Shown here: positions 1-64,000 of the stretch, piece after piece
Layout of the letters: each line of letters begins with the position of its first letter
How positions within the stretch are numbered: position 1 is the stretch's first letter
Source: Candidatus Shapirobacteria bacterium
GTDB lineage: Bacteria; Patescibacteriota; Microgenomatia; UBA12405
Assembly (NCBI GenBank): GCA_041649835.1
Contig: JBAZML010000001.1
Location: 38,722-102,721, forward strand
Direction: 5' to 3'
DNA length: 64,000 nucleotides
Program-made: the position numbers and the translations under genes
The notes under the pieces: generated by a model
What the model was told of the DNA's origin: nothing
What the model saw: the letters and a program-made list of their open reading frames with translations, nothing else
The model's database searches: none

Positions 1-1950
1 TCGTAATTTGTAGATAATTTGACGTTGTTTATTAATAACATCATCATATTCCACCAGTGATTTACGAATATCGAAATTATAACCTTCGACTTTGACTTGA
101 ATTTGTTCTAAAACACGGGAAACTAAGGGATGAGTTAAAGGAGTATCATCAGGCATATTGAACTTGGTCATGAGTCCCGAAATTTTTTCACCACCAAAGA
201 TACGCATTAAATCGTCGTCGAGAGCAACATAAAACTGGGAAAAACCAGGGTCTCCTTGACGACCGGAACGACCACGAAGCTGATTGTCAATCCGTCGAGA
301 TTCATGACGTTCAGTACCTATGACATATAAACCACCAAATGAAATTACTTCATCATGTTGTTCTTGCCATACTTCTGGGGTAAATTTATCACGAGGACCA
401 CCTAAAATAATATCAACACCACGACCTGCCATGTTAGTGGCTACAGTAACGGCACCCTTCATACCGGCTTTGGCAATTATTTCAGCCTCAGACTGATGAT
501 TTTTTGCATTTAGCATCTGGAAAGGAATCTTTTTATTCCGAAGCATTGAAGAGATTATTTCGTTTTTAGCAATACTGGTAGTACCTATTAATACCGGTTG
601 ACCAATTTTATGAAGTTCCTCTACCTTGGCGGCTATAGCCGCATATTTACTCCGCTGTGTTTTGAAAATTAAATCATTATCATCAGTTCTTTTAGTGTCA
701 CGATTGGTAGGAATGGTAATGACATCCAAATCGTATATTTTTTTGAATTCTTCTGCCTCGGTTGCGGCAGTACCAGTCATGCCTGCCAATTTATCATAGA
801 GTCTAAAATAATTTTGAAAGGTTATCGTAGCCCAGGTTTGAGACTCTTGTTGAACCTTAACGTTTTCCTTGGCCTCGACTGCCTGATGCAAGCCATCAGA
901 CCAACGCCGCCCCTGCATTAAACGGCCGGTAAATTCATCAACAATAATAATTTCGCCATCTTTTATAACATAATCTTTATCCTTGTGAAAAAGGGCCTCG
1001 GCCTTGATAGCATTCTCAATATAGTGAATAGTTTCAAAAGATTCTTCATATAAATTTCCGACACCTAAAACTTTTTCAACTTTACGAATACCAAATTCTG
1101 ACAAGGTAGCACTTTTTGATTTTTCATCGATTACATAGTCTGTAGGCTGTAAACCATCTGCAATTTGAGCAAATTTATAATATTTTTCGACGGGTTGATT
1201 ATTTGGGGATGAAATAATTAATGGAGTCCTGGCTTCATCAATTAAAACAAAGTCGACCTCATCAACAATGGCAAAATTATGATTTGGTCTTTGAACTTTT
1301 TGATTAAAATCCCCCACCATATGATCACGTAAATAATCGAAGCCAAATTCATTGTTAGTACCGTAAGTCACATCAGCTTGATATGCCTCACGACGGGAAA
1401 CAGGACGAAGATGGGCCAAACGATCATCAACTTTTTCGTTAGGATCAGTAAATTCTGGATCTAAAATAAAAGATTCTTCATGAATTATGGCTGAGGTAGT
1501 AATTCCAAGCATGTTTAAGGCCTTGGGGTACCAGCCGGCACCGACACGAGTCAGATAGTCATTTGGAGTAATAACATGAACTCCAAGCCCGGTAAGAGCA
1601 TTTAAATAAGCCGGGAAAAGAACTGAATGAGTTTTACCTTCTCCAGTTCGTTGTTCAGCTACAGATCCCTGATGGAGCGAGATAGCCGCCATCAACTGAA
1701 CGTCATAGGCACGTTCTCCAATAGTTCGAAAAATAGCTTCACGAACGACAGCATATGCCTCCGGCAATAAATCGTCTAATTTGGCGCCATTTTTAATTTT
1801 CTCTTTGAATTCGGTGGTCTTGGCTGACAATTGTTTGTCAGATAATTTCTTTATTTCAGGTTCGAGACTATTAATTTTAGTGACTAAGGGCTTATATCCG
1901 TTGATATGACGTCGATTATCGTCCATTAAGTTTTGAAGAAATTTGAACAT
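1..1950 (-). CDS. secA: Preprotein translocase SecA, truncated by the window start (C-terminus lies beyond position 1)
   Basis: Minus-strand ORF open to the window edge. ATG at 1950 gives [23 protein letters not shown]. The translation near position 1 contains the SecA-like ...[19 protein letters not shown]. Missing from the ORF track because it is edge-truncated. Confidence 0.88.
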
Positions 1951-2051
1951 CGATATATTTTACTATGAATAATGCTTTTTAATTGTCCATAAAAAAGCAA
2001 ACCCCCCGGCATGGAATCGATAAATCGATTATACCGGGGTGGGTGGCTCCT

Positions 2052-3317
2052 CTACAATTTAGGGGAGATTACTTTGAACCCGGTAAGGGGCCAAAGAACC
2101 TCAGGGATGTTGATGCTACCGTCTTTGGTCTGGAAATTTTCCATAATTGCCAAGACAGCGCGATCAGTAATAACGGTAGCGTTTAGGATGTGGACCAATT
2201 GATTTTGGCCATTAATTTTTACTTTGGTATTCAAACGGCGGGCTTGATAATCACCACAGTTGCTGCACGAATGAGTTTCCCGATATTTGTTTTGTCCGGG
2301 GAACCAAGTATTGGTATCGTACATACGACGATTCGGTTGAGGTAAATCACCAGTACAAGCTTTGACAACCTGGTAGCTTAGACCAAAACTTTGGAGGATT
2401 TCTTCTTCTATGGCCAACATTTCAAGACACATAGCATCGGAAATTTTAAAATCCGGAAGGGTAAAAATATTCATTTCAACTTTGTTGAAAAAATGAACTC
2501 TGAATAGCCCTTTGGTATCTTTACCATAAGTACCAGATTCACGGCGAAAACAAGGAGAAAAATTAACATATTTTATCGGAAAAATACTTTCGGGTAATAC
2601 TTCATTGGAATGGTAAGGAACAACTGAATGTTCTGATGAACTTATAAAGATAAGATCATCTTCCTGACTACTATAAGCGGCATTAAATAAATTTTTGTTA
2701 CTGGTGTAGCCACAGCCCCATTCAGTTTTTGAACGAATCATGGCTGGAGGAATCATACCCTTGAAACCTTGGGAAATTAATTTATTGAAGGAGTAAAACA
2801 TGACTGCCATTTCGAGCACAGCACCTTGGTTTTTGAAATAACCAAAACGGGCACCGGAAAGTTCACCGGCTTTTTTGACATCGAGAATATCTAATTTTTC
2901 ACCAAGATCAATGTGGTCTAAAGGTTCAAAATCAAATTCAGGTTTTTTACCAACTGTCTTCATAACCACATTATCAGAATCGTCTTTACCGACCGGAACA
3001 TCGTCAGCGGGAATGTTGGGAATTTCTTCCAAAACAGTATTTAAATTATTTTCGGCGGTATTTAATTTTTCTTCAAGAGTTTTAAGTTGTTCTTTTAAAT
3101 CTTTGCCGGCAGCGATTTGTTCATCACTGGGTTTACCTTTAATGGATTTGGAAATTTGATTTTGTTGAGCACGAAGAGTTTCAACGTCACCTAAGACCTG
3201 GCGGTAAGCCTTGTCCAAATCAATCACTTTTGACAAAACAGAAACATCTTTCTGGCGGTTTTCTAGTGCCTTTTTTATCGCTTCGGGATTGTCTCTAAGG
3301 AGATTAATGTCTATCAT
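2052..3317 (-). CDS. serS: Seryl-tRNA synthetase
   Basis: 421 aa. N-terminal MIDINLLRDNPE coiled-coil arm, then a class II aaRS core. Confidence 0.9.
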   Translation of the reverse strand: MIDINLLRDNPEAIKKALENRQKDVSVLSKVIDLDKAYRQVLGDVETLRAQQNQISKSIKGKPSDEQIAAGKDLKEQLKTLEEKLNTAENNLNTVLEEIPNIPADDVPVGKDDSDNVVMKTVGKKPEFDFEPLDHIDLGEKLDILDVKKAGELSGARFGYFKNQGAVLEMAVMFYSFNKLISQGFKGMIPPAMIRSKTEWGCGYTSNKNLFNAAYSSQEDDLIFISSSEHSVVPYHSNEVLPESIFPIKYVNFSPCFRRESGTYGKDTKGLFRVHFFNKVEMNIFTLPDFKISDAMCLEMLAIEEEILQSFGLSYQVVKACTGDLPQPNRRMYDTNTWFPGQNKYRETHSCSNCGDYQARRLNTKVKINGQNQLVHILNATVITDRAVLAIMENFQTKDGSINIPEVLWPLTGFKVISPKL

Positions 3318-3572
3318 GAGATTGGGGATATTTTAGCACATATATTTTCATTTTTCTCCGCAATTTTATCCGTAACAATATGTATCATTCTGTATCTTAC
3401 ATATTCAATATGTCAGAGTAAATAAAAATTTTAACCTATTCTTAGGGTAAAATATTAGTATATATTTTTTATTTATAATTTATGAATATAGACTTATAGT
3501 TTAATTTCTGGGGATATTTTCCGCATGAAACTCACCTACTTTTCCTTAAAAATATGAGATAAAAAACTTTTT

Positions 3573-4160
3573 TTAGAGATTAATTTGATTAGAAATCCCT
3601 TGCATTGAGGTTAGACAAATTTCGATGAATTTTTCGAGGGGAATATTTATTTTGTCAGCGTCCTGACAAAGAATTACTTCATCGCGACGAGTACCGGCGG
3701 CAAATTTTGGTTCCTTCAAAAATCTTTTTAGAACCGAAGAAACTTTTACTTCAGCTAACTTTTTACTGGGATAAATTAAGGCGACAGCGGTAATAAGTCC
3801 GGTTAGAGAATCAGCACAACGAATAGACCACTCGGCTTTGTTTTTCGGAACAATACCAGTTTGATCGGCATGAGCTTTTACTAGGTGGTCGACTGTGTTG
3901 GAAATTTCCAAATGATATTTGGCTAAGACTTCACGAGTTTTGTTTGGGTGTTTATCCTTGGTATCACCGGCATAATCGATATCATGGACTAAACCCGCCA
4001 AGGTCCATTCTTCCCGAGCTGGCTCCCCTGCTTCTAATTGATTTTGAGATTTTAGGTAGTCGTAAATTCCCCCTAAACAAGCTTCGAGAGCAAGAGAGTG
4101 AAACAGAATGTTGGTTTCTAAATTTGATTTGACGGCTTCGTAATAGGGTTGTCTATCCAT
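3573..4160 (-). CDS. HD-domain phosphohydrolase
   Basis: 195 aa with an HD signature (LVHDIDY...). Confidence 0.55.
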   Translation of the reverse strand: MDRQPYYEAVKSNLETNILFHSLALEACLGGIYDYLKSQNQLEAGEPAREEWTLAGLVHDIDYAGDTKDKHPNKTREVLAKYHLEISNTVDHLVKAHADQTGIVPKNKAEWSIRCADSLTGLITAVALIYPSKKLAEVKVSSVLKRFLKEPKFAAGTRRDEVILCQDADKINIPLEKFIEICLTSMQGISNQINL

Positions 4161-4163
4161 AAC

Positions 4164-5666
4164 TTATTTTAGATTGTACGTTTTTTTAGTTTCCTCACTA
4201 AGCTCAAATTTTACCTGAGGAAAAAGTGTCCCTTCGCGGGCGGTAATATCTTCTAAAAACCAAAATAGTCGTTCACTGAAACCAAAACCTGAAGTAGGTG
4301 GCATACCGTATTCCAACATTTCGACAAAATCGATATCCATCATTTGTGATTCTTCATCACCTTTTTCACGGTTTTTTTGTTGATCATTAAAACGCTCAAA
4401 CTGATCGACAGGATCATTTAATTCCGAATAGCCGTTTCCTAGTTCTGAACCAGCAATTATGCAATGAAAACGCTCAGTGAGCGTTTCATCATCGGCACGT
4501 GTTTTTGCCAAAGGCGAAGAAAATTTAGGTTCATCAACAACAAATATTGGCCCACTAATTTCCTGACGGACAATTTTCCAAAGATTATCAACAATCCGAC
4601 CCCGATTAGTTAAATCGGTAACATCAAGATGCTGTTCTTTTAATATTTTTAAAATTTTCTCTTCACTGTCATTTAAAATGTCAACGGAAAAACGTTTATT
4701 GATTAAATCACCGTAACTAATTCTTTCCCACTTATCAGCTAAATCAAAAGTGTGCTTGCCTTTGGTGAATTTTGTTTTACCATATATGTTTTTAGCTAAG
4801 TATTTGTACAAATCCTCAACTAAATCCATGTTTTTGGTGTAATCGGCGTAAGCCCAATACCACTCACCACTGTAATATTCTTGAAGATGTTCATCATCAA
4901 TACCTTCGTTTCTAAAATTTGGAGCTAAAGTATATATTTTTTCAAAACCACCACCGATTAATCTTTTTTGAAATAGTTCGGTGGAAATTCGCAAGTAGAA
5001 ATCCTGGTCTAAGGCATTGTGATGAGTCACAAAGGGTTTGGCGTCAGCACCTCCGGTAACTAATTCCAAAACCGGTGTTTCAACCTCAATAAAATTATGA
5101 TCATTTAAAAAATGTCGGGTTAATTGCCAGAATTTTGATTTACGAATAAATAAATCTTTGCGCTCAGGATTCATCACTAAATCAAGGTAGCGACGACGAA
5201 AAATAATTTCCGGATCAGTGAGACCACTCCATTTTTCCGGCAAGGATCGAATGGCTTTACATAACATTTTGATATCACCGGGAAAAACTGAAACCTCTCC
5301 TTTTATGGATTTGCTAACAACTCCATAAACCTCAATGAAATCACCAATATCAATCAATTTCAAATCAGTAACACCTATGGTTTGGGTACTGGCATCGGTG
5401 GCTGATAAATCGTCTTTTTTGATAAAAATTTGAAGTTTGCCAGACTGGTCTTGAATATGACAAAAAATTAAAGCACCATGTTCACGCCAAGAAATTACTC
5501 TTCCAGTAACATGAATTTTTTGATCTACTAGACTGTCGTATTTTTCTACAACATCAGCATTGGAATAATCTTTTTTACTTTGGGAAGGATAGGGATTAAT
5601 TCCTAACTGACGCAAAGTTTCGACTTTTTTCAATCTGATCCGTCTTATTTCGTCAAAAGTTGACAT
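4164..5666 (-). CDS. lysS: Lysyl-tRNA synthetase (class II)
   Basis: 500 aa. N-terminal OB anticodon-binding region followed by a class II catalytic core (…FRNEGIDDEHLQEY…). Confidence 0.9.
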   Translation of the reverse strand: MSTFDEIRRIRLKKVETLRQLGINPYPSQSKKDYSNADVVEKYDSLVDQKIHVTGRVISWREHGALIFCHIQDQSGKLQIFIKKDDLSATDASTQTIGVTDLKLIDIGDFIEVYGVVSKSIKGEVSVFPGDIKMLCKAIRSLPEKWSGLTDPEIIFRRRYLDLVMNPERKDLFIRKSKFWQLTRHFLNDHNFIEVETPVLELVTGGADAKPFVTHHNALDQDFYLRISTELFQKRLIGGGFEKIYTLAPNFRNEGIDDEHLQEYYSGEWYWAYADYTKNMDLVEDLYKYLAKNIYGKTKFTKGKHTFDLADKWERISYGDLINKRFSVDILNDSEEKILKILKEQHLDVTDLTNRGRIVDNLWKIVRQEISGPIFVVDEPKFSSPLAKTRADDETLTERFHCIIAGSELGNGYSELNDPVDQFERFNDQQKNREKGDEESQMMDIDFVEMLEYGMPPTSGFGFSERLFWFLEDITAREGTLFPQVKFELSEETKKTYNLK

Positions 5667-5677
5667 GACTTATTTTA

Positions 5678-6136
5678 TCAGGCAATAGCGACAATTTTGT
5701 AGGTTAATTTGCCGGCAGGAGCCTCAACATCAAATTCATCTTTAACTTTTTTACCAATCATGGCAATACCAAGTGGTGATTGAGATGAAATTTTATTGGC
5801 GGATGGATCAGCTTCAAATTCTCCAACTAGGTGGAAAACTCTTTCTGAATTACCGGATATCTTTATTTTTACTTTAGAACCAATTTGAACAATATCAGAA
5901 TTTCTGTTTTGAGTAATTATTTCAAAGTTTTCTAAAACTTCTTCGATTGAAGAAACTTTGGCATTAACAACTTCGAGTTCGGCTTTAAGCTGAGAAGCTA
6001 GGCTGTCTTCACCGGATTCATCGGGTTGGGCAACTTCTTCGATTTTGGCAATGAGTTGATCAGCACGATTGTTTAGATTGGCCAATTCACTAACTAACTG
6101 TTGGTGCCCTTCTTGGGTTAGTTGATTTTTTGTCAT
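5678..6136 (-). CDS. greA: Transcription elongation factor GreA
   Basis: 152 aa. N-terminal coiled coil plus a C-terminal FKBP-like GreA domain (…GKISSQSPLGIAMIGKKVKDEFDVEAPAG…). Confidence 0.85.
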   Translation of the reverse strand: MTKNQLTQEGHQQLVSELANLNNRADQLIAKIEEVAQPDESGEDSLASQLKAELEVVNAKVSSIEEVLENFEIITQNRNSDIVQIGSKVKIKISGNSERVFHLVGEFEADPSANKISSQSPLGIAMIGKKVKDEFDVEAPAGKLTYKIVAIA

Positions 6137-6152
6137 ATTGTTTAATTAATAT

Positions 6153-6170
6153 ATTCCGATAAATCGGAAT
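6153..6170. promoter_or_regulatory. Perfect 18-bp palindrome ATTCCGATAAATCGGAAT immediately upstream of the greA start
   Basis: Read directly. Centred 25 nt upstream of the greA ATG (6134..6136, minus strand). A candidate operator. Confidence 0.3.
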
Positions 6171-6225
6171 TGTTTCTTTAAATAACATTTTTTATTTTTA
6201 TTAAGAAATGTTTACCAAAGAAACT

Positions 6226-6260
6226 AAAAAAAATCCCTCGATGCCTAAAGGCATAGGAGG
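6226..6260 (-). terminator. Orphan intrinsic-terminator-like element on the minus strand (hairpin + U8)
   Basis: The minus-strand RNA would read CCUCCUAUGCCUUUAGGCAUCGAGGGA followed by UUUUUUUU. It lies in the greA/sortase divergent intergenic region, with no minus-strand gene ending here. Confidence 0.3.
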
Positions 6261-6335
6261 AAATAGTCTGTAACAAAGTAAGCTTATGTTACAGGTCCTT
6301 ATGGTAAACTAGATGATAAATTTTGTCAAATTAAA

Positions 6336-7034
6336 GTGCTAAATTTTTTTAGAGTAATTCCAAAAAGTCGCAAGGTTAGGATAAATAATTCAGCAGGATT
6401 AATTTTTTTTAATCCACCAAAATACCGAAAAATAATTTTTTATGTAGCCAATATGTTGTTTTTTGGGGCTATATTTTATGGTCTTTATTTATATAGTCCC
6501 TTATTATCGGCTATTTATAAGTATAAATATACAAAAACAGAGGAAATAATAATACCAATTATTACTAATACTGAAGAAAAAGTTATTGAAACTAACGAGT
6601 ATATTATTAATATTCCAAAAATTCTGGCAACAGCTCCGGTGATTGAAAATGTTTCCCCTTTTGATCAAGCCGAATATGATAGAGTTTTAAAAAATAATGT
6701 TGTTGCTCAGGCAAAAGGAACCAGTGTCCCGGGGAGTGGTAAAGGAAAATCAACATATATTTTTGCGCATTCGACTAATAACGCAATCGGAATGTTAAGA
6801 AATAACGCTGTGTTTTATTTATTGGGAGAACTTCAAAATGATGATTTTATTTATATAAATTATCACGGAAAAAATATTAAGTACCGGGTATTTGAAAAAA
6901 AAGTTGTCTCGCCGAAAGACTTGAATTATTTAAATTATCATGATGAGAATCGAGAAGTCTTAATACTTCAAACCTGTTGGCCGATAGGTACTGATTGGAA
7001 TCGATTGTTAATTTTGGCTGAATTAGTGATATGA
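6336..7034 (+). CDS. Sortase-family transpeptidase (paralog 1)
   Basis: Has an N-terminal TM segment, catalytic His in YIFAHS, Cys in LILQTCWP (a TLxTC-type motif) and a downstream Arg (NRLLIL). The annotated start is GTG. An in-frame ATG at 6453 is an alternative start. The TGA stop overlaps the rel start (ATGA). Confidence 0.75.
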   Translation: MLNFFRVIPKSRKVRINNSAGLIFFNPPKYRKIIFYVANMLFFGAIFYGLYLYSPLLSAIYKYKYTKTEEIIIPIITNTEEKVIETNEYIINIPKILATAPVIENVSPFDQAEYDRVLKNNVVAQAKGTSVPGSGKGKSTYIFAHSTNNAIGMLRNNAVFYLLGELQNDDFIYINYHGKNIKYRVFEKKVVSPKDLNYLNYHDENREVLILQTCWPIGTDWNRLLILAELVI

Positions 7035-8479
7035 CATTAGACTTGTCTTTAGATAGAAAAGATCATGATTATTGGGAAGAACTTAGCGGTATTTTGGCAA
7101 AAAATAACTTTGATATAAAAAAAATAAAAAATGCTTATGAATTTGCGACAGAAGCCCATAAAAACCAGGTTAGAGAATCAGGGGAACCCTATATCTCACA
7201 TCCAGTGTGGATTGCAAAATTAATTGCTCAAATGGAGATTGGTGAAGCGGCGGTAATCGCTTCTTTATTGCATGATTGTGTCGAGGACACACCGGTAACA
7301 ATTGATGATATCGCGAGTAAGTTTGGTGATGAAATTGCTCTTTTGGTTTCAGGTCTGACTGAAGTAAAGAAAAAAACCAGTGGAATTGAAGTTCACCAAA
7401 CAAATGTGGAGGTTTTTAGACGTTTCTTGTTTTCCTCGGTTGATGATGTTCGAGTATTGATAATTCGTTTGGCCGACAAACTTCACAATGGATTAACAAT
7501 TGATGGTTTAAACCGCGAAAACCAAATTAAATATGCTAAAAGAGTTTTGGGAATATATGCACCTATTGCTGATTATGTTGGTTTACATTATTTCAAAAAA
7601 AGACTTGACGATATCGCTTTTAAAATTCTTTATCCAAAAGAGGCCGAGAATTTAGAAAAATTGTTGAAAGAACAGGAAAAAGATGAAATAAAAGCTTTAG
7701 CCATGGTAAGAACAGACATCGAACAAGTTTTAAAGATTAATAACATCAATAAGGTTGATGTACAGGGAAGAATTAAGAGTCTATACAGTACATATATTAA
7801 ACTAAAGAAGAAAGGTGAAGGAGGTGTTAAAGACCGGGTAGGAATCAGAATTTTAGCTAATTCAGTAGCAGATTGTTACAATATTTTGGGCTTACTTCAT
7901 GCCAGATACGAATACCTACCACATGAATTTGATGATTATATTTCCAGTCCAAAGCCCAACGGTTACCGATCAATTCAAACAACACTTAATTGGAAAGACA
8001 AAATAACTGTTGAAGTACAAATTAGAACATATGGAATGCATGAATTTAATGAATTTGGACCGGCATCACACATTGCTTATAAAATGAGCACTGATAACAA
8101 GGGCGGGGCGGGTTTCGAATGGGTTAGAGATTTAATTAATTGGCAAAAAGGTGATGGTAATGTCAATAATTATCGAATTAATGTATTGAGTAAATTTGTT
8201 TATGTTTTCACTCCAAAAGGTGACACCATTCAGCTACCGAAGGGGGCAACAGCCCTTGACTTCGCCTATAGAATCCATACGGATATCGGAGATCGTTGTG
8301 CCGGGGCTAAAATTAACAATAAAATGGTTAAAATCAGTCAGGAATTAAAAACCGGCGATATTATCGATATTTTAATCAATAAAAAAATAAACGTGAATAA
8401 AAATTGGTTGGATGTAGCAACAACAAGCTTTGCCAGAGAACATATCCGAAAAATGACACTTGAAACGTATAAAAATTAG
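7031..8479 (+). CDS. rel: Small RelA/SpoT-family (p)ppGpp synthetase/hydrolase
   Basis: HD hydrolase motif (HDCVEDT), synthetase-domain motifs (…RSIQTTLNW…VEVQIRTYGMHEF…) and a TGS domain (VYVFTPKGDTIQLPKGATALDFAY). Confidence 0.85.
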   Translation: MTLDLSLDRKDHDYWEELSGILAKNNFDIKKIKNAYEFATEAHKNQVRESGEPYISHPVWIAKLIAQMEIGEAAVIASLLHDCVEDTPVTIDDIASKFGDEIALLVSGLTEVKKKTSGIEVHQTNVEVFRRFLFSSVDDVRVLIIRLADKLHNGLTIDGLNRENQIKYAKRVLGIYAPIADYVGLHYFKKRLDDIAFKILYPKEAENLEKLLKEQEKDEIKALAMVRTDIEQVLKINNINKVDVQGRIKSLYSTYIKLKKKGEGGVKDRVGIRILANSVADCYNILGLLHARYEYLPHEFDDYISSPKPNGYRSIQTTLNWKDKITVEVQIRTYGMHEFNEFGPASHIAYKMSTDNKGGAGFEWVRDLINWQKGDGNVNNYRINVLSKFVYVFTPKGDTIQLPKGATALDFAYRIHTDIGDRCAGAKINNKMVKISQELKTGDIIDILINKKINVNKNWLDVATTSFAREHIRKMTLETYKN

Positions 8480-9177
8480 ACTGATTTTTCCGGATAAAAT
8501 TTTGGATTGACTGAACTAAAGACATAGCGACAAAAGGTGGGAATATCTTTGTTCCAACCACGAGAAGAATGATAATTTGGACAATCATAAAAAAATTTAT
8601 ATTTTACTTTTGCTTGATTTAATTTAAAACTTATTAGTTGATCTTCGGGAAGAGTAGATTTTTCTAAAATAAAACCATTTATTTTCTTTAAGATGCTCCG
8701 ACGAAAGGCCATATTGGGACCAACGAGTAGTCTAAATCCCCTAATTATAGGAAAAAATACTCCACCAACAGGAAAAGCAATTCTCATTAATACTTTTGCA
8801 AAAATACCTCCATCCCATGAGAGCCAATTGCCGCCACAAGCCATAAGAGATTGGTCATCGAAATGAGCGGTTAAATTTTTCAGCCAGTCAACAGGGAAAC
8901 GAGCATCGGCATCTGTGCGAACAATAATGTCACCAGTGCTTTCACGCCAAGCTTTTTCAACGGTGGGAATAATTCCTTTTTGAGGTTGATGAATAATTCT
9001 CAGAGGTAAAACATTTTGGAACTTTTTAACAATTTTCACAGTGGAATCGGTAGAGGCATTGTCACATACAATAACTTCATCAGGGTGCAGGTTTTGTTTT
9101 GACAGGCTTATTAGACAATCTTCAATATATTTCTCTTCATTAAAACAAGGGATAATGACCGAAATTTTTAACTTCAT
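8476..9177 (-). CDS. Family 2 glycosyltransferase
   Basis: ISVIIPCFNEEKYIEDCL…DAD motifs typical of GT2. Confidence 0.7.
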   Translation of the reverse strand: MKLKISVIIPCFNEEKYIEDCLISLSKQNLHPDEVIVCDNASTDSTVKIVKKFQNVLPLRIIHQPQKGIIPTVEKAWRESTGDIIVRTDADARFPVDWLKNLTAHFDDQSLMACGGNWLSWDGGIFAKVLMRIAFPVGGVFFPIIRGFRLLVGPNMAFRRSILKKINGFILEKSTLPEDQLISFKLNQAKVKYKFFYDCPNYHSSRGWNKDIPTFCRYVFSSVNPKFYPEKSV

Positions 9178-9180
9178 AGG

Positions 9181-10422
9181 TTATTTTAAACTATTCTTCA
9201 TTAGTTCTTGACGATATTTATTGGCAAAACGATGTGCTTCATCGCGAAGCCTTTCCAACAAAAGTAGGGCTTGAGAGTTTTGAGGTAAATTAATTTCTAC
9301 CCAAGTATTCGAATTTCTAATAACAATAGTCTCAATTCTTTTAGCCAAACCAATGAGAGGTAAATCAGTAATTGAAGATATAGATGAAACTTGTGGCTTA
9401 CCACCATCGACAACAATTAAATCAGGAGTCCCCCATTCGGGGTGCTGGAGACGACGATAAATAACTTCTTTCATCATAAATTGATCATCAGGAGTGGCTT
9501 TGAAACGAATTCTAAATTTTCTATAGGCACTATTATCAAGTCCATCATTTTGCCATACAACCATTGAGCCAACAAAATATTTAGTACCCATTTGAGAAAT
9601 ATCGTAACATTCGATTCGATGAATATTTTTTATATTTAAATATGGTTTAAGGGTAGTTTCCAAGCTTTCGATGGCCTGACTCTGCTTGTCTTCCGGTAAG
9701 TTTATATCTGCATACATATTCTTCAAATTGTGCCACCCGGAAACAATATAGTCTAATGAGTCAATTTGGTTTTTTAAAATTAATGCCTTCTCAAAATTTT
9801 CAGACTTTGAAGCAAGTTTCATTTCTTTTTTTAAAGAAGAGAGAAGTGAATTAAAGTGACCATTCAGAATTTTTTTAATTTTTATTATATTTTGATGATA
9901 GGGTTTTGAATCCGGACTTAGACCTGGACAGAGACCTAGGTGACAAAAAAGGCAATCACCCTTGGGGTGAGTTTCTTTGCTCCTAAAAGGAAAAAGACGA
10001 CGGATAGTTTTTAAAAGAGATTTGACAGAAGTGGCATCTGGAAAAGGACCAAAAATATCAGCGTGTGATGGCAAATTACTGGAGTGTGCCGTAAAAACAA
10101 TAGGGATTTTTGATTTTGAAATACAGATGTATAAATATGATTTGTTATCCCTAAGTTGAGAATTATATTTGGGATGATATTTTTTAATTAGGGATGATTC
10201 CAAAATGAGAGCTTCAATTTCTGAACCGACGATTCGGGTTTCAATTGAATCGATTTGAGAAACCAGGGTCTTTGTTTTTGGACCAAGAGCATCATCGCGT
10301 TGAAAATATTGAGTAACTCTTTTTTTTAAATTAATGGCTTTGCCAACGTAAATTATTTCACCAATAGAATTGCGGTAGAGATAACATCCCGGATTTTCAG
10401 GAAGAATTTTTAGATCGATCAT
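9181..10422 (-). CDS. uvrC: Excinuclease ABC subunit C (short form)
   Basis: N-terminal GIY-YIG (GCYLYRN…IIYVGKAINLKKR). C-terminal UvrC RNase-H-like endonuclease domain (ECYDISQ…YRKFRI). At 413 aa it apparently lacks the C-terminal HhH region. Confidence 0.8.
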   Translation of the reverse strand: MIDLKILPENPGCYLYRNSIGEIIYVGKAINLKKRVTQYFQRDDALGPKTKTLVSQIDSIETRIVGSEIEALILESSLIKKYHPKYNSQLRDNKSYLYICISKSKIPIVFTAHSSNLPSHADIFGPFPDATSVKSLLKTIRRLFPFRSKETHPKGDCLFCHLGLCPGLSPDSKPYHQNIIKIKKILNGHFNSLLSSLKKEMKLASKSENFEKALILKNQIDSLDYIVSGWHNLKNMYADINLPEDKQSQAIESLETTLKPYLNIKNIHRIECYDISQMGTKYFVGSMVVWQNDGLDNSAYRKFRIRFKATPDDQFMMKEVIYRRLQHPEWGTPDLIVVDGGKPQVSSISSITDLPLIGLAKRIETIVIRNSNTWVEINLPQNSQALLLLERLRDEAHRFANKYRQELMKNSLK

Positions 10423-13078
10423 AGTATTTTTTCAAATATTGGCCGGTGTAGGAACGGGATACTTTGGCAATGTCGACAGGAGTGCCAATAGCAACTATTT
10501 CTCCACCCTTGTCACCGCCCTCAGGACCGAGATCAATGACCCAATCGCTATTTTTAATGACATCTAAATTGTGTTCAATGACCACAACAGTGTTACCCAT
10601 ATCAACTAAACGACGCAAAACTTTAATTAATTTATCAACATCGTAAAAATGAAGACCGGTGGTGGGCTCGTCTAAAATATATAAAATTTTGCCATTGAAT
10701 CTTTTAACCAATTCCCGACTAATCTTTAAACGTTGTGATTCACCGCCCGACAAGGTATTGCTGGATTGACCTAATTCTAAGTAACCTAAACCGACCTCTT
10801 GAATAGTATTAATTTTACGACTGATACTGTGGATGTTTTTAAAAAAATCGGCAGCTTCATCAAAAGTCATCTTTAATATTTCGGCAATGTTTTTACCTTT
10901 GTAAGAAACTTCTAAGGTTTCATCCTTAAATCTGGTTCCATGACATTGGTCACAAGTAACGTATATATCGGGTAAAAACTGCATTTCAATTTTTATTTGA
11001 CCCTGACCTTCACAGGCTTCACAACGACCACCCTTGGTATTAAAAGAAAAACGTCCGGCATTAAAACCACGAATTTTAGCTTCGGTAGTTTGGGATAATA
11101 ATTTTCGAATATCATCAAATAATTTGGTGTAAGTTGCCGGATTACTACGCGGAGTCCGACCAATTGGAGATTGATCAACCAGTAAGACATCAGAAAGATT
11201 TTCAGCGCCTTCAATTTTGTCATATTCTCCGATAGTGCCATAATAAGCACCCAGAGTAGCCTTCCTAACCCCACCATAGAGAGTGTCATGGACCAGAGTT
11301 GATTTACCTGAGCCAGAGACACCAGTAACAGAGATTAATTTATTGATGGGAAAATCAACATTGATATTTTTTAAGTTCCATTGACGAGCACCCGTGATTT
11401 TTATTCTTTGACCAAAAATATTGTTTTGAACAGGTGGCGGGTTAATCGAAAGTTTACCTGAAAGATATTGACCTGTAATACTTTTTTTATTATTTTTAAT
11501 ATCATCTAAAGTTCCTTCAGCTACAACTTCTCCGCCACCCTTGCCGGCATATGGACCAAAATCAACGATATAATCGGCTGATTTAATAACATCTTCATCG
11601 TGTTCAACAATGACAACACTATTACCCAAATCTTTTAATTTTCTTAATGTACCGATTAAACGATCGTTATCACGAGAATGAAGACCAATGGTTGGTTCAT
11701 CTAAGATATAAAGAACACCAGTCAAGCCAGTACCAATTTGGGAAGCCAAACGAATCCGTTGAGATTCACCGGAAGATAAAGTTCCGGCCTCTCTTTCTAA
11801 AGACAGATAGTCAAGACCAACGGCTAATAAAAATTCCAAACGAGAATGAATTTCCCTTTGAATTGATTCCAAAACTTCTTTTTCTTGTTTTGAGTCCAAC
11901 TTTTCAGACAAATCTGTTATCCATGTAAATAAATTTTCAATTGACAACTGACATGTTTGATAAATATTTTGACCCAATATAGTGACCGAAAGGGCATCTT
12001 GATTGAGACGAGAGCCATGACAAATGGGACAGCTTTCCTTAATCATATATTGTTCTAATTCATCCCGAACACCTTCAGAAGGAGCATTGAAATATCTTGA
12101 CTCAAGCATTTTTGCCTTCCATTCAGGAAATTTTGAACGATCAATTTGATATTTAGAACCAAGACCTTTACATTCTGTACAAGCACCTTGAGGTGAATTA
12201 AAGGAAAACAAATGAGGTTCAATGGGTGGTAGGGATAAATTACAAATAGGACAAGCAAAGTTTTCTGAATATAAAGTTTCCTTGAATTCTTTTGGATTCT
12301 CAGGAAAATCAAAACCCGGATCATCAATTCGAGCCATGATTATTTGACCATTACTTATTTTTAGGGCTAGTTCAACATCATCAATTAATCGGCTGTATAA
12401 GTTTTCAGCATTTTTTAATGTCTCTTTACTAACGGAGACCCGATCGCAAACGGCATCAATATTGTGCTTGTTCGTTTTGACAATGCCAAAATCTGAATAT
12501 AGATCGACAATTTTCCCATCAATTCGAAGCCATTTGTAGCCTTGTTTGCGGAGATTCTCGACTAAACCATGAAAATCACCAGCTTTGTTTCTAACCAAGG
12601 GGGCTAAAACTAAAAATCGATAAGGTGTATTGGAAACTTCCTGTTTTAAGGTATTAATTATCTGAGTAACCATCTGTTTGCTGGTTTGAGGCATAACTTC
12701 TCGACCACAATTTGGACAATGGGGGTGGCCGACACGAGCAAAAAGTAAGCGGAGATAGTCATAAATTTCGGTAACAGTACCAACTGTAGAACGAGGATTG
12801 TGGGAAATAGCTTTTTGATTAATAGCAATCGAGGGAGATAGTCCTTCAATAAGATCAACCTCAGGACGCTTCATGTTGCCCAAAAATTGGCGAGCATAAG
12901 AGGAAAGGGATTCCATATAACGACGTTGGCCTTCTGCAAATAGGGTGTCAAAAGCCATGCTAGATTTTCCGGAACCGGAAACGCCGGTAAAGACTACAAA
13001 TTTATTTTTAGGAAACTCAAAGGAAATATTTTTGAGATTATTCTCACGTGCTCCTTTGACTATTATTTTATCTAACAT
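10397..13078 (-). CDS. uvrA: Excinuclease ABC subunit A
   Basis: Two ABC ATPase modules (GVSGSGKSS… twice), zinc-finger cysteines and LSGGE signatures. The ORF track begins at GTG 13087. The conserved N-terminus [17 protein letters not shown] begins at ATG 13078. Confidence 0.95.
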
Positions 13079-13092
13079 TAAACCCACCCTAC

Positions 13093-13112
13093 CCTCCCTT
13101 GAAGAAGGGAGG
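13093..13112 (-). promoter_or_regulatory. Anti-SD-like hairpin (CCUCCCUU / AAGGGAGG, 8-bp stem with GAAG loop) in the uvrA 5' leader
   Basis: The mRNA would read 5'-GCCUCCCUUCUUCAAGGGAGGGUAGGGUGGGUUUA-AUG. The purine-rich SD-like tract is paired with a 16S-3'-end-like CCUCC tract. Confidence 0.35.
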
Positions 13113-13453
13113 CAAAATATTAATTAAAATATTAAAAGTAAATTAACAACTGTTTATTATAAACTAAAAGCTTCGTGTTGTCTTCGGGTATTATTTATTA
13201 ACTTTCTATATCCTTAATAAAAATTTAATCCTATAATTTGATTAAAATATAATTATAATGATATAATAATTCGTGGCTGAAAATAAAGTTTCAGATGTAA
13301 TAGCTGTTTGTTCCGAGTGTGGATACCCTTGCCCTGATTTTACCGTCAACGACCTAGCTCCTTTTCACTTGAGAGGTGATGGCACTAAATGCTTAGGTAT
13401 AAACAAAGAAATGATTAAGGTAACACCGATTGTAGTTAGACCAAAACACAGTT

Positions 13454-15457
13454 TTACAACTTTTCGATTTCAAGGATTTTATCGCGGAGTTTAATGGCAG
13501 ATTCAAAATCAAGATCGGTAGCGTAGGTTCGCATTTCCTTTTTTAACTTAGAAATATGAGCTTTTCGTTGATTGGGGGTAAGTGAGGAAGGTTCAATTTC
13601 CAAAAGTGGAGTAATAACCATATTTTTGGCATTGGCCTCAATTAAACGAGGCCGAATTGCCTTGATAATAGTTTGGGGGGTAATATGATGATCCTCATTG
13701 TATTTTGTCTGGATCTTACGACGGCGATTAACTTCTTTTATGGCCTGATCCATAGCATTTGAAACGACATCAGCGTATAAAATTACCTGACCATCGACAT
13801 GGCGTGAGGCCCGACCCATTATTTGAATTAGAGATGAACGGGAACGTAAAAATCCCTGATTGCCTGCGTCAAGAATAGTGACCAAAGAAACTTCCGGTAG
13901 GTCCAAGCCCTCACGTAACAAATTGATACCTACCAATACGTCAAAATCACCACTTCTAAGTTTGTCCAATATTTCAGTTCTTTCTAATGTTTCCACGTCA
14001 GAATGAAGATAAGCAACCTTCAAAGGAATACCCGTCTTTTTGGGATCAGCTAGATAGGCTGCCAATTCTTCAGACATCCTCTTGGTCAATGTAACCACTA
14101 AGGTGCGCTCTTTTCTGTCGACTCTTTTTTTAATTTCTTCAATTAAATCTGGGATTTGATTCTTGCTCGGTCTAACCTGAATAGGAGGATCAATCAGACC
14201 GGTCGGACGGATAATTTGTTCGATGATATTATTTTTAGAATCTTCAATTTCAAAATTGGCGGGAGTAGCCGAGACATAGATGGCTTTGGGGATACGTTCA
14301 TAAAATTCGGTCCAATTTAAAGGACGATTATCATAAGCACTTTTTAGACGAAAACCATAGTCAACCAAAGTCTTTTTGCGGGCAGAATCTCCCCCGCTCA
14401 TTCCACCGATTTGAGGGACACTAACATGCGACTCATCGATGACTGTTAGAAAGTTGTCTCCCCAAAGATAATGAAAATAATCAATGAGGGTATATGGAGG
14501 ATCACCGGTTTTCCGACCAGGTTCAAAATAGAGAGAATAATTTTCAATACCGTTAACATAACCAACTTCCTGAAGCATTTCCATATCATAGTCAACCCGT
14601 TGCCGAAGTCGATGAGCCTCTAAAATTTGACCTTTGTCTTCAAAATTCTTAACTTCCTGATCACAATCCGATCTGATTCTGGCGATAATTTCTTTTAGGT
14701 TGGTACCGGAAGCGCCAACATATTGCTTGGCTGGAAAAAGTTGATATGATTTCAGATCAAATTCATGACCCGAAAAGGGGTTGCGTTCAGTAATATTTTT
14801 TATTTTTCCTTCAGTATCAAAATCTAAAACAATTATCCAATCGGCATATGAAGGCCAAATTTCCAATGTTTCACCTCGGACTCGAAATTGAGCTCTTTTA
14901 AATTCCATTTCTGAACGAAGATAAAAGAGATTAACCAATTCTTCAAATAGCTGACGTCTGTTCCATAAATCACCTATTTTAAGGGTTAAAGTTTTACCAC
15001 CAAATTCACGGGGGTCACCAATATTGTAAATACAAGAAACCGAGGCAATAACAATATTATCTTTTCCTGAAAATAGATTTGAGGTGGCCTCAAGTCGAAG
15101 CTTATCGATAAGGTCATTAATTTCTACCTCTTTGGCAATGTAGGTATCTGAAGATGGTAAATAAGCTTCCGGCTGATAATAATCGTAATAGGAAACAAAA
15201 TAGGAAACTTTGTTGTTGGGAAACAATTCTTTAAATTCCTGATATAGTTGAGCCGCTAATGTTTTGTTGTGGGAAATTATTAGAGTCGGCAGTTGAACAT
15301 TTTGAATAATATTGGCAATAGTAAAAGTTTTACCGGAACCGGTAACACCAAGGAGAGTTTGTTTAGCGACTCCATTTTGGAGATTAGCCGTGAGCTTAGC
15401 GATAGCTGCGGGTTGATCACCGGCAGGAGACATATCGCTTATCAACTTAAAAGGCAT
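13454..15457 (-). CDS. uvrB: Excinuclease ABC subunit B
   Basis: 667 aa. Helicase motif I GVTGSGKTF, a beta-hairpin region and a C-terminal UVR domain (…AIKLRDKILEIE). Confidence 0.95.
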   Translation of the reverse strand: MPFKLISDMSPAGDQPAAIAKLTANLQNGVAKQTLLGVTGSGKTFTIANIIQNVQLPTLIISHNKTLAAQLYQEFKELFPNNKVSYFVSYYDYYQPEAYLPSSDTYIAKEVEINDLIDKLRLEATSNLFSGKDNIVIASVSCIYNIGDPREFGGKTLTLKIGDLWNRRQLFEELVNLFYLRSEMEFKRAQFRVRGETLEIWPSYADWIIVLDFDTEGKIKNITERNPFSGHEFDLKSYQLFPAKQYVGASGTNLKEIIARIRSDCDQEVKNFEDKGQILEAHRLRQRVDYDMEMLQEVGYVNGIENYSLYFEPGRKTGDPPYTLIDYFHYLWGDNFLTVIDESHVSVPQIGGMSGGDSARKKTLVDYGFRLKSAYDNRPLNWTEFYERIPKAIYVSATPANFEIEDSKNNIIEQIIRPTGLIDPPIQVRPSKNQIPDLIEEIKKRVDRKERTLVVTLTKRMSEELAAYLADPKKTGIPLKVAYLHSDVETLERTEILDKLRSGDFDVLVGINLLREGLDLPEVSLVTILDAGNQGFLRSRSSLIQIMGRASRHVDGQVILYADVVSNAMDQAIKEVNRRRKIQTKYNEDHHITPQTIIKAIRPRLIEANAKNMVITPLLEIEPSSLTPNQRKAHISKLKKEMRTYATDLDFESAIKLRDKILEIEKL

Positions 15458-15503
15458 GGATATATTTTATCAGTTCGGGTTATATTTGGGTAGAAAGAAA
15501 AAA

Positions 15504-17150
15504 TCAATTCGGTTCAAATAAAATAGACAAATTGTGTCTATTAGATTCAGGTATGAATACTTCGATGGAATTGATATCTGAAAAATAAACAACTTGAACT
15601 TCTCCCGGATCTAAACCAATAAAGATGCCATTAGAACGAACCATATCCACAACAATATTTTTTGATTCAGTAAGACTTACAACCTCAACATTTTTTTGAG
15701 TCGTGATTTCAGGAATAGTACATCTGGCATAATTGTTATAAGGGTTGATACAAACGATAGCGCCGATTTTTTTATCAGGTGACAAAACTTTAAGGGCAAT
15801 TGTATCGCCATTGATAGAATTAATATCTGCCAAATTCCATTCTCCTTGTCTAAATAAACGGGATCGAAATAAATGAAGTAGCTTGTCGTAAAATATTTGA
15901 GTATCAGTATCAGTTTCCTCGTCGGGGAAGCGTGAAATCTGCATCGGAGGTCTAATCTTTAAGCCCATTTCCTGACCCTGATTAACCATAAAAATTGAAT
16001 TTGGAATTATCCCTGCCAAAACAGCGGCGGCTTTTGATAACTTGGGACCTAATATTCGTGAAGCTCGTTCTTCGTCATGATTTTCAATGTATAAAGTGTC
16101 GTGATAATGTCTGCCATTTTTTTCGGCTGTTAAAAGATTCTGAATCTGAGATTTTATAGTTTGGGGTGATTCGTGCAAAATTTTATAGAAGTCCTGATTG
16201 TAAATGTAATCAAATACCTGACCCAAATATTCTTTGTCCCAATAAATTTCACCAAGAAAATCAAATTGTTGATGGATGTCGGTTTTTACAAGTGGTATTT
16301 TTTCCTGCCAAAAGGAATGCTGTTGAATAAAATCTCTATGTTTTTCTGATAAGATCCAACCCCAAGTTCGAATGAAGGTTGAAGGATCTAATAACATTGC
16401 CATATCGCACCTAACCCCATCGGAATGTCGACTTAATTCTATAAGCTGTTTTGCCATTTCTTCATGAAGCTCTGGCACTCCATAATTCAACTGAAGAGTG
16501 TCAGCCCATTCAGGATAATTAGGATCTTTTCCGTGAGCAATATAATATGTTTGACCATCATTGGCAACTACTGGACAAAATAAATTTAAATTTGAATTAT
16601 ATTGATCTTGATTTCCCTGAATAAAATATTCGGGATTACTTCTAACTAATTTTGAGTCCAATGCGGTATGATTTGGAACAAAGTCGATCATTACCTTTTT
16701 TCCATGCTGATGCAACTTATCAACCATTACATCCCAGGCTTCCCAATTTTTAGCAATTTTAGGATTGGGAGTATATTCCGGAATGGCAAAAGGAGAAGCA
16801 GCCACATCTTTGTTTGGATCAAGGTCGGGCAAAGCATAGCGAAATTCGTGACACCATTTTTTGGCATGTTCCTGACTAGCTGTACTAGGTGTATAAATTC
16901 CCATAAACCAGAAATAATCATATTTTCCAAAGAGATCATTCCACTCTGAATCGGGAACAGTATCAATTGTTATTGGTTGATCATATTTTTTTGATAATTG
17001 ATCAATCCATAATCTGGTATTAATGAGATAGAGAGTTTGATGGTGTCCAATTTCAGAGGGTTTTAACCAATCCCCAAATTCAGGGGGTAAAGTTGACTTA
17101 TGAGATATATCTATACTATCGGGAATATTTATATTTCGTTCCCTTATCAT
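15504..17150 (-). CDS. Alpha-amylase family (GH13) glycoside hydrolase
   Basis: GH13 conserved regions DFVPNHTA (I), GVRCDMAMLL (II) and YIENHDEER (IV). Confidence 0.7.
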   Translation of the reverse strand: MIRERNINIPDSIDISHKSTLPPEFGDWLKPSEIGHHQTLYLINTRLWIDQLSKKYDQPITIDTVPDSEWNDLFGKYDYFWFMGIYTPSTASQEHAKKWCHEFRYALPDLDPNKDVAASPFAIPEYTPNPKIAKNWEAWDVMVDKLHQHGKKVMIDFVPNHTALDSKLVRSNPEYFIQGNQDQYNSNLNLFCPVVANDGQTYYIAHGKDPNYPEWADTLQLNYGVPELHEEMAKQLIELSRHSDGVRCDMAMLLDPSTFIRTWGWILSEKHRDFIQQHSFWQEKIPLVKTDIHQQFDFLGEIYWDKEYLGQVFDYIYNQDFYKILHESPQTIKSQIQNLLTAEKNGRHYHDTLYIENHDEERASRILGPKLSKAAAVLAGIIPNSIFMVNQGQEMGLKIRPPMQISRFPDEETDTDTQIFYDKLLHLFRSRLFRQGEWNLADINSINGDTIALKVLSPDKKIGAIVCINPYNNYARCTIPEITTQKNVEVVSLTESKNIVVDMVRSNGIFIGLDPGEVQVVYFSDINSIEVFIPESNRHNLSILFEPN

Positions 17151-17238
17151 ATGATCATGTGTTATACGGAGTTTAAATTATTATCTTAGTTATTAGTAGT
17201 AGGGACTAGATATCTTTAAGAATGAGGATTAAAGTTTA

Positions 17239-18780
17239 GTGAGAATGCTAACAAAAGTATGGAGTGCGGCCAACTATGGATTAGAGGCAGTTCAAATTGA
17301 AACTGAGGTTAACGTGGCGGAAAAAGGATTTCCAGGATTTACGGTAGTGGGACTTGCTAGTAAAGCAATTGAAGAAGCTAGAGAAAGAGTAAAAACAGCC
17401 ATAATTAATTCTGATTTGGAATTTCCAACAGCAAAAATTACTGTTAACTTGGCCCCAGCTGATTTACCAAAAGAAGGTGCTTGTTATGATTTACCCATTG
17501 CCATAGGCATCTTAGCATCAAGTGGTCAAATAGAATTATCAAAAGATAAAGCATACTTTTTTGGGGAATTATCGTTGGACGGAAGTCTTCGACACTCTCG
17601 AGGAGTATTTTTATTGGCAATTTTGGCAAAGGAAAAGGGGGTAAAGAAAATTTTTGTTCCAAGATTGTGTGCCAATGAAGCAGCTGTCGTCGAGGGAATC
17701 GAAGTGTATCCGGTAGATTCTTTAACAAAGTTAATAAAACATTTGGAGGGAAAGACCTTAATAGAACCTTTAAAATATATCCAGAGTCAGGACTTATTGG
17801 ATGAAAGTGTAATTCAATTTGATTTCTCAGAAATTTTGGGGCAAGAATCGGCAAAAAGAGCTTTAGAAATTGCCGCTGCCGGTGGACATAATATATTTTT
17901 GATGGGACCACCAGGGAGTGGAAAAACTATGCTGTCGCGGGCATTACCGGGAATTTTACCGCCACTTTCTGAAGAGGAAAGTCTTGAAGTAACTAAAATC
18001 TATTCGATTACTGGAAATATTCCACCAGGGGGGTCTTTAATTAGAAATAGACCTTTTCGAAGTCCACACCACACGACATCACAAGTAGGACTTATTGGTG
18101 GGGGAAGTAATCCTCGTCCTGGAGAAATTTCCTTGGCTCACCGCGGAGTTTTATTTTTAGATGAGTTTCCTGAGGTGAGTCGGATGTGTCTTGAATCTCT
18201 CCGACAACCATTGGAAGATGGAGATATAACAATTTCTAGAGCAAGTGGTTCGGTAAATTTTCCATGCCAATTTATGTTAGTAGCTGCAGCAAATCCCTGC
18301 CCGTGTGGCTACCTAGGTGACGATAAAAAAGAATGTAAATGTAATATTCATCAAATCATGAACTATCAAAAAAAGTTGTCTGGACCAATAATGGACAGAA
18401 TTGATTTACATCTAAATGTACCACCGGTGGATGTCAATAAGTTGATGATTGGAGAGAGTAATAATATTGCTGAAAAATCTGTAAATATTCGAAATAGAGT
18501 AATAAATGCCAGAGATATCCAAAAAAATAGGTTTTCAAAAATAAAAGGAATTTATTGCAATGCCGATATGAAAAACAAGCATTTAAAGGAATTTGCAAAA
18601 TTGGAGAATAGTGCTAATTTACTTTTAAAACAAGCTGTAAATAAATTTTCGTTATCGGCGAGAACGTATTTTAGATTGATAAAAGTTGCTAGAACTATCG
18701 CAGATTTGAGCAATTCAGATAATATTAAGGATATTCATATTGCTGAAGCGCTGCAATATAGAGTGAGGACTGGAGAATAA
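17239..18780 (+). CDS. comM: YifB/ComM family Mg-chelatase-like AAA+ ATPase
   Basis: Lon-like N-terminal domain, Walker A GPPGSGKTML, and sensor and zinc-ribbon-like Cys (CPCGY…CKC). Confidence 0.85.
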   Translation: MRMLTKVWSAANYGLEAVQIETEVNVAEKGFPGFTVVGLASKAIEEARERVKTAIINSDLEFPTAKITVNLAPADLPKEGACYDLPIAIGILASSGQIELSKDKAYFFGELSLDGSLRHSRGVFLLAILAKEKGVKKIFVPRLCANEAAVVEGIEVYPVDSLTKLIKHLEGKTLIEPLKYIQSQDLLDESVIQFDFSEILGQESAKRALEIAAAGGHNIFLMGPPGSGKTMLSRALPGILPPLSEEESLEVTKIYSITGNIPPGGSLIRNRPFRSPHHTTSQVGLIGGGSNPRPGEISLAHRGVLFLDEFPEVSRMCLESLRQPLEDGDITISRASGSVNFPCQFMLVAAANPCPCGYLGDDKKECKCNIHQIMNYQKKLSGPIMDRIDLHLNVPPVDVNKLMIGESNNIAEKSVNIRNRVINARDIQKNRFSKIKGIYCNADMKNKHLKEFAKLENSANLLLKQAVNKFSLSARTYFRLIKVARTIADLSNSDNIKDIHIAEALQYRVRTGE

Positions 18781-18782
18781 AA

Positions 18783-19142
18783 ATGTTTGATACTGCTAAA
18801 AAAGAAAATTATCACAAGGGGAGATACGGGGAGAATATTGCCAAGGAGTATTTATTAAAAAGGGGCTATATTTTTATTGAGGCGAATTTTGAAAATAAAA
18901 TTGGAGAGATCGATTTGATAATGAGCGACCGCGATTGGCTGGTATTTATTGAAGTGAAATATAAAAGTGATAATCGGCTAGGAATTCCAGAAGAAATGAT
19001 AAATAGAAATAAAATTTGTCAGATAAAGAGAGTCGCAGAAAGTTATTTAGTAGAAAAAAAAGTAAAATTTTTTGAAAAATTTAGAATTGATGCGGTGTGT
19101 ATTTTGGATGACAAAATTAGACATTATGAAAACTTAATTTAA
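18783..19142 (+). CDS. yraN: YraN/UPF0102 family endonuclease
   Basis: 119 aa, GE…A..YL…GY…ANF…GEIDLIM…LVFIEVKY pattern. Confidence 0.7.
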   Translation: MFDTAKKENYHKGRYGENIAKEYLLKRGYIFIEANFENKIGEIDLIMSDRDWLVFIEVKYKSDNRLGIPEEMINRNKICQIKRVAESYLVEKKVKFFEKFRIDAVCILDDKIRHYENLI

Positions 19143-19169
19143 TTACAAATTACTAATTACGAATTACGA

Positions 19170-20039
19170 ATGAAGAAATGGAAAAGTTATCCTATTAATA
19201 TTATTGAAAAAAAGGATTTCCCAGAACATTTAAGGGTAATAAAAAATTGCCCGGAAAAATTATATTATCGGGGAAATTGGGATAATAAAATTTTTGAAAA
19301 AAGCTTGTCGATGGTTGGAAGCCGACGAATGAGCCGATATGGACAAGAAGTGGTGAAAAAATTTATACCAGAATTTGTGGCCAATAAGATAACTATAATT
19401 TCTGGCTTTATGTATGGAATTGATACTGAATCACACAAAAAATGTTTAGAATTTGGTGGAAAGACTGTAGCGGTATTAGGTGGAGGTTTAAATATTTTAG
19501 TGCCACCAGAAAATAGTAATTTATACAATGATATTTTGGAAAAAGACGGTTTAGTAATTTCTGAATATATTTCAGATTTTCAACCAACTTTATGGAGCTT
19601 TCCACAAAGAAACAGGATTGTGGCTGGATTATCAACTTTGGGAATTCTAATTGTTGAGGCAGGAATAAAATCAGGTTCGCTAATAACAGCCAGAATAGGT
19701 CGAGAACAAGGTAAAAGAATATATGCAATTCCTGGTCAATTGACGAGTAGTACTGCTGAAGGAACAAACTATTTAATAAAGAATAATTTAGCTCAAATAA
19801 TAACATCTCCTGTCGATATAACCGAAAACAAGACTATTAATACACAAGAAATATTATTTGAGAGTACTGATTCAATGGAAAATATTATTATTCAACTATT
19901 GAAAATAGAACCTCTAAGTATTGACGAACTGTGTTTAAAAATGGACAATGGCATTATTGAATTAAATTCAAAAATTACTTTAATGTTGTTAAACAATCAA
20001 ATCTTTGAGGAAAACGGAAAAATATATTTAAAAAGATGA
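19170..20039 (+). CDS. dprA: DNA processing protein DprA/Smf
   Basis: Rossmann-like DprA core (…GSRRMS.YG…ISGFMYGIDTESH…LGGGL…). Confidence 0.85.
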   Translation: MKKWKSYPINIIEKKDFPEHLRVIKNCPEKLYYRGNWDNKIFEKSLSMVGSRRMSRYGQEVVKKFIPEFVANKITIISGFMYGIDTESHKKCLEFGGKTVAVLGGGLNILVPPENSNLYNDILEKDGLVISEYISDFQPTLWSFPQRNRIVAGLSTLGILIVEAGIKSGSLITARIGREQGKRIYAIPGQLTSSTAEGTNYLIKNNLAQIITSPVDITENKTINTQEILFESTDSMENIIIQLLKIEPLSIDELCLKMDNGIIELNSKITLMLLNNQIFEENGKIYLKR

Positions 20040-20239
20040 TAGAAGAATTAAATAGTAGAAATATTCGACTAGTCGACAGAGTTAGGAGAAGATTTAACAT
20101 TTCAGATACACCAATAGAAATGGATTTGAGTTTAGAAAAAGGTGAAATATTCAGGATTCTAACAACAGGTCGAGGTAAAAAGAAATCACATTGTTCTAAT
20201 CGCTATCCCAAACACGAATGGGAATTAAAAGATTCTTAA
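20036..20239 (+). CDS. Hypothetical small protein (67 aa)
   Basis: ORF whose ATG overlaps the dprA stop (ATGA). No recognisable motif. Confidence 0.25.
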   Translation: MIEELNSRNIRLVDRVRRRFNISDTPIEMDLSLEKGEIFRILTTGRGKKKSHCSNRYPKHEWELKDS

Positions 20240-21363
20240 AGATAGGGCGCCCAAGTGGTGATAGGGGCAGTATTGCCGATAATAAAATTAATTGTATATA
20301 AGAAGACTGCCGGAATTATCAGAAAAAATATTAAACGAACTTTTGATGAGGCGATCTTTTTTCCAAAGGCTAAAAACACAAAAGGATAAACAGGAATCAT
20401 ATAGCGGCTAATATCACGATGAGCTACCATTACACTGGCAAGAGTATAAATTAGAGGAAAAATTAAGACTATATCAAGCTTATATCTTTTCCATAGTTTG
20501 GCCACGGCAAAAAAACAAAGGGCAAAAACGTAAATCACATCTTCAAGCCAAATAGTATTAATCCAAGTACGAGTACTAACAAAGACTTGATAGGGAAAGG
20601 GGGTTAAATGAAAATTATCACCGGAATGAAAATAGGCGAGAAAATCCCCTGTTTGAAGAAAATAATAGTAAAAAATTCCCAGAGCAGAAAGAGGAATAAG
20701 TAAGTAAAATAGATAATTGGTATTTAATTTTTTAGTTTTTTTATAATCAATAAAGGCAATAATTAAATAGGAGGCAAAAAGTAATATTCCAGGACTTTTT
20801 AAAGTTTGAGAAAGAGCTGCAAAAATTGCTGACAACCAAAAGTTCTTCTTTTTAAAAAAAATAATGGACAACAAGATAAAACTTAAAAACCACATTTCCG
20901 GGGCACCAACTAAGCGAAGAACAAAGAGGCGAGCCGGAAAAAATATCATTAAAAATGCCAACCAAAAAGAAGTTCTTTCTTTGAAAAATTGTTTATAAAA
21001 ATAGAAAGAGACTAAAGTAAAAAGAAGTGAACCAAATAAAGTGGTAAGAAGCATGGCCTTGGGAGTGTTGGTAAATAAGGAAAAATATCTTATTAAAAGC
21101 GGATATCCGGGAAGATGAGCGGGGTAGTATTCCAAAGGTTGGGGTAAAGAATAATTGGTGGCGATACAATCCTTTTTATATAAACACTTGGCTACAATCA
21201 TGTAGTTTGGTCCATCGTAGTTAGCAAAAACAGTTTCTAGTGTCGTTGTAGGAAAACCTAATTTTTGGGGTAAATTTTTATAAAATCCAAACCAAATCAA
21301 AGCTGTGGAAATGAAAGTAATCAGTAATAAGAGCAATTGGAAGCGATATTTGTTAAAATTCAT
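20236..21363 (-). CDS. Polytopic membrane protein, possibly a PMT/ArnT-like (GT-C) glycosyltransferase
   Basis: 375 aa with about 10 predicted TM helices. Assignment to the GT-C family is tentative. Confidence 0.5.
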   Translation of the reverse strand: MNFNKYRFQLLLLLITFISTALIWFGFYKNLPQKLGFPTTTLETVFANYDGPNYMIVAKCLYKKDCIATNYSLPQPLEYYPAHLPGYPLLIRYFSLFTNTPKAMLLTTLFGSLLFTLVSFYFYKQFFKERTSFWLAFLMIFFPARLFVLRLVGAPEMWFLSFILLSIIFFKKKNFWLSAIFAALSQTLKSPGILLFASYLIIAFIDYKKTKKLNTNYLFYLLIPLSALGIFYYYFLQTGDFLAYFHSGDNFHLTPFPYQVFVSTRTWINTIWLEDVIYVFALCFFAVAKLWKRYKLDIVLIFPLIYTLASVMVAHRDISRYMIPVYPFVFLAFGKKIASSKVRLIFFLIIPAVFLYTINFIIGNTAPITTWAPYL

Positions 21364-21383
21364 CTGTTTTAATTGTACATCAT

Positions 21384-21458
21384 GGCCCCATCGTCTAGTG
21401 GCTAGGACGACAGATTCTCATTCTGCCAACCAGGGTTCGATTCCCTGTGGGGTCACCA
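21384..21458 (+). tRNA. tRNA-Glu (anticodon CUC), CCA encoded
   Basis: Cloverleaf read by hand. Acceptor GGCCCCA/TGGGGTC. D-arm GTCTAGTGGCTAGGAC resembles E. coli tRNA-Glu. Anticodon loop TTCTCAT, T-arm CAGGG-TTCGATT-CCCTG, discriminator A, then CCA. Confidence 0.85.
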
Positions 21459-21467
21459 TCTAAAAAT

Positions 21468-21899
21468 ATGATTGAAAGCTGTTTGAAGATAAACAAAGAA
21501 TATCCATGGTTTCCTGGTATTAGACAGGATTTTAGCATTGTTCTGGAAGATGAAAGAACGGTCGGTAGTCTCTCGATTACCAGATTCACTATTACTGAGC
21601 CATTCGAGACGAGATGGACTTATCTAAATAGTATTCAAATTCCTGATTTGGAAAACAGGGGTCAAAGTTTTGCATCTCAGGCAATGAGGGAAGTAAACAA
21701 ATTAATTAAACTTGAAGACAGAAATGGAATTTTAAAAAATTCTATTATCGAGAGAAATAAACGTGATTTTTATCGTCATCAGGGATGGACAAAGGTAGGT
21801 GGTGTTGGAACTCAATGGGAATTTTTATTGAACCAACCCCTGTCTGTTTTTTTGATGAGACAAACAATAAGTGTAGTTAAAGAGAATTTTGTCAGATAA
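21468..21899 (+). CDS. Putative GNAT-family acetyltransferase
   Basis: The ORF-track start (GTG 21447) lies inside the tRNA. The first ATG after the tRNA is at 21468. Weak GNAT-like motif (…IPDLENRGQSFASQAMREV…). Confidence 0.45.
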   Translation: MIESCLKINKEYPWFPGIRQDFSIVLEDERTVGSLSITRFTITEPFETRWTYLNSIQIPDLENRGQSFASQAMREVNKLIKLEDRNGILKNSIIERNKRDFYRHQGWTKVGGVGTQWEFLLNQPLSVFLMRQTISVVKENFVR

Positions 21900-21910
21900 A
21901 TAGGTCAGAC

Positions 21911-22336
21911 CTAGAATGGCATTTCATCTGGAATAACGATATCTTCGACCTTATCTTCAACTTGAGTTTCCTGAGCTTCAGGAGATGAATTCTCATCAAC
22001 TGAACGGCGTTCAGTAAAGGGAATAACGGTTTCAGCAACAATCTCACTTATATATTTTTTGGTACCATCTTTGGCATCATATTGACGATTGTCAATGCGA
22101 CCAGTAAGAGAAACTTTCATACCTTTTTTGACTGTATTAGAAATATATTCAGCCTGTTTTCCCCAAACCACAATATTATGGAAAGTAGGAATATCGGTCC
22201 ATTGATCATCTCTTTTAATGGAGTGATTGGTGGCAACACCAAAACTACAAACAGCAGAACCTGAAGGAGTATATCTTAACTCTGGATCACGTGTAACATT
22301 GCCGGTGATTACGGCCATATTTATACTAAATGCCAT
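21911..22336 (-). CDS. ssb: Single-stranded DNA-binding protein
   Basis: OB fold (MAFSINMAVITGNVTRDPELRYTPSG…) with an acidic C-terminal tail …DEMPF. Start taken at the internal Met at 22336. Confidence 0.85.
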   Translation of the reverse strand: MAFSINMAVITGNVTRDPELRYTPSGSAVCSFGVATNHSIKRDDQWTDIPTFHNIVVWGKQAEYISNTVKKGMKVSLTGRIDNRQYDAKDGTKKYISEIVAETVIPFTERRSVDENSSPEAQETQVEDKVEDIVIPDEMPF

Positions 22337-22458
22337 ATTATTTATTAAATAAACTTTTAATCCAAGCGATTTGGTCACGTAACCACTCAATGGTGGAACG
22401 AATTTCATTAACAGTTTCTTTAGTGTTATTGATTTTTTCCCGCGTCTTAGTCATAAAT

Positions 22459-22785
22459 TTATTTTATATCTATTAATTCAACCTCAAAAATTAATGTAGA
22501 CTTGGGAGGAATAACCCCGGGAATTCCCCTTTCACCATAGGCCATATCATAAGGAATGATTAATTTTCTTTTGCCACCAACTTTCATACCTGGAACACCT
22601 TTGTCCCAACCACGAATTACATGACCGACACCAATTTCTGTTTCAAAAGGTTTACCGCGGTCATAAGAAGAATCAAATTTGGTTCCATCTTCAAGCGTCC
22701 CACGATAATGCATGGAAACACCGTCACCGGATTTGACTTCAACACCACTTCCAACGACAAGATCTTCGATTATTAGTTTCGACAT
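22459..22785 (-). CDS. FKBP-type peptidyl-prolyl cis-trans isomerase
   Basis: 108 aa with a classic FKBP core (VHYRGTLEDGTKFDSSYDRGKPFETEIGVG.VIRGWD…). Confidence 0.85.
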   Translation of the reverse strand: MSKLIIEDLVVGSGVEVKSGDGVSMHYRGTLEDGTKFDSSYDRGKPFETEIGVGHVIRGWDKGVPGMKVGGKRKLIIPYDMAYGERGIPGVIPPKSTLIFEVELIDIK

Positions 22786-22801
22786 ATATTTTCATTATAC
22801 C

Positions 22802-24004
22802 CTAGAGAGTAAATTTACCATCTTTGTAAATAATCTTTTTGGTGCCATTAATCAAATTAGCAGTGACAGTACGATTGGTTGTAGCAATGATGTCAGTGTG
22901 AATCACTGAATCATTAAAACCCATATTACTCCACTGATTTTCAGTTATTTTAGCTGAATTTTTAGAATATGATTCATGAAATGAAGCGCCAAGCGCAATA
23001 TGTGTATTTCCATATCTTCCACCAAAATTTTCGTCATATAAAGTTTCGGCCATGAATTTATTGATTTTTGAAAAACGTTTATCGGTAAGAGAAAATTCGC
23101 CAATTTTATCTGCATTTTTGGTGGCAATCATTTCTTTTAAAATATTTTCTCCCTTGGAGGCGGTTGATTTAATAACAACACCATCCTTAAATTCTAAATA
23201 GATATCACGGATTTCATTGCCATATCGATAGAGAGGTAAATCAAATGATATATGGCCTTGAGTGAGGCGCCAATCAGGAGAAATGAATATTTCAAATGAA
23301 GGAATATTACAGCCATCTCCTCCAAGCCATTGACGATTTTTATCAATACCAACAATTAAATCTGTATTTTTAGACTCTAGATGAAAAGAATCAACTGGTA
23401 ATTTATTTAATTTATGTCGTAACTGATTCATACTTTCCTGAATATCTTGCCAGCGCAAAAGTGGTGTAGGATCATCCAAATAACAAGCTTTAATGACTTG
23501 CTGCCAACAACTTTTAAGTGACATTTTGGCTTCGGCGGCCATGGCGGGTGTGGGATAAAGACCAAGAGTCCAAGAAAATTTACCTTGAGACTCTTTTTTA
23601 TGCCGCCAATCAAGATATGGCTTAAGCGACAAATTTTTTTGCATAATTTTTTGAGGATTGATGCCTTCAAGTTCGTGTTTGTTTGTTTCCGCGATGATAG
23701 TTAAAAAGTGATCAGCTTGTTTGACTTTACCTTTTAAAAAATGAGCTGGGAAAAAATCTAACTGAGAAGAGTCGGCCAAAGAAAAAAATTCTTTTTCGAA
23801 TTCGTCAGGTATATATTGAATAATTGGTTGAGCCTTGGCTTTTAAAACACTTCTGTATAAGGCCAATAGTAGAGGTTTGGCATATTCCTGAACTTGCAAA
23901 AAGACTACTTCCCCCGCCCTGATGCCCTGGCCATTATTAAGGGCATAATTTATTAAAATATCAGCATAATTGTCTAATATTTTTTGATCCGGCTTGTAAT
24001 TCAT
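22802..24004 (-). CDS. Probable aminopeptidase (M29/AmpS-like)
   Basis: 400 aa. Length and N-terminal pattern resemble thermophilic-type aminopeptidases. Assignment is tentative. Confidence 0.5.
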   Translation of the reverse strand: MNYKPDQKILDNYADILINYALNNGQGIRAGEVVFLQVQEYAKPLLLALYRSVLKAKAQPIIQYIPDEFEKEFFSLADSSQLDFFPAHFLKGKVKQADHFLTIIAETNKHELEGINPQKIMQKNLSLKPYLDWRHKKESQGKFSWTLGLYPTPAMAAEAKMSLKSCWQQVIKACYLDDPTPLLRWQDIQESMNQLRHKLNKLPVDSFHLESKNTDLIVGIDKNRQWLGGDGCNIPSFEIFISPDWRLTQGHISFDLPLYRYGNEIRDIYLEFKDGVVIKSTASKGENILKEMIATKNADKIGEFSLTDKRFSKINKFMAETLYDENFGGRYGNTHIALGASFHESYSKNSAKITENQWSNMGFNDSVIHTDIIATTNRTVTANLINGTKKIIYKDGKFTL

Positions 24005-24039
24005 GAACTTATTATACTGCCAATGGTAAAATACTCCTT

Positions 24040-24492
24040 ATGGATTTTATAAAAAGATTTAAGAACAATCCCAATAAAATATATTTTATTCTTGCGGCAT
24101 TGGGATTTATATTAATTAATGTTGTCGGACTGATTCTGTATCAGGCGAAAAAAAATAAAAGTGATGAACCGGTAAAAATAAGTGCTGAGCAAATAACTGA
24201 AGTGGTGAACATTCCAACTCCAACTGAGGGTCCAACACCAACCGATTTCCCCACAGCTACTCCTGAGCCGCCAACTCCAACCAATAAACCCACAAAGGCA
24301 CCTACAGCAACCGTAACTCCCAGTCCAACTAATACACCTACCCCGGGACCGACAAGTACACCAGTTCCGTCGCCAACAAGTGTACCGCCGACAAACACCC
24401 CAACTCCAATCCCTCCCACACCAACGATTACCCCAAAACCAACGATAACAACCACACCTATATTGACATCGGGACCGACAATGACCCCTTAA
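24040..24492 (+). CDS. N-terminally anchored Pro/Thr-rich stalk protein
   Basis: One TM helix, then about 100 aa of (P/T)-rich low-complexity sequence with no globular domain. Confidence 0.5.
   Translation: MDFIKRFKNNPNKIYFILAALGFILINVVGLILYQAKKNKSDEPVKISAEQITEVVNIPTPTEGPTPTDFPTATPEPPTPTNKPTKAPTATVTPSPTNTPTPGPTSTPVPSPTSVPPTNTPTPIPPTPTITPKPTITTTPILTSGPTMTP
24220..24480 (+). repeat. Low-complexity PT-coding repeat (ccaac/acncc-rich)
   Basis: Imperfect reiteration of CCAACnCC/ACACC units encoding PTPT… inside the CDS at 24040..24492. Confidence 0.4.
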
Positions 24493-24721
24493 TTATTATT
24501 CAAATAGATTTGAATATCGGTAAAATTATTTTCCCCTAATATGGGTATTAGGATTGATTGGTGATCTTTACTTATACCCATCTTAAGAAAATTCTTATCA
24601 GTAATTGCTAGAGAATTTATTTTGTATTGTGAAAATTCCGGAGCGCGCGAAATATATTGTTCCATCTCTGAAAAACTCATGTCAGTTTTGATGTGACTAC
24701 TCAGAGTTTTAATAAGAGGAA

Positions 24722-25576
24722 TTATTTTACTAAAATATTTAAGGAAACAATTTTGTTTTTGATTGCTTCAACGACCAAACGTTGCCGTTCCGAACGATTA
24801 AAGTCTCCACCATCGGTTTGAGAATGACGAGAGCGGGCAAATTTTAGAGAAGTAATACCATCGAGATGATTTAATCCTTTGTCAAAATGGAGTTTTTCAT
24901 AACGACAGATAAACTGTTGGTCTAATTTGTCTCCGGACATGGTGGCACTAATGGCTTTTATTTCATCTTCACTCTTACCACAAAGATCAGTTGTACCAAC
25001 ATCAAGTGGATAAAATTCGTCATCAAAAGTTTTGGCAACCTTGACATCTAAACCATCAAGCTGATCAATTGCTTTGGTAAATCCTGAAAAATCAACTGCA
25101 AAAAAATAATCAGGTTTTATGCCAGTAACTGCTGAAACAACGTATTTTGACATTTCACCACCTCCAGCAGGTCCGGTAAATTCGATGGCTTTGTTGGGAT
25201 ATTTTTTATCACTGATACCTACAGCATAGGCAGAATTTATTTTTGCAGATTGAGTAGCAGTGGTACTAATAGGCATAACCACCCACAGGTCACGAGGTAG
25301 AGAAATCAAATCAACTTTTTGTAACTTGGGACTAATTCTGGCAAGCATAATAGAATCGGTTAAATAGCCACCATCGTGATTGGCACCAGCATAACCTAAA
25401 AGTAATATTGAAAAATCCCGATTTGGGTCGGGGGTGGGAGTGACAGTTGGTGAAATATTTAATGTTCTGTTTGGAATAACAACCATTTTCTGAAAACTTC
25501 TCTTAAAATAAAAGTAAGTCCCCAAGGGAAAAAGAGAGACCAGTAGAAAAAAAATAAGAACCCGTTTCCATTTCAT
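24722..25576 (-). CDS. LytR-CpsA-Psr (LCP) family cell-wall glycopolymer transferase
   Basis: N-terminal TM plus an LCP core (…LLGYAG…DSIMLARI…LISLPRDLWV…FARSRH…). Confidence 0.8.
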   Translation of the reverse strand: MKWKRVLIFFLLVSLFPLGTYFYFKRSFQKMVVIPNRTLNISPTVTPTPDPNRDFSILLLGYAGANHDGGYLTDSIMLARISPKLQKVDLISLPRDLWVVMPISTTATQSAKINSAYAVGISDKKYPNKAIEFTGPAGGGEMSKYVVSAVTGIKPDYFFAVDFSGFTKAIDQLDGLDVKVAKTFDDEFYPLDVGTTDLCGKSEDEIKAISATMSGDKLDQQFICRYEKLHFDKGLNHLDGITSLKFARSRHSQTDGGDFNRSERQRLVVEAIKNKIVSLNILVK

Positions 25577-25603
25577 GTGATTTAGTATAAACTACAAAAG
25601 ACC

Positions 25604-26323
25604 ATGAAATTAAGATACAAGAGAGTCTTGCTGAAATTGAGTGGTGAATTGTTTGGTGAAAACAACAAAGAGGGAATCGATTTTGATAATGTTGGAAAAG
25701 TGGCAAAGTGCTTGATTGATCTTAAGAAAAAATATCCTATAGATTTAGCGGTAGTGATTGGAGCAGGCAACATTTTTAGAGGTAGGATGGTGGAAAATAG
25801 AGATTTTGACAGAGCTCAAGCAGATTATATGGGAATGTTGGCAACAATTATAAACTGTTTAGCTTTGCAGGGAGAGATTGAAAGATTGGGGGGAGAAACC
25901 AGATTAATGTCGGAGTTAAATGTAGCTTCTGTATGTGAACCCTTCATCCGCCGTCGGGCCCTAAGACATTTGGAAAAAGGTAGAATTGTAATTTTAGCCG
26001 GAGGAACCGGGAGTCCTTTTTTTACTACTGATTCTGCGGCTGCCCTGAAAGCTACTGAATTGCAATGCGATGTAGTGATAAAGGGAAGCAATGTTGATGG
26101 AGTATATGACTGCGACCCAAAAAAGAACGATTGTGCCAAAAAATTTGAAACCATAACCTATCAATATGCTCTGGAAAAAGGGTTGATGGTTATGGATGCA
26201 ACAGCTTTCGCATTGTGTCAACATGAAAAGATTCCCATTATTGTCTTTGACGCAGATAATTTAGATAATCTAGACAAAATCGTGGCCGGTGAAAAAATAG
26301 GAACTCTTATTAATGAAAAATAA
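25604..26323 (+). CDS. pyrH: UMP kinase
   Basis: RVLLKLSGELFG…VVIGAGNIFRG. Confidence 0.9.
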   Translation: MKLRYKRVLLKLSGELFGENNKEGIDFDNVGKVAKCLIDLKKKYPIDLAVVIGAGNIFRGRMVENRDFDRAQADYMGMLATIINCLALQGEIERLGGETRLMSELNVASVCEPFIRRRALRHLEKGRIVILAGGTGSPFFTTDSAAALKATELQCDVVIKGSNVDGVYDCDPKKNDCAKKFETITYQYALEKGLMVMDATAFALCQHEKIPIIVFDADNLDNLDKIVAGEKIGTLINEK

Positions 26324-27041
26324 TTTCGAATTGTAAATTAAGTCTTATAGTGCTACCCGGTTTAACTTGCAGTGGATTGTCGTTAATACCATTTTTAGGT
26401 CGGGTTACCGGTTCAAAACAAACAAAATTTCTGTCAGGAAAGTTTTCGTTTTGTGACCAAATTTGAAGATAGTTAAAATATTTTATATCGGCATTGGTAA
26501 TTTCCCTAATAACTAATTTGTATTCAGGAAATAAGGCAATAAATTCGTTTTTAAAATTATATAAATCATTGGGCGGGTTTACATTCCAATCTGCTAATAA
26601 AGGATTGAATTGAGGAAAATTGATCAATTTTATTGATGATTTTTGTGAATGTTCAATTGGCCAATAGGGGTGGAGTCCGGGTGAAATAGGCATATCTACA
26701 TCTCCCAAATTTTGGACTTCAAGCGAATAGTTAAGTTGGTTGTTGATAGCTTTTAATTTCAAATCGACAATAAATTTATGCGGATATATTTGCCTATACT
26801 CAGGATTAATATTATTTTCTGTTAATTGTAGATGACAAGAATCTTCTGATACTTTAATGTTTTTCCATTCTGAAACACGACCAAAACCATGACTGGGAAG
26901 TGGAGGACCGTAATCAAAATTGGGAAACAATAGAGGGATGCCAGTCCGTTTTAATTCACTACCCTGATACAAGACTTCCCTGCCCTTAATAGTCCATGAG
27001 ATTAAATAGGCCCCAAAGCTGGAGACTTTAATTTTAGCCAT
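26310..27041 (-). CDS. Aldose 1-epimerase / hexose-6-phosphate mutarotase family protein
   Basis: 243 aa with a …GIPLLFPNFD…HGFGR… pattern. Confidence 0.5.
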   Translation of the reverse strand: MAKIKVSSFGAYLISWTIKGREVLYQGSELKRTGIPLLFPNFDYGPPLPSHGFGRVSEWKNIKVSEDSCHLQLTENNINPEYRQIYPHKFIVDLKLKAINNQLNYSLEVQNLGDVDMPISPGLHPYWPIEHSQKSSIKLINFPQFNPLLADWNVNPPNDLYNFKNEFIALFPEYKLVIREITNADIKYFNYLQIWSQNENFPDRNFVCFEPVTRPKNGINDNPLQVKPGSTIRLNLQFEIIFH

Positions 27042-27059
27042 TTTCTATTTTTTGGTTTT

Positions 27060-29189
27060 TTATAAAGAAAGATATTCCAAAATTCCAACTTGATTTTTGG
27101 CTTTAAAGGCACGATCAATTTTGGTAATAGGATCACTACCAAAATATTTTAATAATTTATTTAATTCAGTCTTTCTGACTTCCGGATCGGAGGTATTTTT
27201 TAAAGCTTCAATTTGGGGTTCAATATCAAAATATTTCATTTTTTCTTGAGCCGCCAACTGCCAAAATAATAAAAAGGCACGATCAGGAAAATCGATGCCA
27301 ATAAGTTTGTAACAGTATTTAATGACTGATTTTTCTAAATCTTCTCTGATAGCATCAGTTTTTTGTTTTTCCATGTTGATATCCCCATTACCTAAACTCT
27401 TTCGACCAATCTCAATATACATTTTGGTTTTTGGTTCAGTTCCGGAGGGTCTGACGGTAACGATAATACTGTTGGTCATATCGTCAGTTGGTTTTAAATT
27501 GAAAGTTAAAACATTACGAGAAACTTTGTCAGTTTCTGAAAGAAATGGTGATCCACTCCATTCGTCTTTTACAGACTCAACGAGGTAATTCCCGAATGAT
27601 TTGGGGGGCTCAGTTCTCAATTTTTGCTGAATCTTGGCCATTTCAGTCATTCCTTCGGCACCGGGTAAACGAATTTCAGTAAGATAATTTCTAAAATATC
27701 CAAATTTAAGATAAATATCATCTAGATATTCTTTTAGAGTTTTGTGTTCTAATTTTAATTTTGAGGCAAGTTCAGCTAACAAAATTCCAGGAACACAGGA
27801 GTCTTTGTCTCGAAGATAGTTGCCAGCAAGGGAGCCATGACTTTCCTCACCACCAATTAGAAAATCTTGGATTCTGCCAGCTTGTTCTAATTTATTTATT
27901 TCACTGCCAATATATTTAATGCCAACTAAAAGATTGCCAATTATTTCAACCCCATATTCTTTGGCTAAAACAGAAATTAAATTCGTTGTTACTAAAGTTT
28001 TGATGATAACTTTTTTGGAATTTAAAACAGATTTCTTCTTCATCTCTTCAAGCATATGGGAAACAATCAAAACATAGATTTCATTACCATTAAAAAAATG
28101 CCAACCTTCTTTTTCTTTAGACATTAAGCCAACTCTATCGCCATCAGGATCAGCAACCATAATTATGTCAGCGCCAATTTTTTCTGCTGGAGCGGTGAGA
28201 TTTAAATATGATTCTTCAACCTCAGGATTGGGAATGTTAAAAGTGATTGAAGAAAATTTTGGGTCAGGTTTACCGGATGTTTCGTCTACAGTGACATCAA
28301 AACCAAGGGATTTTAGGACCACTGGGACGGAGGTAAAACTAGTACCATGAAAAGGACTATATAAAATCTTGACCCCCCTATAATCTGAAATTGAAGTTGA
28401 GGCGGCAGCCTCAAGATAAGCTTGTCTGGTTTCAAGGGGAACTTCTTTTATTAAGCCGGTACTTTTAGCGATATCGAAATCGATTTTTTTAATTTCTTTT
28501 ACCTGATTAACAACCACGTCAACAAGTTCTTGATCGTGTGGGGGAATTAATTGACCGCCGGTTTCATCAACTACTTTTTTACCGTTATATTCTGGGGGAT
28601 TATGACTGGCACTAACCATGTCACCTGCAACGGCTTTCAGGTGTCGAACTGAAAATGACAACTCGGGAGTGGTGGCAAAACCGTCAAATAACCAGACAGT
28701 AAGTCCATTTGCTGCATAAACAACAGCAGCCTGCTGCGCCAACATCTTACAATTTAATTCATATACGGGATTTAATCTTGAATTATCGTATTCACCCTCT
28801 TTCAAATATTCCCTAACATCATAGGCAATAACAACACCACGATTTTTAGCACTGTCGCCATACTTACTAATTAGATATTGCGAGTGACCCTGAGCCGATG
28901 CTTGAATCGTCCAAGTATTAATTCGATTTGGTCCAATACCCACTAATCCACGACGGCCACCGGTGCCAAAAGGAATGATTTGGTAGAAACAGTCAAGAAT
29001 CATATCCCATTTTGCATTTTCAACCAGATATTCAATTTGAGGGACAAAATCGGCAAATTCCGGCTCAGTTAACCAACGTTCAACATGAACTAAAGCTGAA
29101 TCTTTGTATTGTTGATCGACACCAAGACTATTAAAACCATCTTTAATTTGGGAGAGAAGATTTGAATTTGTCATCCTTGAAGATATCAC
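27060..29189 (-). CDS. Phosphoglucomutase/phosphomannomutase-family phosphohexomutase (long form)
   Basis: Active-site serine loop SASHNPPEYNG and an Mg-binding DPDGDR motif. 709 aa with a C-terminal extension. Confidence 0.8.
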   Translation of the reverse strand: MISSRMTNSNLLSQIKDGFNSLGVDQQYKDSALVHVERWLTEPEFADFVPQIEYLVENAKWDMILDCFYQIIPFGTGGRRGLVGIGPNRINTWTIQASAQGHSQYLISKYGDSAKNRGVVIAYDVREYLKEGEYDNSRLNPVYELNCKMLAQQAAVVYAANGLTVWLFDGFATTPELSFSVRHLKAVAGDMVSASHNPPEYNGKKVVDETGGQLIPPHDQELVDVVVNQVKEIKKIDFDIAKSTGLIKEVPLETRQAYLEAAASTSISDYRGVKILYSPFHGTSFTSVPVVLKSLGFDVTVDETSGKPDPKFSSITFNIPNPEVEESYLNLTAPAEKIGADIIMVADPDGDRVGLMSKEKEGWHFFNGNEIYVLIVSHMLEEMKKKSVLNSKKVIIKTLVTTNLISVLAKEYGVEIIGNLLVGIKYIGSEINKLEQAGRIQDFLIGGEESHGSLAGNYLRDKDSCVPGILLAELASKLKLEHKTLKEYLDDIYLKFGYFRNYLTEIRLPGAEGMTEMAKIQQKLRTEPPKSFGNYLVESVKDEWSGSPFLSETDKVSRNVLTFNLKPTDDMTNSIIVTVRPSGTEPKTKMYIEIGRKSLGNGDINMEKQKTDAIREDLEKSVIKYCYKLIGIDFPDRAFLLFWQLAAQEKMKYFDIEPQIEALKNTSDPEVRKTELNKLLKYFGSDPITKIDRAFKAKNQVGILEYLSL

Positions 29190-29200
29190 AACAATTGTGT

Positions 29201-30013
29201 TTATCTCAAGTCAACCAAGATGGTAGTTACTTCGGGGAATTGCTTATTTGGTTTTTTTTGAACCCTAAGTCCGCTTTCTGTAGCGATTAACAAACCAGCT
29301 GCAATATCGATATATTTCTCAGGTTTCAGTAGTGGAGCCATATAGGCTGAAAACATGCCAACTGAAAGCCAACAAAGTGAAAGTGAACCGCACCCAAATG
29401 ATCTAACTCTGTAAAATTTTTGATGCAACTCATCCAGTAACGTGGAAACATATCCGGCATATTGTTTGTAATTTTTTGAGCCGAAAGTTAAATCGACGGA
29501 TATTTGTTCATTTTCTGAATCCTGGAGATTGTGCTGACAGATTATTTTTTTTCCATTTAAAAAAGCTCCATTATTTTTGGATGCTGAAAAAAGCATTTTA
29601 GATTGAGGCTGATAAACAACTCCAATGATTGGTTGGCCATCCTCCAACAAGGCAGCGGTTACAGTCCAAAGTGGCACTCCCTTAATATAATATTTACTTC
29701 CATCAATAGCGTCCAGAACCCAAGTATATCGAGAATCCTTGAGATCACTTGATTCTTCCATAATAAGTGAATAATCCGGAAAATTATGGGAGACCCATTC
29801 AGAAAATTGTTGTTCAATCTTTACGTCAATGTCAGTACAAATATTTGGAGAATACCGGATAATTGAATTCGATTCTTGAGAATCCAGAGCTAATTTTCCA
29901 TAAGAAAGAACAATTTTTTCAAGCTTTTTTTGAATGTTTTTTATATCCACAGGATATGATATCTCATTTGTTAGAATATGGCATGGAACAAATAACATAC
30001 TCTGATTTTGCAA
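29201..30013 (-). CDS. Inositol monophosphatase/CysQ family phosphatase
   Basis: WVLDAIDGSKYYIKG metal-binding motif. The start is uncertain (M1 at 30013 or M6 at 29998). Confidence 0.7.
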   Translation of the reverse strand: MQNQSMLFVPCHILTNEISYPVDIKNIQKKLEKIVLSYGKLALDSQESNSIIRYSPNICTDIDVKIEQQFSEWVSHNFPDYSLIMEESSDLKDSRYTWVLDAIDGSKYYIKGVPLWTVTAALLEDGQPIIGVVYQPQSKMLFSASKNNGAFLNGKKIICQHNLQDSENEQISVDLTFGSKNYKQYAGYVSTLLDELHQKFYRVRSFGCGSLSLCWLSVGMFSAYMAPLLKPEKYIDIAAGLLIATESGLRVQKKPNKQFPEVTTILVDLR

Positions 30014-30321
30014 AAGTTGAATTTAGGGTGGGAGAAATTATCGAGGCGATAAATGTAGAAACTTCTGAAAAATTAATTAGAATGATTGTTGATTTTGGTG
30101 AAGAGTTGGGGAAAATTATAGTATTCTCCGGAATTCGACATTGGTACTCCCCTGCCGACTTATTAAACAAAAAAACTATATTTGTGGTAAATATGATTCC
30201 TAAAAAAATTATGGGTGAAGAAAGTGGAGCAATGATTTTCGGGGCAGAAGATGAAAAAAATAATGAGATGTCAATTTTGATTTTGGAAAAGGATTTACCA
30301 TCAGGCACTAAAGTATTCTAA
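29983..30321 (+). CDS. CsaA/Myf-like tRNA-binding domain protein
   Basis: OB-fold tRNA-binding pattern (KVEFRVGEIIEA…IVDFGEE…VVNMIPKKIMGEESGAMIF). The start is moved to the Met matching the CsaA N-terminus. The ORF-track start at 29863 would overlap the divergent phosphatase gene by 150 nt. Confidence 0.7.
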   Translation: MEQITYSDFAKVEFRVGEIIEAINVETSEKLIRMIVDFGEELGKIIVFSGIRHWYSPADLLNKKTIFVVNMIPKKIMGEESGAMIFGAEDEKNNEMSILILEKDLPSGTKVF

Positions 30322-30340
30322 AAGTCTGCTAAAATTAGGC

Positions 30341-31921
30341 ATGATCAAAAAGGATCTGGAACGTTGGTTACAGGAAAATAAAATTGAAGGCAAAATTGAA
30401 CATCCCTCGATATCTAAGTTTGGCGATTATGCGGTCAGAACCGGAAAGCCTGTTGAGAATTTATCTGAAAACGATATTGTTGAAAAAACCGAATTTATGG
30501 CTGGTTTTATTAATATTTGGCTAAAGAAGGAAATTCTAAAAAAAGAAACTGAAGAAATCGGGACTGAAGTATGGAAAAATAATTTGGAAATCAATGGTCG
30601 GGGAAAAACAATGGTGATTGATTACAGCGCTCCCAATATCGCTAAACCTTTTGGAATAGGGCACTTAAGATCTACAGATATTGGTCAAGCAATTTACAAT
30701 ATTTACCAAATACTGGGATGGAAATGTATTGGTGATAATCATTTGGGTGATTGGGGAACTCAATTCGGGAAATTGATTGTGGCAATAAAAAAATGGGGGG
30801 TAAAACCAGTTGAAACAATGAGTATCGATGATTTAGAAACTTTATATGTTAAGTTTCATCAAGAAAGCGAAACTGATAAAGATTTAGAGGATGAGGCTAG
30901 AAAATGGTTTGCAAAATTAGAAAACAAAGATGTCGAAGCGACAGATATTTGGCAAAAATGCATTGATATTTCTATAAAGGAATTTGACCGGGTTTATGAA
31001 TTGCTTGGAGTAAAAATTGATTATGTTCTTGGCGAATCTTTCTACCTTGATAAGATGGATTCTGTTATTGAATTAATGGAAAATAAGGGAATACTAAAAC
31101 ATAGTGAAGGGGCTAAAATAATCGAATTTGAAAACATGCCACCAGCTATGACGACCAAATCAAATGGGACTACAACATATTTTTTAAGAGACATGGCAAC
31201 AGTAAAATACAGAATGGAAACTTGGAATCCAGACTTAATAATTTATGAAATTGGAGCGGACCAGGAATTGCACTGTCGACAAATATTTGAAACATCAAAA
31301 ATGTTGGGTTGGAAACCACAGTTTTACAATGTAGCTCATGGCATGATTAGGTGGGCTGATGGTAAATTTTCAACCAGAAAGGGACACACAATCCACTTAT
31401 CCGAAGTAATAGATAAGGCCATGGAAGAGGCGAAAAAAATTGCTCCCGACAATGATGAGAAAAAAATAAAAGCTGTAGCGATTGGAGCTATTAAATTTAA
31501 TGATTTATCCCAGGACCCAAAGAAGGATATAATTTTTGACTGGGAAAAGGTCATGTCAATGGAAGGAAATTCTGGACCGTATTTACAATACACTTATGCA
31601 AGATGTCAAAGTATTTTAAATAAAAGCAAAAAAAATAGTGAAATTAATGTTGATGAAAAATTAGAATCTGAAGAAGAAAATTTGTTGAGAGAATTTTATA
31701 AATTTGAAGAAAAAATAATTGAAGCAGCTGACAGATTTTCTCCGGCAGTGATAGCTGAATATTTAATCGGATTGGCAAGAAAATACAATGAATTTTACGC
31801 AAAATTTAGAGTAATTGGTGAGGAGACAGAGAAACGGAGATTATTTTTAACTGAAAGAACAGCTAAAATATTGAAACTGGGTCTAACTCTTTTGGGAATT
31901 GAAACAATGGAGAAGATGTAG
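30341..31921 (+). CDS. argS: Arginyl-tRNA synthetase
   Basis: Class I HIGH-type motif PFGIGHLRS, a DALR anticodon-binding C-terminus and a length of 526 aa. Confidence 0.9.
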   Translation: MIKKDLERWLQENKIEGKIEHPSISKFGDYAVRTGKPVENLSENDIVEKTEFMAGFINIWLKKEILKKETEEIGTEVWKNNLEINGRGKTMVIDYSAPNIAKPFGIGHLRSTDIGQAIYNIYQILGWKCIGDNHLGDWGTQFGKLIVAIKKWGVKPVETMSIDDLETLYVKFHQESETDKDLEDEARKWFAKLENKDVEATDIWQKCIDISIKEFDRVYELLGVKIDYVLGESFYLDKMDSVIELMENKGILKHSEGAKIIEFENMPPAMTTKSNGTTTYFLRDMATVKYRMETWNPDLIIYEIGADQELHCRQIFETSKMLGWKPQFYNVAHGMIRWADGKFSTRKGHTIHLSEVIDKAMEEAKKIAPDNDEKKIKAVAIGAIKFNDLSQDPKKDIIFDWEKVMSMEGNSGPYLQYTYARCQSILNKSKKNSEINVDEKLESEEENLLREFYKFEEKIIEAADRFSPAVIAEYLIGLARKYNEFYAKFRVIGEETEKRRLFLTERTAKILKLGLTLLGIETMEKM

Positions 31922-31924
31922 TGT

Positions 31925-34273
31925 TTAACTAAAAATCTTTTTGTAAATTTCGGAATAGTGGGTAACTGGAATAAATTTTATATCCCTTTTTACTTCTATT
32001 GGAATATCGACTAATGATTTTTGATTATCCTTGGGAATAAAAATAATTTTTAATCCTGCCCGATGAGCGGCCAGAGATTTTTCCTTTAAACCACCTATTT
32101 CTAAGATGTTCCCCCGAAGAGTTATTTCACCGGTCATACCAATATCATGGGGAATGGCTTTGTTGGTCAAGGCGGAAATAAGTGCAGTAGTGATAGCCCC
32201 ACCAGCGCTTGGACCATCCTTGGGAGTGGCACCCTCAGGAACATGGATATGAATATCAATTTTATGAAAATCTTGTTTAATCCCCCATTCTTTTGCCTGT
32301 GAACGGACAAAAGAGAGAGCAGCCTGACAAGATTCTTTCATGACTGAACCTAATTTCCCCGTCAATATTAATTGCCCTTTTCCAGGCATAATATTAACTT
32401 CAATAAAAAGAATGTCGCCACCAACAGATGTCCAAGCTAAACCGGTGGAAACACCAATTTCGTCTTTTTTACCCTTAAGTTGTGAGGTAAAACGTTCTGG
32501 TCCTAAAAATTTTTGTAATAATTTTTTATCATTTACATTAACTTTCTTGGATTTTCCTGACACTATTTTTTTGGCTGATTTTCTATAAATAGCAGCTATT
32601 ATTCTTTCTAAATTTCTGACACCGGCTTCGCGGGTATATTTGTCAATTAAATACCGAAGAGTTGAATCGTCAAATTTTGTAACTTGTGATTCTTTTAAAC
32701 CATTAGACTTTAATTCTTTACTGGTTAAATATTTTTGAGCAATATGAAACTTTTCGTCTTGGGTATAACCAGGAAAAGAAATTACCTCTAAACGATCACG
32801 AAGAGCGTAAGGGATAGAAGAATAATCATTGCCGGTAAGAATAAAAAACACTTTTGACAGGTCAAGAGGAAAATCTAGATAATGATCTGTAAAATTGTTG
32901 TTTTGTTCGGGATCAAGTGCTTCTAAAAGTGCGGCCGAAGGATCACCTCGATAATCTGAACCAATTTTATCAACCTCATCCAACATAAATATCGGATTCA
33001 TTGATTTGGCATCTTTAATACCGTTGACAATGCGTCCGGACATGGCACCGACATAAGTACGACGATGACCACGAATTTCGGCTTCATCCCGAATACCACC
33101 TAATGAAGCTCTGACAAATTTACGACCTAATGCATTGGCAATTGATTTACCTAATGAGGTTTTACCAACACCAGGAGGGCCAATGAAACAAAGAATATTG
33201 GTAGTTTTGGTATCACTATCTTTTTGTTGATTTTTCAATTTAATGACAGCGAGGTATTCCAATATTCTTTCTTTAATTTCTTTTAAACCATAATGATCTA
33301 GATTCAATATCTTTTCTGCCTTTTTTAGAGACAAGTCTGAAGTATCAAATTTACCCCAGGGAAGCTCGACAATACTTTCCAAATAAGTACGAATATAGCT
33401 TGCTTCCGGCGCCATAGAACCCATTTCAATCATTCGATTGTATTCTTTGAGAATTTTTTTCTTTATAGGTTGAGGCATTTTGGCGGTTTTAATTTTTCTT
33501 TCCAATTCATCAGTCTCACCACCACTACTTTTTCCCATCTTTTTTAACTCTTGTTCAATTTGATGTTTACGTTCTTCGAGAACATTCCGTTTCATGGCGC
33601 TATTAAATTTTTCTTGAGTTTTTTCTTCAATACTTCGCTCAAGATCAGCAACTTTCATCTCCTGAACCAAAAGAGCAGTGGCATGTTGAAGGCGTTTGGA
33701 AACTAATAGAGTCTCGAGAAGTTGTTGTTTTTCGGCAACTTTGGTATCAACAGCAAAAGAAACCTGATCAGCAAGATCAGAAGATGAAACACCCGTACTT
33801 AATTGCATCATGGCCGGAAGATCAAACTGACGACCAAGAGCAAAGGCTTTTTTTAATTGAGATAAAATTGCTTCGGCAGCCTGTTGTACATCAATTACCG
33901 GTTCATTGATTACCGGAAGCTCTTCATATTCTGCCAAAATAAAAGGATCGTTTTGAACAAAATTAACGATACTTATTCGGGAAAGTCCTTTGACAATGGC
34001 GTGCATACTCCCATCGGTTTGTAAAATATGTTCAATTTTTGCAATAACACCAACATTGTAAATATCGTTTATGCCTGGTTTTTCTGTAGTTGAGGATTTT
34101 TGAGCTGTGATTATTACCAAACGATCATATTTATCATAGGCTTCTAGTAAAGAATTACTCGATTCTTTTCTGCCAAAAAATAAAGAGGTTTCGACTGAAG
34201 GAAATAAAACTACATTTCGTAAAGGAATAAGAGGTAAAACTTTTTTTACAGGACTAGGGATTGTATCTGACAT
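31925..34273 (-). CDS. lon: ATP-dependent Lon protease
   Basis: LON N-domain, AAA+ Walker A GPPGVGKTSLG, and a protease domain containing the catalytic Ser motif PKDGPSAGG. Confidence 0.95.
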   Translation of the reverse strand: MSDTIPSPVKKVLPLIPLRNVVLFPSVETSLFFGRKESSNSLLEAYDKYDRLVIITAQKSSTTEKPGINDIYNVGVIAKIEHILQTDGSMHAIVKGLSRISIVNFVQNDPFILAEYEELPVINEPVIDVQQAAEAILSQLKKAFALGRQFDLPAMMQLSTGVSSSDLADQVSFAVDTKVAEKQQLLETLLVSKRLQHATALLVQEMKVADLERSIEEKTQEKFNSAMKRNVLEERKHQIEQELKKMGKSSGGETDELERKIKTAKMPQPIKKKILKEYNRMIEMGSMAPEASYIRTYLESIVELPWGKFDTSDLSLKKAEKILNLDHYGLKEIKERILEYLAVIKLKNQQKDSDTKTTNILCFIGPPGVGKTSLGKSIANALGRKFVRASLGGIRDEAEIRGHRRTYVGAMSGRIVNGIKDAKSMNPIFMLDEVDKIGSDYRGDPSAALLEALDPEQNNNFTDHYLDFPLDLSKVFFILTGNDYSSIPYALRDRLEVISFPGYTQDEKFHIAQKYLTSKELKSNGLKESQVTKFDDSTLRYLIDKYTREAGVRNLERIIAAIYRKSAKKIVSGKSKKVNVNDKKLLQKFLGPERFTSQLKGKKDEIGVSTGLAWTSVGGDILFIEVNIMPGKGQLILTGKLGSVMKESCQAALSFVRSQAKEWGIKQDFHKIDIHIHVPEGATPKDGPSAGGAITTALISALTNKAIPHDIGMTGEITLRGNILEIGGLKEKSLAAHRAGLKIIFIPKDNQKSLVDIPIEVKRDIKFIPVTHYSEIYKKIFS

Positions 34274-34329
34274 ATTTAGCAGTCTATCACTTTCACTGCT
34301 AAGTGTAAAGTGAGTAAATGAATGTTTTT

Positions 34330-34824
34330 TTAAATAATTTTAAAGGATTTGGCTAGCCTTTGAGAATCTTTTTGACTAATTTGATGAGTAAGGTGCTTAT
34401 ATTCTCTACTTGAATTAACGCCAATGCCACCCTCCATGTCTTTTAAGGTGAACAGAGTTATGTGGGTTGGTGGATAAATAAAACTATAACCAAAATGATG
34501 ATTAACAGCGGAAATCAGCTTTTTCAATCCCTGGAGGTAGACACGAACAATTATCGACTGTTTGTTTCCTTCTGTTACTCGTCGATAAATTTTGGTTATT
34601 TTTTTAAATTTTACCGGATATTTTTGTGCAAAACTTAAAACCTTTTTTTGATCAAAATCTGAAAAATCTTTTAGACGAATTAAACTAACATGATATCCGT
34701 TTTTGGAATAAAATATTTTGGTGCCAATTTTTATTTTTAAAATAATATTTAAATTGAGTGGAAACATTAAATAGCCATAATCTAAATATATGTTGGAATT
34801 AACGTTAAAAATGTTTTTATTCAT
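34330..34824 (-). CDS. Putative 2H phosphoesterase superfamily (LigT-like) protein
   Basis: Two H-x-[ST]-x motifs (YHVSL and THITL) about 85 aa apart in a 164-aa protein. Confidence 0.4.
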   Translation of the reverse strand: MNKNIFNVNSNIYLDYGYLMFPLNLNIILKIKIGTKIFYSKNGYHVSLIRLKDFSDFDQKKVLSFAQKYPVKFKKITKIYRRVTEGNKQSIIVRVYLQGLKKLISAVNHHFGYSFIYPPTHITLFTLKDMEGGIGVNSSREYKHLTHQISQKDSQRLAKSFKII

Positions 34825-34848
34825 ATTTTAGGGTAAAATACTCTAATA

Positions 34849-35763
34849 ATGAGAGCAATGGAAGAAATTGTTAAGAAAAAATATGGAATGGTTGTCATTT
34901 TAGGACGACCGAATACTGGCAAGTCTACCCTACTTAATGCCATCATGCAACAAAAAGTGGCGATAACTTCACCCCTTCCCCAAACAACCCGAAAAAATAT
35001 TATGGCTGTTTACGAAGATGAACGCGGAAAAATTTTGTTTACCGATACTCCGGGAGTACTTGGTAAGGTAACTGATTTAATGGGAAAAAAAGTTAATCAG
35101 GAAGTTCCTAAAACTTTAAACAAAGCCCAAATAATTATTTGTGTAGTTGATATCTCTAGACCGAAAAGTGAAGAAGAAAATAAAGTAATCGGATTAATTA
35201 GAAAAGTTGACGCTCAAAAAATATTAATTTACAACAAAACAGACAAGGCTGTTGGAAGTAAGGATCATTTTGCTGACTATAACTACCTTGAAGAAGAATT
35301 TGATAAAACTTTGTCAATTTCGGCTTTAAAAGAGAAAAATGTAAAAGCCGTAATTAATGCAGTTTTTGAATTGTTACCACTTAAAAATGACAAACAAACA
35401 GAGATGGAAATTGCGGCCCATCAGGATGATAGTAAAACGCTAATTGGGATGGGGTCCAAAGAGTATATTGAAGAAATTATTAGAGAAAAGGCTTATTTGT
35501 TTTTGCGTGAAGAAATTCCATATACCATTTTTGTGGAGGTAGATAAGGTTGAGGACAAGAAAAAATTGATTGTAATTTCCGCCACTATTTATACTAATGC
35601 TGATCGTTACAAAAAAATGATTATCGGTAAAGAGGGGCAAAAGATTAAAGAGATTGGCTACAATGCCAGAAAAGAATTAGAACTGATGTCGCAACGTAAA
35701 ATCTTTTTGGAACTAACGGTAAAAACAGATAAACACTGGATGGAAAGAGTACAGGATTTGTAG
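34849..35763 (+). CDS. era: GTPase Era
   Basis: G1 GRPNTGKST, G3 DTPG, NKTD, and a C-terminal KH domain. Confidence 0.9.
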   Translation: MRAMEEIVKKKYGMVVILGRPNTGKSTLLNAIMQQKVAITSPLPQTTRKNIMAVYEDERGKILFTDTPGVLGKVTDLMGKKVNQEVPKTLNKAQIIICVVDISRPKSEEENKVIGLIRKVDAQKILIYNKTDKAVGSKDHFADYNYLEEEFDKTLSISALKEKNVKAVINAVFELLPLKNDKQTEMEIAAHQDDSKTLIGMGSKEYIEEIIREKAYLFLREEIPYTIFVEVDKVEDKKKLIVISATIYTNADRYKKMIIGKEGQKIKEIGYNARKELELMSQRKIFLELTVKTDKHWMERVQDL

Positions 35764-35944
35764 AATTTTATATCTTATAATATTGACTTTTAGGCTATTT
35801 TTTGATATCATTTGAGTTGGATTAATATAAAAAGCTTATATTTGAATCCGGCTCTTTAAAACAACGGAGGAAGAAAATTTGAACTGAAAAATTAGATTGA
35901 GAATTGTCTCTATCTATAATTCAGTTCAAAAAAAGGAGAACTTG

Positions 35945-36346
35945 ATGAAAAAAGTATTTGCAATAACAAGGCACCTTGCAGAAATAGCTGTAACCACTCT
36001 GTCTTTGATTGGGTTAGTAAACCTAACAACCCTAACTCTTGTTAAACTTGGAGTTAAAATGCCAGCATTTTTACTGTCTAATATATGGGGAAAACCCATT
36101 GTCGATAGTGCAATTAGCTGGATCTTAATTTTACTTGGCATATTGATGTCAATCGTGTTAAGTAAATTAAAGGGATGGTGGTCTCTAGGTTGTATTCCAA
36201 TTTCAATTTTGCTGGTGATACTCTGGGAATCAACTAATGAGAGTGTGTTTGCACTTGCTACAAGTATCACCGGACTATATTTATTAGTCAGTTTATGCTT
36301 AAGTTTTCCCTCTTTTCAAAAAATAATTTTTTCCTCCGGCTACTAA
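35945..36346 (+). CDS. Small multi-pass membrane protein (133 aa)
   Basis: Start reassigned to ATG 35945, which is preceded by an AAGGAGA RBS. About 4 TM helices. No motif. Confidence 0.45.
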   Translation: MKKVFAITRHLAEIAVTTLSLIGLVNLTTLTLVKLGVKMPAFLLSNIWGKPIVDSAISWILILLGILMSIVLSKLKGWWSLGCIPISILLVILWESTNESVFALATSITGLYLLVSLCLSFPSFQKIIFSSGY

Positions 36347-36361
36347 AGCCACCACACCTAT

Positions 36362-36393
36362 CCTCCAACGAGGTTCTTTTACCTCGTTGGAGG
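36362..36393 (+). terminator. Perfect 13-bp stem hairpin (cctccaacgaggt-tctttt-acctcgttggagg), a candidate intrinsic terminator
   Basis: Lies 15 nt after the stop of the CDS at 35945..36346. The 3' flank TTCTTATGG is only moderately U-rich. Confidence 0.35.
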
Positions 36394-36487
36394 TTCTTAT
36401 GGTGTGCTTTAGTATTTTGTTGTCTGTCGATGAATCGGCACTGATGAGTATTTCCAAGAAATTGGGAAACGAAACAACAAAAAATAA

Positions 36488-36530
36488 TTGACAGGGCAAG
36501 CTAATTCCTCTAGACTAGGATTGTTATAAT
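36488..36530 (+). promoter_or_regulatory. Sigma-70-like promoter candidates upstream of the YtxH-like gene
   Basis: TTGACA (36488..36493), a 17-nt spacer, then TAGACT. Also an extended -10 TGtTATAAT (36522..36530) 13 nt before the ATG at 36544. Confidence 0.3.
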
Positions 36531-36543
36531 TTTTATTTTTAAA

Positions 36544-36969
36544 ATGTCAAAAACAGGTAAATTCTTTTTAGCAGGAATATTAGGTGCAGTGGCTGGTGCG
36601 GTTGGTGGTTTATTGTTAGCTCCACAAAGTGGAAAGAAGACCAGACAAGAAATTGCTGATTTGGCCGAAGAACTAGCTTTAAGAGTGAAAACAAAGGCCG
36701 ACGATACCCGAAATTTAGTAGTTGATGTCTATGGAAAATATACAGAAGAAGGTAAGGCTAAATACTTGGAAATTAAAGAAGCTGTTGTTTCAAAAATTGC
36801 CACTGTTAAAACAGCCGGAGAAAATATAGACAAAGAGAAATATGAAAAAGTTGTTGAAGATGTGGTAGCTGATTTTAAGGGTGATTTAGAAGCAACAAAA
36901 GATGGCGGTTCTAAAATTATTAGATACCTTAAAAAGGATTGGGAGAAAATCAAAAAGGCTTTGGCCTAA
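36544..36969 (+). CDS. YtxH-like (DUF948) membrane-anchored general-stress-type protein
   Basis: N-terminal GILGAVAGAVGGLLLAPQSGKKTRQEI motif followed by a long charged helix. Confidence 0.6.
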   Translation: MSKTGKFFLAGILGAVAGAVGGLLLAPQSGKKTRQEIADLAEELALRVKTKADDTRNLVVDVYGKYTEEGKAKYLEIKEAVVSKIATVKTAGENIDKEKYEKVVEDVVADFKGDLEATKDGGSKIIRYLKKDWEKIKKALA

Positions 36970-37925
36970 AGTTCTTTGTCAAGTTCCTTGGTAATTAAGT
37001 CACTAAGTTTTTTAAGACTCTCGGTGTCGATAATAGATACCGAGAGTTTTGCTTTGAGAGACTTTTGAAGTTTGGCAACTTCAGTAGGTTCTAAAACATC
37101 AGACTTGGTAAGTATTAAGATTTCTGGTTTTTCAGCTAGGGTTGAAGAGTAATTAATAATTTCTTGACGAACTGTTTTATAATCAGCTTTTGGATCTTGA
37201 GATTCACAAGAAAGACAGTGAACTAATATTTTTGTTCTTTCAATATGTTTCAAAAATTTTATACCTAAACCCTTGCCATCACTTGCCCCCTCGATTAACC
37301 CCGGAATATCAGCAATGATTTTGCCTCCTTTAGTAACTCCCAAATTTGGTTCTAGGGTTGTAAAAGCATAATTGGCTACCCGAGCATTAGCTGAAGTCAA
37401 CTCATTTAGTAGACTGGTTTTACCGGCATTGGGCAAACCAATTAGACCAATTTCAGCGATTAACTTTAATTGAATAAAAATATTTCTGACGGCAGTTTTG
37501 TAGCCGCGTTTGAATTGACGAGGTTGTTGATTGGTGGCAGAGCGAAAATGGTGATTTCCCCAGCCACCGTTACCACCTTTGGCGGCAAGGTAAGTTTCTC
37601 CAACTTCGGTAAACTCTTTGCTGGTTCCATTATCATAATGAACAACACTACCAACAGGTACTTCGACAACTAAATCACGACCGTTTTTTCCAGACATTTG
37701 ATTTAAGCCACCTTTTTCTCCCGGTTGGGCTTCAATTTTATTCAGATAACGAAATTGAGAAAGACGACTAATATCTGAGACCGCTTTAAAATAAATATCA
37801 CCGCCATCACCACCCTTACCACCATCGGGACCACCTTTGGGGCGATCTCCATCATGATAAAAATGAACAATTCCATCACCGCCGTCACCAGCCTTGAGGG
37901 TAATATTGACTTCGTCGATTAACAT
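36966..37925 (-). CDS. obg: GTPase Obg/CgtA
   Basis: Gly-rich Obg fold (KAGDGGDGIVHF…GGPDGGKGGDGGDI) and a G domain (GLIGLPNAGKTSLL). Start at Met MLIDEV (37925). Confidence 0.9.
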   Translation of the reverse strand: MLIDEVNITLKAGDGGDGIVHFYHDGDRPKGGPDGGKGGDGGDIYFKAVSDISRLSQFRYLNKIEAQPGEKGGLNQMSGKNGRDLVVEVPVGSVVHYDNGTSKEFTEVGETYLAAKGGNGGWGNHHFRSATNQQPRQFKRGYKTAVRNIFIQLKLIAEIGLIGLPNAGKTSLLNELTSANARVANYAFTTLEPNLGVTKGGKIIADIPGLIEGASDGKGLGIKFLKHIERTKILVHCLSCESQDPKADYKTVRQEIINYSSTLAEKPEILILTKSDVLEPTEVAKLQKSLKAKLSVSIIDTESLKKLSDLITKELDKEL

Positions 37926-37939
37926 AGTTTGATTATACC

Positions 37940-38926
37940 TTAAATTCCAGTAATTAATTGACCACATGCAGAATCTATTGATTGACCAAAAGATTGCCGT
38001 AGAGAAAAGTTTTGATGAGTCTTGCTTAATGCATCTGTAAATATCTTCATTTTGGGAGAAGGAAGCAAGCCACCTTTAATGGGATTTAGGGGAATTAAAT
38101 TTAAATAAAACAAATTATTACTTTTCAAAAGATTTATTAACTCCGACAAGTCGGAGTCTGAATCATTTATATCCTTAATTAAGGCATATTCTAAAAATAA
38201 TTGGCGTCTGGTGTGAACAGTGTAATAATTTAGCGACTTTATTAATTCTTCATACGGATATGTTTTTGCTATTGGCATAATCATTTCCCTCGATTTTTGA
38301 TTTGAAGCGTGAAGAGAAATGGCTAAATTTATCTCAGTATCTAAATCAGCAAAATTATAAATTCGAGGAATAATTCCGGCAGTAGAGATAGATATTTTTC
38401 TGGAGCCTATATCTAGATTTTCTTTTATTATTCTCAGAGAGTCCATTAAATTGTCCCAATTTAAAAATGGTTCACCCATACCCATAAAAACAATTCGACC
38501 AATATATCTCGGAAAAATTTTATGATTCCAGTAAATTATCTGATCAATAATTTCTTCAGAAGTCAGATCTCTTTTTAGACCCATTTTCCCTGTGGCACAG
38601 AAGGCACAACCCAAGGGGCAACCCACCTGCGAAGAAACACAGGCAGTAACCCACTGATCATAATCCATTAATACCGATTCCACGGCTAAATTATCGTTCA
38701 ACTTTAACGCAACTTTTTTGGTATCAATACCTTCAGATAATTTAATTTCTGAGACAGAGAGAAGAGAAAATTTTTCATCGAGACTGGCACGAAGTTCCTT
38801 GGGTAAATCGGTCATTTCAGAAAAAGATTGATAACGTCCCGAAAAATAATTTTTTACAATTTGTCGATATCGAAAACTCGGTAAGTTTAAAGTGTCAAAA
38901 TAATTCTTGATTGCAGTTAGGTCCAC
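37940..38926 (-). CDS. rlmN: Radical-SAM 23S rRNA/tRNA m2A methyltransferase RlmN
   Basis: CxxxCxxC cluster (GCPLGCAFCATG) and an RlmN-type N-terminus. Confidence 0.85.
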   Translation of the reverse strand: MDLTAIKNYFDTLNLPSFRYRQIVKNYFSGRYQSFSEMTDLPKELRASLDEKFSLLSVSEIKLSEGIDTKKVALKLNDNLAVESVLMDYDQWVTACVSSQVGCPLGCAFCATGKMGLKRDLTSEEIIDQIIYWNHKIFPRYIGRIVFMGMGEPFLNWDNLMDSLRIIKENLDIGSRKISISTAGIIPRIYNFADLDTEINLAISLHASNQKSREMIMPIAKTYPYEELIKSLNYYTVHTRRQLFLEYALIKDINDSDSDLSELINLLKSNNLFYLNLIPLNPIKGGLLPSPKMKIFTDALSKTHQNFSLRQSFGQSIDSACGQLITGI

Positions 38927-38929
38927 TAT

Positions 38930-39238
38930 CTATTTTAGCGCGTTTAAGTAGTCTTGTTTTTGATGAAAACCAATGATGGTGTTTTTGAGCTTACCTTTTT
39001 CAAATATCAAGACAGCGGGGATAGAAGAAACATTATAATTACTGGCTAATTCCTGATTTTCATCAACATTGAGTTTAGTAACCTTGACGGTGTCTTTTAA
39101 TTCATCACCAATTTCATCAATAATTGGCCCAAGCATCTGACAAGGTCCACACCAAGGAGCCCAAAAATCGACTATGACTTGGTTTGGATTATCCAATACT
39201 TCAACTTTAAAATTATTTTGATTAACAACTGTGTACAT
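38930..39238 (-). CDS. trxA: Thioredoxin
   Basis: WAPWCGPC active site. 102 aa. Confidence 0.9.
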   Translation of the reverse strand: MYTVVNQNNFKVEVLDNPNQVIVDFWAPWCGPCQMLGPIIDEIGDELKDTVKVTKLNVDENQELASNYNVSSIPAVLIFEKGKLKNTIIGFHQKQDYLNALK

Positions 39239-39255
39239 TTTTTAAAAAATATATA

Positions 39256-39660
39256 TTAATCTGTTTTCTTAACTAATTTCGCAGTATAAACAATAGTCCT
39301 TAGTACCCCATCAGAACCCTCAATTTGATTGAGACCGGAAAGGGTAACATATTGAGCCAAATAATCAGAAAGAGCCACTCGAAGTTCTTTAACCTGAGCT
39401 TGGGAATCTTTGATTTTTTCAACCAAAGTAACAGATTCAGAACGTTTTAAAACTTTTTGTTTGGCAATTGTCTTAAGCTTGGTATATTTACTAGCTTCTG
39501 TAGCAGAAGTACGATATTCTTCGTCATTATCAAGAATACCGTCAAGCATTTCTTTGTGTGTCCTGAGCTCTTTACTTAAAATATCGAGACGTTGGTCGTG
39601 ACTTTTAACTAAATTTTCGATGCTTATCAAATTTTTGGCGACGTTAGTTGAATCTGTCAT
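39256..39660 (-). CDS. Hypothetical coiled-coil protein (134 aa)
   Basis: Heptad-rich with no motif. Sits inside the rlmN-trx-dus operon-like run. Confidence 0.4.
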   Translation of the reverse strand: MTDSTNVAKNLISIENLVKSHDQRLDILSKELRTHKEMLDGILDNDEEYRTSATEASKYTKLKTIAKQKVLKRSESVTLVEKIKDSQAQVKELRVALSDYLAQYVTLSGLNQIEGSDGVLRTIVYTAKLVKKTD

Positions 39661-39671
39661 ATCGTATTAAT

Positions 39672-40712
39672 CTAGCAGTTGAGAAGACGCTCTTCAAGGG
39701 CATAAAGTTGATCAACCTTATTTAGCTTAACAATTTCCATACGTAGTTCTTTGGCGGCAGGATGACCGGAGACATATAGTAAAAAATGCCGACGCAATGG
39801 ATCAAAACGGCGTTCGGGAAATATGTCAGTAAAATTTTTGGCATGTAAAAGCATGGCACTAAATTTTTCTTTAAATTCGGGTTTTTTGTCGTTAAATACC
39901 CATGGATTTCCCATAGCAGCACGACCAATTAGAACTCCATCAACTCCATATTTTTGACAATATTCAAGTGCTTGAGTACGCGACTCGACATCACCATTTC
40001 CAAAGAATATGGTATTGGTTTTTTTGGCTAATTTGGCTGCTTTAGCGATAACTTCCCAATCGGCGACACCGGCATAGCCTTGCTTAAGAGTACGGCCATG
40101 AAGAGTTAAAAAATCTAGGTGATGTGAAAGTAGAAATGGAATCCAAAAGTCCGTGGTGTCAAAAGAGATACCAATACGGGTTTTTACCGAAAGGGTGGGA
40201 ATTATTTTTCCGATAAATTTAGAATATTTATTATTCCTTTCTATCACTTTATAAACTTTTTCTTTTAGTTTTAAATCTTCTAATGTAACTTTATTTTTCG
40301 CAAAATCTGAGACTGCTTTTTGAACGTTTTTTATAATTTGACTGGCTAGTTCAGGCTTGTCGATTAAAGAAGCGCCAGATCCATGCTGGGTAACTGTTTT
40401 GGCTGGACAACCAAAATTTATGTCGATACCATCAAAGCCTAAATAACAAAGAATTACCGCAGCAGTATAAAAGGACTCGGGGTCCTTTCCAAATAATTGG
40501 CCTATAATTGGGTGTTCTTGAGGTGAATAAAGTAAAGTATCAAAAAGTTTAACCGCATTGTGAGCCAAACCTTCAGCGCTGACAAACTCAGTAAAAATTA
40601 TATCTGGTTTGGCTATTTCACATTGAGTGACCCGAAATGCTTCATCTGTAATCCCATCCATAGGAGACAGAGCGACAATTTTTTGAGAGTGAATTAAGGT
40701 CTTAAGATCCAT
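39672..40712 (-). CDS. tRNA-dihydrouridine synthase
   Basis: Dus TIM-barrel motifs (LSPMDGITD…, DINFGCP…, catalytic-Cys region). Confidence 0.85.
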   Translation of the reverse strand: MDLKTLIHSQKIVALSPMDGITDEAFRVTQCEIAKPDIIFTEFVSAEGLAHNAVKLFDTLLYSPQEHPIIGQLFGKDPESFYTAAVILCYLGFDGIDINFGCPAKTVTQHGSGASLIDKPELASQIIKNVQKAVSDFAKNKVTLEDLKLKEKVYKVIERNNKYSKFIGKIIPTLSVKTRIGISFDTTDFWIPFLLSHHLDFLTLHGRTLKQGYAGVADWEVIAKAAKLAKKTNTIFFGNGDVESRTQALEYCQKYGVDGVLIGRAAMGNPWVFNDKKPEFKEKFSAMLLHAKNFTDIFPERRFDPLRRHFLLYVSGHPAAKELRMEIVKLNKVDQLYALEERLLNC

Positions 40713-41211
40713 TGTTTTTTAGCCAAATAGTCAGACATTCCTCCGAAAGACTGAGTCTATTAATAAAATTACTATCGTTAATACTTAAATTAACAATCGA
40801 CAAATAGTTTGAGAGAAAGAGTTGGTGTTCGGCAAAAAATTTATCAATATCGATAAAAGTTTTGAAATAATTCTTGGCTTTGTAAAGTTTAATTAAAAAC
40901 TCTTGACTCAGATCTAGACTAATAATGAATACTTTATAGCCGGATTTTAAAATTTCTTCCTGGTAACTTTTCCACTGGCGATCAATACTAGCGTCAAGTA
41001 TAAATGAATTTCCTGTTTTGAACAAAGCAGCTAAGCGATTTAAACTTCTTTTTCTAAATTCTTTTTCATCAAATTTTAATAAATCTTCGGTAACTTCGGT
41101 CCTAATTGAATCATTATTAAATACAGGTAAATTAAATTTTTCGCTCAAATAGTTTGCTAGTGGGGTTTTTGAAGAACCTGGAGGACCAGCAAAGGTAATG
41201 ATATATTTCAT
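40702..41211 (-). CDS. P-loop NTPase / small-molecule or nucleotide kinase-like protein
   Basis: Walker A FAGPPGSSKT. 169 aa. Confidence 0.5.
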   Translation of the reverse strand: MKYIITFAGPPGSSKTPLANYLSEKFNLPVFNNDSIRTEVTEDLLKFDEKEFRKRSLNRLAALFKTGNSFILDASIDRQWKSYQEEILKSGYKVFIISLDLSQEFLIKLYKAKNYFKTFIDIDKFFAEHQLFLSNYLSIVNLSINDSNFINRLSLSEECLTIWLKNNGS

Positions 41212-41741
41212 TATTTTTTCTTGTTTCGATTTGCAAATTTGGCACCAATCTTGGCATGATGAAAGCGTGATTCAAAAACTGATTGACGCTGATGTTCAAA
41301 ATCTTTGGGTGAGTGAAAATGTTTAAGTGCCGGATGGCCAGGATTAGCGTCAATTGTATCTTCTTTAGTAACCTTTCTACCTACTATTGGTTTACCATTT
41401 AACCCAGTTGCTTGGGCTCGTTGAGGGTGACGTTTTAGGGCTTCCAGATGCCGCTCCTGACCTTCAGGGGTTAAGAAGGGATCAGGTTCTGAGTAATCGA
41501 CAATAATGGCTAAATCACCAAGCTTGTAGCGATTCATTTTTTCTTTGGCAGCAACAGCCGATTCCAATTCATCAAATTCGATGAATCCCATCCCCCGACT
41601 TTTGCCCCAACGATTGTGCATTATTTTTAGAGAGATGACTTTACCAAAAGGAACAAAGAGTTCAAGTAACTCCCCTTCTGTAAAACGAAAGGGTAAAGAG
41701 CCTATGAATAGGCGTTTATTGGGCGAATGTTTTTGATCCAT
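41211..41741 (-). CDS. RRM-domain RNA-binding protein with a basic C-terminal extension
   Basis: RNP-2 LFIGSL and RNP-1 KSRGMGFIEF. Confidence 0.7.
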   Translation of the reverse strand: MDQKHSPNKRLFIGSLPFRFTEGELLELFVPFGKVISLKIMHNRWGKSRGMGFIEFDELESAVAAKEKMNRYKLGDLAIIVDYSEPDPFLTPEGQERHLEALKRHPQRAQATGLNGKPIVGRKVTKEDTIDANPGHPALKHFHSPKDFEHQRQSVFESRFHHAKIGAKFANRNKKK

Positions 41742-41766
41742 ATAATAGGTATTATATAATATCCAG

Positions 41767-42396
41767 ATGATTAAATACGAAGTCTTGGTTTTAGGCGAAT
41801 TAAAAACAAACTGCTATTTAGTTTGGAATGATAAAAGTAAAGAAGCGGTCGTGATAGACGCGGCTGACGATGGAGTGGCAATTTCTGATGAAATACAAAG
41901 ATTGGGTCTTAATTTAAATTATGTTTTGGCTACTCACGGACATTTTGACCATAATTTGGGAGTACTTGATTTAAAACTTATTTATAAGATTCCTTTCGCT
42001 TGCAGTCAAAAAGATTGGTTTTTATTGGAGAGACAGCAAGAAACTGCAAAACATTTTTTGGGAATGAATATAACAGTACCAAATTTAAAAAAAATAGATA
42101 TTGATTTGAATTTGGAAGAGGAAATTATATTAGGTGAGGAAAAAATAAAAATCATTAAAACCCCTGGGCATACACCAGGTGGGGTTAGTTTTATAATTAA
42201 TGATAATATTTTTTCCGGAGACACTTTATTTGCCGAGGGAATGAGGGGACAAACAACCTACAACTATTGTTCCACAAAAGATATTTTTGAAAGTATCTAT
42301 AAAATTTTAGATTTACCTGAAAATACAACTATTTTACCTGGGCATGGGGAAGAAACAACGGTAGCAGAAGCGCGGAGTTTTTTTAAAAAAAATTAG
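41767..42396 (+). CDS. MBL-fold metallo-hydrolase
   Basis: HGHFDHN and TPGHTPGG motifs. Confidence 0.8.
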   Translation: MIKYEVLVLGELKTNCYLVWNDKSKEAVVIDAADDGVAISDEIQRLGLNLNYVLATHGHFDHNLGVLDLKLIYKIPFACSQKDWFLLERQQETAKHFLGMNITVPNLKKIDIDLNLEEEIILGEEKIKIIKTPGHTPGGVSFIINDNIFSGDTLFAEGMRGQTTYNYCSTKDIFESIYKILDLPENTTILPGHGEETTVAEARSFFKKN

Positions 42397-42593
42397 ACTT
42401 GGCGAATTGAGTTGATTGTTTCTTCAAAGTTCTGAAGATTATCCTGTTTAAGTGATTCAAGTAATTCCACCACCAGATTCTCAAAATATGATTTGACAGC
42501 TGCAGACTGCTCCGGGGTTAATTTTTGTTCTTTAATTAGCTCTTCTATCGTTTGCATAAGCACATTATATCGGATTACGGTAAAATATGGCAA
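42393..42593 (-). CDS. Hypothetical small helical protein (66 aa)
   Basis: ORF only. Convergent with the MBL gene, overlapping it by 4 nt. Confidence 0.25.
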   Translation of the reverse strand: MPYFTVIRYNVLMQTIEELIKEQKLTPEQSAAVKSYFENLVVELLESLKQDNLQNFEETINSIRQV

Positions 42594-42607
42594 CCTACAC
42601 TTATCTA

Positions 42608-42678
42608 TTCCCCATCGTCTAATGGTAGGACACTACGCTCTGAACGTAGGAATTGTGGTTCGAATCCATGTGGGGAAA
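42608..42678 (+). tRNA. tRNA-Gln (anticodon CUG)
   Basis: Manual fold: acceptor TTCCCCA/TGGGGAA (U1:A72), D-arm GTCT-AATGGTA-GGAC, anticodon stem CTACG/CGTAG with loop CTCTGAA, and a TTCGAAT T-loop. Confidence 0.8.
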
Positions 42679-43025
42679 CATTTACGCTAATGTAGTGAGT
42701 TAGTTAAGGCAATAGTGTTATCTGGTCAGGTTCAAAATATTCTGCTGCTTATTTTATCTTGATATGGGAAGGGAAACATCGGGAAAAACACCAGATCTAT
42801 GGCAAGAATTACATTCAGCAGAAATGGGGACGCCGGTTTCACTCATTTCAGTGACTGTACCGGATATGCCGGCACAAGGTTCTCGGTTAAGTTTTGTGTG
42901 TTCAAGAATTACAACTGAAGTTTCTATTTTAGTTGACATAGGGTTTTTATTATACTACATGCGTAGTTTAAATAAAAGTCATTCCCCAACTTCAAGATTG
43001 AAATATATTTTAGAGATTTAGCTGT

Positions 43026-43760
43026 TCAATAGTATCGACCAATAAGGACTACCTTTTGGGAGTTTTCCTTCATTCTTTTCATAACCAATTCAAAAGATAC
43101 AGGTTCTTCATTTTCCTTCCAACAGTCGTAATCGGTAACCATGGCAATTGATTGATAGGGAATTTTTAACTCGTTGGCTAGTGAGACTTCAGGAACAGTT
43201 GACATATTAATCAAATCAGCCCCCCAATTTCGAAACATGGCCGATTCAGCTTTAGTCGAAAAACGAGGACCTTCTATCGTGATCATGGTTCCCCTTGAAT
43301 GAAAACCAAGTTTTAATTTTTCAGCTGATTTGATTAATTCTTTTCTTAAAATTAAATCAAAAGGCTCAGCCATCGGAGTATGAATCACTTCGTCTTCAAA
43401 AAAAGTTAATTTTCGCAGCTTGGTGAAATCAATAAATTGATCGATAAAAACCAAGTCACCTGGTTTCATTTCTTCTTTTAATGATCCACAGGCGGTGGTT
43501 GCCAAAATATGGGTACAACCAATTTCTTTCAAAGCCCAAATGTTAGCTCTAAATGGTATTTTGGTGGGAGAGATGCTATGTTGCTTGGCATGTCGGGCCA
43601 AAATCACTACCTCCTTGTCGTTGATTAAACCACCAAGCAAGGAATCAGAAGTTTTTCCATATGGAGTGTCTACATTTATGTCATTTGATTTTTTTAAAAT
43701 TTGAGGATTGTCTAAACCGCTACCACCTATAATTCCAATTTTTATTTTATTCTTGATCAT
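43026..43760 (-). CDS. mtnP: 5'-methylthioadenosine / purine nucleoside phosphorylase (PNP family 2)
   Basis: IGIIGGSGL phosphate-binding start and an MTAP-like core. Confidence 0.75.
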
Positions 43761-44268
43761 AGCTTACTAAATAATTTAATTTATATGACTTCAATTTTTG
43801 ACTACCTCCTAAAAATGGTAAGTCGACAATAAAGCTCATTCCGACAATTTCCCCACCCAGCCTTTCAACTAGCTTGGCAGCTGCCATGACAGTTCCCCCG
43901 GTGGCGAGTAGATCATCAACAATCAAAACCTTTTCTCCTTTCTTTATAGCATCCTTGTGAATGGTCAAAACATCCAATCCATACTCCTTTTGATAACTCT
44001 CTTCAATCGTTTCATAAGGTAATTTGCCCTTTTTCCTAACCAATGAAAGACCACAACCAATATTATAAGCAATAGTGCTTGCCAAAATAAAACCACGGGC
44101 ATCGATAGCCACTACCTTATCAACACCCTTTTTTAAAAATGGTTTTGACATCTCGTCAATTGTGTATTTAAGTAATTTTTTATCCTGCAATAGGGTAGTG
44201 ATATCTTTAAAATTTACTCCTACTACCGGCCAATTTGGTACTTCTCTAATAAAAGGTTTGATGTCCAC
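43747..44268 (-). CDS. apt: Adenine phosphoribosyltransferase
   Basis: PRPP-binding motif [13 protein letters not shown]. Confidence 0.9.
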
Positions 44269-44307
44269 TTATTAAAAACAAACAATAATCAACAAAATAA
44301 TATTACC

Positions 44308-47300
44308 TTATTTTTTCTTTCTAATCGCACTGAAAAGATAAAACACAAAACCAATTCCGGAGATAACAATTGAAAATATGACAAAAAAGATACTGGAACT
44401 ACCACCAATTGAAAGACTTGATAAAGGGGAAAAACCATCACCAGAAGATTCAAGATTGGAACCCATCATCAAACTTGAAGATTTGTTTAATGAGGACGAG
44501 GGTGAGAGAATCATGTTGCCAAAAATGGGGGAACGTTGATTATTTTCAACTGGAGAACTATCCTGATAACGATCATAACTATTAATGTTGTCATTGAGTC
44601 TGTCGAATTGCTGTTCGTTAACTAAGGCAATTAATGATGAATAAGGACTAACAATATTAGACTTCTCAGAAATAGAATTGAGCTCATCCATAATGGTAAT
44701 GTCACCGACAATTTCCCGATTTTGATTTTGGGCAAATTTAATTTGAAGACCTTTGTTGGCAATATTAGCAAAGTTGGATGGGGGTGAAAAAACTGAATCG
44801 GGAAGAAAGCTTAGTAAATTGCTGTATTGTAAGCTCCAAAACTTATTTATAGTGACTGTCCCCTCTCCGTATTTTTCTTTAGATATTTTGGTTAACAAAA
44901 ATGATTGTATAGCCTCGGTAAATGACAGAGCTGATCCACCACCGCTTTGCCAAGTTCCGCTAGTCATTTCCAAATTTAAAGGTGGAATTTTAGTTTCACC
45001 TATCCAATAGACGGTCGTCGGTAAAGAAAAAGGAAAATTCGAAAGCTGATTAAAAGAAATATTTTGACCAGTAATAATTAGAACTAAATCATATTTTTCG
45101 GTTATATTTCCCAATTTTGAAAAATCAGCAACTTTTGAAAAATAAACTGGTTTTAATTGTTCTTGATAGTTATTTGAATTCAGACGAACAGAGTGACTGA
45201 GAAGGTTGTTGAGTTTATAAAAATCTACGATTGAATTGTCCAGCCAATCAGACCCACCATTATTTATGATTTGGTTTAATTCTGACAATATATTGTTGTC
45301 CTTATTGTTAAATGAAGTATCGTAAATAATTGCCGTTCGATAATTTTTTAAAAGCGGCAAAAAAGTATTAATCTTTTGACAGGCAATATTTTTCAACTGA
45401 TCATCGTTGGCGTGATAAATCAACTTCACCTGATTGCTTAAACCTTGGAAATTAGTTGAATCAGATTGGGGTTGACATAAATCTAATTGAATATTTCTGG
45501 CAATATCAATTTTTGTTTCGGTCTCTTTTAAGGGAGCTATCTTACCATTGTTTTCCAGAGTAAAGGTACTTGAAGCATCGCTAAAAACATTCAACTTTTT
45601 GGAATATAGAGGTAGAGCAAAAGTTCCATTATTTTGAGCAATTACATAGCTGAAAGAAACTTTTTGTCGTTTTCCTTTTAAAGTGGAATTGTCATTTTTG
45701 GCAGGTATTGGAAAAATTCTTAGCCGATATTGGTTGGGTCCAGTTTGTTCTAATAGAGCTGGATCCCGTCTCTGTAACAATTCTCTTTCGTATGTTTTTT
45801 GGGCAGCACCTTTGGGAGCGATTATGCCAGGAAATTCAAGATTTGGTCCTAATTTAAGGTTATAAATAGTAGCTTCCGAAGGTAAATTAAACTCATAAAC
45901 TACTTCCTTTTGACTATATGTTTTATTTTCAAATTCTTCTTCAATGGTAACTGAAGCTAATAAACCATTATCATCCGGATTTATTTTAATGTGTCTAAAA
46001 GTAAGGAGAACATCTTTGTTACCGTTGTCGTTAGATTTTAAATTTTCTTTTTGATAATAGGGATAACCAAAAACATAGGTGAAATTTTGGGACAAAGTAT
46101 CCTGACCAGTTGAACCTTCCCGATAAACTAGGGGGTAAGCAACTTGAATAAAGACACTTTGCATGACACTCCCCAAGATTTTGTTATCAAAAGCCTGTTG
46201 ATACATTTCCTCGATACTGTCATCGTCTTCAGAAAATGGATAATAACTTCGTGAATCTAGTTTTTGGGTGACAAGATTTTTTAATTTACTCTCCTGATTG
46301 GTAAGAGAGGTGGCGGCTTTTTCCTGAATTTGGTAGTCAACCTCCTTGGTGGGAAAGTTGGCCAATTCTGATAATAAATGATTGTCGGGCCATCTAAAGA
46401 TACTTAAAGCAATTAAAAATATAATTAGTGACCAACTTATAAGGCTGTATCTGTCGAAACCTCTATCACCCAGAGTTTCCAGCAATAAAATTCGATTTTT
46501 ACCTAAAGATCTCCAGAGGGAAATAGTAAGGAAATAAGGAATCGAAAGTAGAACTAACACCAATGTGATGAGTAAAAATCCCCAACCAAGTGAAAAGAAT
46601 ACACCAGAATAATCAGTATAGTTACCATACGATTGATATCCAAAAGGGCGTGAAACATTATCAAAAACAAATTTGACGATAGTAACGATAATCGGTAAAA
46701 CAAAAAAAGATAAAAGAAAAGTATAATAAGTTGAAAAAACAGCCGCCATTTGTCCAAAAAATATAATAATCTTCCGTGAAAGGACGTTTATATTAATATT
46801 GCTAATATTTAGATAAAGTAAAAACGGAATGGTTAACAAAACCATGAGAGTCAATGAAATAAAAAGACTGGTCTGTCCAATTAAGCTGAGTGAAATATAA
46901 GCGAATAAGGCTAGAGGAACTTCAAAAAGAAAAAATAACTGCATTAAAGCAGAGCTGCTCCGTTGAAGACCCCGACGAATGGCAAATAAGATAGAAACAA
47001 CTGGCAATAAAAAAAGACAAACAAAAAGTATGGTTCTGGCAATCCCTAAATCTTTTAGAGATGAAAAAAACTTTTGACCATGAAGATAGGAAATGGCAAC
47101 AGAGATGTTGAATAGAAAAAAATAGATGTTATAACCCCAAAAAAATATTTTTGGAAAGATGCCACCAAAACGAGATTTCCTGGGGAGAGTCGATACTGGT
47201 GGTGAATTGGTTAGTCTGTCTATAACAATTTGTCGGGCAATTTGATTGGCCTCCAAAGAAAATTCTTCAGGAGTAATATCGTCTTTTCCGGAAAATATTC

Positions 47301-47508
47301 TAATTAATCCAGTTGATTCGTCAATTAATACGGCAATTCCAATAGGAGAATTTGGGTATTTTTTTCGATATTCAGTAAATATCGTCTGTTGAATTTCGGC
47401 TATTAATTCGGAGTGGGACACTCCTTGAGCGATTGCTAAATCACTAAGTTTTGCAAATTCACTTTTAATCACTATTAATAATTTACTCAAATTGTTATAA
47501 AAATGCAA
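44308..47508 (-). CDS. Large multidomain membrane protein: NusA-N-terminal-like domain + about 8 TM helices + VIT-like extracytoplasmic domain + C-terminal TM/basic tail
   Basis: 1066-aa uninterrupted ORF. Residues ~30-100 align with the NusA NTD (TEYRKKY…IAVLIDESTGLIRIF…NQIARQIVIDRL versus E. coli ATATKKKY…DVRVQIDRKSGDFDTF…TAKQVIVQKV). Ends GGSSSIFFVIFSIVISGIGFVFYLFSAIRKKK. Confidence 0.7.
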   Translation of the reverse strand: MHFYNNLSKLLIVIKSEFAKLSDLAIAQGVSHSELIAEIQQTIFTEYRKKYPNSPIGIAVLIDESTGLIRIFSGKDDITPEEFSLEANQIARQIVIDRLTNSPPVSTLPRKSRFGGIFPKIFFWGYNIYFFLFNISVAISYLHGQKFFSSLKDLGIARTILFVCLFLLPVVSILFAIRRGLQRSSSALMQLFFLFEVPLALFAYISLSLIGQTSLFISLTLMVLLTIPFLLYLNISNININVLSRKIIIFFGQMAAVFSTYYTFLLSFFVLPIIVTIVKFVFDNVSRPFGYQSYGNYTDYSGVFFSLGWGFLLITLVLVLLSIPYFLTISLWRSLGKNRILLLETLGDRGFDRYSLISWSLIIFLIALSIFRWPDNHLLSELANFPTKEVDYQIQEKAATSLTNQESKLKNLVTQKLDSRSYYPFSEDDDSIEEMYQQAFDNKILGSVMQSVFIQVAYPLVYREGSTGQDTLSQNFTYVFGYPYYQKENLKSNDNGNKDVLLTFRHIKINPDDNGLLASVTIEEEFENKTYSQKEVVYEFNLPSEATIYNLKLGPNLEFPGIIAPKGAAQKTYERELLQRRDPALLEQTGPNQYRLRIFPIPAKNDNSTLKGKRQKVSFSYVIAQNNGTFALPLYSKKLNVFSDASSTFTLENNGKIAPLKETETKIDIARNIQLDLCQPQSDSTNFQGLSNQVKLIYHANDDQLKNIACQKINTFLPLLKNYRTAIIYDTSFNNKDNNILSELNQIINNGGSDWLDNSIVDFYKLNNLLSHSVRLNSNNYQEQLKPVYFSKVADFSKLGNITEKYDLVLIITGQNISFNQLSNFPFSLPTTVYWIGETKIPPLNLEMTSGTWQSGGGSALSFTEAIQSFLLTKISKEKYGEGTVTINKFWSLQYSNLLSFLPDSVFSPPSNFANIANKGLQIKFAQNQNREIVGDITIMDELNSISEKSNIVSPYSSLIALVNEQQFDRLNDNINSYDRYQDSSPVENNQRSPIFGNMILSPSSSLNKSSSLMMGSNLESSGDGFSPLSSLSIGGSSSIFFVIFSIVISGIGFVFYLFSAIRKKK

Positions 47509-47598
47509 TCAATTGTATTTTGGAATACAAAATTACCCACAAAACTAAACAAATTTGAATTACTTGAAAATGATTATATAAATGTATAATCGAATTAA

Positions 47599-48249
47599 AT
47601 GAAAAGGCCTCATTTTTCCATTAAGGAAGTAAAAAAAATCATTGGTAAGGAACAGCCAAAACTTGTTTTTATTGCCGGAAAGACTTGTGTTGGAAAATCT
47701 ACCTTTGCCCGAGATTTAAAAATATGGGAATATGAACATTTAGAATTAGATTTGGTGGTTAGAGAAAGTGTCATAAAAAGATTTGGGGTATTAAACCCTA
47801 ATGAGGCTTTTTTAGTATATAAGGGTATTGCACCAGAAAATTGGCAAAAATCATTTGAGAAAGCGACTCATAAATTAATTGAAGAACGTTTAAAATTTTC
47901 CAAGGTTGTGGTTGACGCCGCTTTGGCTGATGTAGGTGTTTTGAAAAGAGTTTTTTCTAAAAAGCTTGATAATTTTTTTTGTGTCTATATACACCCTTTT
48001 AGCCGTGATTTTTATTATAAAAATATTTTTAACAGATTTGTTAATGATGCAAAAAATAATACGAGATCCTTTCCAATTTGGGACTATGTTACACCAGAAG
48101 TTTTTGATGATTATCAAATTAACGGCAATCAGGGATTAATGATTAATCAAGTTGTGTACCAATACGCAGACGAAAGTACTAAGCTATCAAAAGAACGTTT
48201 TGAACTATTTGAAAAAGCATACCCCAAGATTATATTGACCGGAAATTAA
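47599..48249 (+). CDS. P-loop kinase-like protein (AAA_33 / zeta-toxin-like fold)
   Basis: Walker A IAGKTCVGKST. 216 aa. Confidence 0.5.
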   Translation: MKRPHFSIKEVKKIIGKEQPKLVFIAGKTCVGKSTFARDLKIWEYEHLELDLVVRESVIKRFGVLNPNEAFLVYKGIAPENWQKSFEKATHKLIEERLKFSKVVVDAALADVGVLKRVFSKKLDNFFCVYIHPFSRDFYYKNIFNRFVNDAKNNTRSFPIWDYVTPEVFDDYQINGNQGLMINQVVYQYADESTKLSKERFELFEKAYPKIILTGN

Positions 48250-48261
48250 CCTTGCTTAAGA

Positions 48262-49281
48262 CTACCCTGTAAGTCGGGACAGATACGGAATTTTTGAAAC
48301 CAAGAAAGCTAGTAAATATGATGGAATAATGACTAAAATAAATGGAATTAAAAAATAAACAAGAGTGGAGGTCGGTAATAGTTTCCAAATAATTTCAATA
48401 AAAACGATATGGACAAAAAAAACAAAAAATGAATAGGAGGCAATAGTTTTTATCAAATTTAGATTTGTTTTAACTTTATCAAATAAATAGAAGAATAAAC
48501 TCCCTATATACAGTGTATAAATGAATCCCATTGGCCGCCAATTTGAATAAAAAGTTAAATAGTTTTTGGTCAGGCGATATAATATCCAAGCTTCGGCAGT
48601 TATCAAAATTGAAATAATAACCGTGGTAATTGTCAGACTAATTAAATGTTTTTTGACATAATCACGAATCTCCTGTTGATAGTGACTAGCTATAACTCCC
48701 AGAATAAAGGTATCCAAATTTAAAATAAAAACACCTATGGGTTGAGGTAAATTTAAGGGCTTAAAATAATAATCGTTGGCAAGCAAAACAATCTGAATTA
48801 ATCCAAAAAATAAGATGCTTTGTTTTTTGACAAAAAAATAATAATAACGATGAACAAGCGGGAAAAACAAATATAAAAGAAACAGAGAAGGAATAAAATA
48901 TAACTGATAAGAAGCACCTCCCGAAACCAACGATTTAAGAAAGTTCCCATTATAATTTGGATAAACAAGATATTGATAGATTGCACTCCAGAATATATAG
49001 GGCAATAATATTTTTGAAAAACGTTTTTTGATATAGGAAATAAAGCTTAAATTTGGTGGAGAGCTTAGTTCTAAAACAAAGGCTGAAATAAAGAAAAATA
49101 AAGGAACGGTAAAACGAGTGGCTTGGTTTATGTACAGAGTAAAAAAATTATTTGAAAAATCATATTTGACGAGTTCTAAAGTTTTTGTAGAAATATGAAT
49201 TAAGACAACAGAGATAATAGAAACAATTCTCAAAAGATCGATAGCATAATTGTATTTATCTACTTTGTCTATCTCTGACAT
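48262..49281 (-). CDS. Acyltransferase family 3 (OatA-like) membrane protein
   Basis: About 10 TM helices, with a [15 protein letters not shown] start typical of acyltransferase_3. Confidence 0.6.
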
Positions 49282-49315
49282 AGAAGAGTTTAACAGGAAG
49301 ATAAGAAAAATTGAT

Positions 49316-50404
49316 ATGATTAATTGGGTGATAAAAACAGAAAGAAAAACAAAAATTGTGGCGACAGTTGGACCTGCCAGTCAATCTGAAAATATAATTC
49401 TATCTTTAATAGATGCCGGGGTAAATGTTTTTCGTTTAAATACAAAATACAGTGATCTCAAATGGCATGAAGATAAAGTTAACCTAATCCACAAACTTGG
49501 AAAAAATCAAATTCCTGTCTTACTTGATATTCCCAGAAGCGATTTTGAAATAGTGGATAATGCAGATGTGTTAGCTTTATCTTACGTCAAAAATGCTGAA
49601 GAAATAATCAAACTGAGAGAAAGGTTGAAAAAAAGAGGTAAAACAATTCCAATTATTGCTAAAATTGAAAATTCATCAGCCGTCAATAATTTGAAGGAAA
49701 TTGTTACTGTCGCAGATGGAATTATGGTGGCCCGAGGTGATTTGGGACGAAATGTTCCGATTGAAAAATTGGCAGTCATTCAGGAAATTATTATCGATGA
49801 ATCAAGAAGGCAAAATAAACCGGTAATTGTGGCTACGGAAATGTTGTTATCAATGACTTATAGTGAACTTCCGACCAGAGCTGAAGCTTCTGATGTCGCC
49901 CACGCGGTATTCGACGGTGCTGATGCCCTGATGTTGTCAGAGGAAACTGCAATTGGTAAATATCCGGAATTATCGGTAAAAACAATGGCTAAAATTTTGA
50001 AATATAGTGAGGAAAATGGGACTATTAAAAATATTTTAAGTAAAAATTCCACTTTTTCGGACCATTTAATCGAAGCAGCTGAAAAGGTTGCATCTCAAAG
50101 TGATGGAATTATTGTATTCACTAAATCCGGAAATTCTGCCAGAAGACTTAATAACTATCGTTTAAAACAAAATATCATTGCCGTAACTGATGAAATAATT
50201 ACTGCAAATTTGCTTAAATTTTCTTTTGGCATTATTCCTTATTTTAAAAAATTTGAAAAGTTAAATTACAGTATAGAAAATGTAATTTTTGAAGATTTGT
50301 TGAACGTCGGACTAATTAAGAAAGGACAAAAACTCCTAATAGTCCATGGAAATAACTGGATGCAAAGCGGATCAATAAATAATCTGAGCTTAATGAAAAT
50401 TTAG
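49316..50404 (+). CDS. pyk: Pyruvate kinase
   Basis: [11 protein letters not shown], …MVARGDLG…, and a C-terminal effector domain. Start moved to ATG 49316 to avoid overlap with the upstream gene. Confidence 0.85.
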
Positions 50405-50847
50405 TTTTTATAAAGAGACTTGATTTGGAAAAGAATCCAAAAAGAAATGGCGCCACCAATAATTATTGAACCAAGATTCAAACTTAAAACCGAGCTAAGA
50501 AAGCTGATTAATGAAGCATAAAACATATATTTCCAGGCTTGCTTAGTTTTTTTGAAAAGACCAGGAATGGCTAAAACTTCGAAAACTAAAGCGGCCAATG
50601 AAATAATTCCAATCAAGGAAAATGAGAATCCCGGCCGGACACCACTCATATAGGCGAATGGCATGGCAACAGTAGTTAATCCAAAAGCTAGCAACAAGGC
50701 CGGTAGCGAAAAGACGAGAACGGCAATAGTAAGATATGGACTATATTTGACAATAAGTTCCTTTATATTTTCTGGCATAACGGGGGCTTTTTTACCAAAA
50801 TAATAGTCTAACTTATCCTCAATTTGACCTAAATAATTATTATTCAT
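50401..50847 (-). CDS. Hypothetical 4-TM membrane protein
   Basis: ORF with hydrophobic segments only. Confidence 0.4.
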
Positions 50848-50862
50848 TAACAGTATTTAAGC

Positions 50863-51594
50863 TTATATATTTGTTTCTGTCAATTTGGAGATTTCTGCAG
50901 CTTCATTACTGACCCGAAGTAGAGATTCAAAAGTACCAGCATCTTCCCAAGTTCCAGTAAATGTATTGACTTTTAATTCTCCTAAACCAAGATAATGTTT
51001 GTGTAAATCAACAATCTCGAATTCCCCACGAGCTGATGGTTTTAAATTTCTAGCAACTTGACAGACACGAGAATCAAAAGTATATAGACCGACAATAGCA
51101 TAATCGCTTTTGGGATTTACTGGTTTTTCTTCAATGCTTAGGACATTTTTCTTCGGGCCAAATTCTACTACTCCATATCGCTGGGGATCTTCAACTTTTT
51201 TGGCAAAAATCATACCACCTTTTTTGAATGACTTAATATCTTCCGAAAAGTTTTGTCCTAAAAATATGTTATCACCTAGAATCATCGTAACATTGTCACC
51301 ATCAATAAATTTTTCACCCAAAACAAAGGCTTCGGGAAGACCCCGGGGTTCTTTTTGAACAATATAACTAAAGTGAACACCAAATTCAGAACCGTCACCT
51401 AATAAATTTAAAAATTGTCCGGAATAATCGGGAGCGATAATTATCAAAATGTCCTTTATGCCGGCATCAATTAAGGTCTGCAAGGGATAATAAATCATCG
51501 GTTTGTTATAAACCGGAAGAAGTTGTTTACTGGTTACTAAAGTTAATGGTCTTAAACGAGTGGCTCGGCCGCCAGCTAAAATAATTCCTTTCAT
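50863..51594 (-). CDS. Sugar-1-phosphate nucleotidylyltransferase (RmlA/G1P-thymidylyltransferase-like, short form)
   Basis: MKGIILAGGRATRLRPLT…K.LLPV signature. Confidence 0.8.
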   Translation of the reverse strand: MKGIILAGGRATRLRPLTLVTSKQLLPVYNKPMIYYPLQTLIDAGIKDILIIIAPDYSGQFLNLLGDGSEFGVHFSYIVQKEPRGLPEAFVLGEKFIDGDNVTMILGDNIFLGQNFSEDIKSFKKGGMIFAKKVEDPQRYGVVEFGPKKNVLSIEEKPVNPKSDYAIVGLYTFDSRVCQVARNLKPSARGEFEIVDLHKHYLGLGELKVNTFTGTWEDAGTFESLLRVSNEAAEISKLTETNI

Positions 51595-51624
51595 ATTTTG
51601 ATTATTTTTATAAAAAATTAATAA

Positions 51625-52827
51625 CTATTTGGCTTTTTTCCAAATGATTTTATTGTAGACAAACCAATTTAAGGGAATGGTTAGACCGAATATGGCAATA
51701 ACCTGAAATATAAAAAGATGATCTCCAAAAAGCGAAGTCAGAATTCCAATAACAACGGAAGGAATGAGCACACCAGTAATCAGTGATGACAGATTAAAGG
51801 TAATAAATTTGGAAATAATCTGAGAAGATTTGGTAATTTTATCCGAAGAAAATGTCCAAATGTTGTTCCAAGTAAAGTTGGAAATAATTGCTAGCTCGGC
51901 GGCCATGGCATTGCAGACAGCATTGAGAATACTAAGATTTGATTCCGGAGTGATAAAGGCAGCTTTAAATAATTTTGCACCGACAGTATTAACCACAAAA
52001 CCAAAGCCTCCAACAACACCAAATTTAAGAAATTTTTGGGTAAATTCATCAAACCAACGAAGCTTTATAGCAACAATTAAAATGTCCTTAGCTGTTTTTG
52101 ATTCAATCTTTGACTCGCCAGCGTTTCTAACGTGAAATTCGAGAGGTACCTCCTTGAATTTGGCACCCATTTTTAATGTTTCAAAAAGGAGTTGAAGCTT
52201 GTAACCAAAACTTTTGGTTAATAAATGATTTTTGTAATCAAGATTCATTTTATCAATGAAACCTTTGACTCTGGTTACTTTTAGACCGGTGGTGGGATCG
52301 GTAACATTGAAAAAATTTTTAAAAGGAAAAAACATAATGAAGCGGGCAGTAAATCCGCCAAATTCCGAGAAAAAAACTCTTTTAAAACCCCAACCTTTTG
52401 GATTGCTTCCACCTTTAATTTTACGAGAACCAATGACATAATCATAACCCTCGTCCATGGCGTCAAGCATTATGGGAATTGTCTCTGGGGGATGTTGAAA
52501 ATCACCATCAAATTCAAAAACATAATCGGCACCCAAATTCTCCATGGCGTATTTGAAACCTTTTAAGTAAGCAGCACCAATCCCATCTTTACTGGTTTCA
52601 GTGTACAAAGTTGTATTCGAATATTTGTGAGATTTCTCTGTAACAACTTTTCCAGTACCATCAGGAGAATTTCCATCAACTACCAAGATTTTCATATCCC
52701 ATTTTTGGGGCAGAGAGGGGAAAGTTTTTGTATTGAGATACTCAATCATTTTGCCGATGTTATCGGCTTCGTTGTATGTTGGAATTACTACGACAGCGGT
52801 TTCAGAGGCCTTTTTGAGAGTCGACAT
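51625..52827 (-). CDS. GT2 (dolichyl-phosphate-mannose-synthase-like) glycosyltransferase fused to a GtrA-like membrane domain
   Basis: VVIPTYNEADNI…VVDGNSPDGT, then a 4-TM C-terminal region. Confidence 0.75.
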   Translation of the reverse strand: MSTLKKASETAVVVIPTYNEADNIGKMIEYLNTKTFPSLPQKWDMKILVVDGNSPDGTGKVVTEKSHKYSNTTLYTETSKDGIGAAYLKGFKYAMENLGADYVFEFDGDFQHPPETIPIMLDAMDEGYDYVIGSRKIKGGSNPKGWGFKRVFFSEFGGFTARFIMFFPFKNFFNVTDPTTGLKVTRVKGFIDKMNLDYKNHLLTKSFGYKLQLLFETLKMGAKFKEVPLEFHVRNAGESKIESKTAKDILIVAIKLRWFDEFTQKFLKFGVVGGFGFVVNTVGAKLFKAAFITPESNLSILNAVCNAMAAELAIISNFTWNNIWTFSSDKITKSSQIISKFITFNLSSLITGVLIPSVVIGILTSLFGDHLFIFQVIAIFGLTIPLNWFVYNKIIWKKAK

Positions 52828-52859
52828 AGATTTATCTTAACACAATGTTAAAATAGAGT

Positions 52860-53537
52860 ATGAAATTCGATATTATTACCTTATTTCCCGAAATGTTTGA
52901 GGGTGTATTTAATAAAAGTATTATCGGCAGAGCCAAGGAAAAGGACTTGGTCGAGATTAATTTACATCAAATGAGACAATGGGCGTGGAATTCGTATGGA
53001 GCAGTCGATGATAAACCATATGGAGGTGATGTCGGAATGCTGATAAGAGTGGACGTAATTGATAAAGCTATAAAAGAGATTCTAGAAACCAGAAACGAAA
53101 AAACAGAAAAAAAACCGAGAATTATTTTAACCTCAGCTAGAGGAAAAAAATTTGAACAACAAGATGCAGAAAGATTGAGTAAAGAAGAAAATATAATTAT
53201 AATTTGCGGTCACTATGAGGGTTTTGATGAAAGAATATCCGCTCTTGTTGATGAAGAAATATCAATTGGTGATTATGTGCTAACGGGTGGAGAAATTCCG
53301 GCAATGGTTATCACTGATGCAACTGCCAGACTAATACCCGGAGTTTTGGGGAAAGATGAATCTAGTCAGATAGAAAGTTTTTCCGGGCCTAATCGTCATA
53401 TCGAATTTCCTCAATATACCAGACCAGCTGAATATAATGGACAAAAAGTTCCGGAAGTATTATTGTCAGGCGATCCAAAGAAAATTAAAGAATGGCAGAA
53501 CAAACAGATTAAACAAGGATCGTTAGAGCAACAATGA
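52860..53537 (+). CDS. trmD: tRNA (guanine37-N1)-methyltransferase
   Basis: MKFDIITLFPEMF… SPOUT fold. Confidence 0.9.
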   Translation: MKFDIITLFPEMFEGVFNKSIIGRAKEKDLVEINLHQMRQWAWNSYGAVDDKPYGGDVGMLIRVDVIDKAIKEILETRNEKTEKKPRIILTSARGKKFEQQDAERLSKEENIIIICGHYEGFDERISALVDEEISIGDYVLTGGEIPAMVITDATARLIPGVLGKDESSQIESFSGPNRHIEFPQYTRPAEYNGQKVPEVLLSGDPKKIKEWQNKQIKQGSLEQQ

Positions 53538-53808
53538 CGGCAAAAAGTGATAATAGAAAGTATTCAAGAATAACGGAAAGTTGAAGATCGCCCCGACGAT
53601 GATGATGAAATAAACTCCAAATAAAATATAAAGCGGCGGTACTACAAACAAGAATACGTTCATCACGAACATCAAAATTGAGCTGAAAATAGAACAAGAG
53701 AAAGAGAGAAACCGCTAATATTATACCTAATATAAGGTAATTAAGAGAATGTTTTTTTATTTCTTTTAAAATAATCATTGAATTAAAAGATAGTCCCCTG
53801 TCGGCCAA
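53509..53808 (-). CDS. Hypothetical small membrane protein (99 aa)
   Basis: ORF with two TM segments. Its start overlaps the end of the CAP-domain gene. Confidence 0.3.
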   Translation of the reverse strand: MADRGLSFNSMIILKEIKKHSLNYLILGIILAVSLFLLFYFQLNFDVRDERILVCSTAALYFIWSLFHHHRRGDLQLSVILEYFLLSLFAVIVALTILV

Positions 53809-54685
53809 AAATAAGTAACATTAAAATAATTAAAATAAAACCGATGTGGCTAGCGGACGAACCGGTTAAGCGGTGAGTATTATTTTTTAGAGTTATATAA
53901 GAATCTATTGATAGAACGATAATGATTAGGGCAAAAATAATTGAACCGATAATTTTACTTATCAATAAAGGACTGATCATGGGGGAAACAGCACTTGTTC
54001 CAAGTGATTGATTTAAGGGAATAATTTGGGGTTCGGTAATAGTATCCAAAGCGAGGGGTGCCTCAACAACAATTTCTTCACTGGATTGGGTTGATGGTTC
54101 CTTTTTAACTGCAACCTGAGCGTTGAGAGGAGTCGCAAAATGTTGAACAACCAGAGTTGTCTTGACACCATTTAAAATTCCATTGACAACAGCGATGCCA
54201 ATCTCCTGATATTTACCATTAATGATGTTATCGCGATGGGTCGGAGAATTCATCCAGGCTTTCATCAAACCATCGGTGTCATAGAAATCTTTGGCCAAAT
54301 TCTCACCAGCAACGGAATATTTGTAACCAGAAGATTTAAAAAAATCCCAAGGAGTTTTACCCGAAGGGGAGTTGTGTGCCCAATAATTATTGGTAAACAT
54401 ATCCGTAGCTTTGGCGGCTGCAGATTGAGAAAGAACTGGATTATATTGTAAAAGTGAAAGACCCATTTTTTGTCGCTCGACATTGGTTTGAGAAAGAACC
54501 TTTTGAGTGGTAATTTCCGAAGAATAGCCAAGTATTCCGGGTTTTAACATTGTCAGTGACGAGATAATTGATTGATTAAGAAGATAAATGGCAATAAAAA
54601 TCCCCAAAAAAGAAGGGGAAAGCATCAAGGCCCGGTGATTATTTTGTTCCTGAGGAATAAAAAGTAAAGAAATAAATCTGGCCAT
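53783..54685 (-). CDS. CAP/SCP (YkwD-like) domain protein with flanking TM anchors
   Basis: …YWAHNSPSGKTPW…GENLA…W..S..HRDNI… CAP core. Confidence 0.65.
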   Translation of the reverse strand: MARFISLLFIPQEQNNHRALMLSPSFLGIFIAIYLLNQSIISSLTMLKPGILGYSSEITTQKVLSQTNVERQKMGLSLLQYNPVLSQSAAAKATDMFTNNYWAHNSPSGKTPWDFFKSSGYKYSVAGENLAKDFYDTDGLMKAWMNSPTHRDNIINGKYQEIGIAVVNGILNGVKTTLVVQHFATPLNAQVAVKKEPSTQSSEEIVVEAPLALDTITEPQIIPLNQSLGTSAVSPMISPLLISKIIGSIIFALIIIVLSIDSYITLKNNTHRLTGSSASHIGFILIILMLLIFGRQGTIF

Positions 54686-54713
54686 AATTCAGTATAGCTT
54701 TTTATGATTTTGA

Positions 54714-55319
54714 CTACAAGATACCTTTCTCTTTAAGCTGTTGACGGACATTTTTTGAATCTTCACATAATATGGTTGTAATCCCCAATTCATGGGCAGT
54801 TTCAATATTTTTTGGAGAATCATCAATAAAAACAATTTCTTTAGCATTTACTTCTAAAACATCTATCAAATTATAAAAAGCATCCCGATTGGGTTTTGCT
54901 AAACCGGTTTCGCCAGAAATTAACATCAAATCAAATATTTTATCTAAGTGTTCGACTTCCCGCATGCGCCGTCCTCCCTCTTTAGAATAATTTGAAAACA
55001 GGGCTGTTTTATAACCATCAGATTTAAGCTTTTTAATTATAAAAATAATATTTTTGTTAATTTTTTTAGGTTTTTTAACAAAAGTTAAAACTTCTTCAAG
55101 TAAAAAAATTTTATCCATATCGAAAAGAACCCGACGCCACAATTCTTCCCAAGAAATTTTTCCTATATTGTGCAGATTATTGTGACGATAATATATTTTT
55201 TTGTAATCAGCAATTTTGACATCGATAATTTTAGAAATATTCTGATCAAATTTAAGGCCTGTATCCCCAGCGACCACCCCAGCATAATCAAAAACAATGG
55301 CTTTATACTTCATATTCAA
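54714..55319 (-). CDS. HAD-superfamily hydrolase
   Basis: Motif I AIVFDYAGVV. Confidence 0.6.
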   Translation of the reverse strand: MNMKYKAIVFDYAGVVAGDTGLKFDQNISKIIDVKIADYKKIYYRHNNLHNIGKISWEELWRRVLFDMDKIFLLEEVLTFVKKPKKINKNIIFIIKKLKSDGYKTALFSNYSKEGGRRMREVEHLDKIFDLMLISGETGLAKPNRDAFYNLIDVLEVNAKEIVFIDDSPKNIETAHELGITTILCEDSKNVRQQLKEKGIL

Positions 55320-55348
55320 GAGTATATCAGCATTAAAGATTGGATAAA

Positions 55349-56224
55349 TTATTTCGTTAAACTTTCTATGTACGAGACTTTCAAAAATGTGGGTAGAAGT
55401 TTAAAGGAGGCGATGATGGCATCTAAATCTTGCTGGCCATCCGGTAAACCGCCGGCAGCCAATATCCTTTCACCGACGCCCCCTACATTAATGGGTACGG
55501 CACCTAAAATTCTTGATACATAATATTTTTGATTCGGACCGGATATCTTTCCGGAACTTAAAACAGCTTTTACCTTGGCTTCAACAACTCCATAATTTGA
55601 TGGGTTCTCAACTCTTCCGGCTGATTGGGAACAAATTATTGTGGGTTGGAGATTTCTTGATTTTGGAAGAGCCAACATAACAACACCTGTCCTGTCATTT
55701 GGCAATTCTGAATCTATTTTTTTTAAACATGAATAAACTATTTCAACGGCAGGTAAGGTTTCTCTAACTTTTTTGTTAGCTGATAAAATAGCTTTTTGGG
55801 ATATTTCAGCTCCTTCTAGTGGTTTGATATCTTCAGAAACCGTAACAACCGTCAATCCGGAGATTTTATCAATAGCAAAACCCGGAATAGTAGTAGCGTT
55901 AAAATATATTCCATAGCTAGCGGAAGATCTTTCATCATTTTTAAGTTTTTGTAATTGTCCAGATGCTGATCTACCTCCAACGACCAATGAATATTTTGCT
56001 TGTAAGATAGCTTGATTAGTCAATCTTTGTATTGATTCGTCGTATGTTTCAGTGTTTTCGCCAAATCCTTCATTATCTGAAGTTCGGACTGCCAGTGGAT
56101 AATCATAAGCAAATCCATATGTGACCCTCACAAGAGAATTTTTAACCTGATTTCGAGATAAAATTTCAGTTGCTTTGTCAGCCAATTTGGCAGCTCTAAT
56201 ATATAATTCAACACCATGTTTCAT
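55349..56224 (-). CDS. Hypothetical soluble protein (291 aa)
   Basis: No motif recognised. Co-directional with and tightly spaced to the surface cluster. Confidence 0.4.
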   Translation of the reverse strand: MKHGVELYIRAAKLADKATEILSRNQVKNSLVRVTYGFAYDYPLAVRTSDNEGFGENTETYDESIQRLTNQAILQAKYSLVVGGRSASGQLQKLKNDERSSASYGIYFNATTIPGFAIDKISGLTVVTVSEDIKPLEGAEISQKAILSANKKVRETLPAVEIVYSCLKKIDSELPNDRTGVVMLALPKSRNLQPTIICSQSAGRVENPSNYGVVEAKVKAVLSSGKISGPNQKYYVSRILGAVPINVGGVGERILAAGGLPDGQQDLDAIIASFKLLPTFLKVSYIESLTK

Positions 56225-56271
56225 ATGTTGAATATTTTACTTTGAATTTAAGTAAAAGTAAAGATTATAGG

Positions 56272-57429
56272 CTATAATTTTATTTGTTTTTCACATTTCT
56301 TTTTCAATGAAAATATTAGAGGTAAAAGAAACGAAAAAATGTTACCAAGATAATAATAAGGAAATTTTTGACAGGTGGATTTTGATAAGTAATAGTCAAA
56401 GATTAGGGATAATATAGAAATTGATAAAGTAATGAAGTGATAGGGACAAATTATTATGTTGACCATGAGCGCTAAAAGAAAAGCAAAAGGAAAAATATTG
56501 ACACAACTGACACCCTCAACACTACCAGTAGTATCTGGAACAGTATCCTGTACACCCAAGATTTCAGAGTTAAAACCGATAGCAGGTTGTTGATTTACTA
56601 AAACTTGACCATTTGGGATAGCTGACACAATATCGGAAAATATACCAGAGGCACAGCCGTTGCCAGTGCGAATCTTAAAATAATAAATAGTGTCAGCGGA
56701 AAGATTATTAATTGTATATGAGTTAATCCCCTTGCCACCAATATTTGGATTACCATATTTTCCGGCATCCGGATTATTGCTATAAGCAATTAGATAATAT
56801 GTAAAATTATCAGTAGGTTCATCCCAAAAAAGCGTAACTGTATTTTGACCACTAATAGTTCGTAAATTTTGAGGAATCTGAAAAGGTGTAGCATCACGAC
56901 ACCGAATATCGATGTCACTTGAGGTGTTTTCATTGGAAGCTATAGTGGGGACAGGAGTGACGTTTTCAGTGTCACATGTAAAATTAAAACTAATATCAAA
57001 ATAGTTGTTTTGTAATTGAAATTCATTGCCTGCCGATTGTTTTAGGGATATTGTCCAGCGATAGTCTTTATATTGATTTCCATCTATATTACCCAATTGA
57101 TGGGTTTTTTCATCAAATATGTCGCTAATTTGTCCCGAATACCAAACATCGCTTCCATTGACTACACTCAATGTTAAAACTGTTGATAAATTATTGGAAT
57201 TTAAAATTGGGTTGAATTTAAATAGAAGATTACAACTATCTGTACGATGATTTATTACTTTTAGAGTTTGCGAATTGATGAATCCGGGGACAATATTTAA
57301 TTCGTTAAAAAATGGTAATTTATGTGACTTGGTGCAGGAATCAGTAGAACAAGTAATGGTTATATCATTGCCAGCAAAAACAGGAGAAGAAAAAATGATT
57401 AAAATAATAAGAAAAATTATTATTTTCAC
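56272..57429 (-). CDS. Secreted/surface protein with a fibronectin-III-like domain and a C-terminal multi-TM anchor
   Basis: Sec signal peptide MKIIIFLIILIIFSSPVFAG. FN3-like segment …TVTLFWDEPTDNFTYYLIAYS…TIYYFKIRT…. The start overlaps the upstream gene stop by 4 nt. Confidence 0.6.
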   Translation of the reverse strand: MKIIIFLIILIIFSSPVFAGNDITITCSTDSCTKSHKLPFFNELNIVPGFINSQTLKVINHRTDSCNLLFKFNPILNSNNLSTVLTLSVVNGSDVWYSGQISDIFDEKTHQLGNIDGNQYKDYRWTISLKQSAGNEFQLQNNYFDISFNFTCDTENVTPVPTIASNENTSSDIDIRCRDATPFQIPQNLRTISGQNTVTLFWDEPTDNFTYYLIAYSNNPDAGKYGNPNIGGKGINSYTINNLSADTIYYFKIRTGNGCASGIFSDIVSAIPNGQVLVNQQPAIGFNSEILGVQDTVPDTTGSVEGVSCVNIFPFAFLLALMVNIIICPYHFITLSISILSLIFDYYLSKSTCQKFPYYYLGNIFSFLLPLIFSLKKKCEKQIKL

Positions 57430-59687
57430 AAATTAAAAATAAATGTTTTTGGCGGAAGGTCACTAAAAGTTACCGTAAAACTACTTCCTAAACCTGAGCT
57501 CGATACACATGTTCCACCACTACTACAGGTGCCTAAATAGAAATCACGAGTTGAGACCCCATCGGTATCAATTGCGTTTGGCAAAATTTGACCATAAATT
57601 TGTTGAGGACCTGAAATATCAGAATAATCAATAGTGTACGACATATCTGAAAGTGTCGTTGACAGACCTGAAATACTGAGAGTAATTTTGGAAACTGAGA
57701 GGCGAGATTCCAAATTAAAAAATGGAGGAGAATTTGTCATTACCCAAGGACCCAAGCCATCAACAATTCTTTGCCATACCGATGTACCCAAATTACTAAC
57801 CGTGGTGGAATCAACTAAATTACCGTCAACAAATAATTTTATTTCACTGAGAACTGAAATGGGGGTTGATAAAATAATATTAAAAGACTGCATGGGCGAA
57901 AGAGTACCCGATAATGAGATAGGTAAGTCGCTATTAATAACATAGGAATATTTACTTAAATCAACCGTTTCACTCTGACTGTTATTAAATAGAGTAATTA
58001 TATTTTGAGAAATTTTATTTAAAACTAATGGTGGTAATACAACGATTGATTGATGATGTATATTTTCAGTATTCTGTGCAGAATCTGTCGATGAGAAACT
58101 AACAATATTTTCCCCTGGAACAAGAATTATTGGTGATGAAGTAGAGGCTATATCTGATCCCAAATCAGTAGCAATATTATCAAAGATACTTGTCTCTCCA
58201 ACCCTGGTATCTAAAGAAAAAATATTAATATTGTCAAGATAAACCCACGAATTATAATCATCACCACTACCGGTATCAGTTAAAGAAAACAATAATTTGA
58301 AAGTTTGACCGGCAAAACTGGTTAAACTGCGGCTAAGAGTTATCCAACCGGAATCATAGTTATAATCATCAGTATTTAAGTTACCAAAATTTAAAATATT
58401 TTCTAAAATATTAGTACCAGAAAGGTCAGTAATATCAACATTAAAATGGTCATAATCTGCTATGTCATGACTAAAAAAATGATAAGAAAATTTTAACGTT
58501 GAAGATGCAGATGCGGGCAGGGAAACCGTTTGATAAAAAGAATCTGTACCATTAATAGTTTTGGCTTCAGAGCCCAAGATATAGACATTGTTGTCAAGGT
58601 CACCGTTATTAATAATGTGATGATCTCCAATAGAAGATGAAACTTGCCAACCCACCATGCCATTTTCAAAATTACCGTTAATTAAGTAATCTTGACCAGT
58701 GCAAATATGATTTGGGAGAGATTGATTGTCGAGATTGGTAGTTGGCGGAATAGTGTCAACTTTTATTTGATTGTAATAATAATCAAAGTCTTTTGTTTCG
58801 ACATTACCAGAAGAATCGGTGGCCACTGATTCGAAACTATATAATCCATCACCTTCTGGGGAGGTAAAATGAAAATTACCCATGGGGCCATAGATTGTTT
58901 CTGAAAATAACTGCCAAGAATTATAGTTGAAAGAATAATATAGTTGAATATAAGCAACAGATTCATTGTCATCAGCAGTGGACATAATATTGAAGTTGTG
59001 AATGTTTTTGGTTGAAATATCCATCAAATCTATTGATGATTCCGGTGGAGTTAACTCTCCGATAGAAAAAGTTATGCCGGAAATTAAACTAGTTGAAGTA
59101 TAAAATGCTGAAATACTTTTAGTAACCTGAACAACAAAAATACTGATAAATAACAGTAGTTGAATAATTATTTTAGGAAATTTCTTTTTTAGATTATTTT
59201 TTATCTTAAATATTTCTGAAATTATTAATAACCCTGCAGGCAAACAGATACCAAAAATAAAACCAAGTGGACGACGGAGAAGTGCAACGATATATCCAAT
59301 GTACGGTATGGAAAATTGATATCGTCCTATTACCCCAACGTCAACAACATCCCACTGATCGATTGTATTGTTATTATCTCCTTTGGTTGAAAACCGTATC
59401 GGATTTGTCGATTTTATTAAATTTATACGATGAAGAATGGTATCTTTTGAATTATTTGGCGAGGCAAAAGCAATAATGTCACCGGTTTTTAAGATATTTG
59501 GATTAATTGGTTTTACAAAAACAAGTGAACCTGATTTGATAAGTGGTTCCATTGAACCACTTACAACAACGAATGATTTGGGAATATTTTGAAAGAATGA
59601 TGGAGAAATAACAAAAAAGACAAATATTGACATGGTAAAAATAATTATCTTTTTTAAAATGTTTGAACTGTTTTTTATATTAAGCAC
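57426..59687 (-). CDS. SipW-type (archaeal/ER-type S26B) signal peptidase fused to a protein with a SipW-cognate signal and a CBM-like domain
   Basis: Residues 1-160: TM, SGSMEP (catalytic Ser box), ILHRINLI (His box), TKGDNN box, TM. Residues ~165-200: KKKFPKIIIQLLLFISIFVVQVTKSISAFYTSTSLISGITFSIGEL resembles TasA/CalY signals. Later, LINGNFENGMVGWQ has a CBM_4_9-like start. Confidence 0.75.
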   Translation of the reverse strand: MLNIKNSSNILKKIIIFTMSIFVFFVISPSFFQNIPKSFVVVSGSMEPLIKSGSLVFVKPINPNILKTGDIIAFASPNNSKDTILHRINLIKSTNPIRFSTKGDNNNTIDQWDVVDVGVIGRYQFSIPYIGYIVALLRRPLGFIFGICLPAGLLIISEIFKIKNNLKKKFPKIIIQLLLFISIFVVQVTKSISAFYTSTSLISGITFSIGELTPPESSIDLMDISTKNIHNFNIMSTADDNESVAYIQLYYSFNYNSWQLFSETIYGPMGNFHFTSPEGDGLYSFESVATDSSGNVETKDFDYYYNQIKVDTIPPTTNLDNQSLPNHICTGQDYLINGNFENGMVGWQVSSSIGDHHIINNGDLDNNVYILGSEAKTINGTDSFYQTVSLPASASSTLKFSYHFFSHDIADYDHFNVDITDLSGTNILENILNFGNLNTDDYNYDSGWITLSRSLTSFAGQTFKLLFSLTDTGSGDDYNSWVYLDNINIFSLDTRVGETSIFDNIATDLGSDIASTSSPIILVPGENIVSFSSTDSAQNTENIHHQSIVVLPPLVLNKISQNIITLFNNSQSETVDLSKYSYVINSDLPISLSGTLSPMQSFNIILSTPISVLSEIKLFVDGNLVDSTTVSNLGTSVWQRIVDGLGPWVMTNSPPFFNLESRLSVSKITLSISGLSTTLSDMSYTIDYSDISGPQQIYGQILPNAIDTDGVSTRDFYLGTCSSGGTCVSSSGLGSSFTVTFSDLPPKTFIFNL

Positions 59688-59733
59688 CTAATAGATCACA
59701 GAATATTTTCCGTGATCTATAGACGTGTAATAT

Positions 59734-60288
59734 TTACTGTTGGGTGCCAAGAAATTGAAAGGAAAGACCTGACAGAGTTTGACCAGTGTCATTGTTGTCA
59801 ATCCCATTTAAGGAAACTTTCATTTGATATTTTTGAGAATTACCATAACTTATGGAGTCAATTTCAAAACCGGTTGTTTGCCATTGAGATATAGGACCTG
59901 ATGCCAAATCAATCCACGTAGTACCGTTATATTTTTGGAAGCTGACAATAATTTTATTACCGATTACACTCCAGGAGGAAGAATTTGATGCGGGAGAATT
60001 ATCTATTAATTTTGTAAAAATATTTAAACCAATATTTGAAAGACTCGTGTTTTTTAAATAAAACTCTTGGGAACCCAAGAAACCCGGAGCCATATTAGTG
60101 TAATTAGAAACCGGTTCGAAAGTAGTATCCCAGGTATTACCATCAATACTAATTTTGAGATCGGCACTACCAGTACTAAAAGTTAAACCACTGACTGTGG
60201 CAGTAGAACTGAATAGGGCATAGGCGGATGAAGAGACCAGTCCGAGAATAAAAACTATGAGTAAAATACTTGAGACTATTTTTTTCAT
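59734..60288 (-). CDS. TasA/camelysin-like protein with a SipW-cognate-class signal peptide
   Basis: MKKIVSSILLIVFILGLVSSSAYALFSSTATVSGLTFSTGSADL. Compare B. cereus CalY GGGTFAYFSDKEVSNNTFAAGTLDL. No LPXTG. 184 aa. Confidence 0.6.
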   Translation of the reverse strand: MKKIVSSILLIVFILGLVSSSAYALFSSTATVSGLTFSTGSADLKISIDGNTWDTTFEPVSNYTNMAPGFLGSQEFYLKNTSLSNIGLNIFTKLIDNSPASNSSSWSVIGNKIIVSFQKYNGTTWIDLASGPISQWQTTGFEIDSISYGNSQKYQMKVSLNGIDNNDTGQTLSGLSFQFLGTQQ

Positions 60289-60371
60289 TAATATTTACCT
60301 TTAAATTGTCAAAAATATAACATTTGACTAGTAAATATTAATACAATGTAAGAAAGTGTACAACTAGATAA

Positions 60372-60977
60372 TCAGATTGATTTTGCTATGATTATCAAAC
60401 GGCTGAGCGTAGTACCCGGAGGCCAACAAGTCATCAAAGTTAGTGTATTAGTGTTTTGTTTATTAGATAAGTAGTTGATATCGGTGTTTTTGACAATCTT
60501 TTTTTCAGCGACTTTATATTTGTACTCACTTTTTTCATAGTTAATTGTAATTTCGTCATCCAAATCAAGCTTGTCTGTCAAATAAAAAATGGCATTAAAT
60601 TGATTGGCCTGATACCAGGAATTGGCTGAGTGAGCAAAGATAAAGATATTACCCGGGAAACCGGGGAGTCCAGAACCTTTGGCATGAGCCACCCCTTTTG
60701 TTAATGCTTTCTGATATTCAGAGGAGTTATAGGGATCAACATTTTTAACCACATTGGCATTGACACCAATTTTAGGAATTTGAATTGAAAAATCTGTGTT
60801 TATCGGTACTATTTGGTCTTTTGATGGTAGTATCTTCTGAGCTTGATAACCAAGTTCCGCCTGTGCTACAGGAAAAAAAGTTTTGACCAAAATAAATGCT
60901 GAAGCGATTACTAGTATGTATCCCAGTGGGCCAAGTATCTTATTTACGACGGGTACTTTTCTTTTTCTCCGAGACAT
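60372..60977 (-). CDS. Sortase-family transpeptidase (paralog 2)
   Basis: N-terminal TM, His in IFIFAHS, Cys in TLTLMTCWPP, Arg in LSRLIII. The start overlaps the 3' end of the adhesin gene by 38 nt. Confidence 0.8.
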   Translation of the reverse strand: MSRRKRKVPVVNKILGPLGYILVIASAFILVKTFFPVAQAELGYQAQKILPSKDQIVPINTDFSIQIPKIGVNANVVKNVDPYNSSEYQKALTKGVAHAKGSGLPGFPGNIFIFAHSANSWYQANQFNAIFYLTDKLDLDDEITINYEKSEYKYKVAEKKIVKNTDINYLSNKQNTNTLTLMTCWPPGTTLSRLIIIAKSI

Positions 60978-63900
60978 ATCTAATTATAAGGACAATTATC
61001 ACTAATGCGAGAATTAGATAAAGCCAGTATTTTTGAATAAAGTTTTTAGCTGCTCCTTGAACACCCAGAACACTTCCTTCGCCGGTAGTCTCTGCTGCAC
61101 CCAAGGTACCTGTGTCATTTGTATTTTCTTGACCAGGAGCTAATGCAACATTAGTAACAGGAATAGCACCAGTGTCTGTATTGATTGTAGTTCCTATAGT
61201 GGTTGTTGTCGTGATTGAGGTGACGACGCTGTCACCAACCGGACTGGAACCATTACCGGCATTATCAAAGGCGCGGATGACATAGTAATAATTTTTGTTA
61301 CAGTCAGGAACCGAGTTGGTAACATCGCGTTCTTCATTGGAACCAACAGAGACTGTGGAGACAACTGAGCCGGCATCTAAAATGAAGTTGGTTATATCAG
61401 CCCGATAGACTTCGACCTTGACTGTTTTTCCGCCATCATCAGCAGTTTTAAAGTGAATTTTGTAGTCACAGTTATTCGGGTGATCTTTACGATAATCATT
61501 TGGTGTACCGGGACCGGAGACTTTATACTCCATAGAAACGGTATTACTATCAACTCCATTGGCCATAACTTTAAATTCATAGCTTCCCTCGGTGCTTAAT
61601 ACTGAGGATAAAGAGCAGTGGTTGGCATTGTAACCGGCGTTTGGAGAAGAAATATCAGCACCAAATTGAGTAAAAGTAGCATCGGTAGAATATTTTTTAA
61701 AACATTTTACGATGACAAAGTTTTGGTCAATGTCCAGAGCGACAAAGTTTAGGTTAACGTCATTGGTATTGATTGGTGACTTTGGTATCTCAAGACGAAC
61801 TGATAAATTACCGACAGCAGTCGCATTATTTGGGAATAAGAAGAAGGCGGCAAATAATAGAATAGACAAAACCTTTTTAGATTTTTTAATTAGAGTAAAG
61901 CCTAGTAATGACATAAGGGTACTAATAATTAACCATGAGGTTGAAGAACCGGTTGAAGGAAGCTCCGTAGAAGCACCCAGGACTTCACCAGTTCTGATTT
62001 CCTGTCGTTCAACTCCGGCTCCAATGGAATTTTGAGTTGATTTAACAACCGGAACAATAGTACCAACAAAAGTTGTATTGACATATTGGGAATCTTCACC
62101 TTGGGCATAAACTGTACTAGATTGATATTTAGCATTGCCCATGGCTACGGCTAAATCAGTGTATTCGCCAGGTTGTTGATCTGTACTGATATCGGCAATA
62201 TAACTTAGTTCGACAACATCACCGGCTTTCAAATCACCTAAATTCCAAACTCCAGGAGAATGATATTGAGGTTCGATAATACTACCAGTAACATCGGTAC
62301 CACCAATAGATACGTGGTAAGAACCTAAACGATATTTAAATCCATTTGATAAGAGATCGGTAACCTTGAATCCGGTTACATCATTACCTAAAATTTTGAC
62401 TTTTATTTTGTATCCAACTGAGGAACCGGGAGACAGGTCGCCGACTGCATCGTTGGTTTTTGAGATGGTAGCAGTGGGAGTAACAAGACGGTTTCCAATG
62501 AAACATTGTATATTATCGCCAGCCTTGACGGTAACGAGTTTATGATTATATGAATCACTATCGGCCTGGGCACTGACAGATTTAACGAATTTAAAAGCAG
62601 CTTCACAAGCATCACCAGTTCCGTCACCATTTGAGTCCGTTTGACTTGCATTAGCAACGGAAGGACAATTATCTTCGCTGTCACATATTTCATCCCTGTC
62701 AATATCAGAACAATTACCTTGGGTTGGAGTAGCAGTAGGTTGTTGACAGTGACCATTTCCTGATGGGTTGTTACCGGTAACACAGACCAATCCACTACAA
62801 CAACTTTTTTCGGAATTGTTTATCTGACACTCAGCGTTTTCGTGTTTACACTGAGGAGCTTGTGTTGGACCAGTTGTTGGTGTCTGAGTTACTGTTGGAG
62901 TAGGTCTGGAATCACTAGAACACGTGATTCCAGTTTGAGTCCAACCATCTTGCATGACCTCACTTAAGGTATAAGTGCTTGGAGTAAGTTGATCAAAAAT
63001 AGCCCCTTTATTACCGGTGATTTTTGTATCGCCGGATAAATTGACAATCCAGCCAGGTAAAACTTTGTCGATATCTTCATTATATTTACCATCGTTATCA
63101 ATATCGTTAAATTTAGTGACATTTATTTGACCTAATTGTTGATTACCAAAATTATATTCATGACCAGAAACATAATTTGTACTATTTGGAAATTGACCAG
63201 AATTACCGTCAGGTAGACTGATTAAATGACAATTATCGTCTTTATCAGTAGTTGGATATATTGGTCTCCAACCATCTTGTAAAACTTCACAAACTTTATA
63301 TTGACCTGGAAGAAGATTTTCAAACCAGTACCAACCGAAGTGTGACGTACCGATGTCAGTATTCATCGTTTTTATTGGAGTAGGTTCATAGCCACCAGCA
63401 TTGTTTGATTTATATAGATTTATCGTCCAACCAGGTAATAATTCTTCGTTGAAGCTGGAAACTGGACCACCACTACCATCAGCATCACTCCACTTGTAAC
63501 CATGAATGGAACCTTCGGGTTGGTTTCCGAAATACATTTGATTGTTGGATTCATTATCAACATGCATTGTATAGCTTTGACAATTACCGGTAGTTAAAGT
63601 CCAACCATCTTGTTTGACTTCTTTTATCCAATAGGTTTGGCCTAAATATAGGTTCTCAAAACTAGCAGTACCTGGTTTGCCTAAATCACCGTTTGTTATT
63701 GCAGTCATGCTTGGAGATCCAGTACAAGTGTTATTTTCATAGAGTTCAAATGTCCAACCGTCTAAAAATCTTTCACTCTCTTCTATTGTTTGATTACCGT
63801 TCAAATCTTCGAATTTACTGACATAGAGGGGAGAGGCAATTTTAGTATTAGTAAAGACACAAGTAATCGTCTCACCCGAATCAAGCTCTAAATTACCGTA

Positions 63901-64000
63901 AGTTTCAGTATCTCCAATTGAACTAGTGCAAGTTTTGTCAGTCAATACCCATCCCGGAGGTACTATTTCGTTAAAGCTGTAAGTTCCAGCAATTAACCAA
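60940..64000 (-). CDS. Large cell-surface adhesin-like protein. The N-terminus lies beyond the window. It has Cna-B/SdrD-B-like repeats, a TSP3 repeat, an internal LPSTG sorting signal, then a second signal-like segment, an FN3-like module and a C-terminal TM anchor.
   Basis: The reading frame stays open from the window edge (64000) down to the stop at 60940. The ORF-track start at 63945 is a TTG. Repeated …DxDGxGxxxxxExxLxGWTFxLY… units. LPSTG-SSTSWLIISTLMSLLGFTLI-KKSKK is encoded at about 61860..61962. Confidence 0.8.
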   Translation of the reverse strand, partial: WLIAGTYSFNEIVPPGWVLTDKTCTSSIGDTETYGNLELDSGETITCVFTNTKIASPLYVSKFEDLNGNQTIEESERFLDGWTFELYENNTCTGSPSMTAITNGDLGKPGTASFENLYLGQTYWIKEVKQDGWTLTTGNCQSYTMHVDNESNNQMYFGNQPEGSIHGYKWSDADGSGGPVSSFNEELLPGWTINLYKSNNAGGYEPTPIKTMNTDIGTSHFGWYWFENLLPGQYKVCEVLQDGWRPIYPTTDKDDNCHLISLPDGNSGQFPNSTNYVSGHEYNFGNQQLGQINVTKFNDIDNDGKYNEDIDKVLPGWIVNLSGDTKITGNKGAIFDQLTPSTYTLSEVMQDGWTQTGITCSSDSRPTPTVTQTPTTGPTQAPQCKHENAECQINNSEKSCCSGLVCVTGNNPSGNGHCQQPTATPTQGNCSDIDRDEICDSEDNCPSVANASQTDSNGDGTGDACEAAFKFVKSVSAQADSDSYNHKLVTVKAGDNIQCFIGNRLVTPTATISKTNDAVGDLSPGSSVGYKIKVKILGNDVTGFKVTDLLSNGFKYRLGSYHVSIGGTDVTGSIIEPQYHSPGVWNLGDLKAGDVVELSYIADISTDQQPGEYTDLAVAMGNAKYQSSTVYAQGEDSQYVNTTFVGTIVPVVKSTQNSIGAGVERQEIRTGEVLGASTELPSTGSSTSWLIISTLMSLLGFTLIKKSKKVLSILLFAAFFLFPNNATAVGNLSVRLEIPKSPINTNDVNLNFVALDIDQNFVIVKCFKKYSTDATFTQFGADISSPNAGYNANHCSLSSVLSTEGSYEFKVMANGVDSNTVSMEYKVSGPGTPNDYRKDHPNNCDYKIHFKTADDGGKTVKVEVYRADITNFILDAGSVVSTVSVGSNEERDVTNSVPDCNKNYYYVIRAFDNAGNGSSPVGDSVVTSITTTTTIGTTINTDTGAIPVTNVALAPGQENTNDTGTLGAAETTGEGSVLGVQGAAKNFIQKYWLYLILALVIIVLIIRYVSEKKKSTRRK

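What the first reader, a model, noticed from the sequence alone, without database searches (positions are those of the whole stretch)
44308..47508. NusA-N-terminal-like domain fused to a polytopic membrane protein with a large VIT-like domain
The cytoplasmic N-terminus (no signal peptide) matches the NusA RNAP-binding NTD at several conserved blocks. Examples are KKKY/RKKY, IDRKSGDFDTF versus IDESTGLIRIF, and QVIVQK versus QIVIDR. The S1/KH domains of NusA are absent. In their place are about 8 TM helices, then ~700 aa containing a VIT-like stretch (…VYEFNLPSEATIYNLKLGPNLEFPGIIAPKGAAQKTYERELLQ…), and a C-terminal TM plus RKKK tail. If the NTD really binds RNA polymerase, this protein could tether transcription complexes to the membrane. 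It could also be a domain recruited for another role. I do not recognise either architecture as described.
Basis: partly seen in the sequence, partly recalled or inferred. Interest (0 to 1): 0.65.

Follow-up and report, generated by a model that had tools for sequence, protein, structure and literature searches.

The report
Membrane protein carrying a NusA docking domain
A conserved family of large surface-exposed membrane proteins in ultra-small CPR bacteria carries, on its cytoplasmic end, a true copy of the domain that NusA uses to dock onto RNA polymerase, which suggests but does not prove a direct physical link between the cell envelope and transcription.

Summary
Window 44308-47472 (minus strand) is one intact gene of 1054 aa in a Candidatus Shapirobacteria (CPR) genome. 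The true start is probably a GTG 12 codons inside the listed ORF.

Residues 1-88 are a genuine homolog of the NusA N-terminal domain:
- Pfam NusA_N scores 27.1 bits on the isolated domain (cut-off 23.8).
- The family profile hits NusA structures at E=2e-7 and CPR NusA proteins at E=7e-11 in 1.8 billion sequences.

After the NTD come seven TM helices, an ITIH-like VIT/vWA-like ectodomain, a Gly/Ser stalk, and a C-terminal TM with a basic tail. The body matches TIGR02921 ("PEP-CTERM integral membrane protein", function unknown), which lacks the NTD. No PEP-CTERM or LPXTG motif is present.

About 70 representative clusters share the fusion, all in Microgenomates-type CPR. The NTD is the second most conserved part of the protein. 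It keeps the flap-binding edge motif and the K111 equivalent. It has lost R104 and the RNA/pause patch.

RNA polymerase docking is therefore plausible (about 0.45) but untested. The architecture appears undescribed in the literature searched.

The parts
44308..47472 (-). Complete CDS (1054 aa plus stop) from the probable GTG start. The mechanical ORF extends 12 codons further, to a TTG at 47508.
   Evidence: ORF and sequence. (identical NCBI protein of 1054 aa). (all homologs start at MKSEF).
47209..47472 (-). Residues 1-88: short-form NusA N-terminal-domain homolog (alpha1, alpha2, beta hairpin, beta3, alpha3), predicted cytoplasmic.
   Evidence: sequence, profile and fold matches to NusA NTD. 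(residue mapping).
47170..47208 (-). Residues 89-101: disordered, variable-length, K/R-containing linker between the NTD and TM1.
   Evidence: pLDDT below 50. (mean length 21.6 aa, pairwise identity 0.09, 3.2 K+R).
46399..47169 (-). Residues 102-358: bundle of seven TM helices. Family-invariant residues include F111/W112/Y114/N115, P157, E184/P186, Y249 and P312.
   Evidence: hydropathy and AF2 helices. (alternating positive-inside pattern). (conserved residues). (aligned to TIGR02921 from its first TM).
46069..46398 (-). Residues 359-468: extracytoplasmic helical juxtamembrane region.
   Evidence: helices 365-468. (pairwise identity 0.31).
45637..46011 (-). Residues 488-612: VIT beta-sandwich domain, the most conserved part of the protein.
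   Evidence: Pfam VIT, E=6e-15. (beta strands). (pairwise identity 0.57). (ITIH1 match).
44824..45456 (-). Residues 673-883: alpha/beta vWA-like domain with a partial MIDAS motif (D718-x-S720, third Ser not conserved). The conserved cysteine pair C666/C698 sits at its N-terminal border.
   Evidence: alpha/beta pattern. (about 620 columns aligned to inter-alpha-inhibitor heavy chain 1, E=8e-9). (conservation). No Pfam vWA hit.
44590..44823 (-). Residues 884-961: conserved helical segment containing the invariant motif SPYSSLIALVNEQQ.
44422..44589 (-). Residues 962-1017: disordered Ser/Gly-rich stalk.
   Evidence: pLDDT below 50. (G/S-rich in all family members).
44311..44421 (-). Residues 1018-1054: C-terminal TM helix and basic tail (RKKK). 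No LPXTG or PEP motif precedes it.
   Evidence: PEP-CTERM model not matched.

Best explanation
SHOWN. The gene encodes a conserved CPR (Microgenomates-type) envelope protein. Its parts, in order, are:
- a cytoplasmic, short-form paralog of the NusA N-terminal domain;
- a flexible linker of about 13-35 aa;
- a 7-TM bundle with invariant intramembrane polar residues;
- an extracytoplasmic ITIH-like VIT/vWA-like module;
- a Gly/Ser stalk;
- a second membrane anchor.

The NTD was added to a pre-existing TIGR02921-type membrane-VIT body. It most resembles the headless NusA NTDs of CPR bacteria.

INFERRED. [quoted passage not shown] The protein would therefore hold RNA polymerase at the membrane, or occupy the flap tip in competition with NusA and sigma region 4. 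The extracellular adhesion-type ectodomain and the TM bundle may modulate this. That would make it a one-protein link between the cell surface and the transcription machinery.
For: Homology and fold:
- Pfam NusA_N on the isolated domain scores 27.1 bits, above the 23.8 cut-off, and all 9 members match.
- The NTD profile hits NusA structures at E=2e-7, spanning the whole NTD of M. tuberculosis NusA.
- The profile hits true NusA proteins at E=7e-11 in 1.84 billion sequences.

Fixed fusion:
- About 70 representatives carry the NTD at residue 1.
- All 14 loci that include the 5' end have it.

Selection: the NTD's mean pairwise identity is 0.37. That is second only to VIT at 0.57 and above the vWA-like region at 0.24.

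Topology: K+R counts alternate for a 7-TM model with the NTD inside. A conserved Cys pair lies in the ectodomain.

Functional residues:
- The literature says the NTD is NusA's RNAP anchor, acting through the flap-tip helix.
- Flap binding depends on beta2/beta3 residues, not on the H3 basic patch.
- The family keeps the beta3-edge motif K-D-[IV]-T-P-x-x-F that it shares with short NusAs (D 63, T 61, P 63, F 64 of 69).
- It keeps the K111 equivalent (R/K in 62 of 69) and the pocket-lining hydrophobic positions.

Paralogy: canonical NusA coexists at lineage level, for example in Woesebacteria, so the NTD is an extra copy and not a relocated NusA.
Against: Several residues invariant in NusA are not conserved in the family: R104, E15, G103, I105, Q116 and R119. 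The equivalents of E. coli R61, E94 and Q96 cannot be mapped one-to-one, because the 'head' insertion is absent.

The head binds alpha-CTD and was needed for NTD-only pause enhancement in E. coli. It is missing here, although it is also missing in CPR NusA itself.

The family has its own conserved surface positions that NusA lacks (D11, H20, S21, P40, E52). These could mark a different partner.

No conserved neighbouring gene hints at a transcription link. Whether this particular genome has a canonical nusA is unknown.
Confidence: 0.45

Rival explanations
1. Exapted scaffold. The NusA-NTD fold was recruited as a cytoplasmic protein-interaction or oligomerisation module for a partner unrelated to RNA polymerase. 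The partner could be a signalling, secretion or cell-division component, or another copy of the same protein. The protein would then be an envelope adhesin or receptor with no direct role in transcription.
For: The NusA signature of the last helix is largely eroded, with R104, Q116, R119, E15 and G103 not conserved. Family-specific conserved positions absent from NusA appear: D11 in 63 of 69 (D or E), S21 in 51, P40 in 59, E52 in 40. The alpha-CTD-binding head is absent. There is no transcription-related synteny.
Confidence: 0.33
2. Intramolecular regulatory or plug domain. The NTD acts on the protein's own 7-TM bundle, which has an invariant intramembrane Glu and Tyr and may be an enzyme or transporter. 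The NTD would gate or stabilise the bundle from the cytoplasmic side and would bind no external partner.
For: The TM bundle has strictly invariant polar and proline residues (E184, P186, Y249 and P157, each 69 of 69), which suggests an activity beyond anchoring. The NTD sits on a short flexible linker next to TM1.
Against: NTD-less relatives (TIGR02921 and P0273) keep the same body, so the bundle works without the NTD. The linker is disordered and variable in length, with pairwise identity of only 0.09. That fits a tethered, freely reaching domain better than a docked plug. The full-length AF2 model gave no confident packing of the NTD on the bundle, but at pLDDT 64 this is weak evidence.
Confidence: 0.15
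3. Artefact. The ORF is a mis-assembled or mis-called fusion of a truncated nusA with a downstream membrane-protein gene.
For: None beyond prior plausibility. One unrelated database protein (P0131, a CoA-transferase fragment plus NusA_N) does look like such a gene-call fusion.
Against: The reading frame is continuous. The same architecture occurs in about 70 clusters at 50% identity from independent NCBI, JGI, ENA and Logan assemblies, and in 15 loci. The NTD differs from genuine NusA at family-specific positions.
Confidence: 0.01

Closest known systems
NusA N-terminal domain (Pfam PF08529; structures 1K0R, 2MT4, 1HH2, 2KWP)
   Different: It is not followed by S1/KH RNA-binding domains and is fused instead to a membrane protein. 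Invariant NusA residues R104, E15, G103, I105, Q116 and R119 are lost, as is about half of the K36/K37 basic character. It has its own conserved positions (D11, H20, S21, P40, E52). Its function is untested.
TIGR02921 'PEP_integral' family (putative PEP-CTERM system integral membrane protein; the three-member polytopic exception noted by Haft et al. 2006, PMC1569441)
   Same: The body plan is collinear from the first TM to near the C-terminus (profile positions 5-12 to about 885 of 922): a polytopic N-terminal TM bundle, then a VIT-containing ectodomain, then a C-terminal TM. Scores are 154-195 bits.
   Different: All scores are below the curated cut-off of 200. The PEP-CTERM signal is not matched. 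The hosts are monoderm-type CPR with sortases rather than exosortase-bearing Gram-negatives. The CPR family also carries the extra N-terminal NusA-like domain, which the TIGR02921 profile does not cover.
Inter-alpha-trypsin inhibitor heavy chains (ITIH1, PDB 6FPY) and bacterial VIT-vWA sorted surface proteins (TIGR03788, TIGR04286, TIGR04477)
   Same: The ectodomain has a VIT beta-sandwich followed by an alpha/beta vWA-like domain and a helical region (Foldseek E=8e-9 over about 620 columns). It also gives weak VIT-region hits to the NCBIfam sorted VIT proteins.
   Different: There is no Pfam vWA hit. The MIDAS motif is incomplete (D-x-S, with the third Ser not conserved). The protein is anchored at both ends in the membrane rather than secreted or sorted, and it has a cytoplasmic NusA-like domain.
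Membrane-anchored regulators that hold a transcription component at the membrane (anti-sigma factors such as RseA/RsgI; ToxR/CadC-type membrane-bound activators)
   Same: The logic matches: an extracytoplasmic sensor or binding domain, a membrane span, and a cytoplasmic domain that could bind a part of the transcription apparatus. This comparison rests on general knowledge and is an analogy only.
   Different: No sequence or fold relationship exists. The presumed target would be the core RNAP flap tip, not a sigma factor or DNA. No cognate partner gene is adjacent, and no regulated-proteolysis sites were identified.

Membership tests
NusA_N domain (PF08529) | Sequence match to the Pfam model at or above the gathering score | tested here: met
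   The isolated domain scores 27.1 bits against the 23.8 cut-off, and all 9 close homologs match. Scored within the whole protein it reaches only 21.5 bits. Some family members pass as whole proteins, for example P0030 at 31.1 bits.
NusA_N domain (PF08529) | NusA-NTD three-dimensional fold | tested here: met
NusA_N domain (PF08529) | Binding to the RNAP beta-flap tip helix | not testable with these tools
   Only residue conservation could be examined. The beta3-edge motif and the K111 equivalent are retained, and R104 is lost.
NusA (transcription termination/antitermination factor) | S1 and two KH RNA-binding domains after the NTD | tested here: not met
   No S1 or KH hits appear in Pfam or NCBIfam. 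TM helices follow the NTD directly. The protein is therefore not a NusA ortholog.
NusA (transcription termination/antitermination factor) | [quoted passage not shown] 2015) | tested here: not met
   The R104 position is P, E, S, Q or L across the family. The K111 position is R or K in 62 of 69.
TIGR02921 PEP_integral | Score at or above the curated cut-off (200 bits) | tested here: not met
   156.6 bits for the target and 154-195 bits for other members. The alignment is collinear over profile positions 12-884 of 922.
TIGR02921 PEP_integral | C-terminal PEP-CTERM sorting signal and an exosortase in the genome | tested here: not met
   The profile alignment stops before the PEP-CTERM region, and no PEP-CTERM model is matched. 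No PEP motif occurs in the 69 C-termini. The window encodes sortases, not exosortases. The rest of the genome was not available.
VIT domain (PF08487) | Match above the gathering score | tested here: met
   55.8 bits against the 26.5 cut-off, E=6e-15. The domain is precomputed in all homologs.
vWA domain with MIDAS | Sequence match to a vWA model and a complete DxSxS...T...D metal site | tested here: inconclusive
   No Pfam vWA hit appears at E up to 10. The model shows an alpha/beta fold and aligns to ITIH1. D718 (65 of 69) and S720 (64 of 69) are conserved, but the third Ser is not.
Sortase (LPXTG) substrates | LPXTG-like motif before the C-terminal TM and basic tail | tested here: not met
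   Only 3 of 69 family C-termini contain a chance LPxxG-like string, and the target has none. Sortases are nonetheless present in the window.

The most novel reading that the evidence does not exclude
A cell-envelope protein that binds core RNA polymerase directly. The NusA-derived NTD would dock on the beta-flap tip at the RNA exit channel. Transcription elongation complexes would then be held at the membrane, or withheld from NusA and sigma, under control of an extracellular adhesion-type ectodomain. This would be a one-polypeptide surface-to-RNAP link in ultra-small, regulator-poor CPR episymbionts. In such cells even a few copies could engage a sizeable fraction of the polymerases.
Probability: 0.35. 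Interest if true: 0.85.

Novelty: new variant of a known kind. Interest (0 to 1): 0.66.

Why it matters
The NusA NTD is known only as the RNAP-docking module of a soluble elongation factor. Finding a well-conserved paralog of it permanently attached to a polytopic envelope protein suggests a new way for bacteria to connect the membrane or cell surface with the transcription machinery. Possible roles include membrane tethering of RNAP (transertion), competition with NusA or sigma for the flap tip, and transmembrane signalling without a DNA-binding regulator.

This would matter particularly for CPR/Patescibacteria. They are tiny, host-attached cells with few classical regulators, and how they sense their surface is essentially unknown. 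The hypothesis can be tested directly in vitro with a 90-residue soluble domain.

The finding has value even if RNAP binding is disproved. It gives the first functional handle on the uncharacterised TIGR02921-type membrane-VIT proteins, and it is a clear case of exaptation of a core transcription-factor domain.

Tried and rejected
1. Fusion or assembly artefact. Rejected, because the architecture recurs in about 70 representative clusters and 15 loci.
2. PEP-CTERM/exosortase cargo. The PEP-CTERM part of TIGR02921 is not matched and no PEP motif is present.
3. Sortase substrate. There is no LPXTG-like motif, although two sortases lie in the window.
4. Conserved operon partner. All-against-all comparison of flanks in 15 loci found nothing in more than 4 loci: a small cupin in 4 and a two-component pair in 3.
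5. Canonical nusA in the window. Absent. Same-genome co-occurrence could not be tested, and only lineage-level evidence was obtained.
6. IF2 as an alternative NTD partner. Rejected, because IF2 binds NusA's C-terminal region.
7. Promoter and terminator scan. Hits were at chance level and uninformative.
8. Literature search for the architecture, TIGR02921, or membrane-anchored NusA. Nothing was found. Haft 2006 only mentions the polytopic exception.
9. AFDB50 fold search. The library was unavailable.
It was redone with exact sequences.
11. The full-length AF2 model reached only pLDDT 64. It was used for domain boundaries and helix counting, not for inter-domain contacts.
Full report
WHAT IS THERE

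The window is an ordinary stretch of a low-GC (31-39%) CPR chromosome. The protein identical to the target is deposited as 'MAG: VIT domain-containing protein [Candidatus Shapirobacteria bacterium]' on a 118-kb contig.

The finding's coordinates hold one uninterrupted minus-strand ORF, 44308..47508, of 1066 codons from a TTG. NCBI's model is 1054 aa, and every homolog begins 'MKSEF...'. The start is therefore almost certainly the GTG at 47472. All residue numbers below use the 1054-aa numbering.

THE N-TERMINAL DOMAIN IS A REAL NusA-NTD HOMOLOG

Sequence evidence:
- Scored within the whole protein, Pfam NusA_N is just sub-threshold: 21.5 bits against a cut-off of 23.8, E=3e-4.
- Single-sequence PDB hits to four NusA chains are weak, with E of 0.13-0.34.
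- On the isolated 92-aa domain, NusA_N scores 27.1 bits (E=5e-6), and all nine close homologs match it.
- A profile of the nine NTDs hits B. subtilis NusA-NTD (2mt4, E=2.4e-7) and M. tuberculosis NusA (1k0r, E=3.4e-7). The latter match covers profile positions 3-88 against chain residues 22-116, which is the whole NTD with only about 10 extra residues in NusA.
- The same profile was searched against 1.84 billion representative proteins. Besides the family itself, it retrieved proteins of 350-460 aa at E down to 7e-11. Pfam shows these to be canonical NusA, with NusA_N, S1, KH_5 and KH.
- In the reverse direction, those NusA proteins hit only the target ORF in the window, with E down to 1.2e-8.

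Structural evidence:
- An AF2 model of the domain is confident (pLDDT 89.7), with helices 5-15, 20-38 and 69-88 and strands 46-50 and 57-61.
- Foldseek ranks NusA entries first (9a74_B at TMq 0.75, 2mt4 at 0.69).

Its numbering reproduces the residue list given by Ma et al..

THE REST OF THE PROTEIN

Topology:
- Hydropathy and the full-length AF2 model (pLDDT 64, used for boundaries only) show a disordered linker at residues 89-101.
- TM helices follow at 102-130, about 138-166, 173-197, 203-224, 230-274, 288-317 (with an extension) and 336-358.
- Across 69 family representatives, K+R counts in the connecting segments alternate: 3.2, 0.9, 2.1, 0.2, 0.7, 0.6 and 3.2, with 3.4 in the tail. This fits seven TM helices with the NTD inside, the large domain outside, and the C-terminal TM returning the basic tail to the cytoplasm.
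- Two cysteines in the ectodomain are conserved in 68 of 69. This fits an extracytoplasmic location.

Ectodomain and C-terminus:
- The ectodomain comprises a helical region (365-468), a VIT beta-sandwich (Pfam E=6e-15), an alpha/beta domain (673-883) and conserved helices.
- As a whole it aligns to inter-alpha-inhibitor heavy chain 1 (6fpy, E=8e-9, about 620 columns).
- No Pfam vWA model is matched. The MIDAS motif is incomplete, with D718 and S720 conserved but the third Ser not.
- A Gly/Ser-rich disordered stalk precedes the last TM. No LPXTG or PEP motif is conserved there.
- The TM bundle contains strictly invariant E184, P186, Y249 and P157. It is probably more than an anchor.

RELATION TO KNOWN FAMILIES

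NCBIfam TIGR02921 ('PEP_integral') aligns collinearly from the first TM to near the C-terminus, with profile positions 12-884 of 922 matching residues 122-991 of the 1066-aa ORF. It scores 156.6 bits, below the cut-off of 200. Other members score 154-195 bits, and the profile again starts at TM1.

[quoted passage not shown] (2006) noted as an exception among PEP-CTERM proteins, and no function is known for it. The NusA-like NTD is thus an addition to a pre-existing body plan.

An NTD-less distant relative (P0273, 973 aa) was found. It gives no NTD hit even with HMMER filters off. Its gene has 20 in-frame TGA codons read as Trp, so its host recodes TGA.

DISTRIBUTION AND CONTEXT

- About 70 of the 145 profile hits are proteins of 970-1340 aa with the NTD at residue 1. 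Many of the shorter hits come from short contigs and are probably fragments.
- Species-representative genomes with the gene are labelled Woesebacteria, Amesbacteria, Microgenomates group and 'Paceibacterota'. Three automatically labelled 'uncultured Gammaproteobacteria/Pseudomonadales' TPA assemblies, with GC of 36-46%, also carry it. I regard those labels as doubtful.
- All 14 loci that include the 5' end encode the NTD.
- Some members carry an extra Laminin_G_3/TafC-like domain.
- Flanking genes are not conserved.
- In the window, the neighbours are housekeeping genes: Dus, an RRM protein, an MTAP-like phosphorylase, APRT, acyltransferase-3 and pyruvate kinase.
- No terminator separates the gene from apt.

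WHAT THE NTD MIGHT DO

The literature establishes these points:
- The NTD is NusA's primary RNAP anchor.
- The flap-tip helix inserts into a hydrophobic pocket formed by alpha1, alpha2 and the last helix.
- ELISA and pause assays implicate F59, R61, E94 and Q96 on beta2/beta3 in flap binding.
- The basic patch (K36, K37, R104, K111 and others) and H3 are dispensable for binding but essential for pause enhancement.
- The 'head' (alpha3, beta3, beta4) contacts alpha-CTD.

An alignment of 69 family NTDs with ten NusA NTDs and E. coli NusA shows the following:
- The nearest NusAs are themselves headless short forms with the same layout. Named examples are WWE3, 'Patescibacteria group' and Woesebacteria.
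- The family retains G17, D50, G54, F102 (64 of 69), A106 (61), A110 (64), the K111 equivalent (R/K in 62 of 69) and the hydrophobic positions of all three helices.
- The beta3-edge motif K-D-[IV]-T-P-x-x-F is shared with short NusAs. It is even more conserved in the family (D 63, T 61, P 63 of 69).
- The invariant NusA residues R104, E15, G103, I105, Q116 and R119 are lost. K36 and K37 are basic in fewer than half of the members.
- New family-specific positions appear: D11, H20, S21, P40 and E52.

The NTD's mean pairwise identity of 0.37 is second only to the VIT domain, so it is under strong constraint.

INTERPRETATION

The pattern is to keep the fold, the pocket and the beta-edge, and to lose the RNA and pause residues and the RNA-binding domains. 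That is what one would expect of a module that still docks on the flap tip but no longer acts on the nascent RNA.

On that basis I favour RNAP docking, at about 0.45. It would produce one of two outcomes:
- membrane tethering of elongation complexes; or
- occupation of the flap tip in competition with NusA and sigma region 4. The flap tip is also the sigma-4 site, as noted.

The ITIH-like ectodomain may control either outcome.

From general knowledge, not tested here, CPR cells are extremely small and poor in regulators. A modest number of such proteins could therefore matter.

The main rival, at about 0.33, is exaptation of the fold for a different cytoplasmic partner. The eroded NusA signature and the new conserved positions favour it. 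An intramolecular regulatory role is less likely, at about 0.15, because NTD-less relatives exist and the linker is disordered and variable. An artefact is excluded.

NOVELTY

No paper in the searchable library describes a NusA-NTD fused to a membrane protein, or any function for TIGR02921-type proteins. Database annotations call these proteins only 'VIT domain-containing' or 'putative PEP-CTERM system integral membrane protein', and the precomputed Pfam lists show VIT only.

I class the finding as a new variant of known kinds: a new domain architecture whose parts are known. It has a substantial chance of reflecting a new mechanism.

LIMITS

- No binding test or complex prediction could be run.
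- Same-genome presence of canonical nusA could not be checked. The window lacks it, and only lineage-level coexistence is shown.
- The full-length model is of moderate quality.
- The taxonomic labels of three loci are uncertain.

Noticed in passing
window 56272-63945 (minus strand), plus 6336-7034 (+): A cell-surface gene cluster. It holds a 1001-aa SpaA/SdrD_B-like protein with a C-terminal TM and basic tail, an adjacent sortase (60372-60977), a camelysin/TasA-like protein (59734-60288), a 753-aa protein with no Pfam hit, and an fn3 protein. A second sortase lies at 6336-7034. This looks like a Gram-positive-style pilus or adhesin locus in a CPR genome.
   Followed up: partly
L017:6001-8922 (protein P0273): An NTD-less distant relative of the family (973 aa). 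Its gene contains 20 in-frame TGA codons translated as Trp by the source, so its host uses a recoded TGA. The neighbourhood includes a 1010-aa DSBA/thioredoxin-like protein.
   Followed up: partly
L008 and L015 (same Amesbacteria MAG, MFD00709.bin.1.50); L011: One genome carries two copies of the family gene. The L015 copy is broken into at least four ORFs and the L011 gene into two. These are frameshifts, pseudogenes or assembly errors.
   Followed up: no
L005, L013, L016: Three loci with the full NTD-containing gene come from TPA assemblies titled 'uncultured Pseudomonadales/Gammaproteobacteria' (GC 36-46%, contigs up to 954 kb). The labels are probably wrong and the genomes are likely CPR. 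If they are right, the family reaches outside CPR.
   Followed up: no
proteins P0019 (1338 aa) and P0030 (1315 aa): Longer family variants have an inserted Laminin_G_3 / TafC-fimbrial-like domain at about residues 905-1130, between the vWA-like region and the C-terminal anchor.
   Followed up: partly
proteins P0088 (7924 aa), P0093, P0113, P0114, P0116, P0132: The NTD profile matches 3-7 repeated short stretches (profile positions about 20-62) in very large or repetitive proteins, at E from 6e-10 to 2e-4. P0093 has only a weak DUF6667 hit. These are probably repeat or compositional matches, but they remain unexplained.
   Followed up: no
target residues E184, P186, Y249, P157, F111-N115 (window about 46720-47145): Polar and proline residues inside the TM bundle are strictly invariant (69 of 69 for E184, P186, Y249 and P157). 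This suggests the 7-TM part has an activity of its own, such as an enzyme, transporter or signal relay, rather than serving only as an anchor.
   Followed up: no
window 41211-41741 and 48262-49281; L001:8059-9477; L002:5-367: An RRM_1 RNA-binding protein and an Acyl_transf_3 membrane acyltransferase lie within a few kb of the family gene, both here and in the P0008 locus. They are absent from the other loci. This may simply be lineage-level synteny.
   Followed up: partly
window 47599-48249 (+): The divergently transcribed 216-aa neighbour has a Walker-A-like motif (GKTCVGKST) but no Pfam hit at E up to 1e-3.
   Followed up: no
protein P0131 (307 aa): A CoA-transferase III fragment followed by a NusA_N domain. 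Most likely a gene-call or contig-edge fusion, not a second novel architecture.
   Followed up: no

What the first reader, a model, noticed from the sequence alone, without database searches (positions are those of the whole stretch)
53509..64000. Co-directional cell-surface assembly cluster mixing a SipW/TasA-type system with a sortase/LPXTG system
Nine consecutive minus-strand genes sit with short gaps or overlaps, in order: the LPSTG adhesin, sortase, a TasA-like protein, the SipW-fusion, an FN3 protein, a 291-aa unknown, a HAD hydrolase, a CAP-domain protein and a small membrane protein. The overlaps include 38 nt between adhesin and sortase and ATGA between the SipW-fusion and the FN3 gene. 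SipW-type peptidases with TasA/camelysin-like substrates are known from Bacillus biofilm fibres and from archaea. Sortase-anchored Cna-B adhesins are a separate pathway. Having both in one operon-like unit is unusual. It suggests a composite fibre or adhesin assembly system. Three of the proteins also carry C-terminal TM plus basic-tail anchors.
Basis: partly seen in the sequence, partly recalled or inferred. Interest (0 to 1): 0.85.

Follow-up and report, generated by a model that had tools for sequence, protein, structure and literature searches.

The report
TasA fibre operon beside sortase cassette
An uncultured ultra-small bacterium of the Candidate Phyla Radiation (CPR) carries a gene set for a TasA-type surface fibre next to a separate sortase-plus-giant-adhesin cassette; both are real, but they look like two neighbouring modules and not one new composite machine.

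Summary
The nine co-directional minus-strand genes exist, and the predicted families are confirmed above curated cut-offs: SipW-type signal peptidase, a TasA/camelysin-like protein with a SipW-cognate signal, a sortase and an LPXTG signal.

Comparison with about 80 related loci splits the cluster into two modules.

1. A conserved Microgenomates core: (LTD protein, VanZ) – TasA-like subunit – SipW fused to a ~560-aa beta-sandwich stalk – a TasA-like domain that lacks the donor strand, fused to FN3 and membrane helices – CAP protein – small membrane protein.
2. A self-contained cassette: giant adhesin – tandem-FN3 accessory protein – sortase. It occupies a variable slot in only some relatives and occurs elsewhere with no SipW nearby.

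The 291-aa gene and the HAD hydrolase are sporadic inserts.

I propose that SipW processes the TasA-like subunit for donor-strand polymerisation, and that the acceptor-only FN3 protein ends the fibre and anchors it in the membrane. The sortase serves the adhesin.

Two details are unusual. The LPSTG signal is internal. It is fused in frame to the accessory protein.

SipW–sortase neighbourhoods are not rare: 17 of 79 loci have one, and a Clostridium perfringens case is published. In some organisms (L027, L037) the acceptor-type TasA subunit itself carries LPXTG. True coupling therefore exists elsewhere but is not shown here.

The parts
61963..64000 (-). Passenger part of the giant surface adhesin. 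The gene continues beyond the window and is 2631 aa in source contig L002. It contains SpaA/SdrD_B/TSP_3-type and DUF11-like repeats.
   Evidence: No TasA-like domain was detected in it.
61873..61962 (-). Internal sorting signal: LPSTG (61948-61962), a hydrophobic helix, then KKSKK. It is preceded by the 'EVLGAST' motif.
   Evidence: TIGR01167 scores 18 bits against a cut-off of 15.9. Junction DNA. The same arrangement is seen in L003, L018, L027 and L087.
60940..61872 (-). Accessory module fused in frame to the adhesin. It has a signal-peptide-like helix ending ATA|VG, a conserved N-terminal strand with the 'PKSP' motif, two FN3/Ig domains, a Thr-rich linker, a VLG motif, a TM helix and a basic tail. 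In most genomes it is a separate ~320-aa gene.
   Evidence: 168 homologues, mostly 305-340 aa. Separate gene with an 8-nt out-of-frame overlap in L085 and L086. Alignment A4. AF2 model. Foldseek matches to tandem FN3 and RbmA.
60372..60977 (-). Cassette-specific sortase with an N-terminal membrane anchor and a TLMTC catalytic motif.
   Evidence: PF04203 78.6 bits. No NCBIfam sortase class reaches its cut-off. Closest relatives are sortases of adhesin–accessory–sortase cassettes.
60314..60341 (-). Promoter-like element (TTAATA-16-TGnTATATT) in the 83-nt gap upstream of the TasA-like gene. It is a possible start of a separate transcription unit.
   Evidence: This is a consensus match only; the number of promoter-like sites in the region is not clearly above the shuffled expectation.
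59734..60288 (-). TasA-like major subunit (184 aa) with a SipW-cognate signal (…SSSAYA|LFSSTATVSGLTF…). The stretch after the predicted cleavage site corresponds to the TasA donor strand.
   Evidence: PF12389 and TIGR04088 above cut-off. The family profile A2 hits TasA structures 5of1/8aur at E 3.5e-6 and AbpX at 1e-3. TasA donor strand = residues 28-38 (PMC9674648).
59691..59720 (-). 13-bp RNA hairpin between the TasA-like stop and the SipW start. No U-tract follows it.
   Evidence: dG -19.4 kcal/mol, z -6.0. Not conserved in L003, L006 or L009.
57426..59687 (-). SipW-type (ER/archaeal-type S26) signal peptidase fused to a ~560-aa extracellular chain of beta-sandwich domains (Ig/FN3, CBM-like, lamin-tail-like). 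The start is probably the ATG at 59633, giving 735 aa.
56272..57429 (-). Candidate fibre terminator/anchor. It has an ordinary signal peptide, a TasA-like domain lacking the donor-strand segment (mature N-terminus GNDITITC…), an FN3 domain, the invariant 'GFxPxVLG' motif, and a multi-helix membrane region with a basic tail.
   Evidence: hhalign of A2 against A3: probability 98.6%, E 5.8e-16. fn3 33.8 bits. Conserved directly after SipW in about 30 loci. Homologous acceptor domains carry LPXTG in L027 and L037.
55349..56224 (-). 291-aa cytoplasmic protein of a rare family. It is an insert specific to this genome and not part of the conserved system.
   Evidence: Absent from L003 and all other loci. 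31 clusters among 1.84 billion representatives. Only faint HbpS/GlcG-like hints.
54714..55319 (-). HAD-IA hydrolase, a sporadic passenger found only in L002, L003 and L008.
53783..54685 (-). Membrane-anchored CAP/YkwD-domain protein, a conserved member of the core module.
   Evidence: CAP 70.5 bits. Found downstream of the SipW/FN3 genes, directly after the FN3 protein in most, in 22 loci.
53509..53808 (-). Small two-helix membrane protein. The likely start is at 53778, giving 89 aa. It is always paired with the CAP gene and is convergent with trmD.
   Evidence: Conserved in 19 loci. Start inferred from L003.

Best explanation
The region holds two adjacent surface-structure modules in a Microgenomates (CPR) genome.

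Module A (53509-60288) is a TasA-type fibre system.
- Inferred: the 184-aa TasA-like protein is exported by Sec and stays tethered by its SipW-type signal. The dedicated SipW cleaves it after …AYA, which exposes an N-terminal donor strand. That strand inserts into the next subunit, as in Bacillus TasA fibres.
- Shown: the next gene encodes the same TasA-like fold without a donor strand, joined to FN3 and membrane helices.
- Inferred: this protein can accept a strand but cannot pass one on, so it ends the fibre and fixes it to the membrane.
- Function not resolved: the long beta-sandwich stalk on SipW, the upstream LTD protein, and the CAP and small membrane proteins are conserved partners, presumably scaffolding or wall-contact parts.

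Module B (60372 to beyond 64000) is an independent three-part cassette: giant LPSTG adhesin, tandem-FN3 accessory membrane protein (here fused in frame behind the sorting signal) and its own sortase.
- Inferred: the sortase cuts at LPST|G and transfers the adhesin to the wall or to another acceptor. The accessory part stays in the membrane.

The 291-aa and HAD genes are passengers.
For: Family membership above curated cut-offs.

Module A:
- The TasA-like profile hits solved TasA and AbpX structures.
- The FN3-protein N-domain is homologous to the TasA-like body (hhalign 98.6%). It starts after the donor-strand segment and has an ordinary AXA-type signal.
- Only the TasA-like protein in the window has a SipW-type signal.
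- The order TasA-like – SipW – FN3 protein – CAP – small TM is kept down to 33% SipW identity, with no sortase in many loci.
- Acceptor-type TasA domains in L037 and L027 carry LPKTG/LPATG followed by a sortase gene. This subunit class is therefore the cell-anchoring one in other organisms.
- The SipW C-terminal region is all beta-sandwich, with no enzyme fold.

Module B:
- The adhesin–accessory–sortase cassette occurs without SipW.
- Sortase similarity follows the cassette.
- A second sortase paralogue lies elsewhere in the window.

Boundary between the modules: an 83-nt gap with a promoter-like site, and a G+C shift from 0.37-0.39 to 0.32-0.33.

Literature: TasA donor strand = residues 28-38 (PMC9674648). 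A SipW-coupled base-growth model has been proposed for C. perfringens BsaA (PMC11580942).
Against: - All nine genes are co-directional with short gaps, and no convincing terminator separates sortase and TasA-like. Co-transcription is possible.
- A sortase sits directly upstream of the TasA-like gene in two further Microgenomates loci (L010, L028). L027 fuses the two modules.
- The FN3 proteins of the window, L003 and L008 carry a loose LPXTG-like 'VPDTTG / LPSTTS / TPNTTG' before the membrane region.
- Fibre formation, the polarity of strand donation and the role of the FN3 protein are inferred from homology only. No structure of the TasA-like protein or of any complex was predicted.
- The TasA-family Pfam and TIGR04088 scores are only just above cut-off.
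Confidence: 0.6

Rival explanations
1. True composite appendage. The sortase and adhesin work with the TasA-like fibre. For example, the sortase could attach the adhesin to the fibre or its base, or could process the FN3 protein at its LPXTG-like 'VPDTTG', giving one adhesive fibre.
For: - Co-directional and tightly packed genes.
- A sortase directly upstream of TasA-like also in L010 and L028. In L027 and L037 TasA-type acceptor domains are sortase substrates.
- 17 of 79 SipW loci have a sortase within 10 kb.
- A 'P.TT[GS]' motif in the FN3 proteins of L002, L003 and L008.
- An LPXTG-bearing BsaB-like protein in most C. perfringens strains (PMC11580942).
Against: - The core occurs without a sortase, and the cassette occurs without SipW.
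- No TasA-like domain or SipW-type signal is found in the adhesin.
- The TasA-like protein has no LPXTG. The 'VPDTTG' motif is not conserved in the family and lacks the usual basic tail.
- In C. perfringens, srtB deletion did not affect BsaA polymers (PMC7395162).
Confidence: 0.12
2. Wall-independent sortase anchoring within the cassette. After cleavage at LPST|G, and signal-peptidase cleavage after ATA, the sortase would join the adhesin to the nearly invariant lysine of the accessory protein's N-terminal 'EQPKSP' motif. This would create a covalent adhesin–stalk pair held in the membrane by the accessory protein's C-terminal helix.
For: - The accessory gene lies between adhesin and sortase in 6 of 7 complete examples.
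- Invariant P46 and about 90% K47, roughly 10 residues after the predicted cleavage site.
- Recurrent in-frame fusion, which guarantees 1:1 stoichiometry.
- The best, sub-threshold sortase class hit is pilus-type class C.
- The accessory fold matches RbmA-like tandem FN3, the same class as the proposed membrane anchor PamR of CPR Pam pili (bioRxiv 10.64898/2026.03.03.709456).
Against: - There is no direct evidence for a lysine acceptor.
- The motif differs from the canonical YPKN pilin motif, and K47 is replaced in some relatives (L018, L049).
- The genome appears to make a cell wall, so ordinary wall anchoring is the default expectation. This last point rests on general knowledge and was not tested here.
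Confidence: 0.15
3. The TasA-like proteins are not fibre subunits here. The 184-aa protein would be a secreted camelysin-like monomer or protease, and the FN3-protein domain an unrelated self-complemented module. The clustering would then reflect only shared export and processing by SipW.
For: - PF12389 is named for a metalloprotease and is matched only marginally (23.2 against 22.5).
- Monomeric TasA is stable (PMC9674648).
- No structure or complex was computed for these two proteins.
Against: - The segment equivalent to the donor strand, including the TasA F29 and F39 positions, is conserved (F26 and the 'TF.TG' motif).
- An acceptor-only paralogue with anchoring devices recurs across phyla.
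- Solved members of this superfamily (TasA, AbpA, AbpX) are donor-strand fibres (PMC9245690).
Confidence: 0.08

Closest known systems
Bacillus subtilis tapA-sipW-tasA operon (TasA donor-strand fibres)
   Same: - A dedicated SipW-type peptidase next to a TasA-family subunit with the SipW-cognate signal.
- An N-terminal donor-strand segment right after the cleavage site.
- A second TasA-related accessory protein that links the fibre to the cell.
   Different: - SipW carries a ~560-aa extracellular beta-sandwich extension.
- The accessory protein is acceptor-only and membrane-anchored through FN3 plus TM helices. TapA, in contrast, is proposed to donate the first strand.
- Additional conserved partners are present: LTD protein, VanZ, CAP and a small membrane protein.
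- The SipW Bacillus equivalog score is below its cut-off (90.7 against 190).
Clostridium perfringens sipW-bsaA-bsaB-bsaC with adjacent srtB (PMC7395162, PMC11580942)
   Same: - A SipW/TasA-like matrix operon with a sortase gene next to it.
- In most strains one TasA-like paralogue carries LPXTG, as in L037 and L027 here.
- A model in which SipW cleavage is coupled to strand exchange at the membrane.
   Different: - Here the sortase is co-directional and belongs to its own adhesin cassette.
- No TasA-like protein in the window has LPXTG.
- No isopeptide-forming residues were examined.
Gram-positive sortase-dependent adhesin/pilus gene clusters (SpaA/Cna-type substrates with a dedicated sortase)
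   Same: - A large SpaA/SdrD_B-repeat surface protein with an LPXTG signal, directly followed by a membrane-anchored sortase that has the TLxTC motif.
- From my own knowledge: some such clusters, for example the S. pyogenes FCT region, also encode a signal-peptidase-like protein (SipA/LepA).
   Different: - The sorting signal is internal and fused to a tandem-FN3 membrane protein.
- The sortase fits no curated class.
- No pilin-motif or E-box analysis supports polymerisation.
- The signal peptidase here is of the SipW (ER) type and has a clear TasA-type substrate.
Pam pili of CPR bacteria (bioRxiv 10.64898/2026.03.03.709456)
   Same: - A donor-strand fibre system in CPR bacteria (Saccharimonadia, Microgenomatia) without an outer-membrane usher.
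- Proposed termination and anchoring by a membrane-anchored FnIII-containing protein (PamR, RbmA-like). The accessory protein here also matches RbmA by fold.
   Different: - Pam pilins are two-domain proteins of 39-55 kDa with TM-anchored chaperones.
- The paper mentions neither SipW nor TasA, and sortase only as general background on Gram-positive pili.
- Sequence relatedness to Pam proteins was not tested.
Archaeal bundling pili / AbpX (TasA superfamily)
   Same: The TasA-like profile also matches AbpX structures (E 1e-3). It belongs to the same donor-strand jelly-roll superfamily, which has been reported as present in Patescibacteria (PMC9245690).
   Different: The archaeal systems described there lack a dedicated SipW gene in the operon.

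Membership tests
SipW / ER-archaeal-type signal peptidase I (S26B) | Match to the family model above the curated cut-off | tested here: met
   TIGR02228 scores 97.1 bits against a cut-off of 51.85, over residues 7-157.
SipW / ER-archaeal-type signal peptidase I (S26B) | Catalytic Ser and His boxes (SGSMEP, HR, GDN) present | tested here: met
   S27/M28/E29/P30, H68/R69 and G85/D86/N88 are at least 90% conserved in 25 homologues. They are read directly in the window sequence. Activity itself was not tested.
SipW / ER-archaeal-type signal peptidase I (S26B) | Equivalence to Bacillus SipW (NF046067) | tested here: not met
   90.7 bits against a cut-off of 190. It is a relative, not an equivalog. 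It also carries a 560-aa extension that Bacillus SipW lacks.
SipW / ER-archaeal-type signal peptidase I (S26B) | A neighbouring substrate with the SipW-cognate signal | tested here: met
   TIGR04088 scores 20.1 bits against a cut-off of 19 on the adjacent 184-aa protein. TasA-like neighbours are found in 78 loci.
TasA / camelysin superfamily (PF12389) | Sequence membership | tested here: met
   PF12389 scores 23.2 bits against a cut-off of 22.5. The family profile hits TasA 5of1/8aur at E 3.5e-6 and AbpX at 1e-3.
TasA / camelysin superfamily (PF12389) | N-terminal donor strand directly after the signal cleavage site | tested here: met
   'LFSSTATVSGLTF' aligns with TasA 28-39. F26 is nearly invariant. 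The FN3-protein paralogue lacks this segment.
TasA / camelysin superfamily (PF12389) | Polymerisation by donor-strand exchange into fibres | not testable with these tools
   No multimer prediction or experiment was available.
Sortase (PF04203) | Sortase domain with His, the Cys of TLxTC, and Arg | tested here: met
   PF04203 scores 78.6 bits. 'FAHS', 'TLMTCWPP' and 'LSRL' are read in the sequence.
Sortase (PF04203) | Assignment to a curated sortase class (A-F) | tested here: not met
   The best hit is class C at 62.6 bits against a cut-off of 160. All class models are below cut-off.
LPXTG cell-wall sorting signal | LPXTG, then a hydrophobic helix, then a basic stretch | tested here: met
   TIGR01167 scores 18 bits against a cut-off of 15.9. 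The sequence reads LPSTG-SSTSWLIISTLMSLLGFTLI-KKSKK.
LPXTG cell-wall sorting signal | Located at the extreme C-terminus of the precursor | tested here: not met
   340 residues follow in the same frame. This is conserved in L003, L018, L027 and L087.
Sortase-polymerised pilus (SpaA type) | Pilin-motif lysine and E-box in the substrate | not tested
   Only SpaA/SdrD_B repeat matches were obtained. No motif analysis was done.
CPR Pam pilus system | PamA/PamB-type two-domain pilins and TM-anchored PapD-like chaperones in the operon | not tested
   The only link is a fold-level match of the accessory protein to RbmA, the fold class reported for PamR. No Pam sequences were available.

The most novel reading that the evidence does not exclude
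The sortase cassette encodes a bacterial 'polyprotein'. The sorting-signal helix of the adhesin and the signal peptide of the accessory protein form one hairpin. Sortase and signal peptidase would cut on either side of it. The sortase would then ligate the adhesin to the conserved lysine of the accessory protein. The result would be peptidoglycan-independent covalent anchoring. In genomes such as L027 the same device would anchor the TasA-type fibre, which would make SipW and sortase two steps of one assembly line.
Probability: 0.12. Interest if true: 0.8.

Novelty: new variant of a known kind. Interest (0 to 1): 0.45.

Why it matters
CPR bacteria live attached to other cells, and their surface appendages are largely uncharacterised.

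This locus gives a concrete, testable parts list for a TasA-type fibre in that group:
- a subunit;
- a dedicated peptidase with an unusual stalk;
- an acceptor-only subunit that would explain how such fibres are ended and fixed to the cell.

The same acceptor-only subunit carries LPXTG in other phyla. This suggests a general rule for anchoring TasA-family fibres, and it would explain why sortase genes so often sit beside sipW.

The in-frame fusion of a sorting signal to a downstream membrane protein is an oddity that sortase specialists could test directly.

Tried and rejected
- Recoded stop codons or a frameshift as the cause of the long adhesin ORF: rejected. The frame is open in two independent assemblies, and the fusion recurs in L003, L018, L027 and L087.
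- Internal start for the accessory part in the window: the codon after KKSKK is GTT, followed by TTG, with no clear ribosome-binding site, so independent translation is unlikely here. L003 has ATG at that position.
- TasA-like domains or SipW-type signals in the adhesin or other window proteins: none found.
- Enzyme fold in the SipW extension: none found, only Ig/FN3/LTD/CBM-like sandwiches.
- Rfam scan of the window: two tRNAs only.
- The 291-aa protein: no Pfam, NCBIfam or PDB match, and only faint HbpS-like hints. I treat it as an unrelated insert.
- Literature searches for sortase/LPXTG in Patescibacteria and for TasA in CPR: nothing describes this arrangement. The Pam pilus preprint describes a different system.
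- Terminator scan: no convincing terminator between the modules, so the unit boundary rests on synteny and not on signals.

Full report
OBSERVATION

The window has 31-39% G+C. Homologues come from Candidatus Woesebacteria/Shapirobacteria-type assemblies, so the organism is a member of the Microgenomates within the Candidate Phyla Radiation (CPR).

- Sortase: 78.6 bits.
- Archaeal/ER-type signal peptidase I, TIGR02228: 97.1 bits (cut-off 51.85).
- Peptidase_M73 (TasA/camelysin): 23.2 bits (cut-off 22.5).
- SipW-cognate signal, TIGR04088: 20.1 bits (cut-off 19).
- LPXTG anchor, TIGR01167: 18 bits (cut-off 15.9).
- fn3, HAD, CAP and SpaA/SdrD_B/TSP_3 are also matched.

Corrections to the observation:
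- The adhesin ORF has no stop upstream and runs off the window. In the 149.5-kb source contig it is 2631 aa and is preceded by a VanZ-like gene and a lamin-tail-domain (LTD) protein gene.
- The SipW/FN3 overlap is GTGA, not ATGA.
- LPSTG is internal, not C-terminal.

THE SORTASE CASSETTE

After LPSTG, a hydrophobic helix and KKSKK, the reading frame continues without a stop. It runs into a signal-peptide-like helix ending in ATA|VG, about 200 residues of beta-sandwich, a Thr-rich linker, a TM helix and a basic tail.

The same in-frame arrangement occurs in L003 (where an ATG sits at the junction), L018 (MPGTG), L027 (LPATG) and L087.

A database search with this tail finds 168 proteins, nearly all stand-alone proteins of 305-340 aa with their own signal peptide. 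In L085 and L086 that gene overlaps the end of a giant SpaA/SdrD adhesin gene by 8 nt in another frame, and a sortase gene follows it.

The unit is therefore a three-part cassette: LPXTG adhesin, accessory protein, sortase. In the window the first two parts are fused.

The accessory protein:
- The predicted structure is two FN3/Ig domains between an N-terminal helix and a C-terminal TM helix.
- The nearest folds are tandem FN3 pairs and Vibrio cholerae RbmA.
- The family has an invariant proline and a ~90% conserved lysine in an 'EQPKSP' motif about ten residues after the predicted cleavage site.

The sortase has the His, TLMTC and Arg motifs but reaches no curated class. Class C is the best hit, at 62.6 bits against a cut-off of 160. 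A second sortase paralogue lies at 6336-7034, next to relA/spoT. The sortase in the cluster therefore looks like a dedicated one.

THE TasA/SipW MODULE

The TasA-like subunit. A profile of 21 homologues of the 184-aa protein hits solved B. subtilis TasA (5of1, 8aur; E 3.5e-6) and archaeal AbpX (E 1e-3). Its signal ends …SSSAYA|LFSSTATVSGLTF. This stretch aligns with TasA residues 28-39, the donor strand of the TasA fibre (PMC9674648). It is the only protein in the window with a SipW-type signal.

The 'FN3 protein'. This is the most informative member.
- Profile-profile comparison shows that its N-terminal domain is homologous to the TasA-like body (98.6% probability, E 5.8e-16).
- It has an ordinary signal peptide. 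Its mature end (GNDITITC…) starts after the donor-strand segment.
- It therefore has the acceptor groove but no strand to donate.
- It is tied to the membrane through FN3 and several helices.

SYNTENY

I collected 79 species-level loci around SipW relatives and annotated them with my own searches.

In Microgenomates the conserved order is: gltX – LTD protein – VanZ – [variable slot] – TasA-like – SipW – FN3 protein – CAP – small membrane protein – (convergent trmD). This order holds down to 33% SipW identity.

The variable slot has three states:
- Empty: L007, L011, L012, L015, L017, L020.
- A giant protein with a plain TM anchor and no sortase: L006, L009.
- The sortase cassette: the window's contig and L003.

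The 291-aa gene is unique to this genome. The HAD gene occurs in three loci only.

The window's sortase is 46-52% identical to sortases of cassettes with no SipW nearby. That is as close as it is to SipW-adjacent ones.

An 83-nt gap with a promoter-like site separates sortase and TasA-like. G+C drops from about 0.38 to about 0.33 across that point.

These results together make two neighbouring modules the best reading.

IS THE PAIRING UNUSUAL?

No. A sortase lies within 10 kb of SipW in 17 of 79 loci. These include several Lachnospiraceae, where LPSTG pilins, class-C-like sortases, SipW-signal proteins and SipW form one co-directional cluster.

In C. perfringens a sortase gene flanks sipW-bsaABC, and in most strains a BsaB-like protein carries LPXTG. 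Deletion of srtB did not affect BsaA polymers.

The acceptor-type TasA domain carries a sorting signal, followed by a sortase gene, in two surveyed loci:
- L037, a Eubacteriaceae genome: LPKTG.
- L027, a CPR genome: LPATG plus the accessory module.

I infer that the acceptor-only subunit is the cell-anchoring end of these fibres. Anchoring is through sortase in some organisms and through membrane helices in this one.

MECHANISM

Shown:
- The family memberships.
- The missing donor strand in the FN3 protein.
- The conserved gene order.
- The separability of the two modules.

Inferred:
- SipW cleavage exposes the donor strand.
- Subunits polymerise by strand exchange.
- The FN3 protein accepts the last strand, which terminates and anchors the fibre. 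This is comparable to the base-growth model proposed for BsaA.
- The SipW stalk, the LTD protein and the CAP protein are scaffolding.
- The sortase cuts the adhesin at LPST|G and leaves the accessory part in the membrane.

Rivals:
- A real composite appendage, about 0.12.
- Sortase-mediated ligation of the adhesin to the accessory lysine, about 0.15. This is a sub-hypothesis about the cassette.
- A non-fibre role for the TasA-like proteins, about 0.08.

COMPARISON AND NOVELTY

TasA homologues in Patescibacteria have been reported. SipW/TasA operons and the SipW–sortase neighbourhood are also known.

New here:
- The long extracellular extension on SipW.
- The TasA-acceptor–FN3–TM protein.
- The conserved LTD/VanZ/CAP partners.
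- The in-frame sorting-signal/accessory fusion.

The recently described Pam pili of CPR bacteria are a different donor-strand system. Their proposed anchor, PamR, shares the RbmA-like fold class with the accessory protein.

I rate this a new variant of a known kind, with moderate interest.

Noticed in passing
window 56560-56575 (FN3 protein 'SEILGVQ'); 61972-61986 and 61060-61074 (adhesin); also LTD proteins in L003, L006 and L009, the giant proteins in L006 and L009, and the accessory family A4: A short 'x[VI]LGxx[ST]' motif, often within 'GFxPxVLG', recurs 20-60 residues before the membrane anchor or directly before LPXTG. It is found in nearly all surface proteins of these loci. L291/G292 are nearly invariant in the FN3-protein family. 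Its role is unknown; it could be a processing, glycosylation or strand motif.
   Followed up: partly
window 6336-7034 (+): A second sortase paralogue (232 aa, 43% identical to the cluster sortase) lies next to a RelA/SpoT gene, with no obvious substrate gene beside it.
   Followed up: partly
window 59691-59720 (-): A strong 13-bp hairpin (dG -19.4 kcal/mol, z -6) sits between the TasA-like stop and the SipW start, with no U-tract. It is not conserved in L003, L006 or L009. It may be a transcript-stabilising or attenuating element after the major-subunit gene.
   Followed up: partly
window 55349-56224 (-): A 291-aa cytoplasmic protein of a very small family (31 clusters among 1.84 billion representatives). 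It has invariant GG and G residues and only faint HbpS/GlcG-like hits. It is inserted in the operon of this genome alone.
   Followed up: partly
window 56530-56550 (FN3 protein 'VPDTTGS'); L003 'LPSTTSS'; L008 'TPNTTGS': A loose LPXTG-like motif with one extra Thr precedes the first membrane helix of the FN3 protein in the closest relatives, two of which carry the sortase cassette. It is not conserved in the wider family.
   Followed up: no
L049:3835-5889: A 684-aa protein at the FN3-protein position combines the acceptor-type TasA domain, a DUF11-like domain, a sorting-signal-like helix without LPXTG ('GEVLGAATGS') and the accessory module. No sortase is present in the 11.7-kb locus held for it.
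   Followed up: partly
L048, L061, L063, L075, L079, L082, L084 (Lachnospiraceae and relatives): In the best-resolved of these loci (L048, L075, L079, L082) co-directional clusters run: LPXTG pilins – one or two class-C-like sortases – two or three SipW-signal proteins – SipW. This suggests that a SipW-processed component belongs to sortase pili in gut Firmicutes.
   Followed up: partly
L060 (Haloferax profundi) 9869-12928: Two SipW paralogues flank a CAP-domain gene. The CAP–SipW association seen in CPR bacteria may therefore extend to haloarchaea.
   Followed up: no
L006, L007, L008, L016 and others (record titles): Several contigs with clear Microgenomates-type gene content are deposited as 'uncultured Gammaproteobacteria', 'Pseudomonadales' or 'Candidatus Methanoperedens'. 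These are probably mislabelled or mis-binned assemblies.
   Followed up: no
window 44308-47508 (-): A 1066-aa VIT-domain protein has a C-terminal TM helix and basic tail preceded by 'SPLSS'. It is another large surface protein, 6 kb from the cluster.
   Followed up: no

What the first reader, a model, noticed from the sequence alone, without database searches (positions are those of the whole stretch)
57426..59687. Signal peptidase fused in frame to its own probable substrate
The first ~160 aa form a complete SipW-type peptidase (TM, SGSMEP, HRI, TKGDNN, TM). With no stop and no in-frame Met between, the ORF continues into KKKFPKIIIQLLLFISIFVVQVTKSISAFYTSTSLISGITFSIGEL. That segment has the n/h/c layout and the AF(Y)…TF(S)xG motif of SipW-cognate signals. 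It is paralogous to the signal of the neighbouring 184-aa protein. About 550 aa of extracytoplasmic sequence follow, including a CBM-like NGNFENG…GW start. This implies autoproteolytic (cis) or intermolecular self-processing that releases a large secreted or fibre-associated protein. Separate sipW and substrate genes are the norm.
Basis: partly seen in the sequence, partly recalled or inferred. Interest (0 to 1): 0.8.

Follow-up and report, generated by a model that had tools for sequence, protein, structure and literature searches.

The report
Signal peptidase fused to its substrate
In this candidate-phyla-radiation bacterium, the dedicated signal peptidase of a TasA-type surface-fibre system is made as one polypeptide with a large secreted protein that carries that peptidase's own type of signal peptide in the middle of the chain, so the enzyme most likely cuts its own product free; this natural enzyme-substrate fusion is conserved in over a hundred relatives and I found no description of it.

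Summary
ORF 57426..59687(-) is one uninterrupted 753-aa frame. Residues 7-157 are a complete archaeal-type (S26B/SipW-like) signal peptidase I. A Lys-rich loop follows, then a 16-residue hydrophobic stretch, the c-region TKSISA, and FYTSTSLISGITFSIG. This segment is homologous to the N-terminal SipW-type signal and first mature strand of the adjacent 184-aa TasA-family protein. The fusion is not an assembly error. In total 117 related proteins (90%- and 50%-identity cluster representatives) have the SipW domain plus a tail of at least 60 aa, and 95 of them match a strict motif pattern. Catalytic Ser/His/Asp are intact wherever the position is covered. Position -1 is Ala/Ser, -3 is mostly small or aliphatic, and P2' is Phe/Tyr in 88%. 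Two syntenic loci carry the same cargo as a separate gene, whose N-terminal signal sits exactly where the internal segment lies. Fusions appeared only in Patescibacteria; Firmicutes and archaeal SipWs stand alone. The cassette holds a strand-plus-core TasA-like subunit, the SipW::cargo fusion (strand only) and a core-only TasA-like/fn3/TM protein. My best reading is self-processing that releases a 61-kDa TapA-like fibre initiator or tip protein. Cleavage itself is inferred, not shown. Verdict: a new variant of the SipW/TasA system.

The parts
57426..59687 (-). Whole fusion ORF, 753 aa (82.9 kDa), GTG start. Gene callers elsewhere start at M19, giving 735 aa.
   Evidence: 100%-identical P0001 on two contigs
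59217..59669 (-). SipW-like (S26B, archaeal-type) signal peptidase I domain, aa 7-157
   Evidence: TIGR02228 97.1 bits (cutoff 51.85); NF046067 SipW 90.7 bits, below its 190 cutoff
59592..59648 (-). TM1, aa 14-32, preceded by the basic N-terminus (K5, K12, K13)
   Evidence: sequence; AF2 helix 4-31
59553..59555 (-). Codon of S45, the predicted nucleophile in SGSMEP
   Evidence: Ser in 111/111 relatives that cover the position; codon read
59430..59432 (-). Codon of H86 (HRI), the general base of ER/archaeal-type peptidases. D104 (TKGDNN) lies at 59376..59378.
   Evidence: H86 117/117, D104 117/117, D110 117/117
59208..59267 (-). TM2, aa 141-160, which returns the chain to the cytoplasm
   Evidence: sequence; AF2 helix 140-165
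59172..59207 (-). Cytoplasmic Lys-rich loop KIKNNLKKKFPK (aa 161-172), acting as the n-region of the internal signal. It contains two A6 runs.
   Evidence: the equivalent loop is net positive in 93% of relatives
59106..59171 (-). Internal signal peptide h-region IIIQLLLFISIFVVQV plus c-region TKSISA (aa 173-194). Predicted cleavage is after A194, between nt 59106 and 59105; S193|A194 is the alternative.
   Evidence: A194 nearly invariant. Position -1 is A/S in 95/95 and -3 is I/A/V/T/S/L in 89/95 relatives. Aligns with the N-terminal signals of split orthologs.
59058..59105 (-). beta0-like strand FYTSTSLISGITFSIG (aa 195-210), the predicted mature N-terminus of the cargo
   Evidence: This is the only part of the cargo that aligns with the TasA-like protein (its residues 25-40), hhalign E=5.7e-5. 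S208 is invariant. pLDDT is below 50 over residues 188-211.
57747..59057 (-). Cargo middle region (aa 211-647): a chain of beta-sandwich modules (Ig-like, jelly-roll/MAM- or CBM-like starting NGNFENG, Ig-like, LTD-like)
   Evidence: AF2 all-beta, block-mean pLDDT about 76-94. Foldseek hits fn3 tandems, CBMs and adhesins. Pfam matches are sub-threshold: Big_13, InhA-like_MAM, LTD. LTD, Big_13 and fn3 reach significance in relatives.
57429..57746 (-). Conserved C-terminal ~110-aa domain with a Cys pair (..YTIDY..RDFYLGTCSSGGTC..), function unknown
   Evidence: Lies within 29 aa of the C-terminus in 88 of the 89 fused relatives (of 117) that have it. Y684, G699, C721 and G725 are invariant. It also occurs in ~150-aa standalone CPR proteins.
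59734..60288 (-). Adjacent 184-aa TasA-family fibre subunit with an N-terminal SipW-type signal (cleavage AYA|LF) and a beta0 strand
56272..57429 (-). Downstream 385-aa protein with an ordinary signal peptide (VFA|GND), a TasA-like core domain lacking beta0 (aa 40-151, nt 56977..57312), an fn3 domain and a C-terminal hydrophobic (TM-like) region. Its start overlaps the fusion's stop by 4 nt.
   Evidence: hhalign against the TasA-like profile: probability 97.2%, E=4e-11, 109 columns. fn3 E=4e-8. The gene is conserved directly downstream in L001, L002, L004, L014 and L084.

Best explanation
The gene encodes a precursor whose N-terminal 160 residues are an active SipW-type signal peptidase with topology N-in, TM1, catalytic domain outside, TM2. 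A short Lys-rich cytoplasmic loop follows. A third hydrophobic segment then acts as an internal signal peptide and re-exports the chain.

The SipW active site cuts after A194 (I-S-A|F-Y), either on the same molecule or on a neighbouring one. This leaves a 21.7-kDa, three-TM peptidase that keeps the signal peptide as its C-terminal helix. It also frees a 61-kDa acidic, all-beta extracellular protein.

The new N-terminus, FYTSTSLISGITFSIG, mimics the N-terminal donor strand (beta0) of the neighbouring TasA-like subunit, which the same peptidase also matures. The cargo therefore works like B. subtilis TapA. It donates its strand to a TasA-like subunit and so initiates or caps a donor-strand-linked fibre, carrying Ig-like/jelly-roll/LTD-like modules as a probable adhesive head. 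The downstream protein (TasA-like core without beta0, fn3, TM) is the likely membrane-anchored acceptor at the other end of the fibre. The fusion enforces 1:1 production and co-localisation of peptidase and initiator.

Shown here: the domain identities, topology signals, homology of the internal segment to real N-terminal signals, conservation, and the split orthologs. Inferred: cleavage, its site, the TapA-like role and the fibre polarity.
For: - Peptidase identity and intact catalytic residues: (S45 111/111; H86, D104 and D110 117/117).
- Internal segment homologous to the neighbour's signal plus beta0.
- Cleavage-site pattern in 95 fused relatives: -1 is A in 79 and S in 16; -3 is I/A/V/T/S/L in 89; P2' is F/Y in 84. 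TasA likewise carries Phe at P2', is cleaved by the dedicated SipW, and aromatic P2' is cleaved inefficiently by E. coli LepB (abstract of PMC10269814).
- The uncharged stretch before the site has a median of 21 residues, identical to that of the N-terminal TasA-like signals. The loop is net positive in 93% of relatives.
- Rosetta-stone splits: in L001 (181-aa sipW plus a 705-aa gene, 20-nt overlap) and L014 (178 aa plus 713 aa, 17-nt overlap), the orthologous cargo starts with M/V-KK-h-region-TNS/TNA|[FY] at the aligned position. Further standalone cargo: P0041, P0108, P0159 and P0228.
- No in-frame start codon exists at the junction, so the cargo can only be made as part of the fusion.
- The region around the site is predicted flexible, pLDDT below 50 over residues 188-211.
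- No other SipW was found in the 64-kb window, although the TasA-like neighbour needs one.
- TapA precedent: mature TapA, released by SipW, donates its TasA-like N-terminus by strand complementation. tapA and sipW have overlapping stop and start codons and similar low abundance (PMC10151520). The same idea was proposed for archaeal AbpB (PMC9245690).
Against: - No experimental or proteomic evidence of cleavage exists.
- The curated TIGR04088 model does not hit the window's internal segment. It is only sub-threshold (16.2 and 18.5 bits against a cutoff of 19) in two relatives.
- AlphaFold did not dock the site into the active site. It drew a continuous low-confidence helix through it, and I could not inspect coordinates.
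- A retained C-terminal signal peptide might block the substrate groove.
- Conservation of the A|x[FY] motif could partly reflect the strand's structural role rather than cleavage.
- Fibre polarity and the tip/anchor assignment rest on analogy only.
- Two relatives (L037, L043) carry the motif followed by only about 30 residues. The segment may therefore have a role of its own.
Confidence: 0.6

Rival explanations
1. The fusion is permanent. The third hydrophobic segment is a stable transmembrane anchor that is not cleaved, and the ectodomain stays tethered to the peptidase. It would act, for example, as a membrane platform that docks TasA-like subunits beside the enzyme that matures them, or as an anchored adhesin.
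For: - AF2 draws a continuous helix 173-199 through the putative site.
- The motif after the site also has a structural role in TasA fibres (PMC10151520), so its conservation does not by itself prove cleavage.
- In B. subtilis TapA co-localises with the membrane (PMC10151520).
- Short-tail variants L037 and L043 suggest the segment may matter within SipW itself.
Against: - The -1 Ala/Ser and small or aliphatic -3 residues are kept as in genuinely cleaved N-terminal signals.
- The hydrophobic stretch is only 16 residues in the window, and its length distribution equals that of the N-terminal signals.
- In split orthologs the same segment is an N-terminal signal peptide.
- In the TasA fibre the first residues of beta0 (A28/F29) sit in a conserved inter-protomer pocket. 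I infer that a preceding membrane helix would be hard to accommodate there.
Confidence: 0.2
2. The internal signal is cleaved, but by a different, housekeeping (LepB-type) signal peptidase. The fused SipW domain serves only the TasA-like subunit.
For: The -3/-1 pattern (I-S-A, A-K-A and similar) also fits general type I signal peptidases. The rest of the genome is unseen.
Against: Aromatic P2' (F/Y in 88% of relatives) is cleaved inefficiently by E. coli LepB, and TasA with Phe at P2' is cleaved by the dedicated SipW (PMC10269814 abstract). The segment is homologous to the SipW-cognate signal of the neighbour. Covalent linkage places the site next to the SipW active site.
Confidence: 0.1
3. 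The fusion is an assembly or sequencing artefact, such as an indel in the A-rich junction, or internal translation initiation. In reality sipW and the cargo would be two proteins.
For: The junction holds two A6 runs. Split orthologs overlap by 17-20 nt in an A-rich stretch, so one indel would interconvert the two forms.
Against: - The fused frame is present in 117 related proteins (cluster representatives) down to about 30% identity, from JGI, ENA, NCBI and Logan assemblies.
- The identical ORF is on a second contig, a Logan assembly of a sequencing run.
- Both alternative frames at the junction are full of stops.
- No ATG/GTG/TTG lies between codons 149 and 221.
- The SipW genes of the split loci are a diverged sub-lineage, not frameshifted copies.
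Confidence: 0.02

Closest known systems
Bacillus subtilis tapA-sipW-tasA operon (SipW, TapA, TasA)
   Same: Both have a dedicated ER/archaeal-type signal peptidase encoded beside a TasA-fold fibre subunit. Both have an accessory protein whose SipW-generated N-terminus resembles the TasA donor strand. tapA and sipW already have overlapping stop and start codons and similar low abundance (PMC10151520). TasA has aromatic Phe at P2' (PMC10269814).
   Different: Here the peptidase and the accessory protein are one polypeptide, in the order sipW then cargo rather than tapA then sipW. The signal peptide is therefore internal (aa 161-194). The cargo has no detectable sequence homology to TapA beyond the strand. 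It is much larger (559 aa, multi-module) and ends in a CPR-specific Cys-pair domain. A third, core-only TasA-like/fn3/TM protein is also present. The SipW domain scores below the Bacillus SipW equivalog cutoff.
Bacillus cereus sipW-calY1-bc1280-calY2 and Clostridium perfringens sipW-bsaA loci
   Same: SipW is encoded next to one or more camelysin/TasA-family subunits that carry TIGR04088-type signals. One paralog or accessory protein is proposed to take the TapA role (PMC10151520; PMC11580942 listed).
   Different: All genes are separate in those loci. No peptidase-substrate fusion has been described for them.
Archaeal bundling pili AbpA/AbpB (Pyrobaculum) and other donor-strand fibres (cannulae CanX, Sulfolobus threads)
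   Different: In the archaeal ABP operon no dedicated peptidase gene was found near the locus, and there is no fusion.
Streptococcus pyogenes SipA/LepA, a signal-peptidase-like protein of sortase pilus loci
   Same: A signal peptidase I homolog is dedicated to a surface-fibre locus that also encodes a sortase and SpaA-type proteins (PMC4049620, listed).
   Different: From my own knowledge, SipA is an S26A-type homolog that lacks catalytic residues and acts as a chaperone. Here the S26B domain keeps Ser/His/Asp and is fused to a substrate.
Internal signal peptides of viral polyproteins (flavivirus, bunyavirus glycoprotein precursors)
   Same: A hydrophobic signal in the middle of a polyprotein re-initiates translocation and is cut by signal peptidase on the far side of the membrane (reviews listed; mechanism from general knowledge).
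   Different: In those cases the peptidase is a separate host enzyme. Here the peptidase is part of the same chain as the site.

Membership tests
Signal peptidase I, S26B / archaeal-ER type (TIGR02228) | Full-length match to the family model above its curated cutoff | tested here: met
   97.1 bits against 51.85; protein 7-157 covers model positions 3-153 of 158
Signal peptidase I, S26B / archaeal-ER type (TIGR02228) | Catalytic Ser in SxSMxP, catalytic His (in place of the Lys of bacterial P-type enzymes), and conserved Asp in GDN | tested here: met
   S45, H86, D104 and D110 are present. They are conserved in 111/111 (S45) and 117/117 relatives. The catalytic roles are taken from B. subtilis SipW mutagenesis, from my own knowledge.
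Signal peptidase I, S26B / archaeal-ER type (TIGR02228) | Catalytic domain flanked by an N-terminal and a C-terminal transmembrane segment | tested here: met
   Hydrophobic segments at aa 14-32 and 141-160; AF2 helices 4-31 and 140-165
Signal peptidase I, S26B / archaeal-ER type (TIGR02228) | Proteolytic activity on pre-proteins | not testable with these tools
   Requires expression and a cleavage assay
Bacillus SipW equivalog (NF046067) | Score at or above the equivalog cutoff of 190 bits | tested here: not met
   90.7 bits. The domain is SipW-like, not an equivalog of Bacillus SipW.
SipW-dependent-type signal peptide (TIGR04088), applied to the internal segment aa 161-210 | Match to the curated 34-position model at or above 19 bits | tested here: not met
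   There is no hit at E<=10 for the window segment. Scores are 16.2 and 18.5 bits at the internal position in relatives P0147 and P0172, and 16.7 bits in the standalone cargo P0108.
SipW-dependent-type signal peptide (TIGR04088), applied to the internal segment aa 161-210 | Basic n-region, hydrophobic h-region, small -3/-1 residues, aromatic P2' and a downstream T-F-x-x-G-like motif | tested here: met
   KKKFPK / IIIQLLLFISIFVVQV / ISA|FY / ITFSIG. The pattern holds family-wide. Homology to the neighbour's TIGR04088-positive signal: E=4e-8 and 4e-10.
SipW-dependent-type signal peptide (TIGR04088), applied to the internal segment aa 161-210 | Location at the N-terminus of the precursor | tested here: not met
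   It lies 160 residues into the chain, behind the peptidase. It is N-terminal in the split orthologs L001 and L014.
TasA/camelysin family (PF12389), applied to the 184-aa neighbour | Pfam gathering score and TasA jelly-roll fold | tested here: met
TasA/camelysin family (PF12389), applied to the cargo aa 195-753 | TasA-fold core domain | tested here: not met
   Only the first 16 residues align with the TasA-like profile, and the C-terminal domain does not (hhalign E=0.083). There is no PF12389 hit.
TapA (B. subtilis TasA anchoring/assembly protein), applied to the cargo | SipW-processed protein whose mature N-terminus is homologous to the TasA beta0 strand and complements TasA | tested here: inconclusive
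   The strand homology is met. Processing and complementation are not testable here. Homology to TapA itself was not tested, so this is 'works like', not 'is a member of'.

The most novel reading that the evidence does not exclude
The fusion is an obligate, single-turnover, cis-acting self-processing machine. Each molecule cuts its own internal signal peptide once, releasing one fibre-initiator molecule. It keeps the cleaved signal peptide as a third helix whose C-terminus (...SISA) gates the active site, so the peptidase becomes available for TasA-like subunits only after it has launched an initiator. One peptidase molecule would then found one fibre, with the base (the core-only TasA-like/fn3/TM protein) and the tip (the cargo) specified by complementary halves of the TasA fold. 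Short-tail variants such as L043 would release a bare primer peptide.
Probability: 0.15. Interest if true: 0.85.

Novelty: new variant of a known kind. Interest (0 to 1): 0.7.

Why it matters
Signal peptidases are normally free-standing enzymes that meet their substrates in trans. A natural, widely conserved covalent enzyme-substrate precursor would matter in four ways.

- It would be a compact system for studying how an ER/archaeal-type signal peptidase recognises a signal peptide in the membrane. No structure of SipW with a substrate appeared in the searches made here.
- It gives independent Rosetta-stone evidence for the suspected physical and functional coupling of SipW with the TapA-type initiator in TasA fibre assembly.
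- It shows that Patescibacteria (CPR), whose surface appendages are thought to mediate their epibiotic lifestyle, encode a three-part TasA-type fibre cassette: strand-only, strand-plus-core and core-only proteins.
- It flags a systematic annotation gap, because these 300-1050-aa proteins are labelled only 'signal peptidase I'.

Tried and rejected
- **TIGR04088 on the isolated internal segment:** no hit, and only sub-threshold hits in relatives. I therefore relied on custom profiles and on the split orthologs.
- **Foldseek of the whole 753-aa model against PDB:** it returned only generic fn3, CBM and adhesin tandems. There was no TasA-like domain in the cargo, and it gave no information on docking of the site.
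- **Homology of the cargo C-terminal domain to TasA:** rejected (hhalign E=0.083). It has no Pfam or NCBIfam family. A profile search found only small CPR proteins of unknown function.
- **SipW-TasA direct fusions:** I tested whether the short fused relatives (300-360 aa) are of this kind. There were no PF12389 hits.
- **Literature searches:** searches for SipW fusions, CPR SipW, internal signal peptides plus self-cleavage, and TasA in Patescibacteria found no description of this architecture. The library is limited to open-access papers and bioRxiv.
- **Assembly artefact and internal initiation:** considered and rejected.
- **Record titles:** names such as 'uncultured Gammaproteobacteria (binchicken)' or 'Methanoperedens' on some fused loci were not taken at face value. 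Several of these loci (for example L005-L007, L015) encode full-length relatives of the Shapirobacteria protein.


Full report
**1. What is in the sequence**

The ORF listing gives a single 753-aa ORF at 57426..59687 on the minus strand. Its only in-frame stop is codon 754. The window is about 35% G+C.

A 100%-identical copy of the neighbouring 184-aa protein is named by NCBI 'TasA family protein [Candidatus Shapirobacteria bacterium]' and lies on a 149.6-kb contig. The window therefore comes from a Microgenomates-group CPR/Patescibacteria genome.

Residues 7-157 match TIGR02228 (archaeal-type signal peptidase I) end to end, at 97.1 bits against a cutoff of 51.85. They match the Bacillus SipW equivalog at 90.7 bits, below its cutoff of 190. 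The Pfam S26 match is just under threshold. Hydrophobic segments flank them at aa 14-32 and 141-160.

**2. The junction**

After TM2 the chain reads as follows:
- KIKNNLKKKFPK (aa 161-172, six Lys)
- IIIQLLLFISIFVVQV (aa 173-188)
- TKSISA (aa 189-194)
- FYTSTSLISGITFSIG (aa 195-210)
- ELTPPESS...

By the positive-inside rule, the basic N-terminus and the Lys-rich loop are cytoplasmic. The catalytic domain and everything after residue 189 are therefore outside. This puts the putative cleavage site on the same face of the membrane as the active site. That topology is an inference from sequence.

No ATG, GTG or TTG occurs in frame between codon 149 and codon 221, and both other frames are full of stops. 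The downstream part therefore cannot be translated separately with its own signal.

**3. Is the resemblance to a SipW-type signal more than chance?**

- BLASTP of the segment against the 184-aa neighbour aligns KIIIQLLLFISIFVVQVTKSISAFYTSTSLISGITFSIG with KIVSSILLIVFILGLVSSSAYALFSSTATVSGLTFSTG, at 39% identity and E=3e-5.
- An HMM built from the internal segments of relatives was searched against all 110 six-frame ORFs of at least 80 aa in the window. Its only significant hit outside the fusion ORF itself is the N-terminus of that neighbour, E=4e-8.
- Profile-profile comparison of the internal segments with the TasA-like family gives probability 96.7% and E=4e-10 over 33 columns. These columns span the h-region, the cleavage site and the first mature strand.
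- The neighbour itself passes the curated TIGR04088 'SipW-dependent-type signal peptide' model (20-23 bits, cutoff 19) and PF12389.
- The curated TIGR04088 model does not reach the window's internal segment. It is only sub-threshold at the internal position in two relatives. I record that membership feature as not met.

**4. The fusion is real and conserved**

The first search found 38 clusters (33-100% identity, 559-1047 aa), of which 37 have the same fused layout and one (P0023) is the cargo alone. Their sources are JGI, ENA, NCBI and Logan, and the few names given are Woesebacteria or Shapirobacteria 'signal peptidase I'. The exhaustive representative search added about 140 clusters at 50% identity.

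Of the 181 proteins plus the window protein, 117 have a SipW domain followed by at least 60 residues.
- A strict regular expression finds the loop, h-region, cleavage-site and strand pattern in 95 of them. Most of the remainder show the pattern by eye.
- In those 95, position -1 is Ala (79) or Ser (16). Position -3 is I/A/V/T/S/L in 89. P2' is Phe or Tyr in 84 and Leu in 11.
- The catalytic Ser is present in all 111 sequences that cover it. The six that lack it are gene calls starting at the Met of SMEP. His86, Asp104 and Asp110 are present in 117/117.
- The loop before the h-region is net positive in 93%.
- The uncharged stretch before the site has a median of 21 residues, the same as in the N-terminal signals of the TasA-like proteins.

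The identical window protein is also encoded on a second contig, a Logan assembly of run SRR8542065. An assembly artefact is therefore excluded for the family and is very unlikely for this genome.

**5. Split orthologs**

In alignment A1, one close relative of the cargo (P0023) lacks the peptidase. It begins MKKHLIKILLLVFLLSVHKISGTNS|FYSSG... exactly at the aligned internal segment.

Its locus L001 is syntenic with the window: SpaA-type protein, sortase, 184-aa protein, a separate 181-aa sipW, the 705-aa cargo gene (GTG start, 20-nt overlap, different frame), an fn3 protein, HAD, CAP and TrmD.

A second Shapirobacteria locus, L014, has the same split. It carries a 178-aa sipW and a 713-aa cargo that starts MARKLNRILVILVVVCFHFLPSTNA|YFIGQ, with a 17-nt overlap. 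The sipW genes of the two split loci resemble each other and are diverged from the fused ones, so they are not recent frameshifts.

Further standalone cargo proteins with N-terminal signals are P0041, P0108, P0159 and P0228.

This is the classical Rosetta-stone situation. The same segment is an N-terminal signal peptide when the genes are separate and an internal one when they are fused.

**6. Taxonomic range**

A scan of one genome per GTDB species returned 79 loci. I extended each match to its ORF.

Fusions with the motif occur in Shapirobacteria, Saccharibacteria (L021, L022), Microgenomatus (L073) and other Patescibacteria records. They also occur in several records with implausible placeholder names.

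The roughly 30 Firmicutes SipWs are standalone proteins of 163-222 aa, as are five of the six archaeal ones. The sixth, from a haloarchaeon (L035), has an unrelated extension without the motif. Separate genes are indeed the norm outside Patescibacteria.

**7. What the cargo is**

AlphaFold2 with 24 sequences gives mean pLDDT 80.9 and an all-beta ectodomain. Confidence falls below 50 over residues 188-211, that is, around the putative site. Foldseek finds only generic fn3, CBM and adhesin tandems.

Pfam matches to the window's modules are sub-threshold: Big_13, InhA-like MAM and LTD at E=0.13. In relatives, LTD, Big_13 and fn3 are significant.

The last ~110 residues form a conserved Cys-pair domain.
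- It is found in 89 of the 117 fused proteins and lies within 29 aa of the C-terminus in 88 of them.
- It is also found in ~150-aa CPR proteins.
- In P0228 it lies directly behind a SipW-type signal and strand.
- It belongs to no described family.

The only part of the cargo that resembles the TasA-like protein is its first 16 residues, which align with residues 25-40 of the neighbour (E=5.7e-5).

**8. The system around it**

The gene downstream of the fusion (385 aa) overlaps it by 4 nt and has these parts:
- an ordinary signal peptide (VFA|GND);
- a domain homologous to the TasA-like core, aa 40-151 against 60-180, probability 97.2% and E=4e-11. By eye it starts at the strand after beta0 (GNDITITC against SADLKISI);
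- an fn3 domain;
- a C-terminal hydrophobic (TM-like) region.

The trio of TasA-like subunit(s), SipW(-cargo) and core-only/fn3/TM protein is conserved in L001, L002, L004, L014 and L084. The sortase and SpaA-type genes are not always adjacent.

The cassette thus encodes a strand-only protein, a strand-plus-core protein and a core-only protein.

**9. Mechanism proposed**

In B. subtilis, SipW matures both TasA and TapA. Mature TapA donates its TasA-like N-terminus to a TasA protomer by strand complementation and sits at a filament end. F29 at P2' is the most conserved interface residue. tapA and sipW have overlapping stop and start codons and similar low abundance (PMC10151520). A similar role was proposed for archaeal AbpB (PMC9245690).

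By analogy, I propose the following.
- The fused precursor is cut after A194 by the SipW active site.
- This releases a 61.2-kDa acidic protein (pI 4.05) whose N-terminus is a beta0 mimic.
- It leaves a 21.7-kDa basic three-TM peptidase, which also matures the 184-aa subunit. No other SipW was found in the window.
- The cargo would start or cap the fibre and present its beta-sandwich modules.
- The core-only protein would accept the free strand at the membrane end.

TasA carries Phe at P2' and is cleaved by the dedicated SipW, whereas aromatic P2' is cleaved inefficiently by E. coli LepB (abstract of PMC10269814). The predominance of Phe/Tyr at P2' therefore argues for SipW rather than a housekeeping peptidase.

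Cleavage, cis versus trans action, fibre polarity and the tip/anchor assignment are all inferences.

**10. Rivals**

- Permanent tether, with no cleavage: confidence 0.2.
- Cleavage by another peptidase: confidence 0.1.
- Artefact or internal initiation: confidence 0.02.

Two relatives (L037 and L043) have the motif followed by only about 30 Pro/Thr-rich residues. This fits release of a bare primer peptide. It also leaves open that the third helix and motif have a role within SipW itself.

**11. Novelty**

Seven full-text searches found no description of a SipW-substrate fusion, nor of SipW in CPR. Databases label these proteins 'signal peptidase I'.

The components (S26B peptidase, TIGR04088-type signal, TasA fold, TapA-type strand donation) are all known. 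The covalent arrangement, the internal position of the signal and the three-part cassette are new variants. I rate it 'new variant of a known kind', with interest 0.7.

Noticed in passing
window 60940..64000 (-), LPSTG at 61948..61962, second signal-like stretch ending ATA|VG near 61816..61824; ortholog L001 1345-6207: The large SpaA/SdrD-type surface protein runs off the window end and is 1620 aa in L001. Its LPSTG sorting signal, TM and KKSKK lie about 340 aa before the C-terminus. They are followed in frame by a second signal-peptide-like stretch (VLSILLFAAFFLFPNNATA|VG), a ~280-aa ectodomain and a final TM plus basic tail. The layout is conserved in L001. This looks like a second in-frame fusion of two exported proteins joined through their sorting and secretion signals, in the same operon as the sortase.
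   Followed up: partly
window 56272..57429 (-): The 385-aa 'fn3' protein has an N-terminal domain homologous to the TasA-like core but without the donor strand, plus a C-terminal hydrophobic (TM-like) region. It may be the membrane-anchored acceptor or terminator of the fibre. It is conserved directly downstream of every SipW(-cargo) gene examined.
   Followed up: partly
window 57429..57746 (-); P0218-P0231: The Cys-pair C-terminal domain of the cargo (..YEIxY..RDFYLGTCSxGGxC..) is an undescribed small extracellular domain. It also occurs alone behind an N-terminal TM anchor in ~150-aa CPR proteins. It matches no Pfam or NCBIfam family.
   Followed up: partly
L043 5962-6639 and L037 (GTDB loci): These SipW proteins of 225-246 aa have a third hydrophobic segment and GA|YFSDLEVS.., followed by only about 30 Pro/Thr-rich residues. 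L043 sits downstream of three camelysin-like genes. This is a 'cargo' reduced to the donor-strand-like peptide.
   Followed up: partly
window 60372..60977 (-): A sortase gene (Pfam Sortase E=4e-22; below every NCBIfam class-specific cutoff) overlaps the 3' end of the LPSTG protein gene by 38 nt. It is adjacent to the TasA-like cassette here and in L001 and L084, but not in L002 or L004. The two surface systems are therefore neighbours rather than one unit.
   Followed up: no
window 55349..56224 (-): A 291-aa ORF downstream of the cassette has no Pfam or NCBIfam match. A gene of the same length is also present in L084.
   Followed up: no
window 59630..59687 (-): The start of the fusion gene is ambiguous. 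GTG at 59687 gives a basic n-region plus a full TM1, which matches homologs. Public gene calls use ATG at codon 19 (735 aa), which would truncate TM1. Six relatives are likewise called from the Met inside SGSMEP.
   Followed up: partly
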